A DNA stretch of 64,000 nt from an uncultured virus (IMG/VR IMGVR_UViG_3300025470_001263) (Duplodnaviria; Heunggongvirae; Uroviricota; Caudoviricetes), in IMG/VR virus record IMGVR_UViG_3300025470_001263; one strand, written 5' to 3'. A program made the position numbers and the translations under genes. The notes under the pieces were generated by a model that did no database searches, was not told the origin of the DNA, and saw nothing but the letters and a program-made list of their open reading frames with translations. Positions 1-64,000 of this stretch are shown here, in pieces (the first letter of the stretch is position 1; each line of letters begins with the position of its first letter).

Positions 1-1
1 T

Positions 2-85
2 TTTAATGATATGATTTGGCCAACAATGATGGTATGCTGTAAAACTACATCCACTAGTTAAGAATAATTTTTTATTTTCAAGCAT
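2..85 (-). CDS. SGNH/GDSL-like protein, N-terminus only (runs off the window)
   Basis: Not in the ORF track. ATG at 85 reads MLENKKLFLTSGCSFTAYHHCWPNHIIK, with the same G-C-S-F-T block I as the other SGNH-like genes. Confidence 0.75.
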   Translation of the reverse strand, partial: MLENKKLFLTSGCSFTAYHHCWPNHIIK

Positions 86-103
86 TTTTATTTACATTTA
101 GGT

Positions 104-121
104 CAAATATAACTATATTTG
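104..121. promoter_or_regulatory. Back-to-back Bacteroidota-type -7 elements (bidirectional promoter)
   Basis: CAAATATA-AC-TATATTTG is a perfect inverted repeat. Each arm matches TAnnTTTG, 18-20 nt upstream of the divergent ATGs at 85 (-) and 142 (+). Confidence 0.65.
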
Positions 122-141
122 TTCAAAATATCAATGTCTCA

Positions 142-1113
142 ATGAAAATATTAATAACAGGCGGAGCAGGGTATCTTGGTTCAGTTATTACTGGTAAAAT
201 GTTATCTGCTGGTCATCAAGTTACGGTTTTAGATAAATTAATATTCAATCAAGTTTCATTACTATCATATACTTTTTCACCGGCTTTCAAATTTATCTAC
301 GGGGATGTTCGTAATGAAGAATTATTAGAAAAACTTTGTAATGAAAATGATGTTATTATCCCTTTGGCTGCAATAGTTGGATTTCCAGCTTGTGCTTCTG
401 ATCCACAATTAGCTAAAGAAATCAATTATAATCAAATTTCGAATATAATTAAGTTCACTGAAGGGAAAAATAAAAAAATTTTATATCCAAACACAAATAG
501 TGGATATGGTATTGGTGAAGGTCAAACTGAATGTACTGAAGAATCCCCTTTAAATCCAATATCTATATATGGTAGAACAAAATGTGATGCTGAGAATTTG
601 TTAAAAGAAAATACGGATGCAATAATTTTTAGATTGGCTACAGTATTTGGCGTTTCTCCACGTATGAGAACCGATTTATTAGTAAATGATTTCACATATA
701 AAGCAATAACAGACAAATACATAGTAGTTTTTGAAAAGAGTTTCAAAAGAAATTTCATACACATACAAGATGTTGCATCTGTGTTCTTATTTATGTTAGA
801 AAATTTTGAATTTCATAAAGGTCAGGTATTCAATGTTGGTTTGAGTGAGGCTAATTTAAGTAAACAAGAGCTATTAGAAAAAATACAAACTCACGTAGAT
901 AATTTTGCCATATCTTATAATGATTACTATGAAGACCCTGACAAAAGAGATTATATAGTATCGAATAAAAAAGTTGAATCCACTGGTTGGAGACCTAATT
1001 TTACAATCGATATGGGTATAAAAGAATTAATAATGGCTTATCAAATGATAGTGCCAAGAATGGGTGCCGAATTTAGAAATGGTTTTCCTTTAGGTTACGC
1101 AAATCACACATAA
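142..1113 (+). CDS. NAD-dependent NDP-sugar epimerase/dehydratase (extended SDR)
   Basis: TGGAGYLG Rossmann motif, YGRTK (YxxxK), RLATVFG. Confidence 0.9.
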   Translation: MKILITGGAGYLGSVITGKMLSAGHQVTVLDKLIFNQVSLLSYTFSPAFKFIYGDVRNEELLEKLCNENDVIIPLAAIVGFPACASDPQLAKEINYNQISNIIKFTEGKNKKILYPNTNSGYGIGEGQTECTEESPLNPISIYGRTKCDAENLLKENTDAIIFRLATVFGVSPRMRTDLLVNDFTYKAITDKYIVVFEKSFKRNFIHIQDVASVFLFMLENFEFHKGQVFNVGLSEANLSKQELLEKIQTHVDNFAISYNDYYEDPDKRDYIVSNKKVESTGWRPNFTIDMGIKELIMAYQMIVPRMGAEFRNGFPLGYANHT

Positions 1114-1114
1114 T

Positions 1115-1660
1115 ATGAGCAATAAATGGGATGAGTTCATCGAAACTCCATCAAAAAAATTTGGTTTTGAAGTAGTAACATTTACACCTTCAATATATAG
1201 AGAATATAGAGGTGAAATATTCACAACTTTCCACAGTGAAGAGCACCCTGTAATGAAACACATTCATTATGACAAAAGTGAAATAAGTATACACGGTAGA
1301 TTCTCAAAATCATATAAAGGGGTATTAAGAGGATTACATTATGATAACAAAACTTGGAAATTAGTTCAAGCTGCAGTTGGTGATATCTATTTGATTGTAT
1401 TAGATATGAGATCGTCATCTGAAACGTTTGGTGAATGGGAATCCTTTATGATTACAGAAAAAGAAAGGAACCAAGTATTGGTACCTCCAGGATTTGCAAA
1501 TGGCCATTTTGCATTGACTGATTGTATGTTTCATTACAATTTATTTTATAAGGATGGATATGTGGATGCTGAAGAACAAGGCGTTGTGAAATGGAATGAT
1601 CCTGAATATCAAATGGAATGGCCAACAAATAATCCGATATTACAAAAAAGAGATAGATGA
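1115..1660 (+). CDS. rmlC: dTDP-4-dehydrorhamnose 3,5-epimerase family (RmlC-like cupin)
   Basis: GVLRGLHY, LVPPGFANGH and WNDP motifs. Confidence 0.85.
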   Translation: MSNKWDEFIETPSKKFGFEVVTFTPSIYREYRGEIFTTFHSEEHPVMKHIHYDKSEISIHGRFSKSYKGVLRGLHYDNKTWKLVQAAVGDIYLIVLDMRSSSETFGEWESFMITEKERNQVLVPPGFANGHFALTDCMFHYNLFYKDGYVDAEEQGVVKWNDPEYQMEWPTNNPILQKRDR

Positions 1661-2289
1661 TAAATAATTTAGAACAATATCCCATTGTAAATGAAGTTCT
1701 TTGGGATACACACGGTTTAATTGGTTTTGAGAAAAAAATTGCTGACCATTGGGAAGCAGGAAGAATAAAAGGCCCCGTTCATTTGAGTGGTGGTAATGAA
1801 GAAGAATTACTTGAAATTGGTAGAAGAATAAAACCAACTGATTGGGTTTTTAGTACTTGGAGATCTCATTATCACGCTTTAATCAAAGGTATTCCTTCTG
1901 AATGGTTAGAAAAAGAAATTTTAGAAGGACGTTCAATCACAATCGTGAGTCAAGAATATAAATTTTATGCGTCTGCGATTGTTGGTTCAATTATACCTAT
2001 TGCAACAGGTGTAGCATTAGCCAATCAACAAGAAGGTAAAGATGATAAAGTTTGGTGTTTTATTGGTGATATGGCTTTCGAAACTGGTGGATTTTATGAA
2101 ATGCACAAATATGCCACTAACTATAATTTACCCATAGTTTTTGTTGTTGAAGATAATGGAGTATCAACTAATACTCCTACAGAAGCAACTTGGAATAATA
2201 AAAAAAGAGAAGTACCAAGTAACGTAATCTGGTATAATTATAAAAAACAGTGGCCGCACTACGGAACAGGAAAATGGGTTATTTTTTAA
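1657..2289 (+). CDS. Thiamine-diphosphate enzyme, E1-alpha-like subunit (short)
   Basis: GPVHLSGGNEE, STWRSHYH and the TPP-binding GDMA...EDNG motif. Confidence 0.85.
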   Translation: MINNLEQYPIVNEVLWDTHGLIGFEKKIADHWEAGRIKGPVHLSGGNEEELLEIGRRIKPTDWVFSTWRSHYHALIKGIPSEWLEKEILEGRSITIVSQEYKFYASAIVGSIIPIATGVALANQQEGKDDKVWCFIGDMAFETGGFYEMHKYATNYNLPIVFVVEDNGVSTNTPTEATWNNKKREVPSNVIWYNYKKQWPHYGTGKWVIF

Positions 2290-4808
2290 ATTTCGTTTAT
2301 GATGATTGGGATGAAGTAACAAATTCACCCAGACCTAATAGATTAAAATCTTATACTCATCAAGATGATAAAGCAGACGCTTGGGTATTATCCACTGAGC
2401 CAATGAGAGTATTCGACAGAACTCTCATTCTGAATAGAAAACTTGAAGAAGTTGAGAAATTTCCAGATGATATATTTTTCTATCACGTTTGGAATCGTAA
2501 TTGTTATAATAATAGATTTTTTTCTCACAATATTTTACCAATTGATTTAGAGATAATTGAATTTTTCAAAACACATAAAAATTTTCATATCATTATAATG
2601 AATGAATGTGAATTTGAAAAAAAACAAGCTTTGGAAAGATTAGACCAAATTGTTAAAGATTTGGAAATGGATCCGAAAAGAGTTTGGTATATTCATAATA
2701 ATGAAAAATTACCTGAACATAAACAAGAATTGAACACGGATATAAATGTTCACGCGTGCCGTTCAATGTCGACCTCATTAAAATATAATTTTACATGTGA
2801 ATTTGTAGAAGATAAAGAACCTGGTTCATTTTTCTTATGTCAAAATAGATCGCCAAGAATTCATAGATACGCTATTTTATGTTTATTAAAGAAAAGTGGT
2901 TTATTAGACGACACTAACTGGTCATTGATTGATGGTTGGAGGTTTAACGATGGTCATATGTTTTTCAAAGATGTATTTAACGTTGAGGATATTTTAGATT
3001 TGATTCACGAAATATCCTACTTCAAGAATATTGAAACAGTTAAATCTAAATATGAAGTTGATTATGCCGGATTGGACAATAGGGACATTCAAGATATTCC
3101 TAAAGAGCCCAAAACTTTTGAAAACTCATATTTTAATATTGTTACCGAAACTAATTTTAATGATGAAGACATTCACATTACGGAGAAGTCATTTAAACCT
3201 TTTTTCTATTTTCAATTCCCATTAATATTAGCATCTTATCATCATATTAAATATTTTAGAGAGGCTTACCCTGAATTAGATTTTTTCGATGATGTTATCG
3301 ATCATAGTTATGATGATATTGTTAATGATAGAGATAGATTAATTGCATTTTTTGAAAATGTAAAAAACATATACAATAATAAAGAATTTTTTATAAATTT
3401 TTATAAAAGTAATAAAGATAGATTTATTAAGAATCACGAAATATTAAGAAATTACACTAACGAATATGATTATCAATTTTTTAAAAAATTAAGTGAGATT
3501 GAGGTTGAGGGTGCAACTAAAAAATTAAATTTAGTTTATGATACTTGGGATGAAGAAACTAAATTACCTCTTCAAATGAATTGTAGAGAAATTTATAGTT
3601 CATTTTTAATGAATCGCGATTCGTTTGTTAATTCTTTAAATTTACCTGAAGAAAATATAAAAAGATTTCCGCTTACAGCAGTTGAATTCTATCCAAATAA
3701 GCAATTTTATTATTTCATAACAACAACACCTCACGTTGTAAGTAATAAAATTTTCAATATGGAATTACCTATACCTCCTCAAGTAATTGATTATTGGAGA
3801 GCTTTCCCCAACCTAAATGTTATAATTGCAAATGAACAAGAATATGAAAGTTTTGTAACATTCAAAGCTCTACATTATTGGACTAAGTTGAACGGATTGA
3901 ATCAAAAACAATTATGGGTTTCAAATAATAACATCAGATTGAATGATTATAAAGAAAAATTAAATAGTGATATTAATGTTTATTCAACATCTAAAGTAAG
4001 AACACACATTGCTTTGGCGATGATGGGGGCTATGCCTAATTTGTCATATAAAACAAAAAAAGATAATCTCTTCTTATGTCATAATAGAAGAGTTAGACCA
4101 CATAGATATGCTTTACTTGCATTATTAAAAAAATATAATATTTTAGACAATTGCGATTGGTCATTGGTGAATGGGTGGGACGCTAAAAACAGAGATATGG
4201 TTTCATTTTATAGTAATATTATGGATGTATGGGACATTAGTGATGTCAAAGAAGAGATTCAATACCTACATAACATTGAACAAAAGAAAAGCAAATATGA
4301 AGAAGATTATACTTGGTTCGATGATAAAAATGGAACTGATAATGTAAATTGGGGGGTTACTTATGATCAACATAGTTACGAGAATTCTTATATCAACATA
4401 ACTACAGAAACTGAATTTGATACAACAGAAATACATATTACTGAAAAATCATTCAAAGCATTTGTTGCTTATCAATTCCCACTTATATTAGCTTCGCCAA
4501 AACATATCTATGAAATCAAGAAAAGATATGATTTTGATTTTTTCGATGATATTATTGACCACAGTTATGATGATGAATTAGACCATAGAGATAGATTATT
4601 CAAATTTTTTAATGAAGTAAAAAGAATAAATGATAATGCTGAATTTTTTATTGATTTTTATGAAAAAAATAAAAATAGATTTATTAAAAATCACGACTTA
4701 GCATTAAAATTAACAGCAGACACTAGTGATACTGACTTTTTAAGAGGTTTAGCTGGTATTGAAATAATAAAACCAGTAGAACCTGAACAAAAAAAGAATT
4801 TGATTTAA
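2274..4808 (+). CDS. Tandem two-module putative glycosyltransferase (GT-B/GT10-like)
   Basis: Two ~420-aa homologous halves, each with ENSYxNIxTET...ITEKSFK...FDDxIDHSYD. Start placed at ATG 2274. Confidence 0.55.
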   Translation: MGYFLNFVYDDWDEVTNSPRPNRLKSYTHQDDKADAWVLSTEPMRVFDRTLILNRKLEEVEKFPDDIFFYHVWNRNCYNNRFFSHNILPIDLEIIEFFKTHKNFHIIIMNECEFEKKQALERLDQIVKDLEMDPKRVWYIHNNEKLPEHKQELNTDINVHACRSMSTSLKYNFTCEFVEDKEPGSFFLCQNRSPRIHRYAILCLLKKSGLLDDTNWSLIDGWRFNDGHMFFKDVFNVEDILDLIHEISYFKNIETVKSKYEVDYAGLDNRDIQDIPKEPKTFENSYFNIVTETNFNDEDIHITEKSFKPFFYFQFPLILASYHHIKYFREAYPELDFFDDVIDHSYDDIVNDRDRLIAFFENVKNIYNNKEFFINFYKSNKDRFIKNHEILRNYTNEYDYQFFKKLSEIEVEGATKKLNLVYDTWDEETKLPLQMNCREIYSSFLMNRDSFVNSLNLPEENIKRFPLTAVEFYPNKQFYYFITTTPHVVSNKIFNMELPIPPQVIDYWRAFPNLNVIIANEQEYESFVTFKALHYWTKLNGLNQKQLWVSNNNIRLNDYKEKLNSDINVYSTSKVRTHIALAMMGAMPNLSYKTKKDNLFLCHNRRVRPHRYALLALLKKYNILDNCDWSLVNGWDAKNRDMVSFYSNIMDVWDISDVKEEIQYLHNIEQKKSKYEEDYTWFDDKNGTDNVNWGVTYDQHSYENSYINITTETEFDTTEIHITEKSFKAFVAYQFPLILASPKHIYEIKKRYDFDFFDDIIDHSYDDELDHRDRLFKFFNEVKRINDNAEFFIDFYEKNKNRFIKNHDLALKLTADTSDTDFLRGLAGIEIIKPVEPEQKKNLI

Positions 4809-4810
4809 TT

Positions 4811-5743
4811 ATGAAAAAAATATTAATTACAGGATGTAGTGGTTTAGTTGGTACCCATTTAGTTAAAAAATGTATAGCTTTAGGATACGATGTTGTTGGG
4901 GTAGATTTATATAGAAACGAATTTTTACCAATAGATGGTTGGTCCTTTTTGAAAAAAGATTTAACATCTTCAGACGTTATTGAAAAAATATTCTCAACTT
5001 ATAAGTTTGATGCTGTTTTCAATACATTCGGAGTTAAGGGTTCACCAATGAGAGCTAAAACTAAACCAGTTGATTTTTTATACCCTTCTTTCAAAATAAA
5101 CACCGAAATTATAAATCAATGTTTCGAAAAAGATGTTTGGTTGGTTTTTGTTAGTTCAGTTGGCGTTTATGCTCCTGCAGAAAAATTTGTAGAGGATTCA
5201 GTTTGGAAAACATTACCATCTGAAAACGATTGGTTTCCTTCTTGGTCAAAAAGAACAGGTGAATTATTATTAGAGGCTTATAAAATACAATATGGATATA
5301 AAAAATGGTCAATAGTTAGACCTGCCAATATATTTGGTGAATATGATAATTTTGATGGTAATGGTACTGTAATCGCTTCCACAATTAAAAAAGTATATGA
5401 AGCTGAAAATGAAATAACAGCTTGGGGTGATGGAACCCCAATAAGGGATTTTGTATATGCAGGAGATGTTGCAGATGGTATCATAAAAATATTCACAAAA
5501 AATATTAATGATGTCGTAAATATTGGATCTGGTATAGAAATTACCATCAAAGAAATTATCGAAAGTATAATTAAAATAAGTGGTAAAGAAATTAATGTCA
5601 AATGGGATACATCCAAACCAAATGGCGATTTAAAAAGATTAATGGACACCACCAAACAAATAAACTATGGTATTTTATCTGAAGTACCATTTCAAGAAGC
5701 ATTAAAAACAGTTTATGAATTCTATTCCAATTTCGTTAAATAA
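4811..5743 (+). CDS. NDP-sugar epimerase/reductase (GDP-fucose synthase-like SDR)
   Basis: TGCSGLVG, RPANIFG, WGDGTPIRDFVY, KPNG. The catalytic Tyr position reads PSWSK (atypical). Confidence 0.8.
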   Translation: MKKILITGCSGLVGTHLVKKCIALGYDVVGVDLYRNEFLPIDGWSFLKKDLTSSDVIEKIFSTYKFDAVFNTFGVKGSPMRAKTKPVDFLYPSFKINTEIINQCFEKDVWLVFVSSVGVYAPAEKFVEDSVWKTLPSENDWFPSWSKRTGELLLEAYKIQYGYKKWSIVRPANIFGEYDNFDGNGTVIASTIKKVYEAENEITAWGDGTPIRDFVYAGDVADGIIKIFTKNINDVVNIGSGIEITIKEIIESIIKISGKEINVKWDTSKPNGDLKRLMDTTKQINYGILSEVPFQEALKTVYEFYSNFVK

Positions 5744-6413
5744 TTTTATGGAAGAAGGTGCTTATATAGGTAAGTTAACCGATTTTTTCAATGAAGAAGA
5801 AATTGAAAAAATGAGAAATATAAAAACAGAATTAGAATCTTTTTTTGAAACAAAGAAAGATAAAGTATATTGTAGATATAATTTTGATACTGATATTCAA
5901 TATAAACACAGTATACTTTATAATGAAGTTGTGGAAAGAGATAATTTTGTTAAATCAAATAATTTAAAAGTATCTCAAAAATGGTACGAATTTAACGGTG
6001 AAGAGGAACACATAGATTTTTTTTTAGAAAAATCTAAACCAATCTTAAGCCATTTATATCCTGATATAAATTTTGTTGATGCTAAAAATGGCGATTTTAC
6101 ATTATATGAAGACGGACATTTTATTGAACCACATAGAGATGGTTTAAATGAAAATAGAGTTTGTGTTTTAATAATTTATTTAACTGATGAATCTGAATAT
6201 AATGATGGTGGTGGTGAGTTAGTTATAAAAACTAACTCGGATCAAGAGTTTACAATTATACCTGTTTTGGGTACATTTAGTGTGTTGGATTTTAGTAAAA
6301 ACAATATTATTCATCGAGTTAATTCAGTGAGAAATGGATTTAAAAGATATGCATTTATAAAATTTTTTTACTCAAAACCAACCCCTGAAATTTCTAACAT
6401 TAAATTCATTTAA
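5715..6413 (+). CDS. 2OG-Fe(II) oxygenase (prolyl-hydroxylase-like)
   Basis: HRD...GGGEL...HRV...R facial triad pattern. Confidence 0.85.
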   Translation: MNSIPISLNNFMEEGAYIGKLTDFFNEEEIEKMRNIKTELESFFETKKDKVYCRYNFDTDIQYKHSILYNEVVERDNFVKSNNLKVSQKWYEFNGEEEHIDFFLEKSKPILSHLYPDINFVDAKNGDFTLYEDGHFIEPHRDGLNENRVCVLIIYLTDESEYNDGGGELVIKTNSDQEFTIIPVLGTFSVLDFSKNNIIHRVNSVRNGFKRYAFIKFFYSKPTPEISNIKFI

Positions 6414-7388
6414 ATGATAAATAAAAACTCAAAAATATTAATCACTGGCGGTTCAGGATTAGTGGGACAAAATTTAACCGAGAAATTACTCAATGAAGGA
6501 TACAAATACATATTTGTTAATCTACATAAAAGAGGTGTTAGAAACCATCGAGATGATGTATTTTATACTTACCACGATTTACAAACATATGAAGGATGTT
6601 TGTCAGCAACTGAAGGAATGGATGTTGTTTTTCATTGTGCAGCAAGTACGTCGAATGCAGTTGATACCGTAGTGGATCCATTAGCACACGTTACTCCAAA
6701 TGTGGCTATGAATAATTTTTTAATTGATGCTTCTTGGCGAAATAAGGTTCAACATTACATCTTCTTATCTTCCAATACAGTTTATCCACCTAAAGGAGAT
6801 GAACCTGTTGTTGAGACGGATTTCTTGTTTGATGAACCATATCCTGTTTACTTCCCTGTGGGTTGGATGAAAAGATATGCCGAAGTACAATGTGAATTAT
6901 ATGGTAAATACTTACCTACTAAAATGAAATGCACTGTTGTTAGACCTGCAAACTTATTCGGCCCACACGATAAGTATGATTTCAATAAGTGTCACGTTAC
7001 TCCTGCCACTATTCGTAAAGTAGCTGATAAAATGAATCCAATACCAATTTGGGGTGATGGTACTGAATTGAGAGACCTTCTATATATTGAAGATTTTGTA
7101 GAAGCGTTACAAGTTATTATGGAAAACGAAACAGAAATGTTCGAAGTTTATAATGTTGGTTCTAATAATGTTTATTCAGTCTTGGAAGTTTTAGATATGA
7201 TGAAAGAAATCGCTAATTACGATGCGCCCATTGAATTCATAAAAGGTAAACCGTCAATGATTCCAACTCGGAAGATTGACTCGAATAAAATTAAAAATAA
7301 ATTAGGTTGGGAAGCTAAAACATCTATAAAAGATGGTTTAAAAAAAGCATATATTTGGTATAAAGAAAATGAAAACGAATTCAAATAA
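6414..7388 (+). CDS. NDP-sugar epimerase/reductase (GDP-fucose synthase-like SDR)
   Basis: TGGSGLVG, RPANLFGPHD, HVTPA, WGDGTELRDLLY. Confidence 0.85.
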   Translation: MINKNSKILITGGSGLVGQNLTEKLLNEGYKYIFVNLHKRGVRNHRDDVFYTYHDLQTYEGCLSATEGMDVVFHCAASTSNAVDTVVDPLAHVTPNVAMNNFLIDASWRNKVQHYIFLSSNTVYPPKGDEPVVETDFLFDEPYPVYFPVGWMKRYAEVQCELYGKYLPTKMKCTVVRPANLFGPHDKYDFNKCHVTPATIRKVADKMNPIPIWGDGTELRDLLYIEDFVEALQVIMENETEMFEVYNVGSNNVYSVLEVLDMMKEIANYDAPIEFIKGKPSMIPTRKIDSNKIKNKLGWEAKTSIKDGLKKAYIWYKENENEFK

Positions 7389-8289
7389 AATTTATAAGGG
7401 GTTAGTCTTTGGTGGTTGTTCTTTTACTTGGGGACAAGGCTTGTATTATTATTCAAACTTAGATACGTTAAAGGAGCCTCCGCCAGATGCATATAATAGG
7501 AGCCTATTGACGGATGCACATTTAAAATTTGCCGAAACTTTAAGATTCCCAAGATTGGTTGCAAATCATTTTAACACCTTCGAAGTTTGTATGTTACAAA
7601 ATGGAGGTTCTGAGGATACTACCTTTTGTTTTTTAGATAAAATTTTCAATCAGATTGGAGGTCAAGAGCATTTATCTACTAATACTTTTTCTTTTGATGA
7701 AATCGAATATGTTATAATTCAAACTTCACAACCAAATAGAAATCCAATAATTTTCAATATTGATGGTGTTGAACACCAGTTTCGAACATATGACCCACAT
7801 AATAAAGATTTATTTTATAAGTGGTTAATTGAAATTGAAAAAATATCATTTCAAGATTGTTTCATTGCTCACGTAAAAAAATATTTTTATAAATTAAAAG
7901 ATAAAATGCAGTTTCTCGAATCAAAAGGTATCAAAACATTAATTTTGAATTGGGAAATAGAATATTTACCATATTTTAAAGAGGATGAATTTATGATGGA
8001 AAGATATATTCCATTAGAATATAATGGTAAAACTTATGATTGTATAAGAACTTTGATGAATGAAAATAAATTTTTGACAATCAATAGTGATAATGAGAAT
8101 TTTTCAATACCACCTACCGATCATCACCCATCAAAAGAATGTCATCGAATTATGGCAGATAATATTATAAAAAAAATAGAGGGTTATGAGTTTGATAATC
8201 CATTGATAAAGAAAAATGAAGAATATTTCGATGAACAAGTAGAAAATAATTTAAACATAATCATAAACACATCAAAAAAATTCATATAA
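7369..8289 (+). CDS. SGNH/GDSL-like protein (candidate O-acyltransferase/esterase)
   Basis: GCSFTWG block I and DHHP block V. Confidence 0.65.
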   Translation: MKTNSNKIYKGLVFGGCSFTWGQGLYYYSNLDTLKEPPPDAYNRSLLTDAHLKFAETLRFPRLVANHFNTFEVCMLQNGGSEDTTFCFLDKIFNQIGGQEHLSTNTFSFDEIEYVIIQTSQPNRNPIIFNIDGVEHQFRTYDPHNKDLFYKWLIEIEKISFQDCFIAHVKKYFYKLKDKMQFLESKGIKTLILNWEIEYLPYFKEDEFMMERYIPLEYNGKTYDCIRTLMNENKFLTINSDNENFSIPPTDHHPSKECHRIMADNIIKKIEGYEFDNPLIKKNEEYFDEQVENNLNIIINTSKKFI

Positions 8290-8828
8290 TGGAAGAAAAA
8301 AGTTCATATAAAGAGTTGTTAACAAAATTTATGACAGAATTAGGTCAAAGAGAAGATACGTTATTTATTGGCCAACAATTGTTGTGGCACGGTAACCCTA
8401 TGTCAACAACTGTAACAAATGTACCGAAAGAAAAAATGGTTGAATTACCTGTGATGGAAGAATCACAGATGGGTATTTCATTAGGAGCATCGATGGCCGG
8501 TAGATTTGTAGTGACTTTTTATCCAAGGTGGGATTTTTTATTATGTGCAACAAACCAATTAGTTAATCACGTTGATAAGATTGGCTTGATGAGTAAAAAT
8601 GAATGGAACCCTAATATGATAATTAGAATAGGTAAAGGTTCAGATAAACCTTTAGATCCGGGACATCAACATAAAGGTAACTATTTGAATGAATTTAAAT
8701 CAATGTGCCCAAATATAAAATTTTTTGATTTGAAAACATTAGATGATATTCAAAATGCATATACTGATGCAATAAATGAAGGTGGAATAAACGTATTGGT
8801 TGAATATCCTGAATTATATTATGTATAA
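8289..8828 (+). CDS. TPP enzyme E1-beta/transketolase pyrimidine-binding subunit (short)
   Basis: ELPVMEESQMG, NQLVNH, GHQH. No C-terminal domain. Confidence 0.8.
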   Translation: MEEKSSYKELLTKFMTELGQREDTLFIGQQLLWHGNPMSTTVTNVPKEKMVELPVMEESQMGISLGASMAGRFVVTFYPRWDFLLCATNQLVNHVDKIGLMSKNEWNPNMIIRIGKGSDKPLDPGHQHKGNYLNEFKSMCPNIKFFDLKTLDDIQNAYTDAINEGGINVLVEYPELYYV

Positions 8829-9708
8829 ACATTTAGTAACAGGCGGTTGTAGTTTTAGCCATAGTCAAGATATGGAAAACAATTGGGTTGGAGGTGTTAG
8901 TGAATATTTAAAAACATATAACCCTAACATCACATTTTCACATACTGGATATCTGAGTCAAGGTCAAGAAATGATTCAGAAAAAGATGATGTTATCAATT
9001 ACTGAAGAATTAGAAAGAGGCACCTTAGGTCAAGATATCTTAGCTATAGTTATGTGGAGTGGAACATACAGAAAATCTTGGTATATTGACAATTCTTTTG
9101 TTATTGATGCAATGGTTAAAGATTGGTCCAATTTTGAGGGCGGGATGTCAAATCAATTTATTGATTTAAAGAATGAAATAAGTAATCCAGGTACATTTAA
9201 TACAAATAATGGTAGTAAATTCACTTATAATAAAGATGGTGGATGGTATTTCACTGTAAACGGTAGTGATAGTAATATGGAATTTGTTCAACAACATTAC
9301 ATATTAGATGGTTATCTACAGGGGGTTGGTAAAATACATAATAGTATTGAAAATATTGTTATGCTTCAAAATTTTTGTAAATTAAATAATGTAAAATTAG
9401 TACATCAATTCTTTATGGATTCTGTTTTTGAAGACATTGAAATTAATAAAAATCATCAAATTATTAATTATTTATACAAACAACTTGATAAAAAGAATTT
9501 TATTGAAAAGGGTTTTTTTGAATATCTACATAATTTATTGAATATATCAAGCAAAGATGCAATAGATGTGACTCACGAAGAAAGAAAAATTTTAGATAAA
9601 AACACAAAATATTTTGCTGAAGATGGTTTTCATCCAAGTAAGATCGGGGCTAATTTATGGGTTCAAAATATATTAATTCCCTTCCTCATTCCAATTTTAA
9701 ATCAATAA
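8821..9708 (+). CDS. SGNH/GDSL-like protein
   Basis: GGCSFS block I and DGFHPS block V. Start placed at ATG 8821. Confidence 0.65.
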   Translation: MYKHLVTGGCSFSHSQDMENNWVGGVSEYLKTYNPNITFSHTGYLSQGQEMIQKKMMLSITEELERGTLGQDILAIVMWSGTYRKSWYIDNSFVIDAMVKDWSNFEGGMSNQFIDLKNEISNPGTFNTNNGSKFTYNKDGGWYFTVNGSDSNMEFVQQHYILDGYLQGVGKIHNSIENIVMLQNFCKLNNVKLVHQFFMDSVFEDIEINKNHQIINYLYKQLDKKNFIEKGFFEYLHNLLNISSKDAIDVTHEERKILDKNTKYFAEDGFHPSKIGANLWVQNILIPFLIPILNQ

Positions 9709-10530
9709 TTTAGGAATGGGCAAAATATTATGGCTTTCCGACTTTAATGTTTCAAATATTTTAAATATTAAATTTAAATCTTTTGTATAAAATGGTGTGT
9801 CAATATTAGTGTTTTCTAATATTGTTTTATAGATTAGCGCCAAATAAAAATTACCATATCTACCATAATGTCTATCATTAATTTTACCGTTAGTTTCTTG
9901 ATAAATTGTTAATTTATCAAATTCAGGTATGATATTTTTGAATTGAATATTACTTGGTTCCCAAAAATACCATTCATTGTTTGATATCAAATTAGAAACA
10001 TCATCAAAAGGAGACCACATAATTGGTCTATATCTTGTATGGAGATTTACTAAATAACACATAAAGGGCACTAATTCTTTGAACAAATAACCATTTTTGT
10101 TCAAGTAACTATCCATTCTTCTAATGCTTTGTTCAAATAACTCTATTGTTACAATATCAGTAACCTCTTTTGGTGCTGCACCTCCTGTAAAACATCTATT
10201 TTCACCATCCTCTAATAACCAATCAAATCTACAAGGAGATGTCCAATTAATAATTATTCTATCATTTTTTTCAAATTCCCTATCAATTTTTGCAAATTGA
10301 TTACAAATTGTATAAACAGAGGAACCACCTAATCCTAAATTGATTACATCATAACCCCATAATCTTAAATAATCATCAAAATATAACGGATCATCAAGAT
10401 TGTTATCTCTTAGTAATTTTATATATTGAGTTATACCATCGGGATAATTTTTTATGTCTTTATCATACGTTTTTAAAGCCCGTTTGTATAAATTATCAGT
10501 AAATGAATCCCCCAATAAAAATATTCTCAT
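9697..10530 (-). CDS. SGNH/GDSL-like protein
   Basis: GDSFT, NLGLGG, DRHY. Convergent overlap with the previous gene. Confidence 0.65.
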   Translation of the reverse strand: MRIFLLGDSFTDNLYKRALKTYDKDIKNYPDGITQYIKLLRDNNLDDPLYFDDYLRLWGYDVINLGLGGSSVYTICNQFAKIDREFEKNDRIIINWTSPCRFDWLLEDGENRCFTGGAAPKEVTDIVTIELFEQSIRRMDSYLNKNGYLFKELVPFMCYLVNLHTRYRPIMWSPFDDVSNLISNNEWYFWEPSNIQFKNIIPEFDKLTIYQETNGKINDRHYGRYGNFYLALIYKTILENTNIDTPFYTKDLNLIFKIFETLKSESHNILPIPKLLI

Positions 10531-10544
10531 AAAATTAAATACCG

Positions 10545-11993
10545 TTATATGTTATTATTTTCTTTATCGGAAATATATTCACCTGCCTCATAATTTGTAA
10601 TCCTTCCATCATAAACTCCTCTATCGGGGATACTGTAATCTACTTCAATGGTATCAAACCATTCCTTCAATTCAGGGAACGTTTCACCAAAATTTTTATT
10701 TCTACGAATGTCGTATTGAGTATAGAAACTTTTGAAATCGTGGAATTGCAATTCTTTCTCTAATTCAGTTGAATTATGACCTCTATTAACAACTTCAAGG
10801 TAATCTATCAATCTTTCAATTTGAGCCTTCTCATTGGTCCCAAATAAGTCGCTATCCCTATTATCGTTGTACCAGTTCTGTAATTTATTACGTAATTGTA
10901 ATTTTATATCGTCAGGTAACATTAATGGAGACATAAATGATGGCCATCTAAGAATATTCAAATCTAAATTGGGTCTATGTGCACCATATTTACGTTTCAA
11001 TATTTTCATATCTTCAAAAAACTCAACTATACTGAATAAACATAAACTATTAATTGTCATCATAATAGTTACGGCTCTGAAATTTGCTTTTTCTAAGAAT
11101 GTTACCAAATTAGATCTCCAAGTTTTATATTTTAAACCATCTCTAATATATTCAGCGTGTGTTCCATATGATTCATTACTAGTGTATAAATCAAATTCTT
11201 TAATTTTTAATTCGTGTGTTGCGGTAATAAGTTTATCAAGTAATTTTTTACTTAAACCTAAATTCGAATTAACCGCCAATCTCATATTCTCTGATGGATA
11301 TTGTTTCATCACTTCAATAAAGTCCCAAAAATTATGACTTTGTGAAGGTTCGCCACCAGTAACACGAACTTCTTGTAATGACTTAGATAACTCTGGCCAC
11401 CATTCTAAAAATGCAGCTACATAAGGATTATCTTCACCATTCTTACCATAAATTTCAGACCACGAACCATCGCTTTGATATGCCCCTGCGCTACCTGTTT
11501 TGAATTTTTGATAAGAGCCATTGTTTTTAATGTCTTTACCCCAAGTCGTACTATAACCTGCATTACAATAACTGCAAGCAAAATTACAAGTTCTATCAAA
11601 ACTAACCTCAACAGTTTTTAAAAGAACATCTTGGTCCCAAGGAATATCTTTGATTGCTGCAATTTCTTCTTCAGTGTAAATTAAACTTTTGAAAACCCTA
11701 TCAGCAATATTGTTTCTACCGATATCTTCCATTTTCCAACAATAAGAACATTCTGCAGGTCTAATACCTGTAAGCATCATTCTACGCATTTCTTTCTTAT
11801 GTTGCGTATTATGAAGGGCCGAAGGGTTGGTTTTGATTTCTTCTAAATCGATCGGATGAGGCAAAGGTAAATGACAGGAATTTGTGTATCCGTGTCCTAA
11901 GTGTAAACTTGCGTTATACCACTTTGCAGCACAAAAACTACAGCTAACTGAGTTTAAATTTTTATCTCTCCAATCTGCTAATTCATTTGACAT
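10545..11993 (-). CDS. Radical SAM protein with N-terminal Cys-rich (twitch/SPASM-like) domain, paralog 1
   Basis: CNFACSYC, TGGEP; N-terminal CSFCAAKW...SCH...ECSYCW. Confidence 0.9.
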   Translation of the reverse strand: MSNELADWRDKNLNSVSCSFCAAKWYNASLHLGHGYTNSCHLPLPHPIDLEEIKTNPSALHNTQHKKEMRRMMLTGIRPAECSYCWKMEDIGRNNIADRVFKSLIYTEEEIAAIKDIPWDQDVLLKTVEVSFDRTCNFACSYCNAGYSTTWGKDIKNNGSYQKFKTGSAGAYQSDGSWSEIYGKNGEDNPYVAAFLEWWPELSKSLQEVRVTGGEPSQSHNFWDFIEVMKQYPSENMRLAVNSNLGLSKKLLDKLITATHELKIKEFDLYTSNESYGTHAEYIRDGLKYKTWRSNLVTFLEKANFRAVTIMMTINSLCLFSIVEFFEDMKILKRKYGAHRPNLDLNILRWPSFMSPLMLPDDIKLQLRNKLQNWYNDNRDSDLFGTNEKAQIERLIDYLEVVNRGHNSTELEKELQFHDFKSFYTQYDIRRNKNFGETFPELKEWFDTIEVDYSIPDRGVYDGRITNYEAGEYISDKENNNI

Positions 11994-11995
11994 AT

Positions 11996-12649
11996 TTATA
12001 CGATTTTTGCGGGTCTTGCTAATTTATTAAATTCTATATTTTTTTCTTTCTTGTATTCATTACTTTCGTAAATCTCACCGTGATTACCATTGCCAGATAT
12101 ATCAAAAGTTTTAAATTTTGAATTGAATTCGAAGTTATACCAAAGATACAAATTATTATCTATTTCTGTACTGTTATGGTATATTTTAACTTCTTTTATT
12201 TGGCCATTAAACCAATATTGGTTATCATTTGAATAAGGATTACCTACTCCAACGTAAATTGTTTGATTACTAGAGTCAAACAAATCACCGCAATCTTTAG
12301 TTGCGTATAAATCTCCGTTGATATACATATTGAATTTATCAGCGATTTTTACCACTTTTACAGTTGTAAATTGTTTCACTTTGTTTTCCTGTAGACTATA
12401 TACGATATCATCGTAAATCACATTGTTATCTTCTATTTTAAACCAACACCATTTGATTATTAAAGGTTGAACGTAAATCCCCATATTACCACCAGATCGA
12501 CCTATAACACATCCTTCTTTTATTATTTTATTTGTTTTGAATGTAGCTTCATAAATGAAGTCATCATTCAATAAAGTATAATTCTTTGTGTTCGTTTTAT
12601 TTCTGGTTTCGTTGTTTACAACGTATCCCAATTTATCTTTGAAAATCAT
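11996..12649 (-). CDS. LamG/concanavalin A-like domain protein
   Basis: MYING...IYVGVG...FNGQIKEVKIY...DISGNGNHG. Confidence 0.7.
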   Translation of the reverse strand: MIFKDKLGYVVNNETRNKTNTKNYTLLNDDFIYEATFKTNKIIKEGCVIGRSGGNMGIYVQPLIIKWCWFKIEDNNVIYDDIVYSLQENKVKQFTTVKVVKIADKFNMYINGDLYATKDCGDLFDSSNQTIYVGVGNPYSNDNQYWFNGQIKEVKIYHNSTEIDNNLYLWYNFEFNSKFKTFDISGNGNHGEIYESNEYKKEKNIEFNKLARPAKIV

Positions 12650-14034
12650 TTTCTATATTTTTTTACTAAATCATTTAATTCAGGAAACGTTTCTTCAAAA
12701 TTAGTTTCTCTTCTTTTATCTAATTCATCTACAAATTTAACAAAGTCTACTCTGTTATTTTCAACATCAAAATCATCTTCGTGAATTGCATAATCATATA
12801 GTCTTTTAATTTTTTGTATCTCGGTGTTTGAAAAACCATACGAACCTTTCACAAATTCCGTCATACCATAATATAATGCTTTTTTTGCAGATTCCAATAT
12901 CAATTCTTTATGATGACGTTCTAATATTTTAACTGATAAATGTGTTGGATGTCGTAAATAAGACGTATCCAATTGTATTGCAGAAATCCAATACCTTTCT
13001 TTATTAGCGAATTTTTTCTTTGCTTCAAATACTCTATCAATAAGTTTATTATACGTGAAAACAGATAATGCATTGAATGTGGCCATTATATTGATTGTGA
13101 CTTTTGGTAGGATAGTTAATATCTTATCAATATTAGACCAAAACCTTTCATAACTTAAACCGTTTCTGGTGTATTCGGCTTGTGTACCATCCGCTTCAAC
13201 TGATGTGAAAATTATTAATTCTCTAACTTTATTATTGTCACATAAATCTTTAGCTATTTCAATAAATCTATCAATAATATTGTCAGGTGATCCTAAATTA
13301 CTGTTTATAGCTAAACAAATGTTTGGGTTTATATCTGAATGTTCTTGTATGTATTCTAAAACCTTGAACGTATCTTTTGATAACAAAGGTTCACCACCTG
13401 TGATTCTGAATGTGTGTAAGTCTTTAAATAACTCTGGCCACCATTCCCAAAATGCATCAACATACGGATTATGTTCCGATTGTTTATATGGCATTTCATT
13501 TTTTTTCTTTAATTCTTCAATATCATTGAATTTTTTGGTTGTATCGTATGGCCCAAATTTTTCAATTTCTTCAACCCATCTTGATGAATATTGTGGTCCG
13601 CAATAAGCACATTTGAAATTGCAAGTATTAGAAAACGAAACTTCCACATAACGTGGGTTATAATTATCTCTCCAACTTGATTCTACAATCTTATCAAATT
13701 CATCATAAGACCAAGGCTCGGTTGATTTAAAGACCCTATCAGAAAAAGAATTTGAACTATCCTCAATGTTCCAACAATAGTTACATTCAGAAGGTCTTTT
13801 ACCTCCCATCATTTCTTTTCTTTTCTTTTTTTTGAATGAAGTATTATGTAACGCTGAAGGATTTCTTTTTATTTCATTCAAAGGTATTTTATGTTGTTCA
13901 GGGTGATGACAAGAATGCGTTAAACCAGCACCGAGATGGATGGTAACTTGAGACCATTTTGCTAAACAAAATCCACAACCAATAGCATCTAATTTATCTT
14001 TTGTTTCTTGAAATATTTTTACACTTTCACTCAT
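12646..14034 (-). CDS. Radical SAM protein, paralog 2
   Basis: CNFKCAYC, TGGEPLL; N-terminal CGFCLAKW...SCHH...ECNYCW. Confidence 0.9.
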   Translation of the reverse strand: MSESVKIFQETKDKLDAIGCGFCLAKWSQVTIHLGAGLTHSCHHPEQHKIPLNEIKRNPSALHNTSFKKKKRKEMMGGKRPSECNYCWNIEDSSNSFSDRVFKSTEPWSYDEFDKIVESSWRDNYNPRYVEVSFSNTCNFKCAYCGPQYSSRWVEEIEKFGPYDTTKKFNDIEELKKKNEMPYKQSEHNPYVDAFWEWWPELFKDLHTFRITGGEPLLSKDTFKVLEYIQEHSDINPNICLAINSNLGSPDNIIDRFIEIAKDLCDNNKVRELIIFTSVEADGTQAEYTRNGLSYERFWSNIDKILTILPKVTINIMATFNALSVFTYNKLIDRVFEAKKKFANKERYWISAIQLDTSYLRHPTHLSVKILERHHKELILESAKKALYYGMTEFVKGSYGFSNTEIQKIKRLYDYAIHEDDFDVENNRVDFVKFVDELDKRRETNFEETFPELNDLVKKYRK

Positions 14035-14630
14035 TATTTGATAATTTTATTATGTATAAAATTTAGGTTACCGGTTTTGTCTACAGATTTATTGAATATT
14101 ATATTATCAAACGTATGATGTGCTAACAATTTATTCTTACTTAATAAACTAAATTCGTGCAAATTCAATTCGGTAATATTTGAATTTTCATTACAATCGT
14201 TATAACTATTGGCACCGAAAACGATACACGAATTATTTTCTCTATATAGACCTTTTATTTTCAAATCCAAATTCAATTGTTCTTCATCGTTTATATAAAT
14301 TCTTAAAAATCTATTTGATTTATGAATTAATTTCAGTTCCATATCAACTCCATTATAAATTATAAAAGGAAATTGAAAATATTCTGATGTTTCATCTTCA
14401 AATTTAACAGTAAAAAAAAGTAAATTTTTATGAATATCCAAACCAGTGTACTTTGGTAATATAGCAAAAACTGTTGCGTTTATATCAACAGTATCTAATA
14501 GAGTACAATTCAAATTAATTTCAAAATCGTGTTCTCCGCTCAAAACTTTTGTTGCAGGTACCTCAGGGAAAGTATCACAAAGTGATGATGGAAAAAGTAT
14601 CCAAGGATCACCCTTTTTTACATGTATCAT
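14034..14630 (-). CDS. LamG-like domain protein (divergent)
   Basis: RIYIN...IVFGA...DKTGNLN pattern resembling 11996..12649. Confidence 0.5.
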   Translation of the reverse strand: MIHVKKGDPWILFPSSLCDTFPEVPATKVLSGEHDFEINLNCTLLDTVDINATVFAILPKYTGLDIHKNLLFFTVKFEDETSEYFQFPFIIYNGVDMELKLIHKSNRFLRIYINDEEQLNLDLKIKGLYRENNSCIVFGANSYNDCNENSNITELNLHEFSLLSKNKLLAHHTFDNIIFNKSVDKTGNLNFIHNKIIK

Positions 14631-15996
14631 AAAAATCTTTTAATTCAGGGAATGTTTTACAAAAATCAGTACCTCTTCTTCTATCGTGTTCGTTAACAAA
14701 ATTATAAAAATCTTTACGATTTCTTTTTGTTTCCGATTCATCTTCTTCAGAAATGAACCAATCTTTTATTCTTTTAATTTTATTTATTTCCATATCGGTA
14801 AATCCAAAACCATCCAAGCCTATTCTTACTTGTTCATAAAAATCAACTAATTTTGCTTGTTCGTCAATTTCTTTAACCCAAGATTTATCCAATATTTTCA
14901 CTGTCTGATGTTTAGGCCATCTCAAATAAGAGGAATCCAATAAAATTGCTGAACCCCAATATCTATATGGATTATGATGTCTTTCTTTTAAAGTTATAAT
15001 ATCCTTAATCAACCCTTTATAATTTGGCACTGATAATGCATTATATGTTGACATTACATCAATTGTTATTGTTTTGAATTTACTTAGAAGAAAATCTACT
15101 CTTTCATAAAATAAATTGTATTCAAAACCGTTTCTAATATAATTGGCTTGTTCACCGTAAGTATCACAAGACGTGAATATGATGAATTCACTTACCAATT
15201 CATTATCAATTATTTTTTCTATTTTTTCAACAAACTGATTGAATAATTTTTCAGGTATACCTAAATTACTATTGATACATAAACTCAATTTTTTATTTGG
15301 TGTTTTTGTTTCAATAATATAATCTAAAATTTTGAATGTGTCTTTTGATAATAAAGGTTCACCACCTGTTATTCTAAATGTATGTAAATCTTGATATAGC
15401 TCAGGCCACCACTTCCAAAAAGCATCCACATATGGGTTTTCTTCTGAACTCAAATATGGCATCATATTATTTTGTTTAAAGAAATCCATATTGTTAAAAT
15501 TGTTGCTATTTGGATATTGTCCAAAAGTATTCAATTCTTCAACCCATTTAGATGAGAACATTGGACCGCAATAAGAACATTTAAAATTACACGTATTAGA
15601 GAATGAAACTTCAACATATTTTGGATTGAAATCATCGTTCCAATTGCTGTTTTTTATTTGTTCAAAATGTGGAGCAGACCAAGGTTCTGCGGATTTATAT
15701 GTTCGATCAGAAAATGCATTTGAGGAATCCTCAATACCCCAACAATAATCGCATTCTTGTGGTTTATTACCTTCTAACATTTCTTTTCTTACTTCTTTTT
15801 TATATAAAGTATTGTGAAGTGCTTTAGGGTTATTTGCAATCTCATCTAATGGTATTTTATGTGCAATAGGATGATGACAAGAATGCGTCATTCCATTATG
15901 TAAGTGCATAGTAACTTGTGTCCATTTTGCTAAACAAAATCCACAACCAACCGCATTTAATTTATCTCTTGTTTTATCAAAAATTTCGTTTAACAT
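14608..15996 (-). CDS. Radical SAM protein, paralog 3
   Basis: CNFKCSYC, TGGEPLL; N-terminal CGFCLAKW...SCHH...ECDYCW. Confidence 0.9.
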   Translation of the reverse strand: MLNEIFDKTRDKLNAVGCGFCLAKWTQVTMHLHNGMTHSCHHPIAHKIPLDEIANNPKALHNTLYKKEVRKEMLEGNKPQECDYCWGIEDSSNAFSDRTYKSAEPWSAPHFEQIKNSNWNDDFNPKYVEVSFSNTCNFKCSYCGPMFSSKWVEELNTFGQYPNSNNFNNMDFFKQNNMMPYLSSEENPYVDAFWKWWPELYQDLHTFRITGGEPLLSKDTFKILDYIIETKTPNKKLSLCINSNLGIPEKLFNQFVEKIEKIIDNELVSEFIIFTSCDTYGEQANYIRNGFEYNLFYERVDFLLSKFKTITIDVMSTYNALSVPNYKGLIKDIITLKERHHNPYRYWGSAILLDSSYLRWPKHQTVKILDKSWVKEIDEQAKLVDFYEQVRIGLDGFGFTDMEINKIKRIKDWFISEEDESETKRNRKDFYNFVNEHDRRRGTDFCKTFPELKDFYDTCKKG

Positions 15997-17423
15997 ATAT
16001 TAAGTTTCATTGTGCAATTTATTATTGTTGTATTAGGATATGTTTCATTGTCTGAATTTTCTACAATCAAGACATCCGTTATTTTATTGAATCCATCTTC
16101 TTTATAATTAATTTTACCTTGTTGCATTTCAGTAACAAATCTTCTTTCATTTCTTGCAGTGGTTTCACCTTTAGCCCATTTGCCGTTTACATATCCCTCA
16201 TCCATATGTGGTAAGCAATCAAAAGTACCTTCTTTTCTAAATGGTAATATATTCTCAATAACTTCAATTTCTTCTTCTATAAAATCGACATTATTATTTT
16301 CACCTATTATATTATAATATTCATTGAAATCACAATCCAAAACTAAACCTTCTTTGTTTTCTATAGCTTCATTTACATTATCAATAAATCTATTGAAAAT
16401 TTTTACTTCAGCAATTTTACCTTTGAATCTTGTATTTGTATGATTACAAAAACCAATTAAAAATGGTTTAATACCATCGTGTGATTTTAAACTATTTTTT
16501 ATAATAAAAGGCGCATTCTTTTTGATGTCTTTTATATTACAATTGAGTTCATCGTTGATATAAAAATAATATTCTCCTTTCTCTTTAGAATAAGAAACTG
16601 TAACCCAAGTCCATAGATTTTCAAATCGTTTTCCCCACATATAGTTATGTTGTCCATTCCTATCGAAAATAACGTGAGATACTGCTCTCGAATTATTGAA
16701 AGATAGCCCCCAAGTCCAACTACCGTCTTTTCTTAATAATGGATATTCTATAAATTTTCTATCTTTGTCACCAACTAACCAAATTGGTACTTTATCGGGT
16801 TGTTGTTCAGCAGAATAAAGTATAGAAATAGTATGATCGTTATTAAGACAACTACTTATTTCTCTACTTGTTGGTAAAGTTATATGGGAATCTTGGCCAT
16901 TGAATACCCCAACATATCTTGAATCATATTTTTTGAATTGATTCCCTGTTGTGTATTTTTCAAAATAACATCTCCAAAATAAATCATCATCTTCTTGACC
17001 CCAATCCCAATAGTCATTTGAGTAACCATTTGTCTTTTCGTATTGTTCTTTCGTAAATAATACTACACCACCAAAATATTGGTCATAACCGATCCCATAT
17101 TCATATTTAGATAATTTAGTTGCAATGTGTAATGGATTGTTATCAGGATATGAATAATCAGGTTCAGGATAACCATCATTTAAAGAAGGTACCATATCGA
17201 CATCATGTAACGCAACATAATCACAACCATCATTAAATGCCGTATATGCTGCAATGTTTTTCATTGCACCTCTATTGAATAAATGTTCATCTATTTGATG
17301 ACCTACATAAAAAGAATGTTCTACACCTTTTTTGGTAAGATAATTTCCCAATTGAGGTATTAATTTTTCAAGATGTTCTTTTCTATTCCTATAAGGTATA
17401 CATATACCTAATTTATGACTCAT
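15990..17423 (-). CDS. GT7 (beta-1,4-galactosyltransferase-like) with inserted LamG domain
   Basis: IPYRNR, FNRG, HDVD, YFGGV, NGYSN, WDWGQEDDD; LamG FKGKIAEVKIF. Confidence 0.85.
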   Translation of the reverse strand: MSHKLGICIPYRNRKEHLEKLIPQLGNYLTKKGVEHSFYVGHQIDEHLFNRGAMKNIAAYTAFNDGCDYVALHDVDMVPSLNDGYPEPDYSYPDNNPLHIATKLSKYEYGIGYDQYFGGVVLFTKEQYEKTNGYSNDYWDWGQEDDDLFWRCYFEKYTTGNQFKKYDSRYVGVFNGQDSHITLPTSREISSCLNNDHTISILYSAEQQPDKVPIWLVGDKDRKFIEYPLLRKDGSWTWGLSFNNSRAVSHVIFDRNGQHNYMWGKRFENLWTWVTVSYSKEKGEYYFYINDELNCNIKDIKKNAPFIIKNSLKSHDGIKPFLIGFCNHTNTRFKGKIAEVKIFNRFIDNVNEAIENKEGLVLDCDFNEYYNIIGENNNVDFIEEEIEVIENILPFRKEGTFDCLPHMDEGYVNGKWAKGETTARNERRFVTEMQQGKINYKEDGFNKITDVLIVENSDNETYPNTTIINCTMKLNIC

Positions 17424-18817
17424 ATTGCAACATTGATATGTGTTATTTTATTTTCTACAGTTCTACCATATTCATAATATTCTAAGGTTGATAGTCCGTC
17501 ATTGTAGATTAAATTATCATCTTTTAATACTTCATTATTATATCTTAATTGATTCCATCTGGTTGTTTCATCCTTCCAAGTATTTCCCATAAAACCATTT
17601 TCATCGTGTTTCAATAACTTGAATACTGAATCTCTTCTATGGGGTATTTTAATTTTTTCAAACTTATTGAAATTAACATCAACAATTTCACATTTATGTA
17701 TTTTACCATTATTGTTATTTCCTGATAAGTCTTTTAAATTATATCCTTCTAAATGGTTGGCATCGTAATATAGTTTCAAAAAAGATACGTCATATTTGTC
17801 TTCGCGAGATAAATTTAAAATTTCATCATCGGTCAAATCATTATCAAAAATCATAAATCTATCTATATAACCTTTGAAAAATTTTTGATCAATAGTTCTA
17901 TTCGGATTACCTGCTCCCAAATAAAAAAAGGGGTCTTTAGGTTTAATTAATTTTTTGAAATTTGAAATTGTACCTATTTTGAAACCGTCTTGAAATACAT
18001 CAAGATATTTTTCAGTGACATTTATTTTAACACAAATATTTGTTTTATAACGAGGTTTTATTTTCGAATTGATATAAAGAGCTTCTTTAGTTTCTTCTTC
18101 GAATGTACAAAAATTATATCTCAAAAAAGAATTGTATGAAATTGAGGTATCATATCCTGGTAAAGAAAAAACTGTAAAATCATCGTTTCTTTTTTTATGG
18201 TCGAACGCCATTTCATCTGGATAAAACGATATAAAAAAAGTAATGTTATTATTTAAATTGAAATTGCGTTTACCTCTAACAAATGCATCAAATCCATTGA
18301 ATTTTAACGCCTTAGAAGTGATACCGCTATTTTTAACTATCATCGTATCCAATTCAATGTTATGTTTTCTACATCGATGTAATAAATCAGTATCTTCATA
18401 TCCCCATCCCCAATATTTGTTTGAATAACCATCAATTTTTATGAAATGTTCCATTGGAAATAATGTAACGCCACCAAAATATTCATCAAAAAATTCTTGG
18501 TTTTTTTTATCATCATTCAACTTCATAAAATTTGTAGCTAAATGAAGTGGAATATCAGAATAACTATAATCAGCTCGATGGGGAATCATATCTACATCGT
18601 GGAAAACAACATAATCACAATTTAATTCTTGTGCTATTTTGAACCCAATGTTCAATAACATTCCTCTGTTAAATAATTTGGCACCATCTTGATTTACAAT
18701 TATTATTTCATAATTATATTTTCTTCTATCCAAGAAATTTGACATCTCGTTTTTGAAAATTTCGAGATGCTCTTTTCTATTTCTATATGGAACTATGATG
18801 CCTAATTTTTTATCCAT
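17420..18817 (-). CDS. GT7 (beta-1,4-galactosyltransferase-like) with inserted LamG domain
   Basis: VPYRNR, FNRG, HDVD, YFGGV, WGWGYED, C-terminal DGLSTLEY; LamG FKGYIDRFMIF...DLSGNNNNG. Confidence 0.85.
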   Translation of the reverse strand: MDKKLGIIVPYRNRKEHLEIFKNEMSNFLDRRKYNYEIIIVNQDGAKLFNRGMLLNIGFKIAQELNCDYVVFHDVDMIPHRADYSYSDIPLHLATNFMKLNDDKKNQEFFDEYFGGVTLFPMEHFIKIDGYSNKYWGWGYEDTDLLHRCRKHNIELDTMIVKNSGITSKALKFNGFDAFVRGKRNFNLNNNITFFISFYPDEMAFDHKKRNDDFTVFSLPGYDTSISYNSFLRYNFCTFEEETKEALYINSKIKPRYKTNICVKINVTEKYLDVFQDGFKIGTISNFKKLIKPKDPFFYLGAGNPNRTIDQKFFKGYIDRFMIFDNDLTDDEILNLSREDKYDVSFLKLYYDANHLEGYNLKDLSGNNNNGKIHKCEIVDVNFNKFEKIKIPHRRDSVFKLLKHDENGFMGNTWKDETTRWNQLRYNNEVLKDDNLIYNDGLSTLEYYEYGRTVENKITHINVAI

Positions 18818-19022
18818 TTATCGTGTTGTCCTTTTCAGGTTTGTTGAATTTATGAAATTCAGCTAAATAATACTGAACTCTTTCACTCCATTCTGTTTTA
18901 TCAATTTCTTCAAACCAAATAGTTAAAGCTTCTAAAGAATTTCCAATTTTTTCGAGTGCTTTAATTTTTCTTATTTCAAGATCTAACTGTTGTTTTTCTT
19001 TTTCTTCTTTTGTTAAACTCAT
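18810..19022 (-). CDS. Hypothetical protein (70 aa)
   Basis: Overlap-coupled to both neighbours. Confidence 0.7.
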   Translation of the reverse strand: MSLTKEEKEKQQLDLEIRKIKALEKIGNSLEALTIWFEEIDKTEWSERVQYYLAEFHKFNKPEKDNTING

Positions 19023-19873
19023 GTTGATATTATTTTTTTTATTAATTTATTCCATCCTTTATACAAATCGAATTTCGGATATGTTAATCCTTCTTCAAAA
19101 AAATATTTAGAATCGGTTATGTTTACTTTAAATTTACTTTTTGATAAGGCGGTATACATTTTAGCATATTCATCAGAGAAAGCGTATTTTTGACCAATAG
19201 CTGCAACATTTTTTATTCTTTCTATTGATGTTGAATCCCATTTGAAATGATGAACTTGAACTGAAAATTTATCATATGGTGCTATTAACGGGTGATTCCA
19301 ACCCTGCCATCTCCAAGTATCAACACCGTGTATTTTAGCATAATGTTGTCCACTAGTAAGTTCAATATTACCCTTTAAGATACATATTTTGTTTGGACAA
19401 GCATCGCTCATTGGGTATCTAAAAAAACCTGCATTTGGAAATTGTTCCCATATTGATGTATCATTCAGTTCAGGGAAAGTACCATCTAGTCCAATTCTAT
19501 CAATGAATCCACCTCTAACAAGTTCCCAATTATTTTCTTCACAAATTTTTATGATGTTTCTTAAATTATCATAGGGATATAAATGAAATTCATCAATATC
19601 AGCAACTACCCACCAATCATTAGGGTATCTTGATTTAACATCATTATAAAGAAAAGTTACTTTATTCCAATCATAAATCCTATCATTAATAACTTTAACA
19701 ACGTTAACAAAATCATATTGACTGATTTTATCTCTTACTTCATCTTCTATATTAGGATATTTGTCGGTTTTATAAATCACAATTTTTATCTCATCAACAT
19801 ATTGTTCATAATGTTTAATGAAATGAGGAATTAGCTCCGCACCGTGGCCTATAACTGTGATTAATTTAATCAT
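19019..19873 (-). CDS. GT-A fold glycosyltransferase (GT2-like)
   Basis: IPHFIKHY, WWVVADIDEF (DxD), GQH, HHFKW. Start placed at ATG 19873. Confidence 0.7.
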   Translation of the reverse strand: MIKLITVIGHGAELIPHFIKHYEQYVDEIKIVIYKTDKYPNIEDEVRDKISQYDFVNVVKVINDRIYDWNKVTFLYNDVKSRYPNDWWVVADIDEFHLYPYDNLRNIIKICEENNWELVRGGFIDRIGLDGTFPELNDTSIWEQFPNAGFFRYPMSDACPNKICILKGNIELTSGQHYAKIHGVDTWRWQGWNHPLIAPYDKFSVQVHHFKWDSTSIERIKNVAAIGQKYAFSDEYAKMYTALSKSKFKVNITDSKYFFEEGLTYPKFDLYKGWNKLIKKIIST

Positions 19874-19882
19874 AATATAAAC

Positions 19883-19913
19883 CAAATATACGAAAAAAAT
19901 CAATACAAATCAA
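19883..19913 (-). promoter_or_regulatory. Bacteroidota-type promoter (TTG-N20-TATATTTG)
   Basis: Minus strand CTTG...CGTATATTTG, 9 nt upstream of ATG 19873. Further -7 matches at 22505-22512 and 62341-62348. Confidence 0.55.
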
Positions 19914-19922
19914 GAAGGGTGT

Positions 19923-20678
19923 TTATTTTCTTGAAAGAATAGTCAAACCTGTAGATGACGGTTTATTCTTGATAATACCGTGATTAAATAAATTCAATTT
20001 TTGCCATTTTGTTTCATCAATTTCTTGTGAAAACTTAATTGGCCCAGTCCAATCATCGTGGGCTCCTCTATCCTTAACTTCTTGAGTTACAATGAATTTA
20101 TCGGCATAGTCAGGATCGGTATCGTGAATTGAGATGATACCTCTGTCAGAAAGTAATTGTGTGTATAAATCAAAATCTTCTTTTACATTATCATAAGAAT
20201 GTCCTGCATCAATATGTAAATAATCTATTTTAATTTCCTGTTTAACAAAAAAATTATGGAATGCGTCTTCTGTAGTGGTATTCAAAATTCTTGGATGGAA
20301 AGTACTTCTAAAAAATGATTCTTCTTTGAACCAGTCGACTTGTCCGCCAATCCCGTTCATAGCGTCAACAATAAATGTTACACCAATATCCCCCCAACTA
20401 TAATCAGGGTCACCTTCGAATATATGTTGTCCGTGTAAATCAATCCTTGCTTGTGTCATTATACGAGGTATAAAACCACCTCCACTACCTAAACATACAC
20501 ATACTTTTGCCCTCATAAATTGAATGAGTGAATATATTAATAATCCATCACCTAAATGTTCATCAGTGGCTCCGTGGGACCATCTATATGGAACATTTCT
20601 TTGAATCTGATCGCCAAATTCATCTATCTCACTATTATTAGTAATTCGTTCTTTAACAAATTTAGTATCTATTATCAT
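19923..20678 (-). CDS. Class I SAM-dependent methyltransferase (Methyltransf_24-like)
   Basis: CLGSGGG, IDYLHIDAGHSY, GIISIHDT. Confidence 0.8.
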   Translation of the reverse strand: MIIDTKFVKERITNNSEIDEFGDQIQRNVPYRWSHGATDEHLGDGLLIYSLIQFMRAKVCVCLGSGGGFIPRIMTQARIDLHGQHIFEGDPDYSWGDIGVTFIVDAMNGIGGQVDWFKEESFFRSTFHPRILNTTTEDAFHNFFVKQEIKIDYLHIDAGHSYDNVKEDFDLYTQLLSDRGIISIHDTDPDYADKFIVTQEVKDRGAHDDWTGPIKFSQEIDETKWQKLNLFNHGIIKNKPSSTGLTILSRK

Positions 20679-20684
20679 AATAAA

Positions 20685-21419
20685 TTATTTAAACCACTCA
20701 GGTAATTGTTCTAAAGGTGTATATCTATTTATTGGTTTTATTTTATCCTTTAATATATCAAAAAGTTCAGTATCTTTTTGTATAGGAGTTGAAGATGTTA
20801 TAGCTGATATTTGAATCGATATACCTTCACCTGCACCCATAGTTGTACCGATATCGTTTATGTCAATTTTTTCTTTTACTATTTGTAGTTTTTCATACAT
20901 TTCATAAAATCCAACAATATTAAAATCTTCTTTGTTTATAACTAAAAAATGTTCCCATATTAATTCATTTTCACCGAAATTTTCATAGAAACTACTTACA
21001 TATTCTTTATAATCATTCCAATCTGAACTATTTAAATTCAAATCTTTTATATATTGTTTTCTTGTTCTATGATTCAGAAGTGTATCGATATATGATATTC
21101 CTTTTTTAAAAGAATATGTTTTAAAATCTTTAAAAAAATCATAGTTTTTGATATTACTGTCCGCGTCAATTAAAATACAAATATCGTGATGAGGTAAAAT
21201 ATATTTTGGTAATATCATTTTATCGTGATATGATTTTGTTATTCTATGGTGCGGAATAATATGTAGAACTCTATCGTTATAATTTTTAAAATAATTGGGG
21301 TTATTTGTTAGAACATAACAATGAAATCCTCTTTCCAAAATCCTTTGAACTTTATGTTCGGTACCTTTGAAATATTTTTCATCACCAAAACAGAATATAC
21401 CAAAGCCCATGTTATTCAT
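20685..21419 (-). CDS. Putative GT-A fold glycosyltransferase
   Basis: YVLTN...HDK...CILIDAD (DxD), plus gene context. Confidence 0.5.
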   Translation of the reverse strand: MNNMGFGIFCFGDEKYFKGTEHKVQRILERGFHCYVLTNNPNYFKNYNDRVLHIIPHHRITKSYHDKMILPKYILPHHDICILIDADSNIKNYDFFKDFKTYSFKKGISYIDTLLNHRTRKQYIKDLNLNSSDWNDYKEYVSSFYENFGENELIWEHFLVINKEDFNIVGFYEMYEKLQIVKEKIDINDIGTTMGAGEGISIQISAITSSTPIQKDTELFDILKDKIKPINRYTPLEQLPEWFK

Positions 21420-21428
21420 AAAAAATAA

Positions 21429-22064
21429 TTAATATGCATAAATACCAACGTGTCTTATTTCCATACTCAAAACCGTATCGATATAGATTTTATATTCTAA
21501 GTCTCTTAATTTTCTTTGTAAACTAAAATCTTCACCTAACCAATCTTCCGTTTCATTTTTATATTCAAATTCGAAATAAGGTTTTGATAGTTTATTGAAT
21601 ATATCTGTTTTCATTAACATACAACCCATACCAACACCTTGCACTTCAACTAAATCATTTTGTTCTTTCATCATTAACCAACTATCCCAATCATTTATAT
21701 CAGTATAAGCAACTGTTCTCAAAGGTTTCGATCTTTTCATATAATTGCAAGCAACAATATCTTTATTATGCGCTAATAATCGATTAACAATTGTGGATGG
21801 AAACATCATATCGCTATCCAACCATAATACATAATCAGCATTTATATTTTGAGCATTTTTTATTAAATTTTCCCTTTGATTCAATAATATTGTACTACTA
21901 TCAAAAAACAAATTAGAGTCAATTCCTGTTTCTTGCAATGTCTTTATTAATTCAGCTAAACAAAATGCAAAGTGTGAATGAACGTTATCTCTAGTTGGGA
22001 CTAAAATGGCTAATTTAATTTGTTTTCCGTCCCATATTGTGCTTTCATATATAGATTTACTCAT
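21429..22064 (-). CDS. GT2-like glycosyltransferase
   Basis: ILVPTR, REN, WLDSD, GMGCML, GEDFS. Confidence 0.8.
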   Translation of the reverse strand: MSKSIYESTIWDGKQIKLAILVPTRDNVHSHFAFCLAELIKTLQETGIDSNLFFDSSTILLNQRENLIKNAQNINADYVLWLDSDMMFPSTIVNRLLAHNKDIVACNYMKRSKPLRTVAYTDINDWDSWLMMKEQNDLVEVQGVGMGCMLMKTDIFNKLSKPYFEFEYKNETEDWLGEDFSLQRKLRDLEYKIYIDTVLSMEIRHVGIYAY

Positions 22065-22501
22065 AATCCAGGTATATTGTTAGATATTTTAGTTTCTTGT
22101 GAAGTTACGTTTCTACCTATCTCGATTAATTCTTGAGTTCTTTTAATCACTAATTTGAAATCTGATATTGGTAAATTACTTATTATTTCATATGTTTTTC
22201 TATCAAAAAAACCCGTGGTAAGAATATCAATAGCTCCCCTTTTGGCATATTTTTCGATAAAAGCCATTCTTGTTATTTCAAGGTCATTATTCAATAACCC
22301 TTTCAATTTTTTGAAATCGTGTTTGAGAAATATTTTGTTTAATGTGATGTATTCACTATTCCAACGACTACTAAAAAGACAAAGAAAATTTAACCATTTG
22401 AGTCTATTCAAAAACTTTATTAATTTTTCTTTATCAAATTCAATATCTTTCCATATGACATGTTCTAATTCATAAGGTGATGTTGATTTATTAATTTTCA
22501 T
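22061..22501 (-). CDS. Hypothetical protein
   Basis: ATG at 22501 directly follows a TATATTTG element; coupled to the downstream GT. Confidence 0.65.
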   Translation of the reverse strand: MKINKSTSPYELEHVIWKDIEFDKEKLIKFLNRLKWLNFLCLFSSRWNSEYITLNKIFLKHDFKKLKGLLNNDLEITRMAFIEKYAKRGAIDILTTGFFDRKTYEIISNLPISDFKLVIKRTQELIEIGRNVTSQETKISNNIPGL

Positions 22502-22536
22502 ACTCAAATATATGAAAAAAAAATGAAAAAATAAAA

Positions 22537-22767
22537 TTAATACACTCCTGAGCCTGATAATCCACCAAAACTTAGTGATTCATTTGTTTGTGAACCTGAG
22601 GCAATATTATTACCAGGAGCTGAAGTATTCCTACCTCTATTTATTCCCAAGGTTCCATTCAATTTGAGACTAGCAGTAGGAATAGATCCGCTTGTGTATA
22701 AACCAAGTGCGGATCCAATCCTTCCCATACTTACCATTTGTCCTGTTGCCGGTATAACTGTAGCCAT
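22537..22767 (-). CDS. Small Gly/Ser-rich protein, possibly fibre-tip associated
   Basis: Starts 2 nt after the giant fibre stop; N-terminus MATVIPATGQMVSMG. Confidence 0.6.
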   Translation of the reverse strand: MATVIPATGQMVSMGRIGSALGLYTSGSIPTASLKLNGTLGINRGRNTSAPGNNIASGSQTNESLSFGGLSGSGVY

Positions 22768-22769
22768 AT

Positions 22770-25700
22770 TTATTTAATTTTCGCCTCTAAAGCTTCAATT
22801 CTTTTTAATAATTCTTTATTGGTTTCAATTAATAAAGCAACCATTTTTTCGTATTTAACTGCCTTATAACCATTGTCTCTTGTTATTACTAATTCAGGTA
22901 AAACAGCTTCAATTTCTTGTGCTATAACCCCGATATCGTGTCCTTCATATTGATGTGCACCTTCTGTAGGAATCCAATCAAATGTATAACCACCAATTTG
23001 TTTCAATATATCTAAAGAACCTGAAATTGTCAATACATTTTCTTTCAATCTACTATCTGAAGATGAATATGCGATAACGTCACCTGTGAATGTACCTGCA
23101 CCAGTTACAAACAACGGTATAGATGATCTTAAAGATGAACCATCATCTGTTACAGATGAGTTAGTAACAGTTGTTGATGTAGCAAATTTAACTATAGTGT
23201 TAGCAACCCCTGATACAGTAACTGACGTTCCTGAAGAACCTGATGAACCACTAGAACCACTCACACCTGATGAACCACTAGAACCTGATGTTCCTGAAGA
23301 ACCTGATGAACCTGATGAACCTGATGAACCTGATGAACCGTTAGCACCATTCACACCTGAACTACCACTTGTTCCTGAAGTTCCAGAAGAACCACTTGAG
23401 CCTGAAGACCCACTTGAACCACTAGATCCAGACGAACCCGAGGTACCTGAACTTCCACTAGTTCCTGAAGAACCCGATGAACCACTTGAACCAGAAGAAC
23501 CATTTGAGCCTGATGTTCCTGAAGAACCACTTGAACCAGAAGAACCATTTGAACCTGATGTTCCTGAACTTCCTGAAGAACCTGAGCTTCCAGATGAACC
23601 TGACGTTCCACTAGAACCACTTGTTCCACTTGAACCCGAAGAACCAGATGTTCCTGAAGTACCTGAAGACCCACTTGACCCACTTGAACCAGAAGAACCA
23701 CTTGAACCACTCGTTCCACTTGTTCCTGTTGAACCTGATGTACCTGAACTACCTGAAGAACCACTTGAACCAGATGAACCCGAACTACCTGATGTGCCAG
23801 ATGTTCCAGAAGAACCTGAAGAACCACTTGTTCCACTAGTTCCCGATGAACCGCTCGAACCTGAAGAGCCGCTTGTGCCTGAAGAACCAGATGTTCCACT
23901 CGTTCCTGATGAACCGCTTGATCCTGATGTTCCAGATGTTCCACTTGTACCTGATGTACCACTGTAACCTACTGCACCTGCTAAACCAACTGACCAATCT
24001 GAATGTGAACCACTACCTACAGCTATTTCAACTGTTGCTGTAAATGCACCTGTAGTTGAGTTATAACTTGTTAATCTTGCTTCAATGTAGTTTGTTGTAC
24101 CTGATGAAGCTGAAGATGAAAGTACCACATCTTGACCAATAGTATAAGCTAATCCTGCATCACCTGTAAATGATATTGTTGAACCACTTACAAGTCCTGT
24201 TATATTAATTGCACTTGTTGATGTTGTTGTATATATACTACCCGAAGACCCTGAAGTTCCACTTGTACCTGAAGTACCTGAAACCCCTGATGTACCCGAA
24301 GAACCAGAAGAACCACTTGTACCAGTAGAGCCTGAAGAACCTGAACTACCTGATGAACCTGAACTACCAGATGATCCCGAGGTGCCACTTGTTCCTGAAC
24401 TTCCTGATGTTCCACTTGTTCCTGAAGAACCCGAAGAACCACTAGATCCTGATGTTCCTGAGCTTCCCGATGAACCACTTGATCCTGATGTTCCTGATGT
24501 ACCCGTAGAACCTGAACTACCCGATGTTCCTGAAGTACCACTTGAACCACTTGTTCCACTTGTTCCTGCACTTCCTGAAGAACCGCTCGTTCCACTTGAA
24601 CCCGAAGAACCTGATGAACCACTAGATCCTGAAGAACCAGATGAACCCGATGAACCTGATGTTCCTGAAGAACCATTAGAACCTGAACTACCTGAAGTAC
24701 CTGAAGTACCACTTGAACCACTTGTTCCACTTGTTCCCGAAGAACCATTTGAACCAGATGAACCTGATGTTCCACTTGTTCCTGAAGAACCAGAAGAACC
24801 TGATGTTCCACTTGTTCCTGAAGAACCAGAAGAACCTGATGTTCCACTTGTTCCGGCCGAACCTGAACTACCAGATGAACCTGAAGTTCCACTCGATCCT
24901 GAACTACCAGAAGAACCTGCAGAACCCGAAGTACCTGAAGAACCTGATGATCCACTTGTACCTGAAGAACCATTAGAACCCGAAGTACCTGATGTACCAC
25001 TTGTACCTGAACTACCTGAAGTACCTGATGTTCCAGAAGAACCTGAAGACCCACTTAATCCTGAAGAACCCGAACTACCAGATGAACCTGAAGTTCCACT
25101 TGTTCCTGATGTACCACTCGTTCCACTTGTTCCAGAAGAACCACTTGTACCTGAAGAACCTGAAGTTCCTGATGTACCTGAACTACCTGATGAACCCGAA
25201 GAACCATTAGATCCTGAACTACCTGAAGTTCCACTAGTTCCTGATGTTCCACTAGTTCCTGAAGTTCCTGATGACCCACTAGAACCCGAAGACCCACTTG
25301 TTCCGCTAGTTCCTGAAGAACCATTTGAACCTGATGTTCCTGAAGTACCTGTTGAACCAGATGTACCGGAAGAACCTGATGTACCAGAGGACCCTGAACT
25401 ACCTGATGAACCTGAAGTTCCAGAAGTTCCTGAACTTCCTGAAATTCCACTAATTCCTGAAGAACCACTTGTACCATCAGTTCCTGAACTACCTGATGTT
25501 CCACTAGTACCTGAAGAACCTGATGAACCTGAACTTCCGCTTGAACCCGAAGAACCTGAAGTTCCAGAAGTTCCTGAACTTCCTGAAGTTCCACTTGTTC
25601 CTGAAGAACCGCTTGAACCAGATGTACCACTTGTACCGGACGTACCAGACGTTCCTGAAGTACCACTTGTACCTGAAGAACCACTTGATCCTGAAGTTCC

Positions 25701-28700
25701 TGAAGAACCTGAACTACCACTCGAACCTGAAGTTCCACTCGTTCCTGAAGAACCGCTCGTGCCTGAAGAACCTGAAGAACCACTTGTTCCTGAAGTACCT
25801 GAAGAACCACTTGTTCCTGAAGAACCGCTCGTTCCACTTGAACCTGAACTACCTGATGAACCACTAGTACCACTTGTTCCTGTTGAACCCGAACTACCTG
25901 AAGTACCGCTTGAACCATCTGTTCCGCTTGTTCCGGATGTTCCGGATGTTCCTGAAGAACCTGAACTACCAGATGATCCACTTGAACCCGAAGAACCCGA
26001 ACTTCCACTCGTACCTGAAGTACCTGACGTACCTGAAGGTGCGTTGAATGATGTAACTAAATAAGAATAGTTAGCGTTACCTTCAGTGTAAAAAGTAAAT
26101 GAAATGCTTGAACTATTATTATTTGTTGAATATAATTTTGTATAAATTCTATCTGTTGGGTCTAATACCGCTCCTGCATAGAATGAATCAAAATAGTAAG
26201 AATATGGTGTAGATGTTGTTTGTAAAGTTACTGTTCCTGTTGTAAATAATAAAGTTGAAGCTCCACCAATTGAATATTTGTATACTTCTGCATATAAATC
26301 TATACTTGACGCATTTGCATCAGTGCAAGTAATGTTTAAATTGAAACCCCAAACACCACCAGGTATTAAACTAACATCAGGAGAACCTGTATCTGTTGCG
26401 AATGTTTCCCATAAATGTGCACTTGTATTACCATTTGTTGAAACAACTAAGCTTTGTTGAGATACTGTAGTTGCTGTTGTAGACATTTCTTTATATGTCG
26501 GACTACCAAATGCTGTATTAGTATTATTTGATTGGTTGAAATAATATATTTGACCTCCTGAGATACCATCTCTACCATTTTGACCTGAGGTACCGCTTGT
26601 TCCACTTGTTCCATCAGAACCATTTACTCCCGATACACCACTAGAACCACTTGTTCCTGCAGAACCCGAAGAACCTGATGTTCCACTTGTTCCACTTGTA
26701 CCCGAGGTTCCTGATGTTCCAGAAGAACCTGATGTTCCAGAAGAACCACTTGTTCCACTTGAACCACTTGAACCTGATGTTCCAGAAGAACCTGATGTTC
26801 CTGAAGAACCACTTGTACCTGAAGAACCTGATGTACCGCTCGTACCAGATGTACCTGATGAACCTGAGCTACCACTTGAACCACTTGTTCCACTTGTACC
26901 AGATGTACCTGAAGTTCCACTTGTTCCTGAAGAACCTGAACTACCTGATGAACCTGAACTACCTGAAGAACCTGATGAACCACTTGTTCCTGAAGTTCCC
27001 GAAGAACCACTCGAACCCGAAGTTCCAGAAGTTCCTGACGTTCCACTTGTTCCTGATGTACCACTTGATCCTGATGAACCACTTGTTCCTGAACTACCGC
27101 TACTTCCACTTGAACCAGATGTTCCGCTCGTTCCTGAAGAACCACTTGTTCCTGAAGAACCTGAACTACCACTTGTACCCGAAGTACCAGATGAACCCGA
27201 ACTACCAGATGAACCTGATGTTCCTGAACTTCCTGAAGTACCATCACTTCCTGAAGTACCACTTGTTCCATCGCTACCACTAGTACCTGAAGTACCATCA
27301 CTACCGCTTGTTCCTGAAGTACCTGAAGTACCTGAAGTACCGCTTGAACCTGAAGAACCTGATGAACCATCTAAACCTGCTTCACCTGCTAAATTCAAAT
27401 ACCAAGTACCGAAACCATTACAGTTTGCACCATCGCAATGACCCATTTGTAAATTACCTTGTAATAAACCTGTTCCTGGATCATATGATGTTACAACCCA
27501 AGTGGCATATATGTTAGTATTTCCTTGATATATTGTTATAAATGTCTGTCCTGCTGTATATGATAAACCTGTTCCAACACTTGAACCGAAAGTTGGTTGA
27601 GTTACAGTAATAGAAGCAAAAAATGTGCTTGAATATGAAGATGATGTACCGCTTGAACCACTAGTCCCTGAAGAACCCGATGTACCACTTGTTCCGTCTG
27701 AACCACTTGTTCCTGAAGTTCCGCTTGTACCTGCTTGAGCGATTAAATCCCAAGATATTAATGAATCAGGCGTTTCATTTTGATTATCGGCGTTTGCAAC
27801 ATACGAACTACCATTGTAATTTACAACATCGTATCTTGCATAATATAAACCATAACTAAACGCACCTCTTAATGTAAATCCACTACCTGAAGTACCGTCA
27901 CTACCTGAAGTACCGTCACTACCTGATGAACCTGAAGAACCACTAGATCCTGAAGTTCCGTCGCTACCACTTGAGCCACTTGTACCGCTTGAACCACTTG
28001 TACCATCACTTCCGCTTGTTCCACTTGAACCTGAACTTCCGCTTGTTCCTGCTGAACCACTAGTACCTGAAGAACCGCTACTACCGCTTGAACCACTAGT
28101 TCCTGAACTACCAGAAGAACCCGATGAACCGCTACTACCGCTTGTACCTGAAGTTCCGTCACTTCCACTAGTACCTGAAGTACCATCAGTTCCGTCTACT
28201 CCTGAAATACCTGAAGAACCACTAGTACCATCGCTACCACTTGTTCCTGAAGATCCATCACTACCTGAAGTACCATCACTACCTGATGTACCACTTGAAC
28301 CATTACTTCCACTAGTTCCTGATGTTCCACTTGTTCCGTCTGATCCTGAACTACCCGATGTTCCTGATGAACCACTAGTTCCTGAAGAACCTGAGCTACC
28401 ACTTGAACCTGATGTTCCACTTGTTCCTGACGATCCATTACTACCTGAAGTACCGCTAGTTCCATCAGAACCATTTGTACCTGAAGTACCGTCTGTTCCA
28501 TCAATACCCGATATACCTGAAGAACCACTTGTTCCTGAAGAGCCGTCACTACCTGATGTACCACTAGTACCATCACTTCCTGAAGAACCCGAAGAACCTG
28601 AACTACCAGAAGAACCTGATGTTCCTGAACTTCCTGATGTACCATCACTACCGCTTGAACCACTTGTACCTGAAGAACCAGATGAACCACTTGAACCACT

Positions 28701-31022
28701 TGTACCTGAAGAACCAGATGAACCACTAGTTCCATCGCTTCCTGATGTACCACTAGTTCCATCAGAACCACTTGTTCCTGAAGTACCATCACTACCACTT
28801 GTACCTGAAGTACCATCACTACCACTTGTACCTGAAGTACCATCTGAACCACTAGTACCACTAGTACCATCACTACCTGATGTACCCGAAGAACCTGAAT
28901 AACCAACGGCACCATCTAATCCAACTGACCAATCTGAATAACTTCCCGAACCAATTCCTCTTTCGATTGAAGCCACAATTGTATTGGAACCTGAATAATA
29001 TGTAACAATTTTTGCTATCATATAATTGTTAGCATCGTGTGCGACAATTATATCTTGAGCTGTTGTGTATGCTAAATTTGTATCATTTACAACAAAAGTA
29101 AGTGTATCACCACTTATATTTGATATTGTTAAATTTGACGAGGATGTTGTTGTGTATATACTACCACTTGAACCACTTGTGCCTGATGTACCATCACTAC
29201 CACTTGTGCCTGAAGTTCCATCTGAACCGCTTGTTCCATCACTACCACTAGTTCCGCTTGTTCCATCACTACCTGATGTGCCACTTGTTCCATCACTACC
29301 GCTTGTTCCTGATGTTCCAGAGCTTCCTGAAGAACCTGAAGTTCCACTTGAACCACTAGTACCATCACTACCTGAACTACCTGAAGTTCCTGAAGAACCA
29401 CTCGTTCCTGAAGATCCGCTTGTACCAGAAGAACCTGATGTACCCGAAGTCCCGTCACTACCACTTGTACCTGAAGAACCATTAGAACCACTTGAACCTG
29501 AAGTACCACTTGAACCTGAAGTACCGCTAGTACCGCTTGTTCCGTCGCTACCCGATGTTCCGCTTGTACCATCACTACCTGATGTACCATCCGAACCACT
29601 AGTGCCGCTTGTACCATCAGAACCAGACGTACCCGAAGTACCATCTGTACCATCTACGCCTGAAATACCTGATGAACCACTTGTTCCATCACTACCTGAT
29701 GTTCCGTCACTACCACTAGTACCACTAGTTCCGTCAGAACCACTAGTTCCATCAGAACCACTAGTTCCACTTGAACCATCACTTCCTGATGTACCATCCG
29801 AACCACTAGTACCGCTTGAACCATCGCTTCCTGATGTACCATTCGAACCACTTGTTCCGCTTGAACCATCAGAACCAGAAGTACCTGAAGTACCGTCACT
29901 TCCTGATGTGCCATCCGAACCACTTGTTCCGCTTGAACCATCAGATCCGCTAGTACCACTTGTTCCATCACTACCTGAAGAACCAGATGTTCCTGAACTT
30001 CCTGATGAACCTGAGCTACCTGAAGTCCCACTTGAACCACTTGTACCAGATGTACCATTCATACCCGATGTTCCTGAACTTCCTGAAGTTCCGTTTGTAC
30101 CATCCGTACCACTTGTACCATCAGTTCCAGAAGAACCTGATGTTCCATCTGTTCCAGATAAACCTGAAGTACCCGAAGTTCCATCAATACCACTTGAACC
30201 TGAAGAACCGCTACTACCGCTTGTTCCTGAAGAACCCGCTGAACCTGAGGTTCCTATACTTGATAACCAAGTAGAACCATCATAACGATATACGTTATTA
30301 TCATTTGTATTGTAATATAATGAACCCGTATATTCTCCAACTGGTTCACTTGAATATAAAGGAAGTTTTAAATATTTATCCGCATCAATATTTCCTATTA
30401 CTTGAGACGCTGAAACATAACCAGTAGCAGTTAAATTACCGTTGATATTTTGGTCACCATTGAATGTATTTCCTGTTCTCAAATCGGCAAAAACTAAAAA
30501 ACTATTTTGATCGTAAATTGTTTTACCAGTTGGAATGTATAAATTACCATCACCCCAGAAGTCCCATTCTAAAAAAGAACCACTATCAGGACCAAATCCA
30601 TATAAACCTACACCAACATTAGTTTGGTTAACCCAAACATATGTATTGTGATTATAATCAAGTCCTAACCAAGGATACGAACCACTAGCACTATTCGCGT
30701 GTAAATAAAAACCACCATCAATGTCTAATTTACCTAATTCGATACCATCATCATCTCCAAAAAAAAGACTATTCGATAGATGTAATGCACCACTAATATG
30801 ACCATCACCAATTAAATTAATACTACCACTTATTGAAAGCGATCCAGTATTATATGTGTTAGTTGTAATTATTTCTTCAATTGATGGTGCAATTGAACCT
30901 GACTTAGCAAAATAAAGCTTACCGTCAGTGGTGTTTATTGATAATTCACCTAATTGTAATTGGTCGTTAGTAGGGATTTTACCCGCTACCGAACTTCTAC
31001 GAAGTTTAATAATTTGAGCCAT
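22770..31022 (-). CDS. Giant fibre protein (2750 aa): N-terminal attachment domain, Gly-X-Ser repeats, internal modules, C-terminal peptidase S74 intramolecular chaperone
   Basis: IKLRRS...GELSINTTDGKLY N-terminus; (GTS/GSS/GSD)n; SSDSRLKENV...GVIAQEIEAVLPELV...VKYEK plus a coiled-coil tail. Confidence 0.85.
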   Translation of the reverse strand: MAQIIKLRRSSVAGKIPTNDQLQLGELSINTTDGKLYFAKSGSIAPSIEEIITTNTYNTGSLSISGSINLIGDGHISGALHLSNSLFFGDDDGIELGKLDIDGGFYLHANSASGSYPWLGLDYNHNTYVWVNQTNVGVGLYGFGPDSGSFLEWDFWGDGNLYIPTGKTIYDQNSFLVFADLRTGNTFNGDQNINGNLTATGYVSASQVIGNIDADKYLKLPLYSSEPVGEYTGSLYYNTNDNNVYRYDGSTWLSSIGTSGSAGSSGTSGSSGSSGSSGIDGTSGTSGLSGTDGTSGSSGTDGTSGTDGTNGTSGSSGTSGMNGTSGTSGSSGTSGSSGSSGSSGTSGSSGSDGTSGTSGSDGSSGTSGSDGTSGSDGTSGTSGSDGSSGTSGSNGTSGSDGSSGTSGSDGTSGSDGSSGTSGSDGTSGSDGTSGTSGSDGTSGSDGTSGSSGISGVDGTDGTSGTSGSDGTSGTSGSDGTSGSDGTSGTSGSDGTSGTSGTSGSSGTSGSSGSNGSSGTSGSDGTSGTSGSSGTSGSSGTSGSSGTSGSSGSDGTSGSSGTSGSSGSSGTSGTSGSDGTSGTSGSDGTSGTSGSDGTSGSDGTSGTSGSDGTSGTSGSSGSIYTTTSSSNLTISNISGDTLTFVVNDTNLAYTTAQDIIVAHDANNYMIAKIVTYYSGSNTIVASIERGIGSGSYSDWSVGLDGAVGYSGSSGTSGSDGTSGTSGSDGTSGTSGSDGTSGTSGSDGTSGTSGSDGTSGTSGSDGTSGSSGSSGTSGSSGSSGSSGTSGSSGSDGTSGSSGTSGSSGSSGSSGSSGSDGTSGTSGSDGSSGTSGSSGISGIDGTDGTSGTNGSDGTSGTSGSNGSSGTSGTSGSSGSSGSSGTSGSSGTSGSSGSDGTSGTSGTSGSNGSSGTSGSDGTSGSDGSSGTSGSDGTSGSSGISGVDGTDGTSGTSGSDGTSGTSGSSGSSGSSGSSGTSGSSGSSGSSGTSGSAGTSGSSGSSGTSGSDGTSGSSGTSGSSGSDGTSGSSGSSGSSGSDGTSGSDGTSGSGFTLRGAFSYGLYYARYDVVNYNGSSYVANADNQNETPDSLISWDLIAQAGTSGTSGTSGSDGTSGTSGSSGTSGSSGTSSSYSSTFFASITVTQPTFGSSVGTGLSYTAGQTFITIYQGNTNIYATWVVTSYDPGTGLLQGNLQMGHCDGANCNGFGTWYLNLAGEAGLDGSSGSSGSSGTSGTSGTSGTSGSDGTSGTSGSDGTSGTSGSDGTSGSSGTSGSSGSSGSSGTSGTSGSSGSSGTSGSSGTSGTSGSSGSSGSSGTSGSSGSSGTSGTSGTSGTSGTSGSSGSSGTSGTSGSSGSSGSSGSSGSSGSSGTSGTSGTSGTSGTSGSSGSSGSSGTSGTSGTSGSSGTSGSSGTSGSSGTSGSSGSSGTSGSSGTSGSSGTSGTSGTSGTSGTSGSSGSAGTSGSSGVSGVNGSDGTSGTSGTSGQNGRDGISGGQIYYFNQSNNTNTAFGSPTYKEMSTTATTVSQQSLVVSTNGNTSAHLWETFATDTGSPDVSLIPGGVWGFNLNITCTDANASSIDLYAEVYKYSIGGASTLLFTTGTVTLQTTSTPYSYYFDSFYAGAVLDPTDRIYTKLYSTNNNSSSISFTFYTEGNANYSYLVTSFNAPSGTSGTSGTSGSSGSSGSSGSSGSSGSSGTSGTSGTSGTDGSSGTSGSSGSTGTSGTSGSSGSSGSSGTSGSSGTSGSSGTSGTSGSSGSSGTSGSSGTSGTSGSSGSSGSSGTSGSSGSSGTSGTSGTSGTSGTSGTSGSSGSSGTSGTSGSSGTSGTSGSSGSSGSSGSSGSSGTSGTSGSSGTDGTSGSSGISGISGSSGTSGTSGSSGSSGSSGTSGSSGTSGSTGTSGTSGSNGSSGTSGTSGSSGSSGSSGTSGTSGTSGTSGTSGSSGSNGSSGSSGSSGTSGTSGSSGTSGSSGTSGTSGTSGTSGTSGSSGSSGSSGLSGSSGSSGTSGTSGSSGTSGTSGTSGSNGSSGTSGSSGSSGTSGSAGSSGSSGSSGTSGSSGSSGSAGTSGTSGSSGSSGTSGTSGSSGSSGTSGTSGSSGSNGSSGTSGTSGSSGTSGTSGSSGSNGSSGTSGSSGSSGSSGSSGSSGSSGSSGTSGSSGSAGTSGTSGSSGTSGTSGSSGSTGTSGTSGSSGSSGSSGTSGSSGSSGSSGTSGTSGSSGTSGTSGSSGSSGSSGSSGSSGSTGTSGSSGSSGTSGVSGTSGTSGTSGSSGSIYTTTSTSAINITGLVSGSTISFTGDAGLAYTIGQDVVLSSSASSGTTNYIEARLTSYNSTTGAFTATVEIAVGSGSHSDWSVGLAGAVGYSGTSGTSGTSGTSGSSGSSGTSGTSGSSGTSGSSGSSGSSGTSGTSGSSGSSGTSGTSGSSGSSGSSGSSGSSGTSGSTGTSGTSGSSGSSGSSGSSGSSGTSGTSGSSGSSGTSGSSGTSGSSGSSGSSGSSGTSGSNGSSGSSGSSGTSGSNGSSGSSGSSGSSGTSGSSGTSGSSGSSGSSGSSGSSGSSGTSGTSGSSGVNGANGSSGSSGSSGSSGSSGTSGSSGSSGVSGSSGSSGSSGTSVTVSGVANTIVKFATSTTVTNSSVTDDGSSLRSSIPLFVTGAGTFTGDVIAYSSSDSRLKENVLTISGSLDILKQIGGYTFDWIPTEGAHQYEGHDIGVIAQEIEAVLPELVITRDNGYKAVKYEKMVALLIETNKELLKRIEALEAKIK

Positions 31023-31078
31023 ATGTATGGTTTCCTTTGTTTGTGATATGTATCACGGTTAATAACCTATGTAGGTTA
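31019..31078 (-). promoter_or_regulatory. Three tandem stem-loops with identical UACAUA core in the fibre 5' leader
   Basis: TAACC-TACATA-GGTTA, GTGA-TACATA-TCAC, CCA-TACATA-TGG; the last includes the ATG. Confidence 0.7.
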
Positions 31079-31082
31079 CCTA

Positions 31083-31089
31083 ATAAATA
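31083..31089 (-). promoter_or_regulatory. Putative late promoter motif TATTTAT(A), representative copy
   Basis: Same motif upstream of minus-strand starts at 31387, 33356, 37951, 39383, 46216, 49561, 55932, 57363, 59636 and 61611. Confidence 0.6.
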
Positions 31090-31101
31090 GTTTTATTAAA
31101 T

Positions 31102-31131
31102 AAAAAAGGAAGTTTTTTTAGAACTTCCTTT
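31102..31131 (-). terminator. Intrinsic terminator
   Basis: AAAGGAAGTT...AACTTCCTTT stem followed by a U-tract on the minus strand. Confidence 0.7.
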
Positions 31132-31139
31132 GTGTTATT

Positions 31140-31370
31140 TTAATTTAATTCGATGATGTGATGAATAAAAGGTTTTTTTGGGAGATAATTGTCCTCAGCA
31201 TTCATATTATTAGCAACTACTCTCTGTGTTTTAATGTTAATATATGTATTTGGATTTGATAATGCTTTTATCTGTGCAATAGTGGGATTATCTAATTCGT
31301 GGTGTTGAATTTCTTCTTTAACTTTAATATTATTTTTGTTTATAACAGTTAATTTTACTTTATAATTCAT
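31140..31370 (-). CDS. Hypothetical protein (76 aa)
   Basis: ORF with a TATTTAT motif upstream and a terminator downstream. Confidence 0.55.
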   Translation of the reverse strand: MNYKVKLTVINKNNIKVKEEIQHHELDNPTIAQIKALSNPNTYINIKTQRVVANNMNAEDNYLPKKPFIHHIIELN

Positions 31371-31393
31371 TTTAAATGTGTTTATGATAAATA

Positions 31394-32065
31394 TTAGACT
31401 AAATCAAATAAAATAATTTCTGTTTCTGTATCAGGAAAAATTTGAATTTTTTCTTCTTGTGTAAAACTCAATCCATCGCCTTCGATTAATGGTATATTAT
31501 TAACATTTGATGTTCCTGATATAACATAGAGATAATAATTGCGATTAGAATTCAAATCAAATGTAAAATTTTCATTAAAAATTCCTGATAGAAATTTTGT
31601 ATCTTGTTTGATTGATAATTTGGAAGTAATATCACAAAATTGATTAAGTTTATCTTCTCTTGTGAATTGATACCATTCGTGTATGGGTTCTGTATCGAAA
31701 ACATTTGGTCTAATCCATAATTGTAAATATCTATTTGGATTTTCAGACGCATTTCCTTCTGTATGTTTAATTCCTGAACCTGTGCTCATTCTTTGAACCG
31801 CTCCTGCAGGAATATCTAACGTATTTCCGTGGCTATCTGTGTGTCTACAAACACCTTCAACAACATAACCGAATATTTCCATATTTTTATGTTCGTGAAT
31901 TGGTACATGTCCACCAGGTTGAACTCTGTCATCATTAATAGTCTGTAAATGACTAAAATTCATATAACGTGCATCATAATAAGATGGAAAACTAAACGTT
32001 CTATATGAATTTATCCAACTTGCCCTTGGATTCCCTCGAGTATTTGCTGGTCTATGTATTATCAT
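31394..32065 (-). CDS. Pirin family protein (YhhW-like bicupin)
   Basis: SYRTFSF, INDDRV, HEHKNMEI, HTDSHGN, MSTGSGIKHTE, LQLWI. Confidence 0.9.
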   Translation of the reverse strand: MIIHRPANTRGNPRASWINSYRTFSFPSYYDARYMNFSHLQTINDDRVQPGGHVPIHEHKNMEIFGYVVEGVCRHTDSHGNTLDIPAGAVQRMSTGSGIKHTEGNASENPNRYLQLWIRPNVFDTEPIHEWYQFTREDKLNQFCDITSKLSIKQDTKFLSGIFNENFTFDLNSNRNYYLYVISGTSNVNNIPLIEGDGLSFTQEEKIQIFPDTETEIILFDLV

Positions 32066-32076
32066 AAACAATCAGA

Positions 32077-33342
32077 TTAACACCAATAGTTATCGTTAGA
32101 TTCTATAACAGGGAAATATGGAGTGAATGTTGCAGGGAAATTGAAAGTGCCCATCAAACTTGGATTTGTTGGATCAGTGCCGTAGGTTTGATTTGTCATC
32201 CAATCATTATGACTTAAATCAATCGGGCTCATATATATCTCATCCCCGTCATATTTTAATCTCACTTTACCTGTGGACACTGTACTACCTGCTCCCCAAG
32301 TAACATTAAAAATATAAGAAATACCAATTGAAAGTCCTAAAGAATCATATGAATTTATTACTTGTGTCGTTAAACCACTTGTTATTTGATAATACATATA
32401 TGCATCACCAATACTATTAGTAGAATTATTTGTAAATCCTGATGTACCATTTGGAGTCATAGCATTGTAACCTACATATGTTATATCAGATGGATTTAAG
32501 GTAAATGATAATGCTACACCTATTTTTAAAAACTCAGAACTATTAGGAGTACCTGTACCATCCCAACCTGTAAAAGATGTATTAGATGATTCAAATAAAG
32601 TTAAATCATTAGCTCCAGTAGCATCCGCTATGTCCCAAGCTATACCTAAGTGATTGAGACTAGCACCATTTGCTTCAAAAGTATCGGGTAAGAAATTAAA
32701 TGTTATGAAATTTGAATTTTGTCTAAATGTGATTTGACCGGTATTACCAATTGCTTGTTGTAAATAAGTACCTTTTTCAGTACCCGTTGAATCGAACTCA
32801 TTGACATATATTGCACCTTGTGTTAAAATTAAATTTGGGTCAGATAAACCTGAATCATTTGAACCTTGGGTATTTGGGAATGTAATACTTCCTGAATCCC
32901 AAGCCGGTGAATATCCTAAAGAATCCACATATAATACCCATTCACCTGTTACTCCTGTTGTACTTCCATAAGATGTCCAACAACCATTATTCGCTAACCA
33001 AGTTTGTGCATCGGTTACAGTAGAACCATAACTACCTGAAGACATCCAATTAACTAAATTTAAAAAAGTAGCGTCAGTTAAATCTGTTGATTGATAAAAA
33101 CCAACTGATGCTGATGTTGGTGTAACTCCTACTGGTACAGGTTCGTTGTTACCTGGAACAGGAAATGCTACAATGTAATTATTGGTTTGGTCTGGACTCA
33201 TCCACCATTGAACATCACCATAATTTTGTGAATAATCAATTGATGGGTCAGTTCCAACTGCCAAATTTCCAATTTGTGTTGTATCGGAAATAGGTGAACC
33301 TGGATTAGATGCTATTGGGGTTGTTATATATGATACTGACAT
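32077..33342 (-). CDS. Putative virion protein: shared N-terminal 'WW..PD...WTSY' domain plus variable C-terminus
   Basis: N-terminal ~125 aa homologous to the adjacent ORFs. Confidence 0.65.
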   Translation of the reverse strand: MSVSYITTPIASNPGSPISDTTQIGNLAVGTDPSIDYSQNYGDVQWWMSPDQTNNYIVAFPVPGNNEPVPVGVTPTSASVGFYQSTDLTDATFLNLVNWMSSGSYGSTVTDAQTWLANNGCWTSYGSTTGVTGEWVLYVDSLGYSPAWDSGSITFPNTQGSNDSGLSDPNLILTQGAIYVNEFDSTGTEKGTYLQQAIGNTGQITFRQNSNFITFNFLPDTFEANGASLNHLGIAWDIADATGANDLTLFESSNTSFTGWDGTGTPNSSEFLKIGVALSFTLNPSDITYVGYNAMTPNGTSGFTNNSTNSIGDAYMYYQITSGLTTQVINSYDSLGLSIGISYIFNVTWGAGSTVSTGKVRLKYDGDEIYMSPIDLSHNDWMTNQTYGTDPTNPSLMGTFNFPATFTPYFPVIESNDNYWC

Positions 33343-33365
33343 TTTTTCTTTTTAAATAAATAGTT

Positions 33366-33509
33366 TTATTGAACATATAAATCATACTCCAAGCCATTTG
33401 TTGAAGATATAATTTGATTGTCATCTGTTCCGATAGCTAAATTACCATCTTGTTGTGTTCCTGAGATTGAACCACCTGTATTATATGCAAATGCTCTTGT
33501 TATTGCCAT
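33366..33509 (-). CDS. 47-aa truncated paralog of the shared N-terminal domain (mini-protein or remnant)
   Basis: Not in the ORF track. [32 protein letters not shown]... Confidence 0.6.
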   Translation of the reverse strand: MAITRAFAYNTGGSISGTQQDGNLAIGTDDNQIISSTNGLEYDLYVQ

Positions 33510-33526
33510 TTTAATTTTTTTATAAA

Positions 33527-33910
33527 TTACGAATTATATGATGTCCAATATCCATTGTTATTTAACCAAGTAACAGCAGAATTCGCATCAACAAAAGTTT
33601 GATCGAAAACTGTATTAACCAAACTCACCATTGATGGGTCCGACAAAGTTGTAGAACGTTTGAATTTTACAGATGCCGATGGAGGAAAAACACCCCCTGG
33701 TGTAGGTTGACTATTTAATGTATCTACAATTGCGATAACATAACCAGTAGATTCATCAGGACCTTCCCACCAAGTTACTCCACCATAATTTTGTGAATAA
33801 TCAATTGATGGATCTGTTTGATAAGATAAAAGACCGATGTTTCCCGCATCACCTATTGGGTCTCCTGTGTTATTGTAAGCAAATGCTCTTGTTGTGTATA
33901 CTCTTGACAT
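33527..33910 (-). CDS. Stand-alone shared N-terminal domain protein (127 aa)
   Basis: TRAFAYN...IDYSQNYGGVTWWEGPDE...WLNNNGYWTSY. Confidence 0.75.
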   Translation of the reverse strand: MSRVYTTRAFAYNNTGDPIGDAGNIGLLSYQTDPSIDYSQNYGGVTWWEGPDESTGYVIAIVDTLNSQPTPGGVFPPSASVKFKRSTTLSDPSMVSLVNTVFDQTFVDANSAVTWLNNNGYWTSYNS

Positions 33911-33938
33911 TTTTTTTGTTTTTTAATTTTTTTTTATT

Positions 33939-36900
33939 TTATAAATCAAAGTTTCCTGTTGATGTATCGACTGTTAAATAATCAGTACCATTGAAATTTA
34001 AGCTACCAACTCCATAATATGATGGGAATGGTGAATCCGAATCGTAGGTTACACTATTATTATTTGTTATTGTATTTGCATATGTTGAAGAATCTACAAA
34101 TGGATTACTACTTGATACTCCTAATAATAATTTAGTTTGAGAATATGCTGTCAATGGTGCTGTTGGAACTGTAAGTGATGGGCCGCGATAAACAACTCCA
34201 TCTGTCCATCTGAAGTTTGTAATTTTACCTTCTATCAAACTATCAGGACTACCTCCATTTATTTCTCCACCGATTACTAACGGAGGAACAGTTCCTGCTA
34301 AACTTGGTTGAATATTATCATTAAATACCGTTGTTCCTGTTAGAACACCATCGATGTAAAAATTAACAGTTCCACTATCTCTTACAATACAATAGTGATG
34401 CCAACTTGTAGTATCAATATTTAAACCTGTTATTGTTATTTGAGGACTGCTTTCTGACCACCAATACATTGTATTACCATAACCACCCTCAATTGAAACT
34501 CCATTCATATAACTTACACCATCGGTAATACTATATGGTCTTGGATGTATTGTTGGCATATTCCAACTATTTGATTTCATAAACCATTCGATTGTGAAAT
34601 CTAAACCTAAAGGAGGTGTTGGTGCTGTTTGATAGAACAATACATTTATTGGATCTGTATAATTCAAAATACTTGAAATAGATTGTACTTGGACAATATC
34701 ATTTGTGCCTGTATCAAAATGGAAAAATAAATAAGTTGAATTATTAGGTGCAGCAACTACTTGGAAAGCCGATGATGAACCTGAGTACATCACTTGATTA
34801 CCATCTTGAACTAATGTTACTGTTCCACCTGTAGTTATTAAATCATTAAATTGTGATGAATAATCATTTCCACTACTATCACGTTGATTTATGTAAATAT
34901 TTAATCCATCACCTATACTATAATTAGGATTATATGTCGATATCGAATCATTTGAATGAGTGAATATTATATTTCCATTATTTTCTGGTAGGACCGTACT
35001 AAAATTTGGAATAGAACCTGACATCACATAGAAGAACCATTGGTCCATAGGAGGAGTTGTCGGTGTTGGAGTAGGGGTTAATGTGTTCGTTGGTGTATTT
35101 GTTGGTGTAACAGTTAATGTTGGTGTAACAGAAGCTGTTATACTAGGTGTTGGTGTAAGTGTACTAGTTGGTGTAACACTTGGTGTTGGTGTTTCAGTAT
35201 TTGTTGGAGTTGGAGTTGGAGAAACCGGTGCAGTATATTTTGCAGCCAATGCCTGAACTCTATTATTCATTATGGTATTACCATTGGTTGTTGCCGACCA
35301 AGTATTACCATCTGTTGATGTAGCTAGTTGATTTGTTCCTATACCACCTGCAACCCATTTGGTACCAGTCCACGTTGCACAATATGCTTGAAATGAAAAT
35401 ATTGTATTTCCGTTTGTTGCACCTGACCAAGTAATACCATCAGACGAATATGCTAATGAGTTTGTACCCTGTCCGGCAGCAATCCATTGTGAACCGTTAT
35501 AAGAAATACCGTAACCTGTACCCGTAATTATACTATTACCACTTGTTGATCCTGTCCAAGTTACACCATCTGTTGAATATGCAATTCTATTTATACCTGT
35601 ACCAACCGCTACCCACTTATTACCACCCCAAGCAACATTGTAACATGATCCTGAGAATATTGTCCAACTATTAGTTGCACCTGACCAAGTAATACCATCA
35701 TCAGAATATGCTATTGTATTTGTATTTCCACCACCTTTCTGAGCGGTTGCAACCCATCTACTTCCGTTGTATGCAACACCTAATGGTGCACTTCCAAGCA
35801 CACTCGAATTTGTTGCACCTGACCAAGTAATACCATCATATGAATATGCAATTTTAGCTGAACCTGATGAAATACCAACCGCTACCCATTTTCCACCTCC
35901 ATATGCGATACCTCTAACATTAGTTGTAAATGTTGTTGAACCATTTGTTGCACCTGACCAATTATATCCATCATAGGAATATGCTAAAGTATTTGAACTT
36001 ATCTGTCCACCTGCCACAAACATATTTCCATCTGTTGCAACAGCATATGCTGGTTGCGTAAAAAATGTATTACCATTTGATGATGCTGACCACGTATTTC
36101 CATTATCATATGAGTAACCCAAAGCATTAACTCCACCTGCTGCCACTACCACATTTGTTGGGAATGGAGTTGGTGTTGGAGTTTGTGTTGGTGTAGGTGT
36201 ATTGGATGTTGTAATTGTTGGTGTTAACGTTGGCGTTACACTTGTTGTAGGTGTATTTGTTGGCGTTAAACTTATTGTTGGTGTATTTGTAGGTGTATTT
36301 GTAGGTGTCGGCGTAGGTGTTACTGATGTAGGCGTAGGTGTTGGTGTTACGTTTGATACACCATTGAATGTAAGTGAGATAGTTGATCCTGATACAAATC
36401 TTGTTGATGCCGCTTGTATCATTTGTGCTGAACGAGTAACATTAAGGTAGAAAAACTGACCATTTACTTGGTATTCACTTGAAATTCCTGAATATATTGC
36501 AACACTACTTCCTTGAGTTATTGTAAGTGTACCACCACTTGTTTGTAAATTTTGAAATTGTGTCAAATAACTTGTTCCTGCACTATCATTGTTATTGAAA
36601 TATAATAATAATGTACCACCTGTATAATTTGGACTATAAGTTCCCAAACCTCCAACTGTATTAATAAATGTCGCATTACCATTAGCTGCTGGAGCTGTCA
36701 TCACGGTTTGATTATCAGGTGAATAGAAGAACCAACCTGGTCCGTTATATCCAACTGTTGGTGTAGGTGTTGGTGTAGCTGACGATGGAGATGGACTTGG
36801 TGTTGGTGAAGGTGCTCCTATGATTACATTGAATGAAAATGCATTTGCTCCACTTCCCCAAGTATATGTATATGTTCCATTTGTGAAGCCCATACCTGAT

Positions 36901-37934
36901 AATGTCTGACTACCAAATGTTTGAGTGCTTGAAATATTTGTTCCTGATGTATAACCAACAGGTACTATTAAGTTATATGGCGGAGCCATATTAAAAACAA
37001 CTCCAAATACGTCACCACTAGTTGATGTTGATGTTGATGAACCACCACCTGCTCCGAAGCTTGTTGGATTTGTTGTAAACCCACTATATTCATCGAAATT
37101 AACACCAGTTGTACCCATCAAATATGTTGCCGTGCTAACACCTATTCCGCCTCCACCATAAGGTCCTGCGTTTGATTGTACAAGAGTTAGACCATTGATA
37201 TTCAATGAACCTGATGCGGTCATAACAACATCAGGACCAACTTGACTAATAGTAACACTGAATGCTGCTGAATTTGTTGTTGTTGTTGGAGTTGGTGTAA
37301 CTCCTGCTTGTGATGTTGTTGGTGTTGGCGTAGTTGTATTTGTTGGTGTAGCCGTATTTGTTGGTGTAGCTGTAGCCGTATTTGTTGGTGTTAAAGTTGG
37401 TGTTGCAGTATGTGTAGGAGTGGCTGTTTGAGTTAATCCAACTGATAAACTTGGTGTTGGTGTTGGTGTTCTTGTTACCGTACTTGTAGGTGTAGCTGTA
37501 GGTGTTGTAGCTATTGTTGGTGTTGGTGTAGGGGTAACTGGTGTACCACTATATGAGGTCCAAAGACCATTATTTGTTAACCAAGTAAGAGCAGTTGGGA
37601 CATCTGTAAATGTAGATTGTCCTATTGAAGGAGGAAAATGATTTATTAAATATAAAAATGAGGCGTCAGTTAAAAATTCCGATCTATAAAATCCAACATA
37701 TGCGGTTGAAGGCGTAACACCAACTGGTGTTGTTTCATCATTACCAGGATATGGTGCTGCAATTACGTAACCTAATGTTTCATCAGGACCTTCCCACCAT
37801 TTTACACCACCATAATCTTGTGAATAATCGATAGTATTATCGTTACCTATTGCTAAGTTTCCAAGTTGTTGTGTATTTGAAATTGTGGAACCTGTATTAT
37901 ATGCGAACGCTCTTGTTATTGGACTCAAACTCAT
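33939..37934 (-). CDS. Multidomain adhesin: shared N-domain, Thr-Pro linkers, Asp-box beta-propeller, C-terminal LamG
   Basis: About 7 repeats of AYSxDGxTW; (TP)n tracts; DFTIEW...WHHYCIVR...FYIDG...GKITNFRW. Confidence 0.75.
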
Positions 37935-37979
37935 TTTTAAATTTATTTACTATAAATATTATGAGTTTATTAATATATT

Positions 37980-39377
37980 CTATGTGAATGTTAATTTCCA
38001 AGAAATTAATTCTTGATTATCATTCGAACCACCTGTACCAGCACCAAATCCGATATAATATAAACCACTATCAAAAGTGAAACTTGAATATGTGAAAGCA
38101 GCTGAACCTGGTTTGCTATTTGTTGTTGAAATATATAATTTAGCTTGTGAAGCTGCATTATCGTAATCTAACCAATAATATAATGTTTGTCTCCAACTTG
38201 TGCCGTAGTTTTGATCACCTTGAGATGTGTTATTTTTAAACCAAGTAACATTATTAACAGTATAAGTCGTAAAACTCAAAGCATTAGGAACTGTAGATGA
38301 ATTTATTCTACTAACACCACCACCTGATAATCCTGTTGTGTTATTAGTTGGAGTCCATTGTAAACAAAAACCATCGGCACCTGTACCTCCACCAATATAA
38401 AATGACCATTGAACAGAGAAATTTCTATTATATTTAGTCACATTCGATCTATAAACATTTCCAACTTGTGCATTGGTATTTGTTGTTAGATAAATTATGT
38501 TTGATGATGTAGTTGCATTACCAACTAAAGATAAACCTGAAGTTGATGAAAAGTCAGTATAGTTAAAACCATCAATATTTGGTGTTTTTGTAGGTGTTAA
38601 TGTTGGAGTCGGAGTTAATGTTGGAGTCGGAGTTAATGTTTTTGTTGGTGTAATACTTGGTGTTGGTGTTAATGTATTTGTTGGTGTTATACTTGGTGTA
38701 GGTGTCAAACTTCCTGTTGGTGTAATACTTGGTGTTTGTGTTGAGCTCGGTGTTACAGTATTTGTTGGTGTTTGAGTAACAGTAATCGTTGGCGTAATAG
38801 AAGGAGTTAGTGTTGGTGTTACACTTGGCGTATTTGTTGGTGTACGAGTTAACGTCACACTTGGAGTTGGTGTTTGTGTTGAACTTGGTGTTATTGTAGG
38901 AGTTAACGTTGGTGTTACACTTGGTGTAATTGTAGGAGTTATTGTTGGTGTAACACTTGGTGTAGGTGTTTGTGTTGGTGTCGCACTTGGCGGTGGACTA
39001 TAACTTGTCCAATAACCATTAGTGTATAACCAATTAACTGCATCATTAGTTGATAAGAATGGGGTTAAACCGTTTCTTGTTGGTAATGAATTACACGTAT
39101 ATAAAAAAGTACTATCAGTTAAATCTGTTGATTGGTAAAATCTGAACCATTCATAAACACCACTAATTGGTGTCGGTTCAGTTTGCCCTGTTAATGGCAT
39201 CGCAATTACATATCCCAAATTTTCATCAGGTCCTTCCCACCATTTTACGCCACCATAATCTAAATCATATCTTGTTGAACCCGTGAACCCGATTGCAATA
39301 TTACCAACTTGTAAAGTTCCACTAATTGGTGGGCCAGGGTTGTGTGCAAAAGGTCTTGAAGTACTTGAAATCGCCAT
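37980..39377 (-). CDS. Adhesin: shared N-domain, Thr-Pro linker, legume (L-type) lectin domain
   Basis: LVGNA, GADGFC, YIGFGAGTGG...ISW. Confidence 0.75.
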   Translation of the reverse strand: MAISSTSRPFAHNPGPPISGTLQVGNIAIGFTGSTRYDLDYGGVKWWEGPDENLGYVIAMPLTGQTEPTPISGVYEWFRFYQSTDLTDSTFLYTCNSLPTRNGLTPFLSTNDAVNWLYTNGYWTSYSPPPSATPTQTPTPSVTPTITPTITPSVTPTLTPTITPSSTQTPTPSVTLTRTPTNTPSVTPTLTPSITPTITVTQTPTNTVTPSSTQTPSITPTGSLTPTPSITPTNTLTPTPSITPTKTLTPTPTLTPTPTLTPTKTPNIDGFNYTDFSSTSGLSLVGNATTSSNIIYLTTNTNAQVGNVYRSNVTKYNRNFSVQWSFYIGGGTGADGFCLQWTPTNNTTGLSGGGVSRINSSTVPNALSFTTYTVNNVTWFKNNTSQGDQNYGTSWRQTLYYWLDYDNAASQAKLYISTTNSKPGSAAFTYSSFTFDSGLYYIGFGAGTGGSNDNQELISWKLTFT

Positions 39378-39391
39378 ATAACTATAAATAC

Positions 39392-39423
39392 AAAAAAAAA
39401 GGAGATTTATTAGATCTCCTTTT
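39392..39423 (-). terminator. Intrinsic terminator
   Basis: AAAAGGAGAT...ATCTCCTTTT stem with U9 on the minus strand. Confidence 0.75.
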
Positions 39424-39442
39424 ATATTTTTTTAATCAATTT

Positions 39443-42400
39443 TTAGTATGTACCGCCATCAATTATGTTAGAAAATACTAATGTTCCATCACTGTCCGCG
39501 TAACCTAAAACACTATCTAATGATAATGAACCTGTTGGTAATGGTGTAAAAGCAACTTGACTACCTGAGTTAAGTAACATCACTTGAGATGAAACATTTC
39601 CATAATCAACACCAGTTGTGTCTGTTAAAGTCAAATTACCATCAATATTCAAAGAACCCGATATTGTAAGTTCGTTTGTTGTTGTCCAACCTGATGTTGT
39701 AGGGTTATATTCAAATAATGAATCTCCTGAGGTCCCTGATGTTCCATCTGAACCACTGGTTCCTGAAGTACCATCCGTACCTGAAATACCACTAGTACCA
39801 TCTGTTCCACTTGTTCCTGATGTACCATCTGTTCCACTTGTTCCTGATGTACCATCTGTTCCTGATGTTCCACTTGTGCCGTCAGTTCCAGATGTTCCAC
39901 TTGAACCATCTGTACCGTCTACGCCTGAAATACCCGAAGTTCCAGAAGTTCCATCTGTTCCACTCGTACCCGAAGAACCGTCAGTACCACTTGTACCCGA
40001 AGAACCGTCAGTACCTGACATACCATCAATTCCACTTGTTCCCGAAGTACCGTCTGTTCCACTAGTGCCTGATGTACCATCCGTACCATCAACTCCTGAT
40101 ATACCTGAAGAACCTGATGTTCCTGAAGTACCATCACTTCCACTTGTTCCGCTACTACCATTACTTCCACTACTACCACTCGTTCCCGAACTACCGTCAA
40201 TTCCTGAACTACCACTTGTACCATCAGTACCCGATGTTCCACTTGAACCATCTGTTCCTGAAGTACCGTCTGTGCCACTCGTACCAGACGTTCCGTCTGT
40301 ACCGCTTGTACCGTCGGTTCCACTTGTACCAGAAGAACCATCACTACCTGAAGTGCCACTTGTACCGTCGGTTCCACTTGTACCAGAAGAACCATCCGTT
40401 CCTGAAGTTCCATCAGTTCCACTTGTACCTGAAGTACCGTCACTTCCTGAAGTACCGCTTGTTCCATCTATACCTGATGTACCACTAGTTCCGTCTGTTC
40501 CTGAAGTACCGCTTGTTCCGTTGAATCCAACTGCTCCATCTAAATTGATTGACCAGTTGCTATATGTACCTGTTCCTTGACCTCCCTCAATCACTGCCGC
40601 TAAGAAAATACCTGTAGCAGGGTCATAACTATCAACTCTTGCAATCATATAATTGTTAATATCATATGCTATTATAATATCTTGAGCTGTTGTATAAGCT
40701 AACCCCAATCCAGCAGTGAAAGTAATCGTATCACCGGAAACTGTATCTAAAGTTAATGTTGTTGTTGATGTTGTAGAATATTTGTCACCATTAAGTCCTG
40801 ATGTACCACTTGTGCCACTAGTACCATCAGATCCACTTGTACCTGAAGTACCGTCTGTTCCACTTGTACCTGAAGTACCATCACTACCTGAAGTACCACT
40901 AGTACCATCTGTTCCTGAAGTTCCGTCTGAACCTGATGTACCTGATGTTCCATCACTACCTGAAGTTCCACTAGTACCATCTGTACCTGAAGTGCCACTT
41001 GTACCATCCGTACCACTTGTTCCTGATGTGCCATCTGTACCGCTTGTCCCATCTATACCTGATGTACCACTAGTTCCGTCTGTTCCTGAAGTACCGCTTG
41101 TACCTGAAGATCCGTCAGTACCACTAACACCTGATATACCTGAAGAACCACTTGTTCCTGAAGTTCCATCAATACCTGAAGTACCGTCACTACCTGATGT
41201 ACCACTTGAGCCATCAGTTCCACTTGTACCCGATGTACCATCAATACCACTTGTTCCACTAGTTCCGTCAGTGCCACTTGTGCCTGAAGTACCATCAATA
41301 CCTGATGTACCGTCTGTTCCGCTTGTGCCTGAAGTACCATCTATTCCTGAAGTACCACTAGTACCATCCGTACCACTTGTTCCTGATGTACCATCCGTAC
41401 CGCTAGTTCCTGAAGTACCATCAGTACCTGATGTACCACTTGTACCATCAGTTCCATTAATTCCTGATATACCTGAAGTACCACTTGTACCATCGGTTCC
41501 ACTTGTACCTGAAGTACCGTCTATACCTGATGTTCCACTACTACCGTCTGTACCACTTGTTCCATCTGTACCACTAGTACCACTTGAACCATCAGTACCA
41601 CTAGTACCATCGGTTCCACTTGTACCTGAAGTACCGTCCATACCTGATGTACCTGAAGTGCCATCTGTTCCGCTAGTTCCTGATGTACCATCTGTACCAT
41701 CAACACCTGAGATACCCGAAGATCCTGAGGTACCATCTATACCTGATGTTCCACTAGTTCCGTCTGTGCCTGATGTTCCACTAGTACCATCTGTTCCTGA
41801 AGTACCATCAACACCTGATGTTCCACTAGTTCCGTCAATACCACTTGTACCTGAAGTACCATCTGTTCCACTAGTACCGCTTGAACCGTCTGTTCCACTT
41901 GTACCATCAGTACCTGATGTACCACTAGTACCATCCGTTCCTGAAGTACCATCCGTACCACTTGTACCTGAAGTACCATCTGTTCCTGAAGTACCATTAG
42001 TGCCCGCTTGAGCTATTAAATTCCAGTTACCACCCGGAGGTGCTGAATTCGTATTTAAAACATTTGCAACGTATGAGCTACCATCATAATCAACAACATC
42101 ATTTAAGTAATATGTTGTGAGTGAATCCCAAGTTCCTCTTGATGTAAAACCAAGACCACTTGTACCTGATGTACCGTCAGTTCCTGAAGTACCATCCGTA
42201 CCACTTGTTCCATCAGTACCACTAGTACCACTTGTACCATCAGTTCCGCTTGTTCCATCGATACCAGAAGTTCCGCTTGAACCATCAGTTCCACTAGTTC
42301 CAGACGTTCCATCGACACCTGATGTGCCGCTTGTTCCATCCATACCTGAGGTACCTGAAGTACCGTCAGTTCCACTAGTTCCACTTGAACCATCTGTTCC

Positions 42401-45400
42401 ACTAACTCCCGATATACCTGAAGAACCACTTGTTCCTGATGTACCATCCACACCACTAGTTCCGCTTGTACCATCGACACCGCTCGTACCAGAAGAACCA
42501 TCAGTTCCGCTTGTACCATCCGTGCCACTAGTACCTGAAGTACCATCTGTGCCTGAAGTTCCGTCGGTTCCACTTGTACCTGAAGTTCCGTCAGTTCCTG
42601 AAGTACCATCTGTACCTGAAGTGCCACTTGTTCCGTCAATACCTGAAGTACCAGAAGAACCGTTTACACCCGAAATACCTGATGAACCACTTGTACCATC
42701 CGTACCACTCGTTCCTGATGTACCATCTATACCTGAAGTACCGCTAGTACCGTCAATACCTGATGTGCCACTAGTACCATCTGTTCCTGAGGTCCCTGAT
42801 GTACCATCTATACCTGAAGTACCTGAACTACCATCCGTACCACTTGTACCAGATGATCCGTCCGTACCACTTGTTCCTGATGTACCGTCTGTACCACTAA
42901 CACCTGAAGTACCGCTTGAACCATCGGTTCCGCTTGTACCACTCGTTCCATCGACACCACTAGTACCACTTGTACCGTCCACACCGCTTGTACCGCTTGT
43001 TCCATCGACACCTGAAGTGCCAGATGTTCCACTTGTACCTGAAGAACCAGTACCGCCCGATGCCCCACCTAAATTAACTGTCCAAGTTGAGTATGTACCA
43101 CTACCTTGAATAGAAGTAACATTTACACTCATACTACCCGTAGAGTTATCATAAGTTATAACCGAACCTATCATATAATCACTAACATCATAAGCAATTA
43201 AAACTTCTTGAGCTAATGTATATGCTAAATTAGTGCCTACTTGTAAATTTTGAACACCTAATCCTATTGTTAAGGTTGATAGAGATGATGTTTCATATCT
43301 ATCACCTGAATAACCACTTGTTCCCGATGTACCACTTGAACCATCAATCCCTGCAATACCTGATAAACCCGAAGAACCTGATGTGCCATCACTTCCTGAA
43401 GTGCCTGAAGTACCGTCGGTTCCTGAAGTACCGCTTGAGCCGTCTGTTCCTGATGTTCCACTTGTTCCATCAGTTCCTGAAGTACCGCTAGTTCCATCTG
43501 TACCACTCGTTCCTGATGTGCCACTTGTACCATCTGTACCACTTGTACCACTCGTACCATCTATTCCTGAAGTCCCACTTGTTCCGTCAATACCTGAAGT
43601 ACCCGAAGTACCATCTGTTCCTGATGTACCGCTTGAGCCGTCAGTTCCACTTGTTCCAGACGTTCCATCTGTTCCTGAAGTACCATCAGTTCCTGATGTA
43701 CCATCCGTACCACTCGTTCCTGATGTACCATCAATACCACTAGTCCCTGATGTACCATCTATACCTGAAGTGCCACTTGAACCATCGGTTCCACTTGTTC
43801 CTGAACTACCGTCAGTACCACTTGTACCTGAAGAACCATCAGTTCCTGATGTACCATCCGTACCACTTGTACCTGATGTACCATCTATACCTGATGTGCC
43901 TGAAGTACCGTTACTTCCACTAGTTCCTGAAGAGCCATCAATACCTGACGTACCTGAAGTACCGTCGGTTCCATCAACACCTGAAATACCTGAGCTTCCA
44001 CTTGTACCATCTGTTCCTGAACTTCCTGAAGTACCGTCTGTTCCACTAGTGCCTGAAGTTCCATCCATACCTGAACTTCCACTCGTACCTGAAGTACCAT
44101 TTTGACCAGAACTTCCTGATGTTCCACTTGTTCCATCTGAACCACTAGTACCGCTTGTTCCATCAGTTCCACTAATTCCTGATGTACCACTTGTACCGTT
44201 TCTACCTGAAGTTCCTGAAGAGCCACTTGTACCATCAATACCACTTGTACCTGAAGAACCGTCTGTTCCACTTGTTCCATCAATACCTGAAGTACCGCTT
44301 GAACCATTTACGCCTGATATACCTGATGAACCACTTGTACCTGAAGTACCATCTATACCTGAAGTGCCACTAGATCCGTCAGTACCTGAAGTACCCGATG
44401 TACCATTTGTTCCATCAATACCTGAGGTACCTGAAGTACCATCTATTCCACTTGTTCCTGATGACCCGTCTGTTCCGCTTGTACCCGATGTACCATCTGT
44501 TCCACTAGTACCGCTTGAGCCATCAGTACCGCTTACTCCTGAAATACCTGAAGTACCACTAGTACCATCTGTACCATCAATACCACTTGTACCTGAAGAG
44601 CCGTCTGTACCTGAAGTACCAGACGTTCCGTCTATACCTGAAGTACCTGAAGAACCATCAGTTCCTGATGTTCCTGAAGTTCCGTCTGTTCCACTTATAC
44701 CTGAAGTACCATCTGTACCTGATGTACCAGATGTTCCGTCTATACCTGAAGTACCACTTGTTCCGTCAATACCTGATGTTCCGCTTGTTCCTGAAGTACC
44801 ATCAACACCACTAGTACCTGATGTACCACTTGTACCAGAAATACCATCAGTTCCACTTGTACCCGATGTTCCACTTGTACCATCCATTCCACTTGTTCCT
44901 GATGTACCATCAGTTCCGCTAGTACCATCGGTTCCACTAGTTCCTGAAGTACCGTCTATACCAGATGTACCACTTGTTCCTGAAGAACCTGTAACACCAA
45001 CTGCACCATCTAAATTTACTGTCCAAGTATTGAATGTTCCACTACCATAATTTTTATCAACATTAACATTAATTTCACCTGTACCACTATTATATGAGTT
45101 AACTTTTGCAACCATATAATTAATCGAATCATGTGCAATAACAATTTCTTGAGCAATTGTATATGCTAAACCTGTACCAATTGTAAAATCTAAAGTTGTT
45201 CCAATTGATGATATTGTTAAGTTATTTGAAGATGTTGTTGAATATTTGTCACCATTAGCACCACTAGTCCCTGATGTACCGCTTGTTCCGTCCACACCTG
45301 AAGTACCTGAAGTACCATCCGTTCCTGATTGACCGTCTGTTCCACTTGTTCCTGCACTTCCTGAAGAACCAGATGTTCCTGAAGAACCTGAACTGCCTGA

Positions 45401-46198
45401 AGAGCCTGATGTACCAGATGAACCGCTAGAACCCGATGTACCTGAAGAACCGTTTGAACCTGAGCTACCTGAAGTACCTGATGTTCCACTTGTTCCTGAT
45501 GTTCCGCTTGTACCTGAAGTACCACTAGAACTTGAACCGCCACCGCTTGTAAATCCTGTTAGAGGTTGTGTACCACCTGTGGCATTATATAAAGTTAAAG
45601 TTCCTGAACCTGAATCGTATGTAGCACCTGTTACAGCAATATTGTTTGGATCGTGAAATACTCTCCAATTCGCATTACTTCTTGTTGTTCCACTTACACC
45701 CTCAATTGTTGATCCTGTCCACGCAGAAATTAATGCGTGACCTGATGTTTTCTCAGCACCACCAACTCTATCATAAACATAGTAACCTATTGATCCATTT
45801 GCAACAATACAACCATCAGCATTTGCGTTGTTATATAAAGTATCGTAATTGTCTATTGAAAATTGATAAACAGTGTTTGATTGATACACATAAACCAACA
45901 TTCCCAATCTTCTTCTACCTGTAGAAATATTATCACTGTTAAGTAATAATTTATCAGTAAGAGTCGCAACGGGTCTTATATATAAATTTACAGGAATTGT
46001 GTTTCCTGAATTTTGTATTTGTCCTGTTGCTCCAAAAGTTGAAAAGTTTAAATCGTTTAACGACCAAACTTCCATATATCCACCAATCCCATAGGTACTG
46101 AAATTAGTACCATAAAATTGACTAAGACTTGTTGGTGATGAAGGTCCTACAACGGCTAATGAAGTGTTAAGTGGATTAGTGTATTGAAATGTACTCAT
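39443..46198 (-). CDS. Giant Asp-rich Gly-X-X repeat fibre protein (2251 aa)
   Basis: (GTS/GTD/GID)n with four internal modules; N-terminal [11 protein letters not shown]-terminal IDGGTY. Confidence 0.8.
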
Positions 46199-46234
46199 TT
46201 AATTTTTTTGTTTTTTATAAATATCATTTTTGTT

Positions 46235-49200
46235 TTATGAATTTGCCTTGAAGAAGAAATTATTTGGATTCGGAGTACCTGGATCACCAGTTACCCATCC
46301 TGCTCCTGCTCCTGCAACTGTATACATTCTATAATGTCCGTGAGGCCAGTTAGGACCTGTGTAATTAAGGTCAATTACATCAAGTGTATAATCCACACCT
46401 GTCGCTGTTAATGAATTAGGTGCTCCTAAATAATTTATTCCGAATTGAGTATATACTGTGTTGTTAGTTAATGAAAGTGGTACAAGAAAAACAAATTGTA
46501 CCGCACCTTTAACTGTTCCCGCTGGAACTTCTGTTGTTTCCACCATATATGCATTTATTGGATTACCAAAAGCATCTGTACCTCCACTTGATTGTGGAAC
46601 AGTTTGTTTTATAACAGGAGTTACATTTGTTGTACCTGTTACAAATCCCGGCCAATCCATCCATATTAATAAGTCAGTAGCGTTATATCCTGCACCACCT
46701 GATGCTGTGAATCCATACCAACCATTAACTGAATTTGCGTACATATATGAACCTATATCAGTATTGTTAGGGCCTGTGAATAATGAATCATCACCTGATT
46801 CCATAAACAATAATGCTTTACCAACTGAAGCTGTTGCTGTAGGAGTAACAGTTGGAGTTGGCGTCAAAGTTGGTGTAACACTCACTGTAACTGTTGGTGT
46901 TACTGTAGGTGTAGGAGTTGTTGTATGTGTTGGTGTAACACTTGGAGTTATACTTGGTGTAACCGTAATTGTTGGTGTTACTGTTGGAGTAACAGTATGT
47001 GTAGGTGTTACACTAGGGGTTGGTGTAACTGTTACTGCAGGGGTTGATGTTGGAGTTGGAGTTGGGGTTGGAGAAGGGCAATATGCACCTAATGCAACTC
47101 TTTGCCAACTATTTGGTCCAACACAAACATAGATGTAACTTGAATCCCAACAAATTTCTCCTGTTGAACAAGGATCATCACACAATGGTGATTTCTGACT
47201 TGCTTTTAATAAACCTACTAAATTTAGAACTTGACCATCAAAAGTTAAATTATTATTAACATTAACCGTATTACCTGAACCTGAATAAGTTAAAACACCA
47301 TTAGTTGTGTTTCCTGATAAATTCAAACTTCCTGATGTTCCTGAAGAACCGTCGCTTCCTGATGTTCCGCTTGTTCCATTACTACCAGATAAACCAGATG
47401 TTCCACTTGAACCTGAAGTACCTGATGAACCTGTTTGCCCATCTGTACCACTTGTTCCCGAAGAACCTGATTGTCCACTCATTCCTGAACTACCTGATGA
47501 ACCAGATGAACCTGAACTTCCTGATGAACCTGATGAACCAGTTCCACCTGATGTTCCGCTTGTTCCTGAGGAACCATTCACACCTGAAATACCTGAAGAA
47601 CCACTTGTTCCTGAAGTACCATCAACCCCACTAGAGCCTGATGTTCCACTATCACCACTTGTACCTGAAGTACCTGTTGCTGATAATAAATTCCAGTTAC
47701 CACCTGGAGGTGCTGAGTTTGTATTTAATGTGTTTGCCACATATGAACTTCCTTGATAGTCAACAACATCGAATGCGTTATATGTTGCACTTGAATTCCA
47801 AGTACCTCTCAATGTAAATCCTTGACCACTAGTACCACTTGTTCCTGATGAACCTGTACCACCCGATGTTCCACTTGTTCCTGAAGTACCTGTAGCTCCT
47901 GATGAACCCGATGTTCCTGAAGAACCACTTGTTCCATTACCAGATGAACCAGACGAACCCGAACTACCTGATGAACCTGAGGTACCATTAAGACCACTCG
48001 TTCCGCTTGTACCATTTACACCTGATGAACCACTTGTTCCCGATGAACCTGTGTTACCACTAGATCCAGATGAACCTGAACTTCCTGATGTACCATTACC
48101 TGAAGAACCACTAGACCCTGAGGATCCAGATGAGCCATTTGTGCCTGAAGTACCATTTGTACCATCTCTACCTGAAGATCCTGATGTACCTGAAGTACCG
48201 TTGAAACCAACTGCACCATTCAAGTTGATAGACCAATTGGTATATGTTCCTGAACCTGATACATAAGTTATAGTTGCCGTAAATACACCTGTTACTGGAT
48301 TATATGTGTTGATTGTTGCAACCATATAATCACTAATTGAGTAAGCTACAAGGATTGCTTGAGCTGTTGTATATGCTAAATTTTTTCCTGCTGTGAATGT
48401 GATTGAACCACCGATTGAACCTATAGTAATGGAAGTAGTTGATGTTGTTGAATATCTATCTCCGTTTGCACCTGATGTACCTGAAGTACCTGATGAACCG
48501 TCACAACCACTTGTCCCTGAACTACCATTTTGTCCTGATGTCCCTGAACTACCATTTTGTCCTGATGTTCCGCTTGTACCACTTGTACCACTTGTACCTG
48601 CGGTACCTGTTGAACCCATTTGACCTGAAGTTCCTGATGACCCACTTGTTCCGCTTGTACCTGATGTACCGCTTGAACCATTGCTACCAGATGTTCCTGA
48701 AGAACCATTACTACCTGAAGTACCAGATGTTCCTGATGTACCGCTAGTTCCCGAAGTACCATTACTTCCTGAACTTCCTGAAGAACCGCTAGTGCCTGAA
48801 GTACCGTGAGAACCTGAAGTTCCCGATGTACCGTTTTGTCCAGACGTTCCACTTGTTCCTGAAGTACCATTACCTGAAGTACCTGATGTTCCTGTGCTAC
48901 CACTTGTTCCACTAGTACCTGAAGTACCTGATGTTCCTGTGCTACCACTTGTTCCACTAGTACCAGTACTACCGCTTGTTCCACTTGTACCCGATGTACC
49001 GTGTGAACCACTTGTACCAGAAGTTCCGCTAGTTCCTGAAGTACCACTTGTACCTGTGCTTCCTGATGTGCCACTTGTTCCACTAGTTCCTGTTGAACCT
49101 GACGAACCTGAAGTACCAGATGAACCTGAAGTACCTGAACTACCAGAAGAACCACTAGTTCCACTTGTACCTGATGTACCACTTGTACCACTAGTTCCTG

Positions 49201-49540
49201 ATGAACCACTTGTACCAGATGTTCCACTTGATCCTGAGCTTCCTGAAGAACCACTTGTACCAGAAGTACCCGATGTTCCACTAGACCCCGAACTACCAGA
49301 TGAACCACTTATACCAGATGTTCCGCTTGTACCTGAAGTACCTGATGAACCACTAGTACCTGAAGTACCTGTTCCGCCTGTTATTGCTTCGACAATTTGA
49401 TATAAACTTTGCCCTGAAAGTATTACATCATCTGCGTATATTGTATTAATAGGAGTACCTGTACTACCTAAATCAATTGTTACACCAGAAGGTATATTAA
49501 GGGTGTCAATCTGTGTCCAATTTATCTGTTGATGGGCCAT
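46235..49540 (-). CDS. Gly-X-Ser repeat plus Thr-Pro linker fibre protein (1101 aa)
   Basis: (GTS/GSS)n with the same internal modules; GEICWDSSYIYVC...WQR motif; (TP)n. Confidence 0.8.
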   Translation of the reverse strand: MAHQQINWTQIDTLNIPSGVTIDLGSTGTPINTIYADDVILSGQSLYQIVEAITGGTGTSGTSGSSGTSGTSGTSGISGSSGSSGSSGTSGTSGTSGSSGSSGSSGTSGTSGSSGTSGTSGTSGTSGTSGSSGSSGTSGSSGTSGSSGSTGTSGTSGTSGSTGTSGTSGTSGTSGTSGSHGTSGTSGTSGSTGTSGTSGSTGTSGTSGTSGTSGSTGTSGTSGNGTSGTSGTSGQNGTSGTSGSHGTSGTSGSSGSSGSNGTSGTSGTSGTSGTSGSNGSSGTSGSNGSSGTSGTSGTSGSSGTSGQMGSTGTAGTSGTSGTSGTSGQNGSSGTSGQNGSSGTSGCDGSSGTSGTSGANGDRYSTTSTTSITIGSIGGSITFTAGKNLAYTTAQAILVAYSISDYMVATINTYNPVTGVFTATITYVSGSGTYTNWSINLNGAVGFNGTSGTSGSSGRDGTNGTSGTNGSSGSSGSSGSSGNGTSGSSGSSGSSGNTGSSGTSGSSGVNGTSGTSGLNGTSGSSGSSGSSGSSGNGTSGSSGTSGSSGATGTSGTSGTSGGTGSSGTSGTSGQGFTLRGTWNSSATYNAFDVVDYQGSSYVANTLNTNSAPPGGNWNLLSATGTSGTSGDSGTSGSSGVDGTSGTSGSSGISGVNGSSGTSGTSGGTGSSGSSGSSGSSGSSGSSGMSGQSGSSGTSGTDGQTGSSGTSGSSGTSGLSGSNGTSGTSGSDGSSGTSGSLNLSGNTTNGVLTYSGSGNTVNVNNNLTFDGQVLNLVGLLKASQKSPLCDDPCSTGEICWDSSYIYVCVGPNSWQRVALGAYCPSPTPTPTPTSTPAVTVTPTPSVTPTHTVTPTVTPTITVTPSITPSVTPTHTTTPTPTVTPTVTVSVTPTLTPTPTVTPTATASVGKALLFMESGDDSLFTGPNNTDIGSYMYANSVNGWYGFTASGGAGYNATDLLIWMDWPGFVTGTTNVTPVIKQTVPQSSGGTDAFGNPINAYMVETTEVPAGTVKGAVQFVFLVPLSLTNNTVYTQFGINYLGAPNSLTATGVDYTLDVIDLNYTGPNWPHGHYRMYTVAGAGAGWVTGDPGTPNPNNFFFKANS

Positions 49541-49567
49541 GTAAAAGTTAAGTCTTTTACATAAATA
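49539..49567 (-). promoter_or_regulatory. Start-codon-sequestering hairpin overlapping the TATTTAT motif
   Basis: ATGTAAAAG-ACTTAA-CTTTTACAT(G), a 9-bp stem. Confidence 0.55.
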
Positions 49568-49589
49568 CTTTTATTATTAAATGATGCAC

Positions 49590-49617
49590 AAAAAAAGGGG
49601 ACAAATCCCCTTTTTTT
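49590..49617. terminator. Bidirectional-type intrinsic terminator
   Basis: A7-GGGGA-CAAA-TCCCC-T7. Confidence 0.8.
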
Positions 49618-49891
49618 ATTTTTCGATATATTTTTCAACTATTTGTATGGCCTCATCTTCATTTTTGTGATCTCTACCAGGAACAAAAACCATTCCTTCA
49701 TCACTATCATCTTGAGTTATATAGAGTGTAGGTAGTAAATTATAACCCGTTTGTTCAACAACTTGATTCCAAATATTTTGATTATTTGATATTTCAATTT
49801 CATTGAATGAATAAGATAATGAATTAAGTCTTTTTTTCAAACTATTGCAATGATCACATCCATTCAATGTGAATATTATTAACTTGTTCAT
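49616..49891 (-). CDS. Glutaredoxin-like protein
   Basis: CDHC active site, LPTL cis-Pro motif. Confidence 0.85.
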   Translation of the reverse strand: MNKLIIFTLNGCDHCNSLKKRLNSLSYSFNEIEISNNQNIWNQVVEQTGYNLLPTLYITQDDSDEGMVFVPGRDHKNEDEAIQIVEKYIEK

Positions 49892-50967
49892 TAATTTTTA
49901 AATCCTATTTTACTTTCTTTGTTTATTGACCTAATTTCTTCTACGTCTATATTGTAAATATCAGCTAAAGACATTGATTTTGTAACTTCGTGGTCTTTAC
50001 CTAAATGCTTTAATAATTTATTAGTTTCTTCAACGGTTAAATTTTCAAATTTATGTTCAGCAATTAATCGACCTTTACGAAGTAATGCTTGGTCGATTTT
50101 TTCTCTTTTCATATTGAAGGTAGCAATAATTTGAATGTTCAAACAATCGCCTAATATGCCATCAGTTAAATTAAGAATATTAGAAACACCTGCAGCAGAA
50201 CCATTACCTTCTCTATCTGAAATTACCCTTTCTCCATCTTCAATAATTAAAATAGTATTCTTATGGTCCATTAGAAATGGTATTATTGAAGGTTCAGATA
50301 ACATTTCAGCCATTGATGGAGGAATAAATAAAATTTTTTTATCGTGTACTAAACCAGATAAGTACTTAATATATGAAGTTTTACCAGTACCAGGGTCTCC
50401 GTGTAAAAGAATTATCCCTTTATCGTTTGGTTTATTTAATCTCTTAATGATAACATCGTGAATTTTTTTGAATGATGCTCCGTAATTCAACTCCAAATCC
50501 ATTTCAGGTATCGATAAGTCATATTCTTCAACATCTAAATGACCCATATCACTTTTCACTAAATTGATGTTACTTTTCTTTTTCTTTCTTTCATATTTTT
50601 TTATCTCATCCAAATTTAATTGTTTAGATAACTCACCATTACTCAAACTATAAATTATTTCAATTCTAAATAAATTTTCAGTTTTATTTTTATCACTACT
50701 ACCTGATTTTCTTATTAATATTTGTTTTTCTTTATTGATGAACAAAGATTGGTTAGCTGATTCGTGTTTTCTTCCCTGAGAAAATATAAAACATTCTTCT
50801 ACAAAACCATCTTCTTTGAAAAAATCAATTATAGTTTCATCATAATCTTGTTGGGTAACTCTTTTGGAAGGGATTAAATCAAATATGTGAACAAAAAACT
50901 GTTCTGAAGGTATTTCACTTCCATATACTGTGTCATATAAAGGATATGTATCGGGTAATTTTCTCAT
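49891..50967 (-). CDS. AAA+ ATPase
   Basis: GDPGTGKT Walker A, IIEDGE Walker B, ALLRKGR. Confidence 0.9.
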   Translation of the reverse strand: MRKLPDTYPLYDTVYGSEIPSEQFFVHIFDLIPSKRVTQQDYDETIIDFFKEDGFVEECFIFSQGRKHESANQSLFINKEKQILIRKSGSSDKNKTENLFRIEIIYSLSNGELSKQLNLDEIKKYERKKKKSNINLVKSDMGHLDVEEYDLSIPEMDLELNYGASFKKIHDVIIKRLNKPNDKGIILLHGDPGTGKTSYIKYLSGLVHDKKILFIPPSMAEMLSEPSIIPFLMDHKNTILIIEDGERVISDREGNGSAAGVSNILNLTDGILGDCLNIQIIATFNMKREKIDQALLRKGRLIAEHKFENLTVEETNKLLKHLGKDHEVTKSMSLADIYNIDVEEIRSINKESKIGFKN

Positions 50968-50983
50968 TTTTATAATTTTTTAA

Positions 50984-51322
50984 TTAATTTAAACAAATCA
51001 TCCCAAAATTCGGGAACTCAACAAATATACCATTTTTTACGAACAAATCGTGAGTCTCTTTTTTCTCAGGTTTAATAAATTCACTATCAGGTTTTTGTGC
51101 AATATGAATAGCTTGAACCGTTCTTTTTAATAATTCAAATTGATCTTGATTCAACATAGGGTCGCCATTGTCATCAAAATTTTTTTGCGCAATTTCGGTC
51201 ATATGTTCATAAAACAATTGTTCATTTGAATCTTTTAAAAAATATTCCGATGCTTCTTCGTTTTTTTTAAAATAATCTTTAACATTTTGAATATAAATCA
51301 ATACTTCTGGTGATAATTTCAT
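50984..51322 (-). CDS. Hypothetical protein
   Basis: Intact ORF within the operon. Confidence 0.7.
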   Translation of the reverse strand: MKLSPEVLIYIQNVKDYFKKNEEASEYFLKDSNEQLFYEHMTEIAQKNFDDNGDPMLNQDQFELLKRTVQAIHIAQKPDSEFIKPEKKETHDLFVKNGIFVEFPNFGMICLN

Positions 51323-51847
51323 TTATATTTTGTCGATTTGATTCAAAGTTAACGAAACAGGTGTATTTCTACCAAATATTTTTATTTCAACATTCACTTT
51401 TTCTCCTAAAATTTCAGTGACAGTACCTTCAAAACCTTTAAATGGTCCGTCATTAACCATAACTTTTTCTCCTGAATTGAATTTCAATTTTTTAGAATCT
51501 ATATGTTCTTCCAATAATTCATCTTTTAATATTCTTTGAATATCCGTTGAACTCATTAATAATGGTATTTTAATACCCATCATAGACATTATGTTTGGAA
51601 TCATAGATATCTCTTTCAACTCATCTTCATTCAAAGAATCATAGGCCTCAAAATAAAGATAACCGCTATAAATTACTTTTTCTCTTAATACTTTCTTATT
51701 TTTTACTAAAACCAAATTTTTTTCAGTTGGACAAACAAATCTATTCACTTTTTTTATTCGACCTGCTTCAATTTCTTTATTAAATTGTTCACTAAGTGAC
51801 CTTTCTTTACCTGGCATCACTTTAACAATATACCATTTTGTTGACAT
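51323..51847 (-). CDS. nusG: Transcription elongation/antitermination factor NusG
   Basis: NGN domain WYIVKV...GY; KOW domain GEKVMVNDGPFKGFEG...IFGRNTPV. Confidence 0.9.
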   Translation of the reverse strand: MSTKWYIVKVMPGKERSLSEQFNKEIEAGRIKKVNRFVCPTEKNLVLVKNKKVLREKVIYSGYLYFEAYDSLNEDELKEISMIPNIMSMMGIKIPLLMSSTDIQRILKDELLEEHIDSKKLKFNSGEKVMVNDGPFKGFEGTVTEILGEKVNVEIKIFGRNTPVSLTLNQIDKI

Positions 51848-51934
51848 AACTTTGTTTTAAACGTATTTTTTTATATATTAGTAATAATATAAACAAATTA
51901 TACACAAAAACAAATTAAAAGTATATATTTTATT

Positions 51935-52093
51935 ATGGCGTGCTCAAATTGTAAAAAGAAAACTAATGAAGAAAGAAAAGAAAGAATAATGAAACAAACT
52001 GAAGGGTTAACAAAAACCGCATTCATTGTTTTTATTGTTTGGTCTTTACTTGGTATTTATGGGTTGATTTCATTAATTCGTTTATTCATATGA
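51935..52093 (+). CDS. 52-aa CxxC plus transmembrane protein
   Basis: Not in the ORF track. MACSNCKKK...AFIVFIVWSLLGIYGLISLIRLFI; ATGA overlap with the next gene. Confidence 0.7.
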   Translation: MACSNCKKKTNEERKERIMKQTEGLTKTAFIVFIVWSLLGIYGLISLIRLFI

Positions 52094-52728
52094 AAAACGG
52101 TAAGTATTTTATAGTGCTTTTCTGTAACAAAAAAAGAGTAAAAATGTTGCATAAAAGTTTTAGAAGAACTACAATATATGAATATTGGAGGGAATTTAGA
52201 ACTCAGAAAAAACCTGTTTATGTTAGAAATATAGGCGGTCGAAAGAAAGAAGAATTATATTACGAATTAGCATTGATATTTCCAAATACAAGGTGGTCTA
52301 CAAATGTTTATGTAAAAGACAGTCTTGGGAGAAATATTGAGGCAAAATTGGATAATGATAAGTTCAGAATTAAGGAAATGATCCCTTATTGGGAGGAAGA
52401 GACTATATATGATTTTGAAACAAAAAAAAGAATTCGTTACCACGAATTAATTGATAAAATATTACCAATTCAAGAAATCGCCCAAATTTTCACTTTGAAC
52501 AATAAGTTATTTGTTCAAGTTGAAGAAAATATAAAAGTTTATGGTAATAGAAATCTATCAGATACCGATAGATTATTTAATTTAGTCAAAGATGATTTAA
52601 TCAAAAGAAAACGCGGTAATTTTTTATTTGTTCGAGATATTACCACACACCAAAGAAAAATACTTTACGATTTACTTGTAGCAAAAGGATTTAAAAGAAG
52701 AGAACTTTTTAGACATTATTCGTATTAA
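52090..52728 (+). CDS. Hypothetical basic protein
   Basis: ATG 52090 overlaps the upstream stop. Confidence 0.75.
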   Translation: MKNGKYFIVLFCNKKRVKMLHKSFRRTTIYEYWREFRTQKKPVYVRNIGGRKKEELYYELALIFPNTRWSTNVYVKDSLGRNIEAKLDNDKFRIKEMIPYWEEETIYDFETKKRIRYHELIDKILPIQEIAQIFTLNNKLFVQVEENIKVYGNRNLSDTDRLFNLVKDDLIKRKRGNFLFVRDITTHQRKILYDLLVAKGFKRRELFRHYSY

Positions 52729-52945
52729 AAATAATATCTATCATTCCAATTGTAATTGAAAAACTGTTTTCAGGCTTATCCATTTTAATTCCTCTTTTAT
52801 TTTGAATATACTCAAAAATATTATCGAACTCCATTTGGGATAATTCGAAAATTAATGTTTGAGATTTTGAATTAAAATTAATTTTTTCAACAAGATCTGA
52901 AATAATTGCAAGTTGGTTTAATATATCACCTTTTTTTTCTGTCAT
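52709..52945 (-). CDS. Hypothetical protein
   Basis: ORF within an overlapping gene run. Confidence 0.65.
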   Translation of the reverse strand: MTEKKGDILNQLAIISDLVEKINFNSKSQTLIFELSQMEFDNIFEYIQNKRGIKMDKPENSFSITIGMIDIIFNTNNV

Positions 52946-53123
52946 AACCTAAAATCTTAAATATTTTATCTATTGTTGATGTCTTTTCTTTTTTAAATAT
53001 TTGAGACTTATCTATTTGTTTTATTTCATCAATCATCCGATTCTTGTGCTTCTGTATCTCCTTCTGGTCCTTCTGTATCTCCTTGTCCAACCACTCCAAC
53101 CCCTGTTGTATCTTCTTGTCCAT
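52926..53123 (-). CDS. Hypothetical protein
   Basis: Charged helical ORF overlapping both neighbours. Confidence 0.55.
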   Translation of the reverse strand: MDKKIQQGLEWLDKEIQKDQKEIQKHKNRMIDEIKQIDKSQIFKKEKTSTIDKIFKILGYDRKKR

Positions 53124-53484
53124 ATTCTTCTAATAAATTTAAATCTTTTAATTTATCAAGTGACTCCTTTTTAAATAGTTGTTGTAACTCTTTTACTTTC
53201 TGTTGAAATAATTTTTGTTTCTCTTCTTCTTCCTTATTAGTATTGATAATCTCTAAGGCACACGCAAATACAATATCATAACCTCCTTGTGTTGCTTGTG
53301 AAATCAAAGATACTAATGTATATTTTTCATTTTTATCTTGTTCTTTAACCTGAATACTTGTATAAGGTTTAACAATCTCAATATAAGCCCAATTCAGAGG
53401 TACTCTGATGTCTAAACTTACATTGTTTTGTATTTCTCTTAGAGAGTGAAAATGAGGTCTTAATGCTCTTATATTGTCAAACAC
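53029..53484 (-). CDS. Hypothetical protein with acidic tail
   Basis: ORF with a GTG start. Confidence 0.65.
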   Translation of the reverse strand: MFDNIRALRPHFHSLREIQNNVSLDIRVPLNWAYIEIVKPYTSIQVKEQDKNEKYTLVSLISQATQGGYDIVFACALEIINTNKEEEEKQKLFQQKVKELQQLFKKESLDKLKDLNLLEEYGQEDTTGVGVVGQGDTEGPEGDTEAQESDD

Positions 53485-53488
53485 GTTA

Positions 53489-53665
53489 TTAAATTAAAAA
53501 ATATGTGATTATGTAGGCTGTAGACAAATAAGCAAAAACTTGTTCTGCCTTTGATAACGCCAATGGTGTGGGTTCTTCCTGAAACAATCTTAAAATGAAT
53601 TGAAAGCTTAACATAAATGAATATAAAATACTCAATATGAATAAAAATAGTTTAATTTCCCGCAT
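53489..53665 (-). CDS. 58-aa two-transmembrane protein
   Basis: Not in the ORF track. MREIKLFLFILSILYSFMLSFQFILRLFQEEPTPLALSKAEQVFAYLSTAYIITYFLI fills the gap exactly. Confidence 0.7.
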   Translation of the reverse strand: MREIKLFLFILSILYSFMLSFQFILRLFQEEPTPLALSKAEQVFAYLSTAYIITYFLI

Positions 53666-53840
53666 CTTGTTTCTTGATTTCGTTTAAAATTTCTTTACGG
53701 TAGATTCCTATTAAAGTTTTTATTTCTTGTGCGTGTTTTCTGGCTCTTATCGATGCACTTCGGTTACCTTTTACGTATACTTTCTGAGTATCTACCGACA
53801 TCTTTTCAACCAGCTCTTTTATTTTGGATAATGTTTCCAT
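53652..53840 (-). CDS. Histone H1-like Hc1 family small protein
   Basis: KGNRSASIRARK...YRK resembles the KGNKAAGxRARK motif of Bacteroidota/chlamydial Hc1. Confidence 0.7.
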   Translation of the reverse strand: METLSKIKELVEKMSVDTQKVYVKGNRSASIRARKHAQEIKTLIGIYRKEILNEIKKQDAGN

Positions 53841-53879
53841 AATTAATTTCGGTTTTTGATATTAATATACGGAATTTTT

Positions 53880-54335
53880 TCATTTTTTCAAGTTTTGTTC
53901 AAACAATTTATACACTTCTGTTAATAAATCAAGTTCAGACCTTGTTTTTTTATGATTGAAGTTGAAAAGTTTGGTAAAGTAATCTTTAATTAAATCTTGT
54001 TTATCCTCAATCTTCACAAAATAATAAGCTTCTCTGAAGAAGTTCCAAAAATAACTCTGTAAATTTCCTCTTTCTTTGAAATAGATTTTTTCTTTTGAAA
54101 AGCTTTCGATTGTTTTATCCCAACACCATAAAAAATGACCCATCTGATCCTCTTCGTAAGTCATTACATCGGGGCCCAAATAGGTATTTTCTAATAACTC
54201 ATAAAGGGATATTATAAAATCAAAAAAAAGCTCGGTTTTTTCGTGTGTTATGTTATAAGCTTTATACCAAATATCAATCTGATGCTTATAATTTTCCGAG
54301 GATATAAACTCTAAATAATTTTCTGTATTTTCCAT
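53880..54335 (-). CDS. Hypothetical protein
   Basis: Intact aromatic-rich ORF. Confidence 0.7.
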   Translation of the reverse strand: MENTENYLEFISSENYKHQIDIWYKAYNITHEKTELFFDFIISLYELLENTYLGPDVMTYEEDQMGHFLWCWDKTIESFSKEKIYFKERGNLQSYFWNFFREAYYFVKIEDKQDLIKDYFTKLFNFNHKKTRSELDLLTEVYKLFEQNLKK

Positions 54336-54383
54336 AATTCTTCTATACTATAATATAAAGACAAATTTATGGAAAAAAAAGAA

Positions 54384-55928
54384 TTATTGAGTTTTTTTAT
54401 TGTAAGAAGCGATATTTTTCATTTTATTCATTTCTTCTAATAAAATATTTGAAAAATTAACTTTTGACTCATTAACAGGAACCGCTTCTTTAGGGTAAAG
54501 AACTCTTTTTTTCTTATCTTCCTCTCTATCTTTCATTTGTTTTTCTATCTTCTTTCCTGTTTCAGGAGTTGGGATACTTGAACCAGATTTTTCTTTAGCT
54601 TCTTTGCCTTTGTCAGCACCATTAGATGGTTTAATAGATGGTTTTTCTGTTGTAGGTGCGTTACCCATTTTAGCATCACCATCAATTGACATTTTTAATC
54701 TGTCTTTGAATTGTTTAGACGGTTCGATATCGTAAGTTAAATTAAGAGGATTCGCTTTGTTTTTTGCAACTTCTTCATCTTGTTCTTCACTATTTGTTCT
54801 TGCGATTTTTTTCTCTTTTTCACCAACTTGATGTGGAAATTCAGGATTATCATTACCTTCAAAAGAAAGATAATCTTTCATTTTTTTCTCAGTATCTTTA
54901 ATATGATCGTCGTTTTCTTTTTTACTTGCTTTCTTAGATTTGTCAGTGATTGTAATACCCGGTACACCTGGTAATGATTCTTTTACTATTCTCTTAATTA
55001 ATTCAACCATTTCAGTTTCAGTCAAACGAATTGTTCTCTTCTTTGATTCACTCATTGGTTGTTGCTCAGTTGGTGTATAATAAGCATCATTATCTTTAGC
55101 GTGCTCATCCATCATTTTACCACATTCTGTGCATTGCATATTTTCATCCAACGGTCCATAGCACTCATCACAAACCATTTCATCAACAGGTTGTTTTTCA
55201 GTTGGTTGATATAAATCACCGTCGTGGTCTTTATCGTGTTCATCCATCATTTTACCACATTCCATACACTCACCGCTTTCCATTAATTCACCACCACATT
55301 CATCACAAACGTGTTGTCCTTCTTCCATATGCATACCATCTGTTACTTGGTTAGCTCCACCTGCAGCATCTTCTTCCCACATTTGTCCACCACATTCCAT
55401 ACATTCATCATTTTCATTTAAACGACCACCACATTCATTACAGATTTTTGCATTGAACTCTTGTGGGTCATTTTCGTTAACTTCTTTTTTACCACGAAGA
55501 ATTGCAAAATCTTGTGCATCAATATGACCATTATGATTTGCGTCCAATTTTTTTTGTCCGCCTTTTAACATTTCTTCCATTGATTTTGTGTTTTCCATAT
55601 TTTCTAATTTTTCTCCCATAGAATCCAATTCATCTAACATATGGTCCTCTGACTTATATGATTTTTTTTCGATGATAAATTGTTTACCAGGATATTTTTT
55701 CTTTAATAGATCGATGTGTTCTCTTACTTCTTCTTCGGATTTACAAGTCGCAACTGGTTCACCATCACACATAATGTGGTAAACTTCGTGTTTATTTTCA
55801 GTATCATTTTCGTTTACTGAAGGGTTTCCACCGTTACAAGATTCACAATCATATTCTTTTAATATGTTATTTTTAATCTTTTTTGTCACGGTTTCTTCGA
55901 TTATCTTGTTTAATTCGCTAACTTTCAT
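54384..55928 (-). CDS. Probable head-associated protein with repeated CxxC-x-CxxC motifs and an EF-hand-like loop
   Basis: Three CxEC...CxECG units; DANHNGHIDAQD; IRLTETEMVELIKRIVKE; late motif upstream. Confidence 0.55.
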   Translation of the reverse strand: MKVSELNKIIEETVTKKIKNNILKEYDCESCNGGNPSVNENDTENKHEVYHIMCDGEPVATCKSEEEVREHIDLLKKKYPGKQFIIEKKSYKSEDHMLDELDSMGEKLENMENTKSMEEMLKGGQKKLDANHNGHIDAQDFAILRGKKEVNENDPQEFNAKICNECGGRLNENDECMECGGQMWEEDAAGGANQVTDGMHMEEGQHVCDECGGELMESGECMECGKMMDEHDKDHDGDLYQPTEKQPVDEMVCDECYGPLDENMQCTECGKMMDEHAKDNDAYYTPTEQQPMSESKKRTIRLTETEMVELIKRIVKESLPGVPGITITDKSKKASKKENDDHIKDTEKKMKDYLSFEGNDNPEFPHQVGEKEKKIARTNSEEQDEEVAKNKANPLNLTYDIEPSKQFKDRLKMSIDGDAKMGNAPTTEKPSIKPSNGADKGKEAKEKSGSSIPTPETGKKIEKQMKDREEDKKKRVLYPKEAVPVNESKVNFSNILLEEMNKMKNIASYNKKTQ

Positions 55929-56495
55929 TTATATAAATATCTGTTTAATTTCATTTAATACAATTTTTTGAACGTCTTTGTAAGGTACATTCAATTTCTG
56001 AGCCACTTCAGAAATGGCATTATTCAACTCATCGTAATTTTCGTGAATGAACTCAAGAGCATTGATGTCTCCCTTATTACAATAAGGGAATTTTTTGCAC
56101 TTATCTTTTGGTTTAACATAAACTCCTCCTGGACCTCCAAACTTTGGCCATTTCTTATCTTTAACTGCTCTACCTTTATAGATACTATCAGGACCATCAA
56201 TTTTTAAAGGGTTCTTACGTCCTTTTGGTGATGTACCAAAAGCAGGTACTGTGTATGCTCCCGAAGAACTTGCACCAGTTGCTTCATCTGCTTGTATCTT
56301 CTTCTCTTCGAAATTGTTAACTTTTTTAATTCCTTTTCTTTCACCACCAAAAGCAGAATTACCATTATAAGCTCCTGCAGAAGATGCTCCCATCATTTCA
56401 TCAACTTCTTTTTCTTTATCCATTTGACGGTCTATGTTACATATACATTTAGACATCGGTCTATCACATCCATCACAATATTTTTTGTTTTCCAT
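55929..56495 (-). CDS. Hypothetical (probable virion) protein
   Basis: Repeated DExxGASSxGAY; CKKFPYC. Confidence 0.6.
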   Translation of the reverse strand: MENKKYCDGCDRPMSKCICNIDRQMDKEKEVDEMMGASSAGAYNGNSAFGGERKGIKKVNNFEEKKIQADEATGASSSGAYTVPAFGTSPKGRKNPLKIDGPDSIYKGRAVKDKKWPKFGGPGGVYVKPKDKCKKFPYCNKGDINALEFIHENYDELNNAISEVAQKLNVPYKDVQKIVLNEIKQIFI

Positions 56496-56496
56496 A

Positions 56497-56730
56497 TTAT
56501 CTTACACTTTTTAATGCTGATTCCCAAGATGACTTTCTTTGCCATAATGTTTTAAATAATTCTACAACAACCTTAGTAGATAAATCGACAATCTTTTCGT
56601 CTATTTTTTTTGTCCCCAACTCATCCTGAATCATTTTTACAACAAGTTTAGTTGCGTTGGTTGAACTCATAAAACGTTCAATTTCTTTCTCTACTATTCT
56701 TTCAATTTCTTTTTTATCTTGTTCTGTCAT
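56497..56730 (-). CDS. Hypothetical protein
   Basis: ORF within the operon. Confidence 0.65.
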   Translation of the reverse strand: MTEQDKKEIERIVEKEIERFMSSTNATKLVVKMIQDELGTKKIDEKIVDLSTKVVVELFKTLWQRKSSWESALKSVR

Positions 56731-56735
56731 ATCCC

Positions 56736-57314
56736 TTAAATCATTGCTTTTCTTTTATTCAACAAATCTTCCATCGCAGTTTTGAATGTTCCTGTATTGA
56801 ATTTCAATAAGTTAGTGATAGCTTCCATTACATTATTATCCACAGCTAACATATTTGCATTCATATAAAATCCTTCATCTTTCCCTGCAATAAGTGTGAA
56901 AATTACGTTATTGTCTCCTTCAAATGGAATTTTACCATCTAATCTTATTTGATCTGGTGTAAAAGTAAATCCTGGATCGTAATCAGCTAATTGTGAAACT
57001 TGACTTGAAAAATTGTCAATTAATTGTGAGATTGCATTTTGTTGAGCATCATCTAAATCTTTACCATTTTCATAATGTACATCGACATCATTAATATTAG
57101 TAACGTCGTCTGCTCTTTTTTCACTTGCAACGGTTTCCTTATTTGAACCGAATTCAACAGGTTGTTGAGCTGCATTTGAGCCTGCATTATTTGGTGGCGA
57201 ATCAAACTGTCCAGCTTCTTCTTTTATTATTTTATTTGTTGCTACTTTAGATTCGTTAAGATTTCTAATAGTATTCAACATTTTTTTAGTCTGATCGTAA
57301 TTGTTCATTTTCAT
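56736..57314 (-). CDS. Hypothetical (probable virion) protein
   Basis: ORF with a TATTTATA motif ~50 nt upstream. Confidence 0.65.
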   Translation of the reverse strand: MKMNNYDQTKKMLNTIRNLNESKVATNKIIKEEAGQFDSPPNNAGSNAAQQPVEFGSNKETVASEKRADDVTNINDVDVHYENGKDLDDAQQNAISQLIDNFSSQVSQLADYDPGFTFTPDQIRLDGKIPFEGDNNVIFTLIAGKDEGFYMNANMLAVDNNVMEAITNLLKFNTGTFKTAMEDLLNKRKAMI

Positions 57315-57915
57315 TTGTATTATTGAAAAAAACCCTAAAATTGAAAGAAGGGTTTATATCTGTATAAATACTTGAGAAATTCGATTTACATACAATTCCT
57401 TTGAAATTAGAAGCATTTTCAAGATATCCTTGTGATGGTGGGGTTTGTTTGATTATATTATGTTTGTCACATAAAAAATTACATAGCTGAGATAAAGAAT
57501 TTAATTGTCCTTCATTGTACTTATCCCAAAAATGGTGATTTCTCCAATTTTTGACATACGGTTCAGCTCGATAAGGATCGTCTATCCAATTGTATAAAAC
57601 ACCTGTAATGGTATTTTTGGTCAGCCATCCTAAATTTTCTATGGCTATTTTAATCATTTTTTTATCTACATCAGGTTTATCAAATGTATTTGAACTATAG
57701 TTTGTGTCAAATAATTGATATACGTTTCCCAATTTTGTAACAATGAAATGAGGTATATCATTGTACTTACCGTTTTTACGATGTTTTATTTTATTGATAA
57801 AATCATCAGCTCTTCTTTGTGTATCATATAGAAATATCTGATTTTTAACCGTTTTCTTCTTAACGATGTTCAATTTAGTTTTATCTAATATTTCTACGTC
57901 TTGTATTGTTAACAT
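57286..57915 (-). CDS. N-acetylmuramoyl-L-alanine amidase (Amidase_2)-fold protein
   Basis: PHFIVTKLGNVYQL, IAIEN, YNEGQLNSL...LC...I, DINP. The Zn-ligand positions look degenerate. Confidence 0.6.
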   Translation of the reverse strand: MLTIQDVEILDKTKLNIVKKKTVKNQIFLYDTQRRADDFINKIKHRKNGKYNDIPHFIVTKLGNVYQLFDTNYSSNTFDKPDVDKKMIKIAIENLGWLTKNTITGVLYNWIDDPYRAEPYVKNWRNHHFWDKYNEGQLNSLSQLCNFLCDKHNIIKQTPPSQGYLENASNFKGIVCKSNFSSIYTDINPSFNFRVFFNNTNENEQLRSD

Positions 57916-58202
57916 TTCTTGATGCTACTCTTTTTTCTATGTGTAATGGTGGTTGCACGGGTTCATCTTCAGTAGTTGGTATTATAACTTGGTTATTTTC
58001 CAAATCATAAACCACTGAATTAGGATTTGTTTCATCCTTCTCGACGTGTATTTCAACAGGTTGGGATGGAGTTGGTTCCGGTGTATCGTAAATAATCCTT
58101 GGTTTTCCGTATTTGTAATATAACGGAAGGTTTATTGCATTATAAGGTGAAATTGTTGAACCCAATGTTGGAGTTGGGGGTTCTTCTAAAGATTTTTTTT
58201 TT
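57881..58202 (-). CDS. Probable -1 frame C-terminal extension of 58186..59631
   Basis: Frame is open from just upstream of the A10 run and has only a TTG start; same Pro/Glu-rich composition as the upstream protein. Confidence 0.5.
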
Positions 58203-59631
58203 CGTTGTCCTCTTCAGGTACAACGTCTAATGTCGTTGGTTCGTTACTAAATGTTTCCGTTTCAACATCGTTTAAAACTTGTAACATATCATTGGGAAGT
58301 TGCCCTTCTTCAAATGTTAATTCAGGTTCATTGTCTACTGATTCATCAATTGGAATGATTAATTCTTCGTTTTCTTGGTAAATATTTTCGATATTTGTTT
58401 CAATAGTAGAAAAATTTTGTTCTTCTTCATCTATTGATGGTTCAATAGTAGAAACTTCTTCATCAATCATCGGATTATCAAATGGTTCATCATATAAACC
58501 CATATCCTGATTATTTTGTATCATTTCACCAATCGGGTCTCTATATGTTTCTTTAATAACTTTATAATCGTTATCAAGTCCACCTTTTTCTCTTGGTCCA
58601 CTATTTGCTAGTGCACCTGTCGGTTCATCTTCAGGAAGTACAGGACCGTGTAATGCTTCTCTTTGAGCCTCATATTTTTGCATTCTTTCCCAAACTTCAT
58701 CGGGAAGATTTGACCAAGGTTTTTGATTCACTTCTTCTTCATACTTCTTAGCACCTTCTTTCAATGCTTCGTTTGGTTCGACTGGTGTTTTAGAAAATAT
58801 ATATTTTTCTAAAATTTCTAAATCATTTTTACTTAGAATAAGTGGAACTTCATCTGTATCAATAGTATCTTTAATTGGTTTATTTTCATTTCCAGTTGGT
58901 TTACCATCCAATACCAATTGATTGAATGCAATTACTAAAGCAATTGCCAATGGATCGAAAACAATTACTATTAATATTATGAAAAATTTAACTACGGAAT
59001 TCAACGGTACGTTAAAAGCTTGCGCAACAAATCTGAATCCTCCAACTTCTTTTTCCAAGTTAATATTATTATTTTTAATTTCGTTGATATGGCCATTATA
59101 AACAACATTTGAATCTTGTAACGAACTTATTTTATCTGATATAAGTTTTGTTTGTTTATCACGATTATCGATAGATTTTAATAAACGATTGTTAACTTTA
59201 TTATCTAATAATTTACCTTGGTTTTGTTGTAAATTAGTTAATTGTGTTGTTAAGTTAGTAATTTGAGAAGTGTTGGAAGTAATTTTATTATTCCAAACAT
59301 CAATTTCTCTTTGTACTTGTTCTAATTTAATATTTTGTTGTTGGAAAGCATTTGATAGGTAACCAAATATACCTGCAGACGTAATTGTCATTAGGATAAC
59401 GACAGAAATTGTTAGGTACCATTTATTAATACCTTGTATCTCAGACCATTTTTGTTTGAGGTATGTTGCGGTAACTAATTTAGCAAATTCTAAAGAACCA
59501 GCCATAACCATAACGGCAATTGCTGCTCCGCTAAATAATACCGCTAAACCTGTTACTGAAAAATATGCTGCGCTACCAGCAATCATAAAAGCAGCAATAG
59601 CTATCAAATATTTTAACCAATCATTTCTCAT
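58186..59631 (-). CDS. Membrane protein with coiled coil and long acidic tail
   Basis: Three N-terminal TM segments, coiled coil, FDPLAIAL TM. Confidence 0.8.
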   Translation of the reverse strand: MRNDWLKYLIAIAAFMIAGSAAYFSVTGLAVLFSGAAIAVMVMAGSLEFAKLVTATYLKQKWSEIQGINKWYLTISVVILMTITSAGIFGYLSNAFQQQNIKLEQVQREIDVWNNKITSNTSQITNLTTQLTNLQQNQGKLLDNKVNNRLLKSIDNRDKQTKLISDKISSLQDSNVVYNGHINEIKNNNINLEKEVGGFRFVAQAFNVPLNSVVKFFIILIVIVFDPLAIALVIAFNQLVLDGKPTGNENKPIKDTIDTDEVPLILSKNDLEILEKYIFSKTPVEPNEALKEGAKKYEEEVNQKPWSNLPDEVWERMQKYEAQREALHGPVLPEDEPTGALANSGPREKGGLDNDYKVIKETYRDPIGEMIQNNQDMGLYDEPFDNPMIDEEVSTIEPSIDEEEQNFSTIETNIENIYQENEELIIPIDESVDNEPELTFEEGQLPNDMLQVLNDVETETFSNEPTTLDVVPEEDNEKKNL

Positions 59632-59634
59632 GTA

Positions 59635-60450
59635 TTATAAATATTTTAATAACTCATAACTCTCATTTCTGAGTTTTTTTATTGCTTTATCTCTCAATTG
59701 TCTAATTCTTTCTTTAGTACAACCAAACTCTTCACCCAAATCTTCTAAATTAGACTCGATACCATTCAAACCATAATATTTTTCAATAATCACTTTTTCT
59801 CTTTCATCAAGGTTTGCTAATAATTGAGAAACTTTCTTTTTTATTTCTTCAGGAGAATTAATAATGTCTTCAGGAGTTTCGCAATTGTTGTTAGGTATGA
59901 TATCAATTAATTGATCACCATCCTCATTAATATCGTTATATAAACCAACACAATATGGATATGAGCTATTTTCACTTTCGTTAGCTAATAGACCTGAAAT
60001 CAACAAATAATTTTCGTCATTTAGTTCATCCTTCCTTTGTTTTTGTGCATCTTGAATAATATTCGATGGGAGCCTGATAGTTCTTGAATTATCATTCAAA
60101 GAAGAAAATATTGTTTGTCTAACCCAATGAACTGCATATGAAATAAATTTAACTCCACTAGTAGGGTCGAATCTTTCAGCTGCTTTAATCAAACCTAAAT
60201 TACCTTCCGAAATCACATCTAACAAATCCATACCTTGGTTTTGATACATTTTAGCAACAGAAATAACAAACCTTAAATTACCTAAGATTAATTCATTATG
60301 TAATTTTTGTTTGGTTTCTTTGTCTAAATTCTTATTTGTTAAAATTTCAAAAATTTCTTCTTGTCTTTCGTGAGAGATTACAGGAATTTTGCGAATATCT
60401 TTTACATATTGTGCAATTTCCTCTGCGTTTAAAATTGTTGATTTTTTCAT
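59635..60450 (-). CDS. Phage-encoded RNA polymerase sigma-70 family factor (RpoD-like, no region 1.1)
   Basis: NLRFVISVAKMY, EGNLGLIKAAERFDP, FISYAVHWVRQ, TKERIRQL. Start placed at ATG 60450. Confidence 0.9.
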   Translation of the reverse strand: MKKSTILNAEEIAQYVKDIRKIPVISHERQEEIFEILTNKNLDKETKQKLHNELILGNLRFVISVAKMYQNQGMDLLDVISEGNLGLIKAAERFDPTSGVKFISYAVHWVRQTIFSSLNDNSRTIRLPSNIIQDAQKQRKDELNDENYLLISGLLANESENSSYPYCVGLYNDINEDGDQLIDIIPNNNCETPEDIINSPEEIKKKVSQLLANLDEREKVIIEKYYGLNGIESNLEDLGEEFGCTKERIRQLRDKAIKKLRNESYELLKYL

Positions 60451-60497
60451 TGGTAGTATGTGCGGTTGGTTTGTGTTATAAAAATACTGAAAAAAAA

Positions 60498-60938
60498 TCA
60501 ATTTTCAAAATTATCTAAGAAGTTTTTTTCTTCGGGAGTTAAACTTTCTACCCCCATTTTTTCTATCTTATCCAATAGTTGATCCAAATCCATTGATTCA
60601 GGTTTATGAAAATCCAATAACATCATTGTACTTTCCGAAAAAGGTTTGAATATAAAATCTTTAACATCTTTGGGAAGATGTGCTATGACAATGCTGTCTC
60701 TTTCAAATATGAAATAAAACTTAATATTTTCATTTCTTAATGCCTCATTCAATTCATCTGATAGAGTTACATCATCTAAATCTGAATCAAATATTATAAT
60801 AATATTGTTATTGTTGGTCTCAATAACATACTTCAATGAGTTTATTGTTGGATTCATACCGAAAACTTCGGTGCAAAAAAATTCAACATCTTCGTGATCA
60901 TCGAAGTCTGCAAATAAAAACAAAATAAAAGTCTTCAT
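60498..60938 (-). CDS. Hypothetical protein with C-terminal LDxLLDKI..G..SLT..EK helix pair
   Basis: ORF sequence. Confidence 0.65.
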   Translation of the reverse strand: MKTFILFLFADFDDHEDVEFFCTEVFGMNPTINSLKYVIETNNNNIIIIFDSDLDDVTLSDELNEALRNENIKFYFIFERDSIVIAHLPKDVKDFIFKPFSESTMMLLDFHKPESMDLDQLLDKIEKMGVESLTPEEKNFLDNFEN

Positions 60939-61598
60939 TTATTTATGTAATTGTATCTTCCAATAAATGCCACCATTAATGTATGGGGACAATGTACCTG
61001 TCGTTCCGTTTGAGCCATTAACACTATTAGATATACCTAATCCTACTTGATATATTTTATCAGTTTTTGTTTTAACTAATAAGCCTGTTCCTAAGTTAGC
61101 TACAACATCCTTTTTGTTGAACCCACCATTGAATCCCCAAAAAACTTGTGTTTTTGGTAATTCTTTAACGATTGTAAGCTCTTTAATTGTGATTTTGTTA
61201 ACGTTACTTTTCCAAGTTCTTGATAAAATATTGTTCTTTTGAATAGTATCCGTTACTGTAACATAACCTAAAGAATCTTTTAATTTCAAGGTATCTTTAT
61301 AGACATTTTTGGCGAAGAAATCTTTTAGAATTGATAGAGTGTCAATTGGTTTATCTGTGGGAATAGGGACATAAATTGTGGTATCGTGGTATATATCTTT
61401 ACCTTTTTTAGTTACGGTTTGAGTTACCGGAACGTATTGAGTATCAATGGTATGTTTAAGTAATTCATACTTTTTACCATCAATCTTTATTGTTTCACCT
61501 TGTTGAGTCTTTTTATGTCCACAAAACTGAAACACCACAACCCCAATAAGTATTAAAACCGCGATAGTTTTTATATCTAATTTAAATAAATTCTTCAT
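60939..61598 (-). CDS. N-terminally membrane-anchored protein (possible lysis/spanin-like or lipoprotein)
   Basis: TM followed by Cys (VFQFCG), DT-rich middle region, beta-rich C-terminus; late motif upstream. Confidence 0.5.
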   Translation of the reverse strand: MKNLFKLDIKTIAVLILIGVVVFQFCGHKKTQQGETIKIDGKKYELLKHTIDTQYVPVTQTVTKKGKDIYHDTTIYVPIPTDKPIDTLSILKDFFAKNVYKDTLKLKDSLGYVTVTDTIQKNNILSRTWKSNVNKITIKELTIVKELPKTQVFWGFNGGFNKKDVVANLGTGLLVKTKTDKIYQVGLGISNSVNGSNGTTGTLSPYINGGIYWKIQLHK

Positions 61599-61630
61599 AT
61601 TGTCTTTTTTTATAAATATGAAGAATTTAT
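61586..61630 (-). promoter_or_regulatory. Perfect 16-bp inverted repeat covering the start codon and the late motif
   Basis: ATAAATTCTTCATATT-N13-AATATGAAGAATTTAT; TATAAATA at 61611-61618; ATG at 61598. Confidence 0.7.
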
Positions 61631-61645
61631 CTTTATTCCCTATGA

Positions 61646-62317
61646 TTACTTTTTCTTAACAATCTCGTCGATAATACCATAAGTTAATGCATCGTTAGCG
61701 TCTAACCATAAATCACGACTAGCATCGGCTTTAACTTGTTCAGGGTCTTTACCGCAGTAACTCCCTAAAAGATCAAATAAAATATTATTGACTTTCTCCC
61801 ATTCTTTGAAAGTTATTCTTGCATCTTGGATATTACCACCTGCACCACCTGAGGATTGGTGTAACATCGTTGTAGAGAACCTTAAAGCTCCTCTTTTACC
61901 TTTGGTACCTGCTCCAAGTAAAACTGACCCCATAGAAGCGGCCATCCCCGTATTAATGGTTCTAATATCGGAACTAATATACTCCATAACGTCTACCATC
62001 GATAAACCTGATTTTACAGACCCACCAGGACTATCAATATGCATTGTGATGTCATTATTGTCGATACTATCCAAAAACATTAATTGAGCTTGAGTAACAA
62101 CTGACATGTTATCGTTTACTTCACCGGCCACCCAAATGATACGTTCCATCATCAAACGTGAGAAAACATCCATCTGCGTAACATTCAATTGTCTCTCTTC
62201 AAGAACATATGGTGTTAAACTGTTAGATACTTTTTGATTATAATAATGTAAGTTCATTGAACTTATACCGCGGTCTTTAGCGTATAGACCAAAACTTTTC
62301 AATTCTGATGGGTTCAT
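61646..62317 (-). CDS. clpP: ATP-dependent Clp protease proteolytic subunit
   Basis: DVFSRLMMERII, IDSPGG, GMAASMG (catalytic Ser), MLHQ, RDLWL. Confidence 0.95.
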   Translation of the reverse strand: MNPSELKSFGLYAKDRGISSMNLHYYNQKVSNSLTPYVLEERQLNVTQMDVFSRLMMERIIWVAGEVNDNMSVVTQAQLMFLDSIDNNDITMHIDSPGGSVKSGLSMVDVMEYISSDIRTINTGMAASMGSVLLGAGTKGKRGALRFSTTMLHQSSGGAGGNIQDARITFKEWEKVNNILFDLLGSYCGKDPEQVKADASRDLWLDANDALTYGIIDEIVKKK

Positions 62318-62364
62318 AATTTGTGTTTTTATATGAGGAACAAAGATATGTAACTAAATTTAAA

Positions 62365-63999
62365 TTAAGAAATTTTTGTTGTAATAAAATCTATCGAAGA
62401 AATATTATCCTCTTTTTTTATCATTATAAGATTATCAGACCAGTTACGTATTAAAGGATTATGTGATATGACAAAAATGTGTTCAAAATAATTTTTAATT
62501 TTCTTAAAGAACTCACCAACCAACTCAAGATTTTCATCGGCAACTTTACCAAATACTTCATCCATAACCACTATATTAGGTTTAGGTAATGATGAAATTT
62601 TTGTTAGTACACTTCTAATCGCTAATGATGCTATTGTTCTTTCATAACCTGATCCTGAATTCAATGGTTTAACGATTCTTGATTCAGTATCAATCATTAT
62701 AAATTCAACTTCATTTTTATCATTGATATTCATCTCTAAAATAAAATAACAACTATCAATCAAAAGTCTATACAACTCCTCATTCAATAATGGAATCATA
62801 TTTTTCAAAATAACTTTAGAGATACCATTCTTACCATAGATTGTTAAATAAACTTTGAATACGTTTGATAACTCTTCTTCAGCTTTAATTTTTTTAATTA
62901 AATCCTCATTAGTGGCTATCTTATTGGTCATAAGACTAATGTTACTTCTATGTCGCTCTATATTTGTATTGTTTTGTTTTATATCAGCATTAGCTGTTTC
63001 AATTTGTGTCCTAATCCTAATAACGTCAGCATCTATCTTTTGATTTTCTTCAAGTTTCTTTTTATTATTTTCATAATTATTTAAACGCGTTTGTTTAGCA
63101 TCAATATCTAATTGTTTTTGACCAACCTCTAATTCATATCGCGCTTTTATAAGTTTATTTCTTTCATATGTTTCATATTCAGATTTCAGATTAATAAAAG
63201 CAGTTAAAGCTTTGTTTTTTTCTGTGATGTTTTTATTCAATTCATCTACTTGAGCTTGTAAATCTTTAATTTGATTTTTAATAGCTTCAATTTCATCAGA
63301 ATGGTCAACCTCATCTAAAGACCTATTACAAGTTGGACAAATAGATCCAGTTTCTAATTGAGTAATTAATTTTTGATTTTTTGAAATATCATTTTGAATA
63401 ATTCTCAAATCCGATTTCAAATTATTGATTGTTGAATTCAATTCTTGATGTGTATCTTCATCATAAAACTCCGATGGTTCCGTAACATTTACATTATCAG
63501 CCAAGGCTTGGCTTTTCTTTTGTTCGGTTTTTAAAGTGTCTATCTCTCTTTGTAATAAAGTTGGATTTGTATTTATTAGATTTTTATCAATGTCGTTGTT
63601 TCTTGAACTAAGAATTAAATCTTTTTCGTTTTCTAATCTCTCTAATCTGGCTTCAGCATCAGTCAATGCTGTAGTTAAAATTTCAATTTGAGTTGTTGAG
63701 TTATCAATGCTTTGTGCAAAACTATCATTATCAATTCCAAGTTGAGTAAGGTTATATGTGTTTGAAACTAATTTCCTATTCCAATCATTGAATATTTCTT
63801 TTGCGCGTTCTTCTTTAATTTTGAGACTCTCCAATCCTAAAAATTTAGTTAAGATTTGTCCACGAGCAGTTGGTTTAGATTCGATTAATTCTTCTAAATT
63901 ATAACCAGTAGTTAAAATGGTTGATAAAAAATCTTCTTCAGTACCGATAGCTGATTCAATAAAAGTTTCAGTTTCTCTTCTTTGTTCACCAGTTAAATT
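62365..63999 (-). CDS. Rad50/SbcC (gp46-like) recombination ATPase, 5'-partial
   Basis: Frame open to the window edge; CPTC zinc hook, coiled coils, SGYE signature, MDE Walker B, ISH. Confidence 0.9.
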   Translation of the reverse strand, partial: NLTGEQRRETETFIESAIGTEEDFLSTILTTGYNLEELIESKPTARGQILTKFLGLESLKIKEERAKEIFNDWNRKLVSNTYNLTQLGIDNDSFAQSIDNSTTQIEILTTALTDAEARLERLENEKDLILSSRNNDIDKNLINTNPTLLQREIDTLKTEQKKSQALADNVNVTEPSEFYDEDTHQELNSTINNLKSDLRIIQNDISKNQKLITQLETGSICPTCNRSLDEVDHSDEIEAIKNQIKDLQAQVDELNKNITEKNKALTAFINLKSEYETYERNKLIKARYELEVGQKQLDIDAKQTRLNNYENNKKKLEENQKIDADVIRIRTQIETANADIKQNNTNIERHRSNISLMTNKIATNEDLIKKIKAEEELSNVFKVYLTIYGKNGISKVILKNMIPLLNEELYRLLIDSCYFILEMNINDKNEVEFIMIDTESRIVKPLNSGSGYERTIASLAIRSVLTKISSLPKPNIVVMDEVFGKVADENLELVGEFFKKIKNYFEHIFVISHNPLIRNWSDNLIMIKKEDNISSIDFITTKIS

Positions 64000-64000
64000 T

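Follow-up and report, generated by a model that had tools for sequence, protein, structure and literature searches.

Three hairpins with one loop over the start of a collagen-repeat fiber gene: a candidate leader RNA in uncultivated AT-rich phages

Anatomy of the leader and its inferred transcript

The window, by which we mean the whole 64,000-nucleotide stretch of uncultured phage DNA analyzed here, encodes on its minus strand a 2750-aa fiber (22770..31022) that combines a conserved N-terminal module, collagen triple-helix repeats and a C-terminal Peptidase_S74 chaperone domain. Upstream of it on the same strand, a terminator scan and the sequence itself reveal the intrinsic terminator of a 76-aa gene (31105..31131; AAAGGAAGTT...AACTTCCTTT followed by a T-run), which marks the beginning of a new transcription unit. 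Between this terminator, a promoter-like TATTTAT motif (31083..31089, minus strand) and the ATG of the fiber gene lie three palindromes, read on the minus strand as P1 (31078-31063, TAACC-TACATA-GGTTA), P2 (31056-31043, GTGA-TACATA-TCAC) and P3 (31030-31019, CCA-TACATA-TGG). A preliminary description of this DNA had reported three hairpins here with perfect stems, spaced 21 and 25 nt apart, set just downstream of TATTTAT and with the AUG inside the third. Each of these points is confirmed by the sequence: the palindrome centers show that spacing, the gap between motif and P1 is 4 nt, and the ATG (31022-31020) falls within P3, whose 3' arm consists of the start codon and the first base of codon 2.

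The inner T-A/A-T pairs of each core are self-complementary, so that at the DNA level each element is a palindrome around a 2-nt center (CA). As RNA, each becomes a stem with an ACAU tetraloop (TAACCU-ACAU-AGGUUA, GUGAU-ACAU-AUCAC and CCAU-ACAU-AUGG), and all three are present in the minimum free energy structure, with computed energies for P1, P2 and P3 of -6.1, -2.5 and -1.2 kcal/mol at 37°C and of -10.2, -5.2 and -3.3 kcal/mol at 15°C. The window leader folds with a z score of -2.0, and 7 of 200 shuffles fold equally well. Population variants in P2 change the loop C to U at 31050 and a G-C pair to G·U at 31045. Counting palindromes with the core TAYATA or its complement and at least three flanking pairs, the window holds 8, compared to 2.4 ± 1.4 across 100 Markov simulations, and three of the eight fall within 60 nt; fewer than 1e-5 such triplets are expected per window, by a hand estimate from the simulated rate. 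Chance is not the explanation for this cluster. A leader peptide, beginning with GTG at 31056 in a 16-codon frame, was considered and rejected: the same frame ends after 7 codons in the homologous leader L005, and leaders of the main lineage lack a start codon at this place.

Sense copies of TATTTAT lie no more than 60 nt upstream of 12 of the 52 window genes (antisense copies, 2) and of 81 of the 374 genes in the complete relative G002 (antisense, 17), and the distance from motif to ATG peaks at 4 to 5 nt (26 genes in G002). Because of this spacing in other genes, we place the 5' end of the fiber mRNA at about 31078-31077, where P1 starts; P1 also begins 3 to 6 nt past TATTTAT in most homologous leaders. 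Like the T4-type late promoter (TATAAATA), the motif is an 8-bp AT-rich element with no obvious -35 box that lies a short way ahead of many genes, on their coding strand. The sequences are not the same, however, with TATTTATA differing at two central positions, and the 4- to 5-nt peak implies leaderless or near-leaderless mRNAs, unlike the T4 arrangement. Literature searches on TATTTAT as a phage promoter, on leaderless late promoters of Bacteroidetes phages and on collagen fibers of jumbo phages returned no description of the motif. In metatranscriptomes, two runs contain small parts of the sequence as contigs, which give no ends, strand or level; a single 151-nt RNA-library contig spans 30908-31058 and is weak evidence for an RNA element.

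Conservation, covariation and restriction to one gene family

The same layout recurs in homologous fiber leaders of many uncultivated AT-rich phages, some of them larger than 200 kb; of 529 fiber relatives flagged in IMG/VR, 80 were taken in. A covariance model (R1) trained on 13 homologous leaders, all from other phages, matches the whole window leader (31014..31092, minus strand) at 40.8 bits (E = 0.0014). The preliminary description had proposed building such a model and searching the rest of the sequence with it, and in the window the fiber leader is the only match at E < 0.1. The same holds for G002 (complete, 335 kb), and five further records have one match each. The only GC-containing palindrome cluster in G002 is this leader, as is the only long TATATA-centered palindrome in G008 (complete, 202 kb). 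In the search for cultured relatives, the leader region had no blastn match in 50,697 phage records, and tblastn with the fiber N-terminus gave only matches of about 40 aa in 5 unrelated phage records. Among PDB sequences, the N-terminal profile retrieved only one chance-level match (E = 0.29). When 151 Flavobacteriaceae genomes were searched with the covariance model, no match came up, but the stricter filters applied there also missed the positive record G009, making this search uninformative. Proteobacterial homologs of the fiber N-terminus are without the leader. The carriers are AT-rich uncultivated freshwater phages, and a single binned contig suggests a Bacteroidota host.

The stems had been described as covarying, and the homologs bear this out. 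In an alignment of 53 distinct rows, which was fitted to the structure by the covariance model and consists of sequences related by descent, 94.0% of cells pair, compared to 70.2% in shuffles and 25 to 57% in slid controls, and double changes occur at all 13 of 13 pairs. In a structure-blind MAFFT alignment, one P1 pair is C-G in 18 of 30 sequences, G-C in 11 and another combination in 1. RNAalifold recovers P1 and P3 unaided from alignment A4 (consensus energy, -4.67 kcal/mol), with P2 not predicted, and finds no consensus structure in the structure-blind MAFFT alignment A2, where the stems are misaligned between lineages and AU-rich. P2 of the main lineage has a stem of only 3 bp (GUU-AUAU-AAC), which is too weak to fold alone and still covaries.

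The stems vary, but most of the apex is kept. In 45 unique leaders, each of the three hairpins retains A1, A3 and U4 of its loop together with the U-A closing pair, and the loop reads AUAU, ACAU, AAAU or AGAU. The UACAUA core once described as invariant is identical in the three window hairpins and looser elsewhere: across the family, the consensus loop is A-N-A-U, closed by a U-A pair and free at N, and one population contig carries TATATA in hairpin 2. At the start codon, CAT occupies positions -7 to -5 in 38 of 65 unique starts, and in those 38 the pair -8/+4 is C-G in 24, U·G in 7, A-U in 4, G·U in 1 and A·A in 2. On this sequence evidence, P3 is predicted to pair with the AUG, with position -8 covarying with +4 in codon 2. 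Two leaders (L054 and L057) have lost P3 and have an AGGA-type Shine-Dalgarno sequence instead.

An explanation without function, in which the palindromes arise by chance or neutrally, for example through template switching, can point to the ease with which AT-rich DNA gives short palindromes; the other five of the eight in the window lie elsewhere, three of them pure A/T. Against it, at least three TA-NN-TA palindromes occur in 32 of 64 unique homologous leaders but in 0.4% of dinucleotide shuffles, and the mean per leader is 2.1 compared to 0.25, a more than 8-fold enrichment. Even where fiber N-termini are only 31 to 70% identical, the arrangement of three elements persists, as does its placement with respect to TATTTAT and ATG; the leader is unique in two complete genomes, and the different stems exclude recent copies of one sequence. 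We consider absence of function extremely unlikely.

The start context CATANATATG occurs at a long open reading frame only at the fiber start, in all three genomes. A start-codon hairpin as a general device of these phages was rejected, with CATANATATG otherwise at chance frequency and absent from every other long open reading frame. Nor does the leader follow protein size. It had been rationalized as a control on a very costly protein, an argument that fails on the range of leader-bearing genes, from 266 aa in G008 and 1241 aa in G002 up to 2750 aa in the window, and on the two other collagen-repeat genes of the window (2251 and 1101 aa), which are without it.

DNA sites, transcriptional control or passive structure

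The palindromes could act as DNA at a late promoter, either as operators for a dimeric DNA-binding protein or as cruciform or hairpin signals. Three features would suit this reading: in many copies the palindrome is perfect up to the center (TATATA), the spacing of the centers (21 and 25 bp) comes to roughly two helical turns, and P1 overlaps the inferred start site. The inner A-U pair beside the 2-nt center, impossible in an RNA hairpin and yet conserved, is better read as loop sequence, though a DNA palindrome would fit too. However, the arms are wholly different among the three sites and change symmetrically, and therefore reflect pairing rather than a conserved half-site, and P3 covers a start codon, some 55 nt away from where transcription is inferred to begin. 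Loop centers are strand-asymmetric (CA, AA or GA in 38 cases and TG in 2, with TT and TC in none), non-Watson-Crick cells are of G·U type in 29 cases compared to 7 of A·C type, and internal mismatches are T·G or G·T in 6 of 10 and A·C in 1 of 10. The asymmetry of the center, the excess of G·U over A·C and the use of P1 as a terminator in some lineages favor RNA over a symmetric DNA site, making a DNA-level element very unlikely.

If the element is RNA, it could still act on transcription, as an attenuator or processive-antitermination element in which P1, followed by a U-run in many lineages, would end the majority of transcripts except where a factor engages the hairpins as they emerge. That factor could be the NusG-like protein encoded at 51323-51847, or the RNA itself as in HK022 put, with read-through into the fiber and downstream glycosylation genes as the outcome. 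Specialized NusG paralogs (RfaH, LoaP and UpxY) work through 5' leader elements, which counts for this possibility, as do the NusG-like and sigma-70-family proteins encoded in the window, the NusG-like proteins of G002, G003 and G004, and the tightly packed same-strand genes that the fiber gene heads, down to 9697. As with RfaH-ops, the LoaP leader hairpin, the UpxY 5' untranslated region and put, these are promoter-proximal leader hairpins of a long structural or glycosylation operon. Of the 45 listed leaders, 14 have at least six T directly after P1 (read by eye from the listing). In the window, however, P1 is followed by UUAACC and no U-run, and the terminator scan gives only the upstream hairpin (31131-31105); the G+C-rich hairpin plus U-run of an intrinsic terminator or attenuator is seen in relatives instead. 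No sequence resembling ops occurs within 31014-31092. NusG as a required partner is rejected on the complete G008 genome, which carries the leader without a NusG-family match in a search that found NusG in 10 of 14 control genomes; G005 to G007, only 53 to 65% complete, also gave no match. The pairing of P3 with the AUG, unneeded for antitermination, and the covariation with codon 2 are left unexplained. Transcriptional control is therefore an unlikely account of the leader.

A third possibility is a passive structure with no dedicated binder. P1 would then be a 5' stabilizer or insulating terminator, and P3, as a weak hairpin at the start codon, would reduce fiber translation or couple it to temperature, the host being one that needs no Shine-Dalgarno pairing for initiation. 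Common descent or AT-rich drift would account for the shared loop. The predicted stabilities do climb strongly between 37°C and lake temperatures (15°C), and the other motif-bearing genes have leaders of 4 to 20 nt, mostly with no obvious Shine-Dalgarno sequence. P1 would serve as a terminator in the 11 leaders that have none upstream, all of which show at least six consecutive T after it (read by eye from the listing). Its place at the inferred 5' end and these T-runs recall ompA-type stabilizers and intrinsic terminators, which differ in that the phage leader has a conserved loop and two further hairpins with the same loop, and in the window no U-run after P1. RNA thermometers of the fourU and ROSE types are weak hairpins that hide the Shine-Dalgarno sequence or AUG and melt in the physiological range. 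P3 is predicted to be weak and temperature-sensitive, its energy of -3.3 kcal/mol at 15°C shrinking to -1.2 kcal/mol at 37°C, and it has no U4-Shine-Dalgarno pairing. The fixed loop letters and closing pair on changing stems count against a passive role because passive hairpins need none, and P2 of the main lineage could not fold alone and yet covaries. The cost of opening the AUG region is unexceptional, at 3.2 kcal/mol at 37°C compared to 0.6 to 3.2 kcal/mol for eight other TATTTAT genes; since it matches one of these, passive repression would be small. A purely passive leader thus strikes us as rather unlikely, though less so than the other alternatives.

Proposed working and known counterparts

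The proposed working is as follows. Transcription would begin a few bases past TATTTAT, so that the mRNA opens directly with P1, which as a 5'-terminal hairpin could protect or cap the 5' end and, together with a U-run, could also terminate the upstream gene in lineages without a separate upstream terminator. P2 would come next, followed by P3, in which the start codon and the base after it would pair back to positions -8 to -5. All three would present the same apex, a U-A closing pair and an A-N-A-U loop, on differing, covarying stems, and because the apex is shared by stems that differ and covary, we infer that one factor recognizes the three apices, stabilizes the weak P2 and P3 and sets how often the fiber AUG is used. 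Such a shared loop-binding factor is plausible, and stabilization in particular is so because the stems are weak (P2, -2.5 kcal/mol; P3, -1.2 kcal/mol). The suggestion of a protein-binding operator in the preliminary description is likewise plausible, a common loop on unrelated stems being the form expected of an operator with a single binder. The effect would presumably be repression of fiber translation. The sequences themselves show that the architecture is conserved, base-paired, strand-specific and confined to this gene. We give even odds to the full account, in which a structured cis-acting leader RNA, conserved in one tail-fiber gene family, has P1 at its 5' end and a factor on its apices.

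We speculate further that the leader is a three-site operator of a new riboregulator class and that a trimeric protein recognizes its identical U[ANAU]A apices. In its boldest form, control would be autogenous: unassembled, collagen-trimerized fiber, or its docking module, would bind its own mRNA via three copies of the N-terminal domain and keep P3 closed over the AUG, so that fiber synthesis tracks virion assembly. If true, this would account for four features: the association of the leader with the N-terminal module and not with gene length, the number of sites, the inability of such weak stems to work by themselves and the single copy per genome. We regard it as improbable.

The preliminary description did not recognize the element as a described RNA motif, and no Rfam family matches it. 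In Rfam 15, window positions 29000-33000 gave, at E values up to 10, only a chance snoRNA match at 31481-31544 on the other strand. Fifteen homologous loci gave, at E values up to 1, two sub-threshold matches far below the gathering score, one of 27 of 41 bits just upstream of the L071 leader and one of 23 of 114 bits that spans the L011 leader on the opposite strand.

In design, the leader resembles known regulators in part only. CsrA/RsmA leaders carry several hairpins presenting GGA, the last over the ribosome-binding site. They share with the phage leader several short hairpins in one 5' leader, one loop motif on unconserved stems, a last hairpin overlapping the translation start and a multivalent logic. 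Unlike them, the phage leader belongs to a phage gene, presents A-N-A-U on a U-A pair rather than GGA, and pairs the AUG rather than the Shine-Dalgarno sequence. GGA (ANGGA) is absent from the loops, which are ACAU three times in the window and AUAU, ACAU, AAAU or AGAU over the 45 unique leaders, and no CsrA-like protein was identified for the leader. The MS2/PP7 operator is a single hairpin at the replicase start with a bulged purine and the loop ANYA (MS2) or AUAUGG (PP7). Coat-protein operators of this type and those of T4 RegA and gp43 are alike in that a hairpin that includes or borders the start codon is read through its loop bases and throttles a structural or late protein. They are single hairpins, however, with a bulged A and ANYA in MS2, whereas the leader of this dsDNA phage has three hairpins, in the window with perfect stems, no bulge and ANAU loops.

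Taken together, the leader looks like a previously undescribed RNA control element. Its design is unusual: three hairpins share one loop, and the start codon is itself part of a stem. The phages that carry it seem to make otherwise nearly leaderless mRNAs, and their hosts likely do without Shine-Dalgarno pairing. Even on a modest reading, the list of structured phage RNAs gains one testable candidate. Should the leader prove to be a regulatory RNA, it would be an undescribed and widely distributed phage motif with clean covariation, given the 529 fiber relatives flagged in IMG/VR. It would then offer a compact, portable module of translational control for Bacteroidota-type systems and a handle on the dose or timing of host-recognition fibers in large uncultivated freshwater phages.

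Palindromic hairpins ahead of the fibre gene

The fibre gene of the phage (22770-31022, minus strand) encodes a 2750-aa protein with a Peptidase_S74 chaperone domain at its C terminus and 22 matches to collagen repeats. Upstream of it, on the same strand, lie the stop codon of a 76-aa open reading frame (31140), an intrinsic terminator located by a terminator scan (31131-31105), a TATTTAT motif (31089-31083) and three hairpins: P1 (TAACCTACATAGGTTA, 31078-31063), P2 (GTGATACATATCAC, 31056-31043) and P3 (CCATACATATGG, 31030-31019), the last of which contains the ATG (31022-31020). On the minus-strand sequence, the preliminary description was correct in all coordinates, in the spacings (21 and 25 nt) and in the perfect pairing of the three elements. 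Because the TA..TA of the proposed "core" is itself complementary, each element is palindromic throughout around a 2-nt center. In the minimum-free-energy RNA fold of 31095-30990 (-16.5 kcal/mol, z = -2.0), all three form stems with ACAU tetraloops. Palindromes of this type number 8 in the window compared to 2.4 ± 1.4 in simulations, and the presence of three of the eight inside 60 nt is far beyond chance expectation. Elsewhere in the window, two 16-nt palindromes with a TACATA core occur on the plus strand: AGGTATACATATACCT (17394-17409), 14 nt inside the start of a minus-strand gene (15990-17423), and ACAAATACATATTTGT (6502-6517), within a plus-strand gene (6414-7388).

The collagen-repeat fibre genes adjoin a large set of sugar and glycosyl-transfer genes (142-9708, plus strand, and 9697-22507, minus strand). 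These encode NAD-dependent sugar epimerases/dehydratases, a dTDP-sugar 3,5-epimerase, thiamine-enzyme fragments, a 2OG-Fe(II) oxygenase, three radical-SAM-like proteins, a methyltransferase, two GT7 (beta-4-galactosyltransferase-like) proteins with lectin-like domains and other glycosyltransferases. This neighboring gene set suggests that the phage may hydroxylate and glycosylate its collagen-like fibres.

Conservation and specificity of the leader

A profile of the fibre N terminus flagged 529 relatives in IMG/VR, from which 80 loci were kept. Read by hand, 33 of 34 distinct leaders with an exact TATTTAT follow the same plan, namely, TATTTAT, 3 to 8 nt, P1 (arms of 5 to 9 nt), P2 and then P3 covering the ATG, with a whole-leader length of ~54 to 91 nt among relatives. 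Stems differ by lineage in P1 (GACCTA, GGTACTA, GTAGTA, GTCTA), P2 (GTGATA, GTGGTA, TGGTA, GTTA, GCTA) and P3 (CCATA, or GACATA where codon 2 begins with T). At least three TA-NN-TA palindromes were present in 32 of 64 unique leaders, compared to 0.4% of dinucleotide shuffles. A covariance model of 13 leaders recovered the window leader (40.8 bits, E = 0.0014) along with others, and the proposed covariation of the stems was borne out: 94.0% of 650 cells pair compared to 70.2% when shuffled, and double changes occur at 13 of 13 pairs (slid controls, 25 to 57%), in an alignment whose fitting to the structure bears on these counts. One P1 pair in a structure-blind MAFFT alignment was C-G in 18 leaders, G-C in 11 and other in 1 (n = 30). 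RNAalifold returned no structure from the structure-blind alignment and predicted P1 and P3, not P2, from the fitted one. That such an arrangement should have no function at all seems to us barely credible. No Rfam family matched the leader in the window region or in 15 homologous loci.

Contrary to the proposal, the core is not invariant. Across 45 unique leaders, the loops enclosed by the U-A closing pairs fall mostly into four types: AUAU, ACAU, AAAU and AGAU, found 30, 4, 1 and 0 times in P1, 23, 4, 5 and 2 times in P2, and 18, 10, 8 and 4 times in P3, respectively. Some leaders carry longer AU-repeat loops in P1. The consensus reads U[A-N-A-U]A, any base being allowed at N, and the ACA in all three loops is a local state of this phage. 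A variant contig (run X22, 997 nt) differs from the window at 3 of 997 positions, all within P1 or P2: a C-to-U change in the P2 loop (31050), a G-C to G.U change in P2 (31045) and an A-U to A.C change in an outer P1 pair (31065).

The fibre leader was the sole match to the covariance model below E = 0.1 in both the window and the complete 335-kb related genome G002, where one further place, in locus L092, scored E = 0.62; five further records had exactly one match each. Five loci of uncultivated relatives (L064, L038, L039, L023 and L029; ~1501-2260 in each) encode two consecutive fibre paralogues sharing a conserved N-terminal module. The first gene (~215 aa) has a plain leader; the complete set of three hairpins occurs only ahead of the second, along with a terminator and TATTTAT. 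Leaders of N-terminus homologues from Proteobacteria and elsewhere are short and ordinary. Leader-bearing genes encode 266 aa in the complete 202-kb relative G008, 1241 aa in G002 and 2750 aa in the window, and the other collagen-repeat genes of the window (39443-46198, 2251 aa, and 46235-49540, 1101 aa, both minus strand) have their own TATTTAT and 18- to 20-nt leaders without hairpins. The rationale that the leader serves a very costly protein is therefore lost; it follows the N-terminal module rather than size or cost.

A promoter-like motif and a probable sense-strand element

Of the 52 window genes, 12 have a sense-oriented TATTTAT in the 60 nt before them (antisense, 2); the figures are 81 of 374 in G002 (antisense, 17) and 29 of 197 in G008 (antisense, 12). 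In the window and G002 (loci L087 to L103), TATTTAT(A/T) is strongly oriented near gene starts, with the ATG often only 4 to 8 nt downstream; the distance in G002 peaks at 4 to 5 nt (26 genes) and is within 23 nt for 67 of 81. Window genes with the upstream motif start, on the minus strand, at 33342, 37934, 39377, 46198, 49540, 31370, 61598, 55928, 59631 and 21419. The motif is promoter-like, and its 8-mer differs at two central positions from the T4 late promoter, TATAAATA. Judging from motif spacing, transcripts probably start ~5 to 6 nt past TATTTAT, and the short distances would imply little or no leader on many of these mRNAs. An exception is the fibre gene, whose ATG lies 60 nt past the motif; its P1 begins 4 nt past the motif, which by the same spacing would put P1 at the mRNA 5' end.

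The window (34% G+C; no tRNA genes found) encodes three collagen-repeat proteins, a sigma-70-family protein (59635-60501, minus strand; regions 2 and 4; 288 aa), a NusG-like protein, ClpP and an SbcC-like nuclease. Near-identical DNA was found in freshwater and lake metagenomes, and related contigs reach 202 to 335 kb. Among genome-collection records, only one has the leader, a 248-kb contig that was binned with a metagenome-assembled genome of the Flavobacteriaceae, which is weak evidence of a host. A 2025 paper (PMC12619734) describes aquatic phages of large size, predicted to infect Flavobacteriia, that carry a sigma factor gene.

Palindromes could also constitute a DNA operator. However, a symmetric dimer on double-stranded DNA would not tell complementary loop centers apart, and the centers are CA (18), AA (14) and GA (6) rather than TG (2), TT (0) and TC (0), an asymmetry that favors a sense-strand form. 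The three sites of one leader have wholly different arms, and these arms change symmetrically, a pattern that fits pairing rather than a conserved protein half-site. G.U-type cells outnumber A.C-type cells (29 to 7, a count partly biased by the model), and of 10 internal mismatches, 6 are T.G or G.T and 1 is A.C. By hand reading, P1 has longer arms followed by at least 6 T in all 11 leaders lacking a separate upstream terminator, and therefore serves as an RNA terminator there; only three leaders with an upstream terminator have such a T run after P1. Together, the sequences favor an element acting in a sense-strand, single-stranded form, and a DNA operator is very improbable.

Another reading is attenuation or antitermination, perhaps through the NusG-like protein (51323-51847, minus strand; NGN and KOW domains; 174 aa), whose gene is kept in relatives G002 to G004 at 64 to 68% identity. 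NusG-family matches were absent from G005 to G008, of which G005 to G007 are only 53 to 65% complete, but G008 is complete and carries the leader without any NusG-family gene. We consider this explanation rather unlikely.

The start codon and proposed control of fibre translation

In 38 of 65 unique starts, CAT, complementary to the AUG, occupies positions -7 to -5, and the adjoining -8/+4 pair is C-G (24), U.G (7), A-U (4), G.U (1) or A.A (2). Position -8 is A or G wherever codon 2 has T as its first base. In the window, G002 and G008 alike, the fibre gene is the only long open reading frame with the start context CATANATATG. Two relatives, L054 (1435-1509) and L057 (1418-1497), keep P1 and P2 and have lost P3, with an AGGA-type Shine-Dalgarno sequence 9 to 11 nt before the ATG in its place.

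Opening -12 to +13 around the fibre AUG is predicted to cost 3.2 kcal/mol at 37°C, compared to 0.6 to 3.2 kcal/mol for eight other TATTTAT-bearing genes. Predicted energies of P1, P2 and P3 are -6.1, -2.5 and -1.2 kcal/mol at 37°C and -10.2, -5.2 and -3.3 kcal/mol at 15°C, and main-lineage P2 is merely GUU-AUAU-AAC. The hairpins might act as a passive structure or thermosensor, a possible but doubtful reading; weak stems combined with a conserved loop and continued covariation suggest that something stabilizes or reads them. Of the multivalent translational operator first proposed, the covarying hairpins and the AUG within P3 are real, and the weak stems and shared loop make a binder plausible.

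CsrA-type multi-hairpin leaders and the coat-protein and RegA-type start-codon operators are closest in logic, but this leader departs from all of them in its loop, in how many sites it has and in pairing the AUG itself. Literature searches found no description of the motif, and we rate the element as a known sort of RNA control element in a previously undescribed form. Our preferred reading, to which we give roughly even credence, is a cis-acting leader RNA in which P1 would cap the mRNA 5' end, P3 would close the AUG, and a common factor would read the three identical apices and thereby set translation of the fibre.
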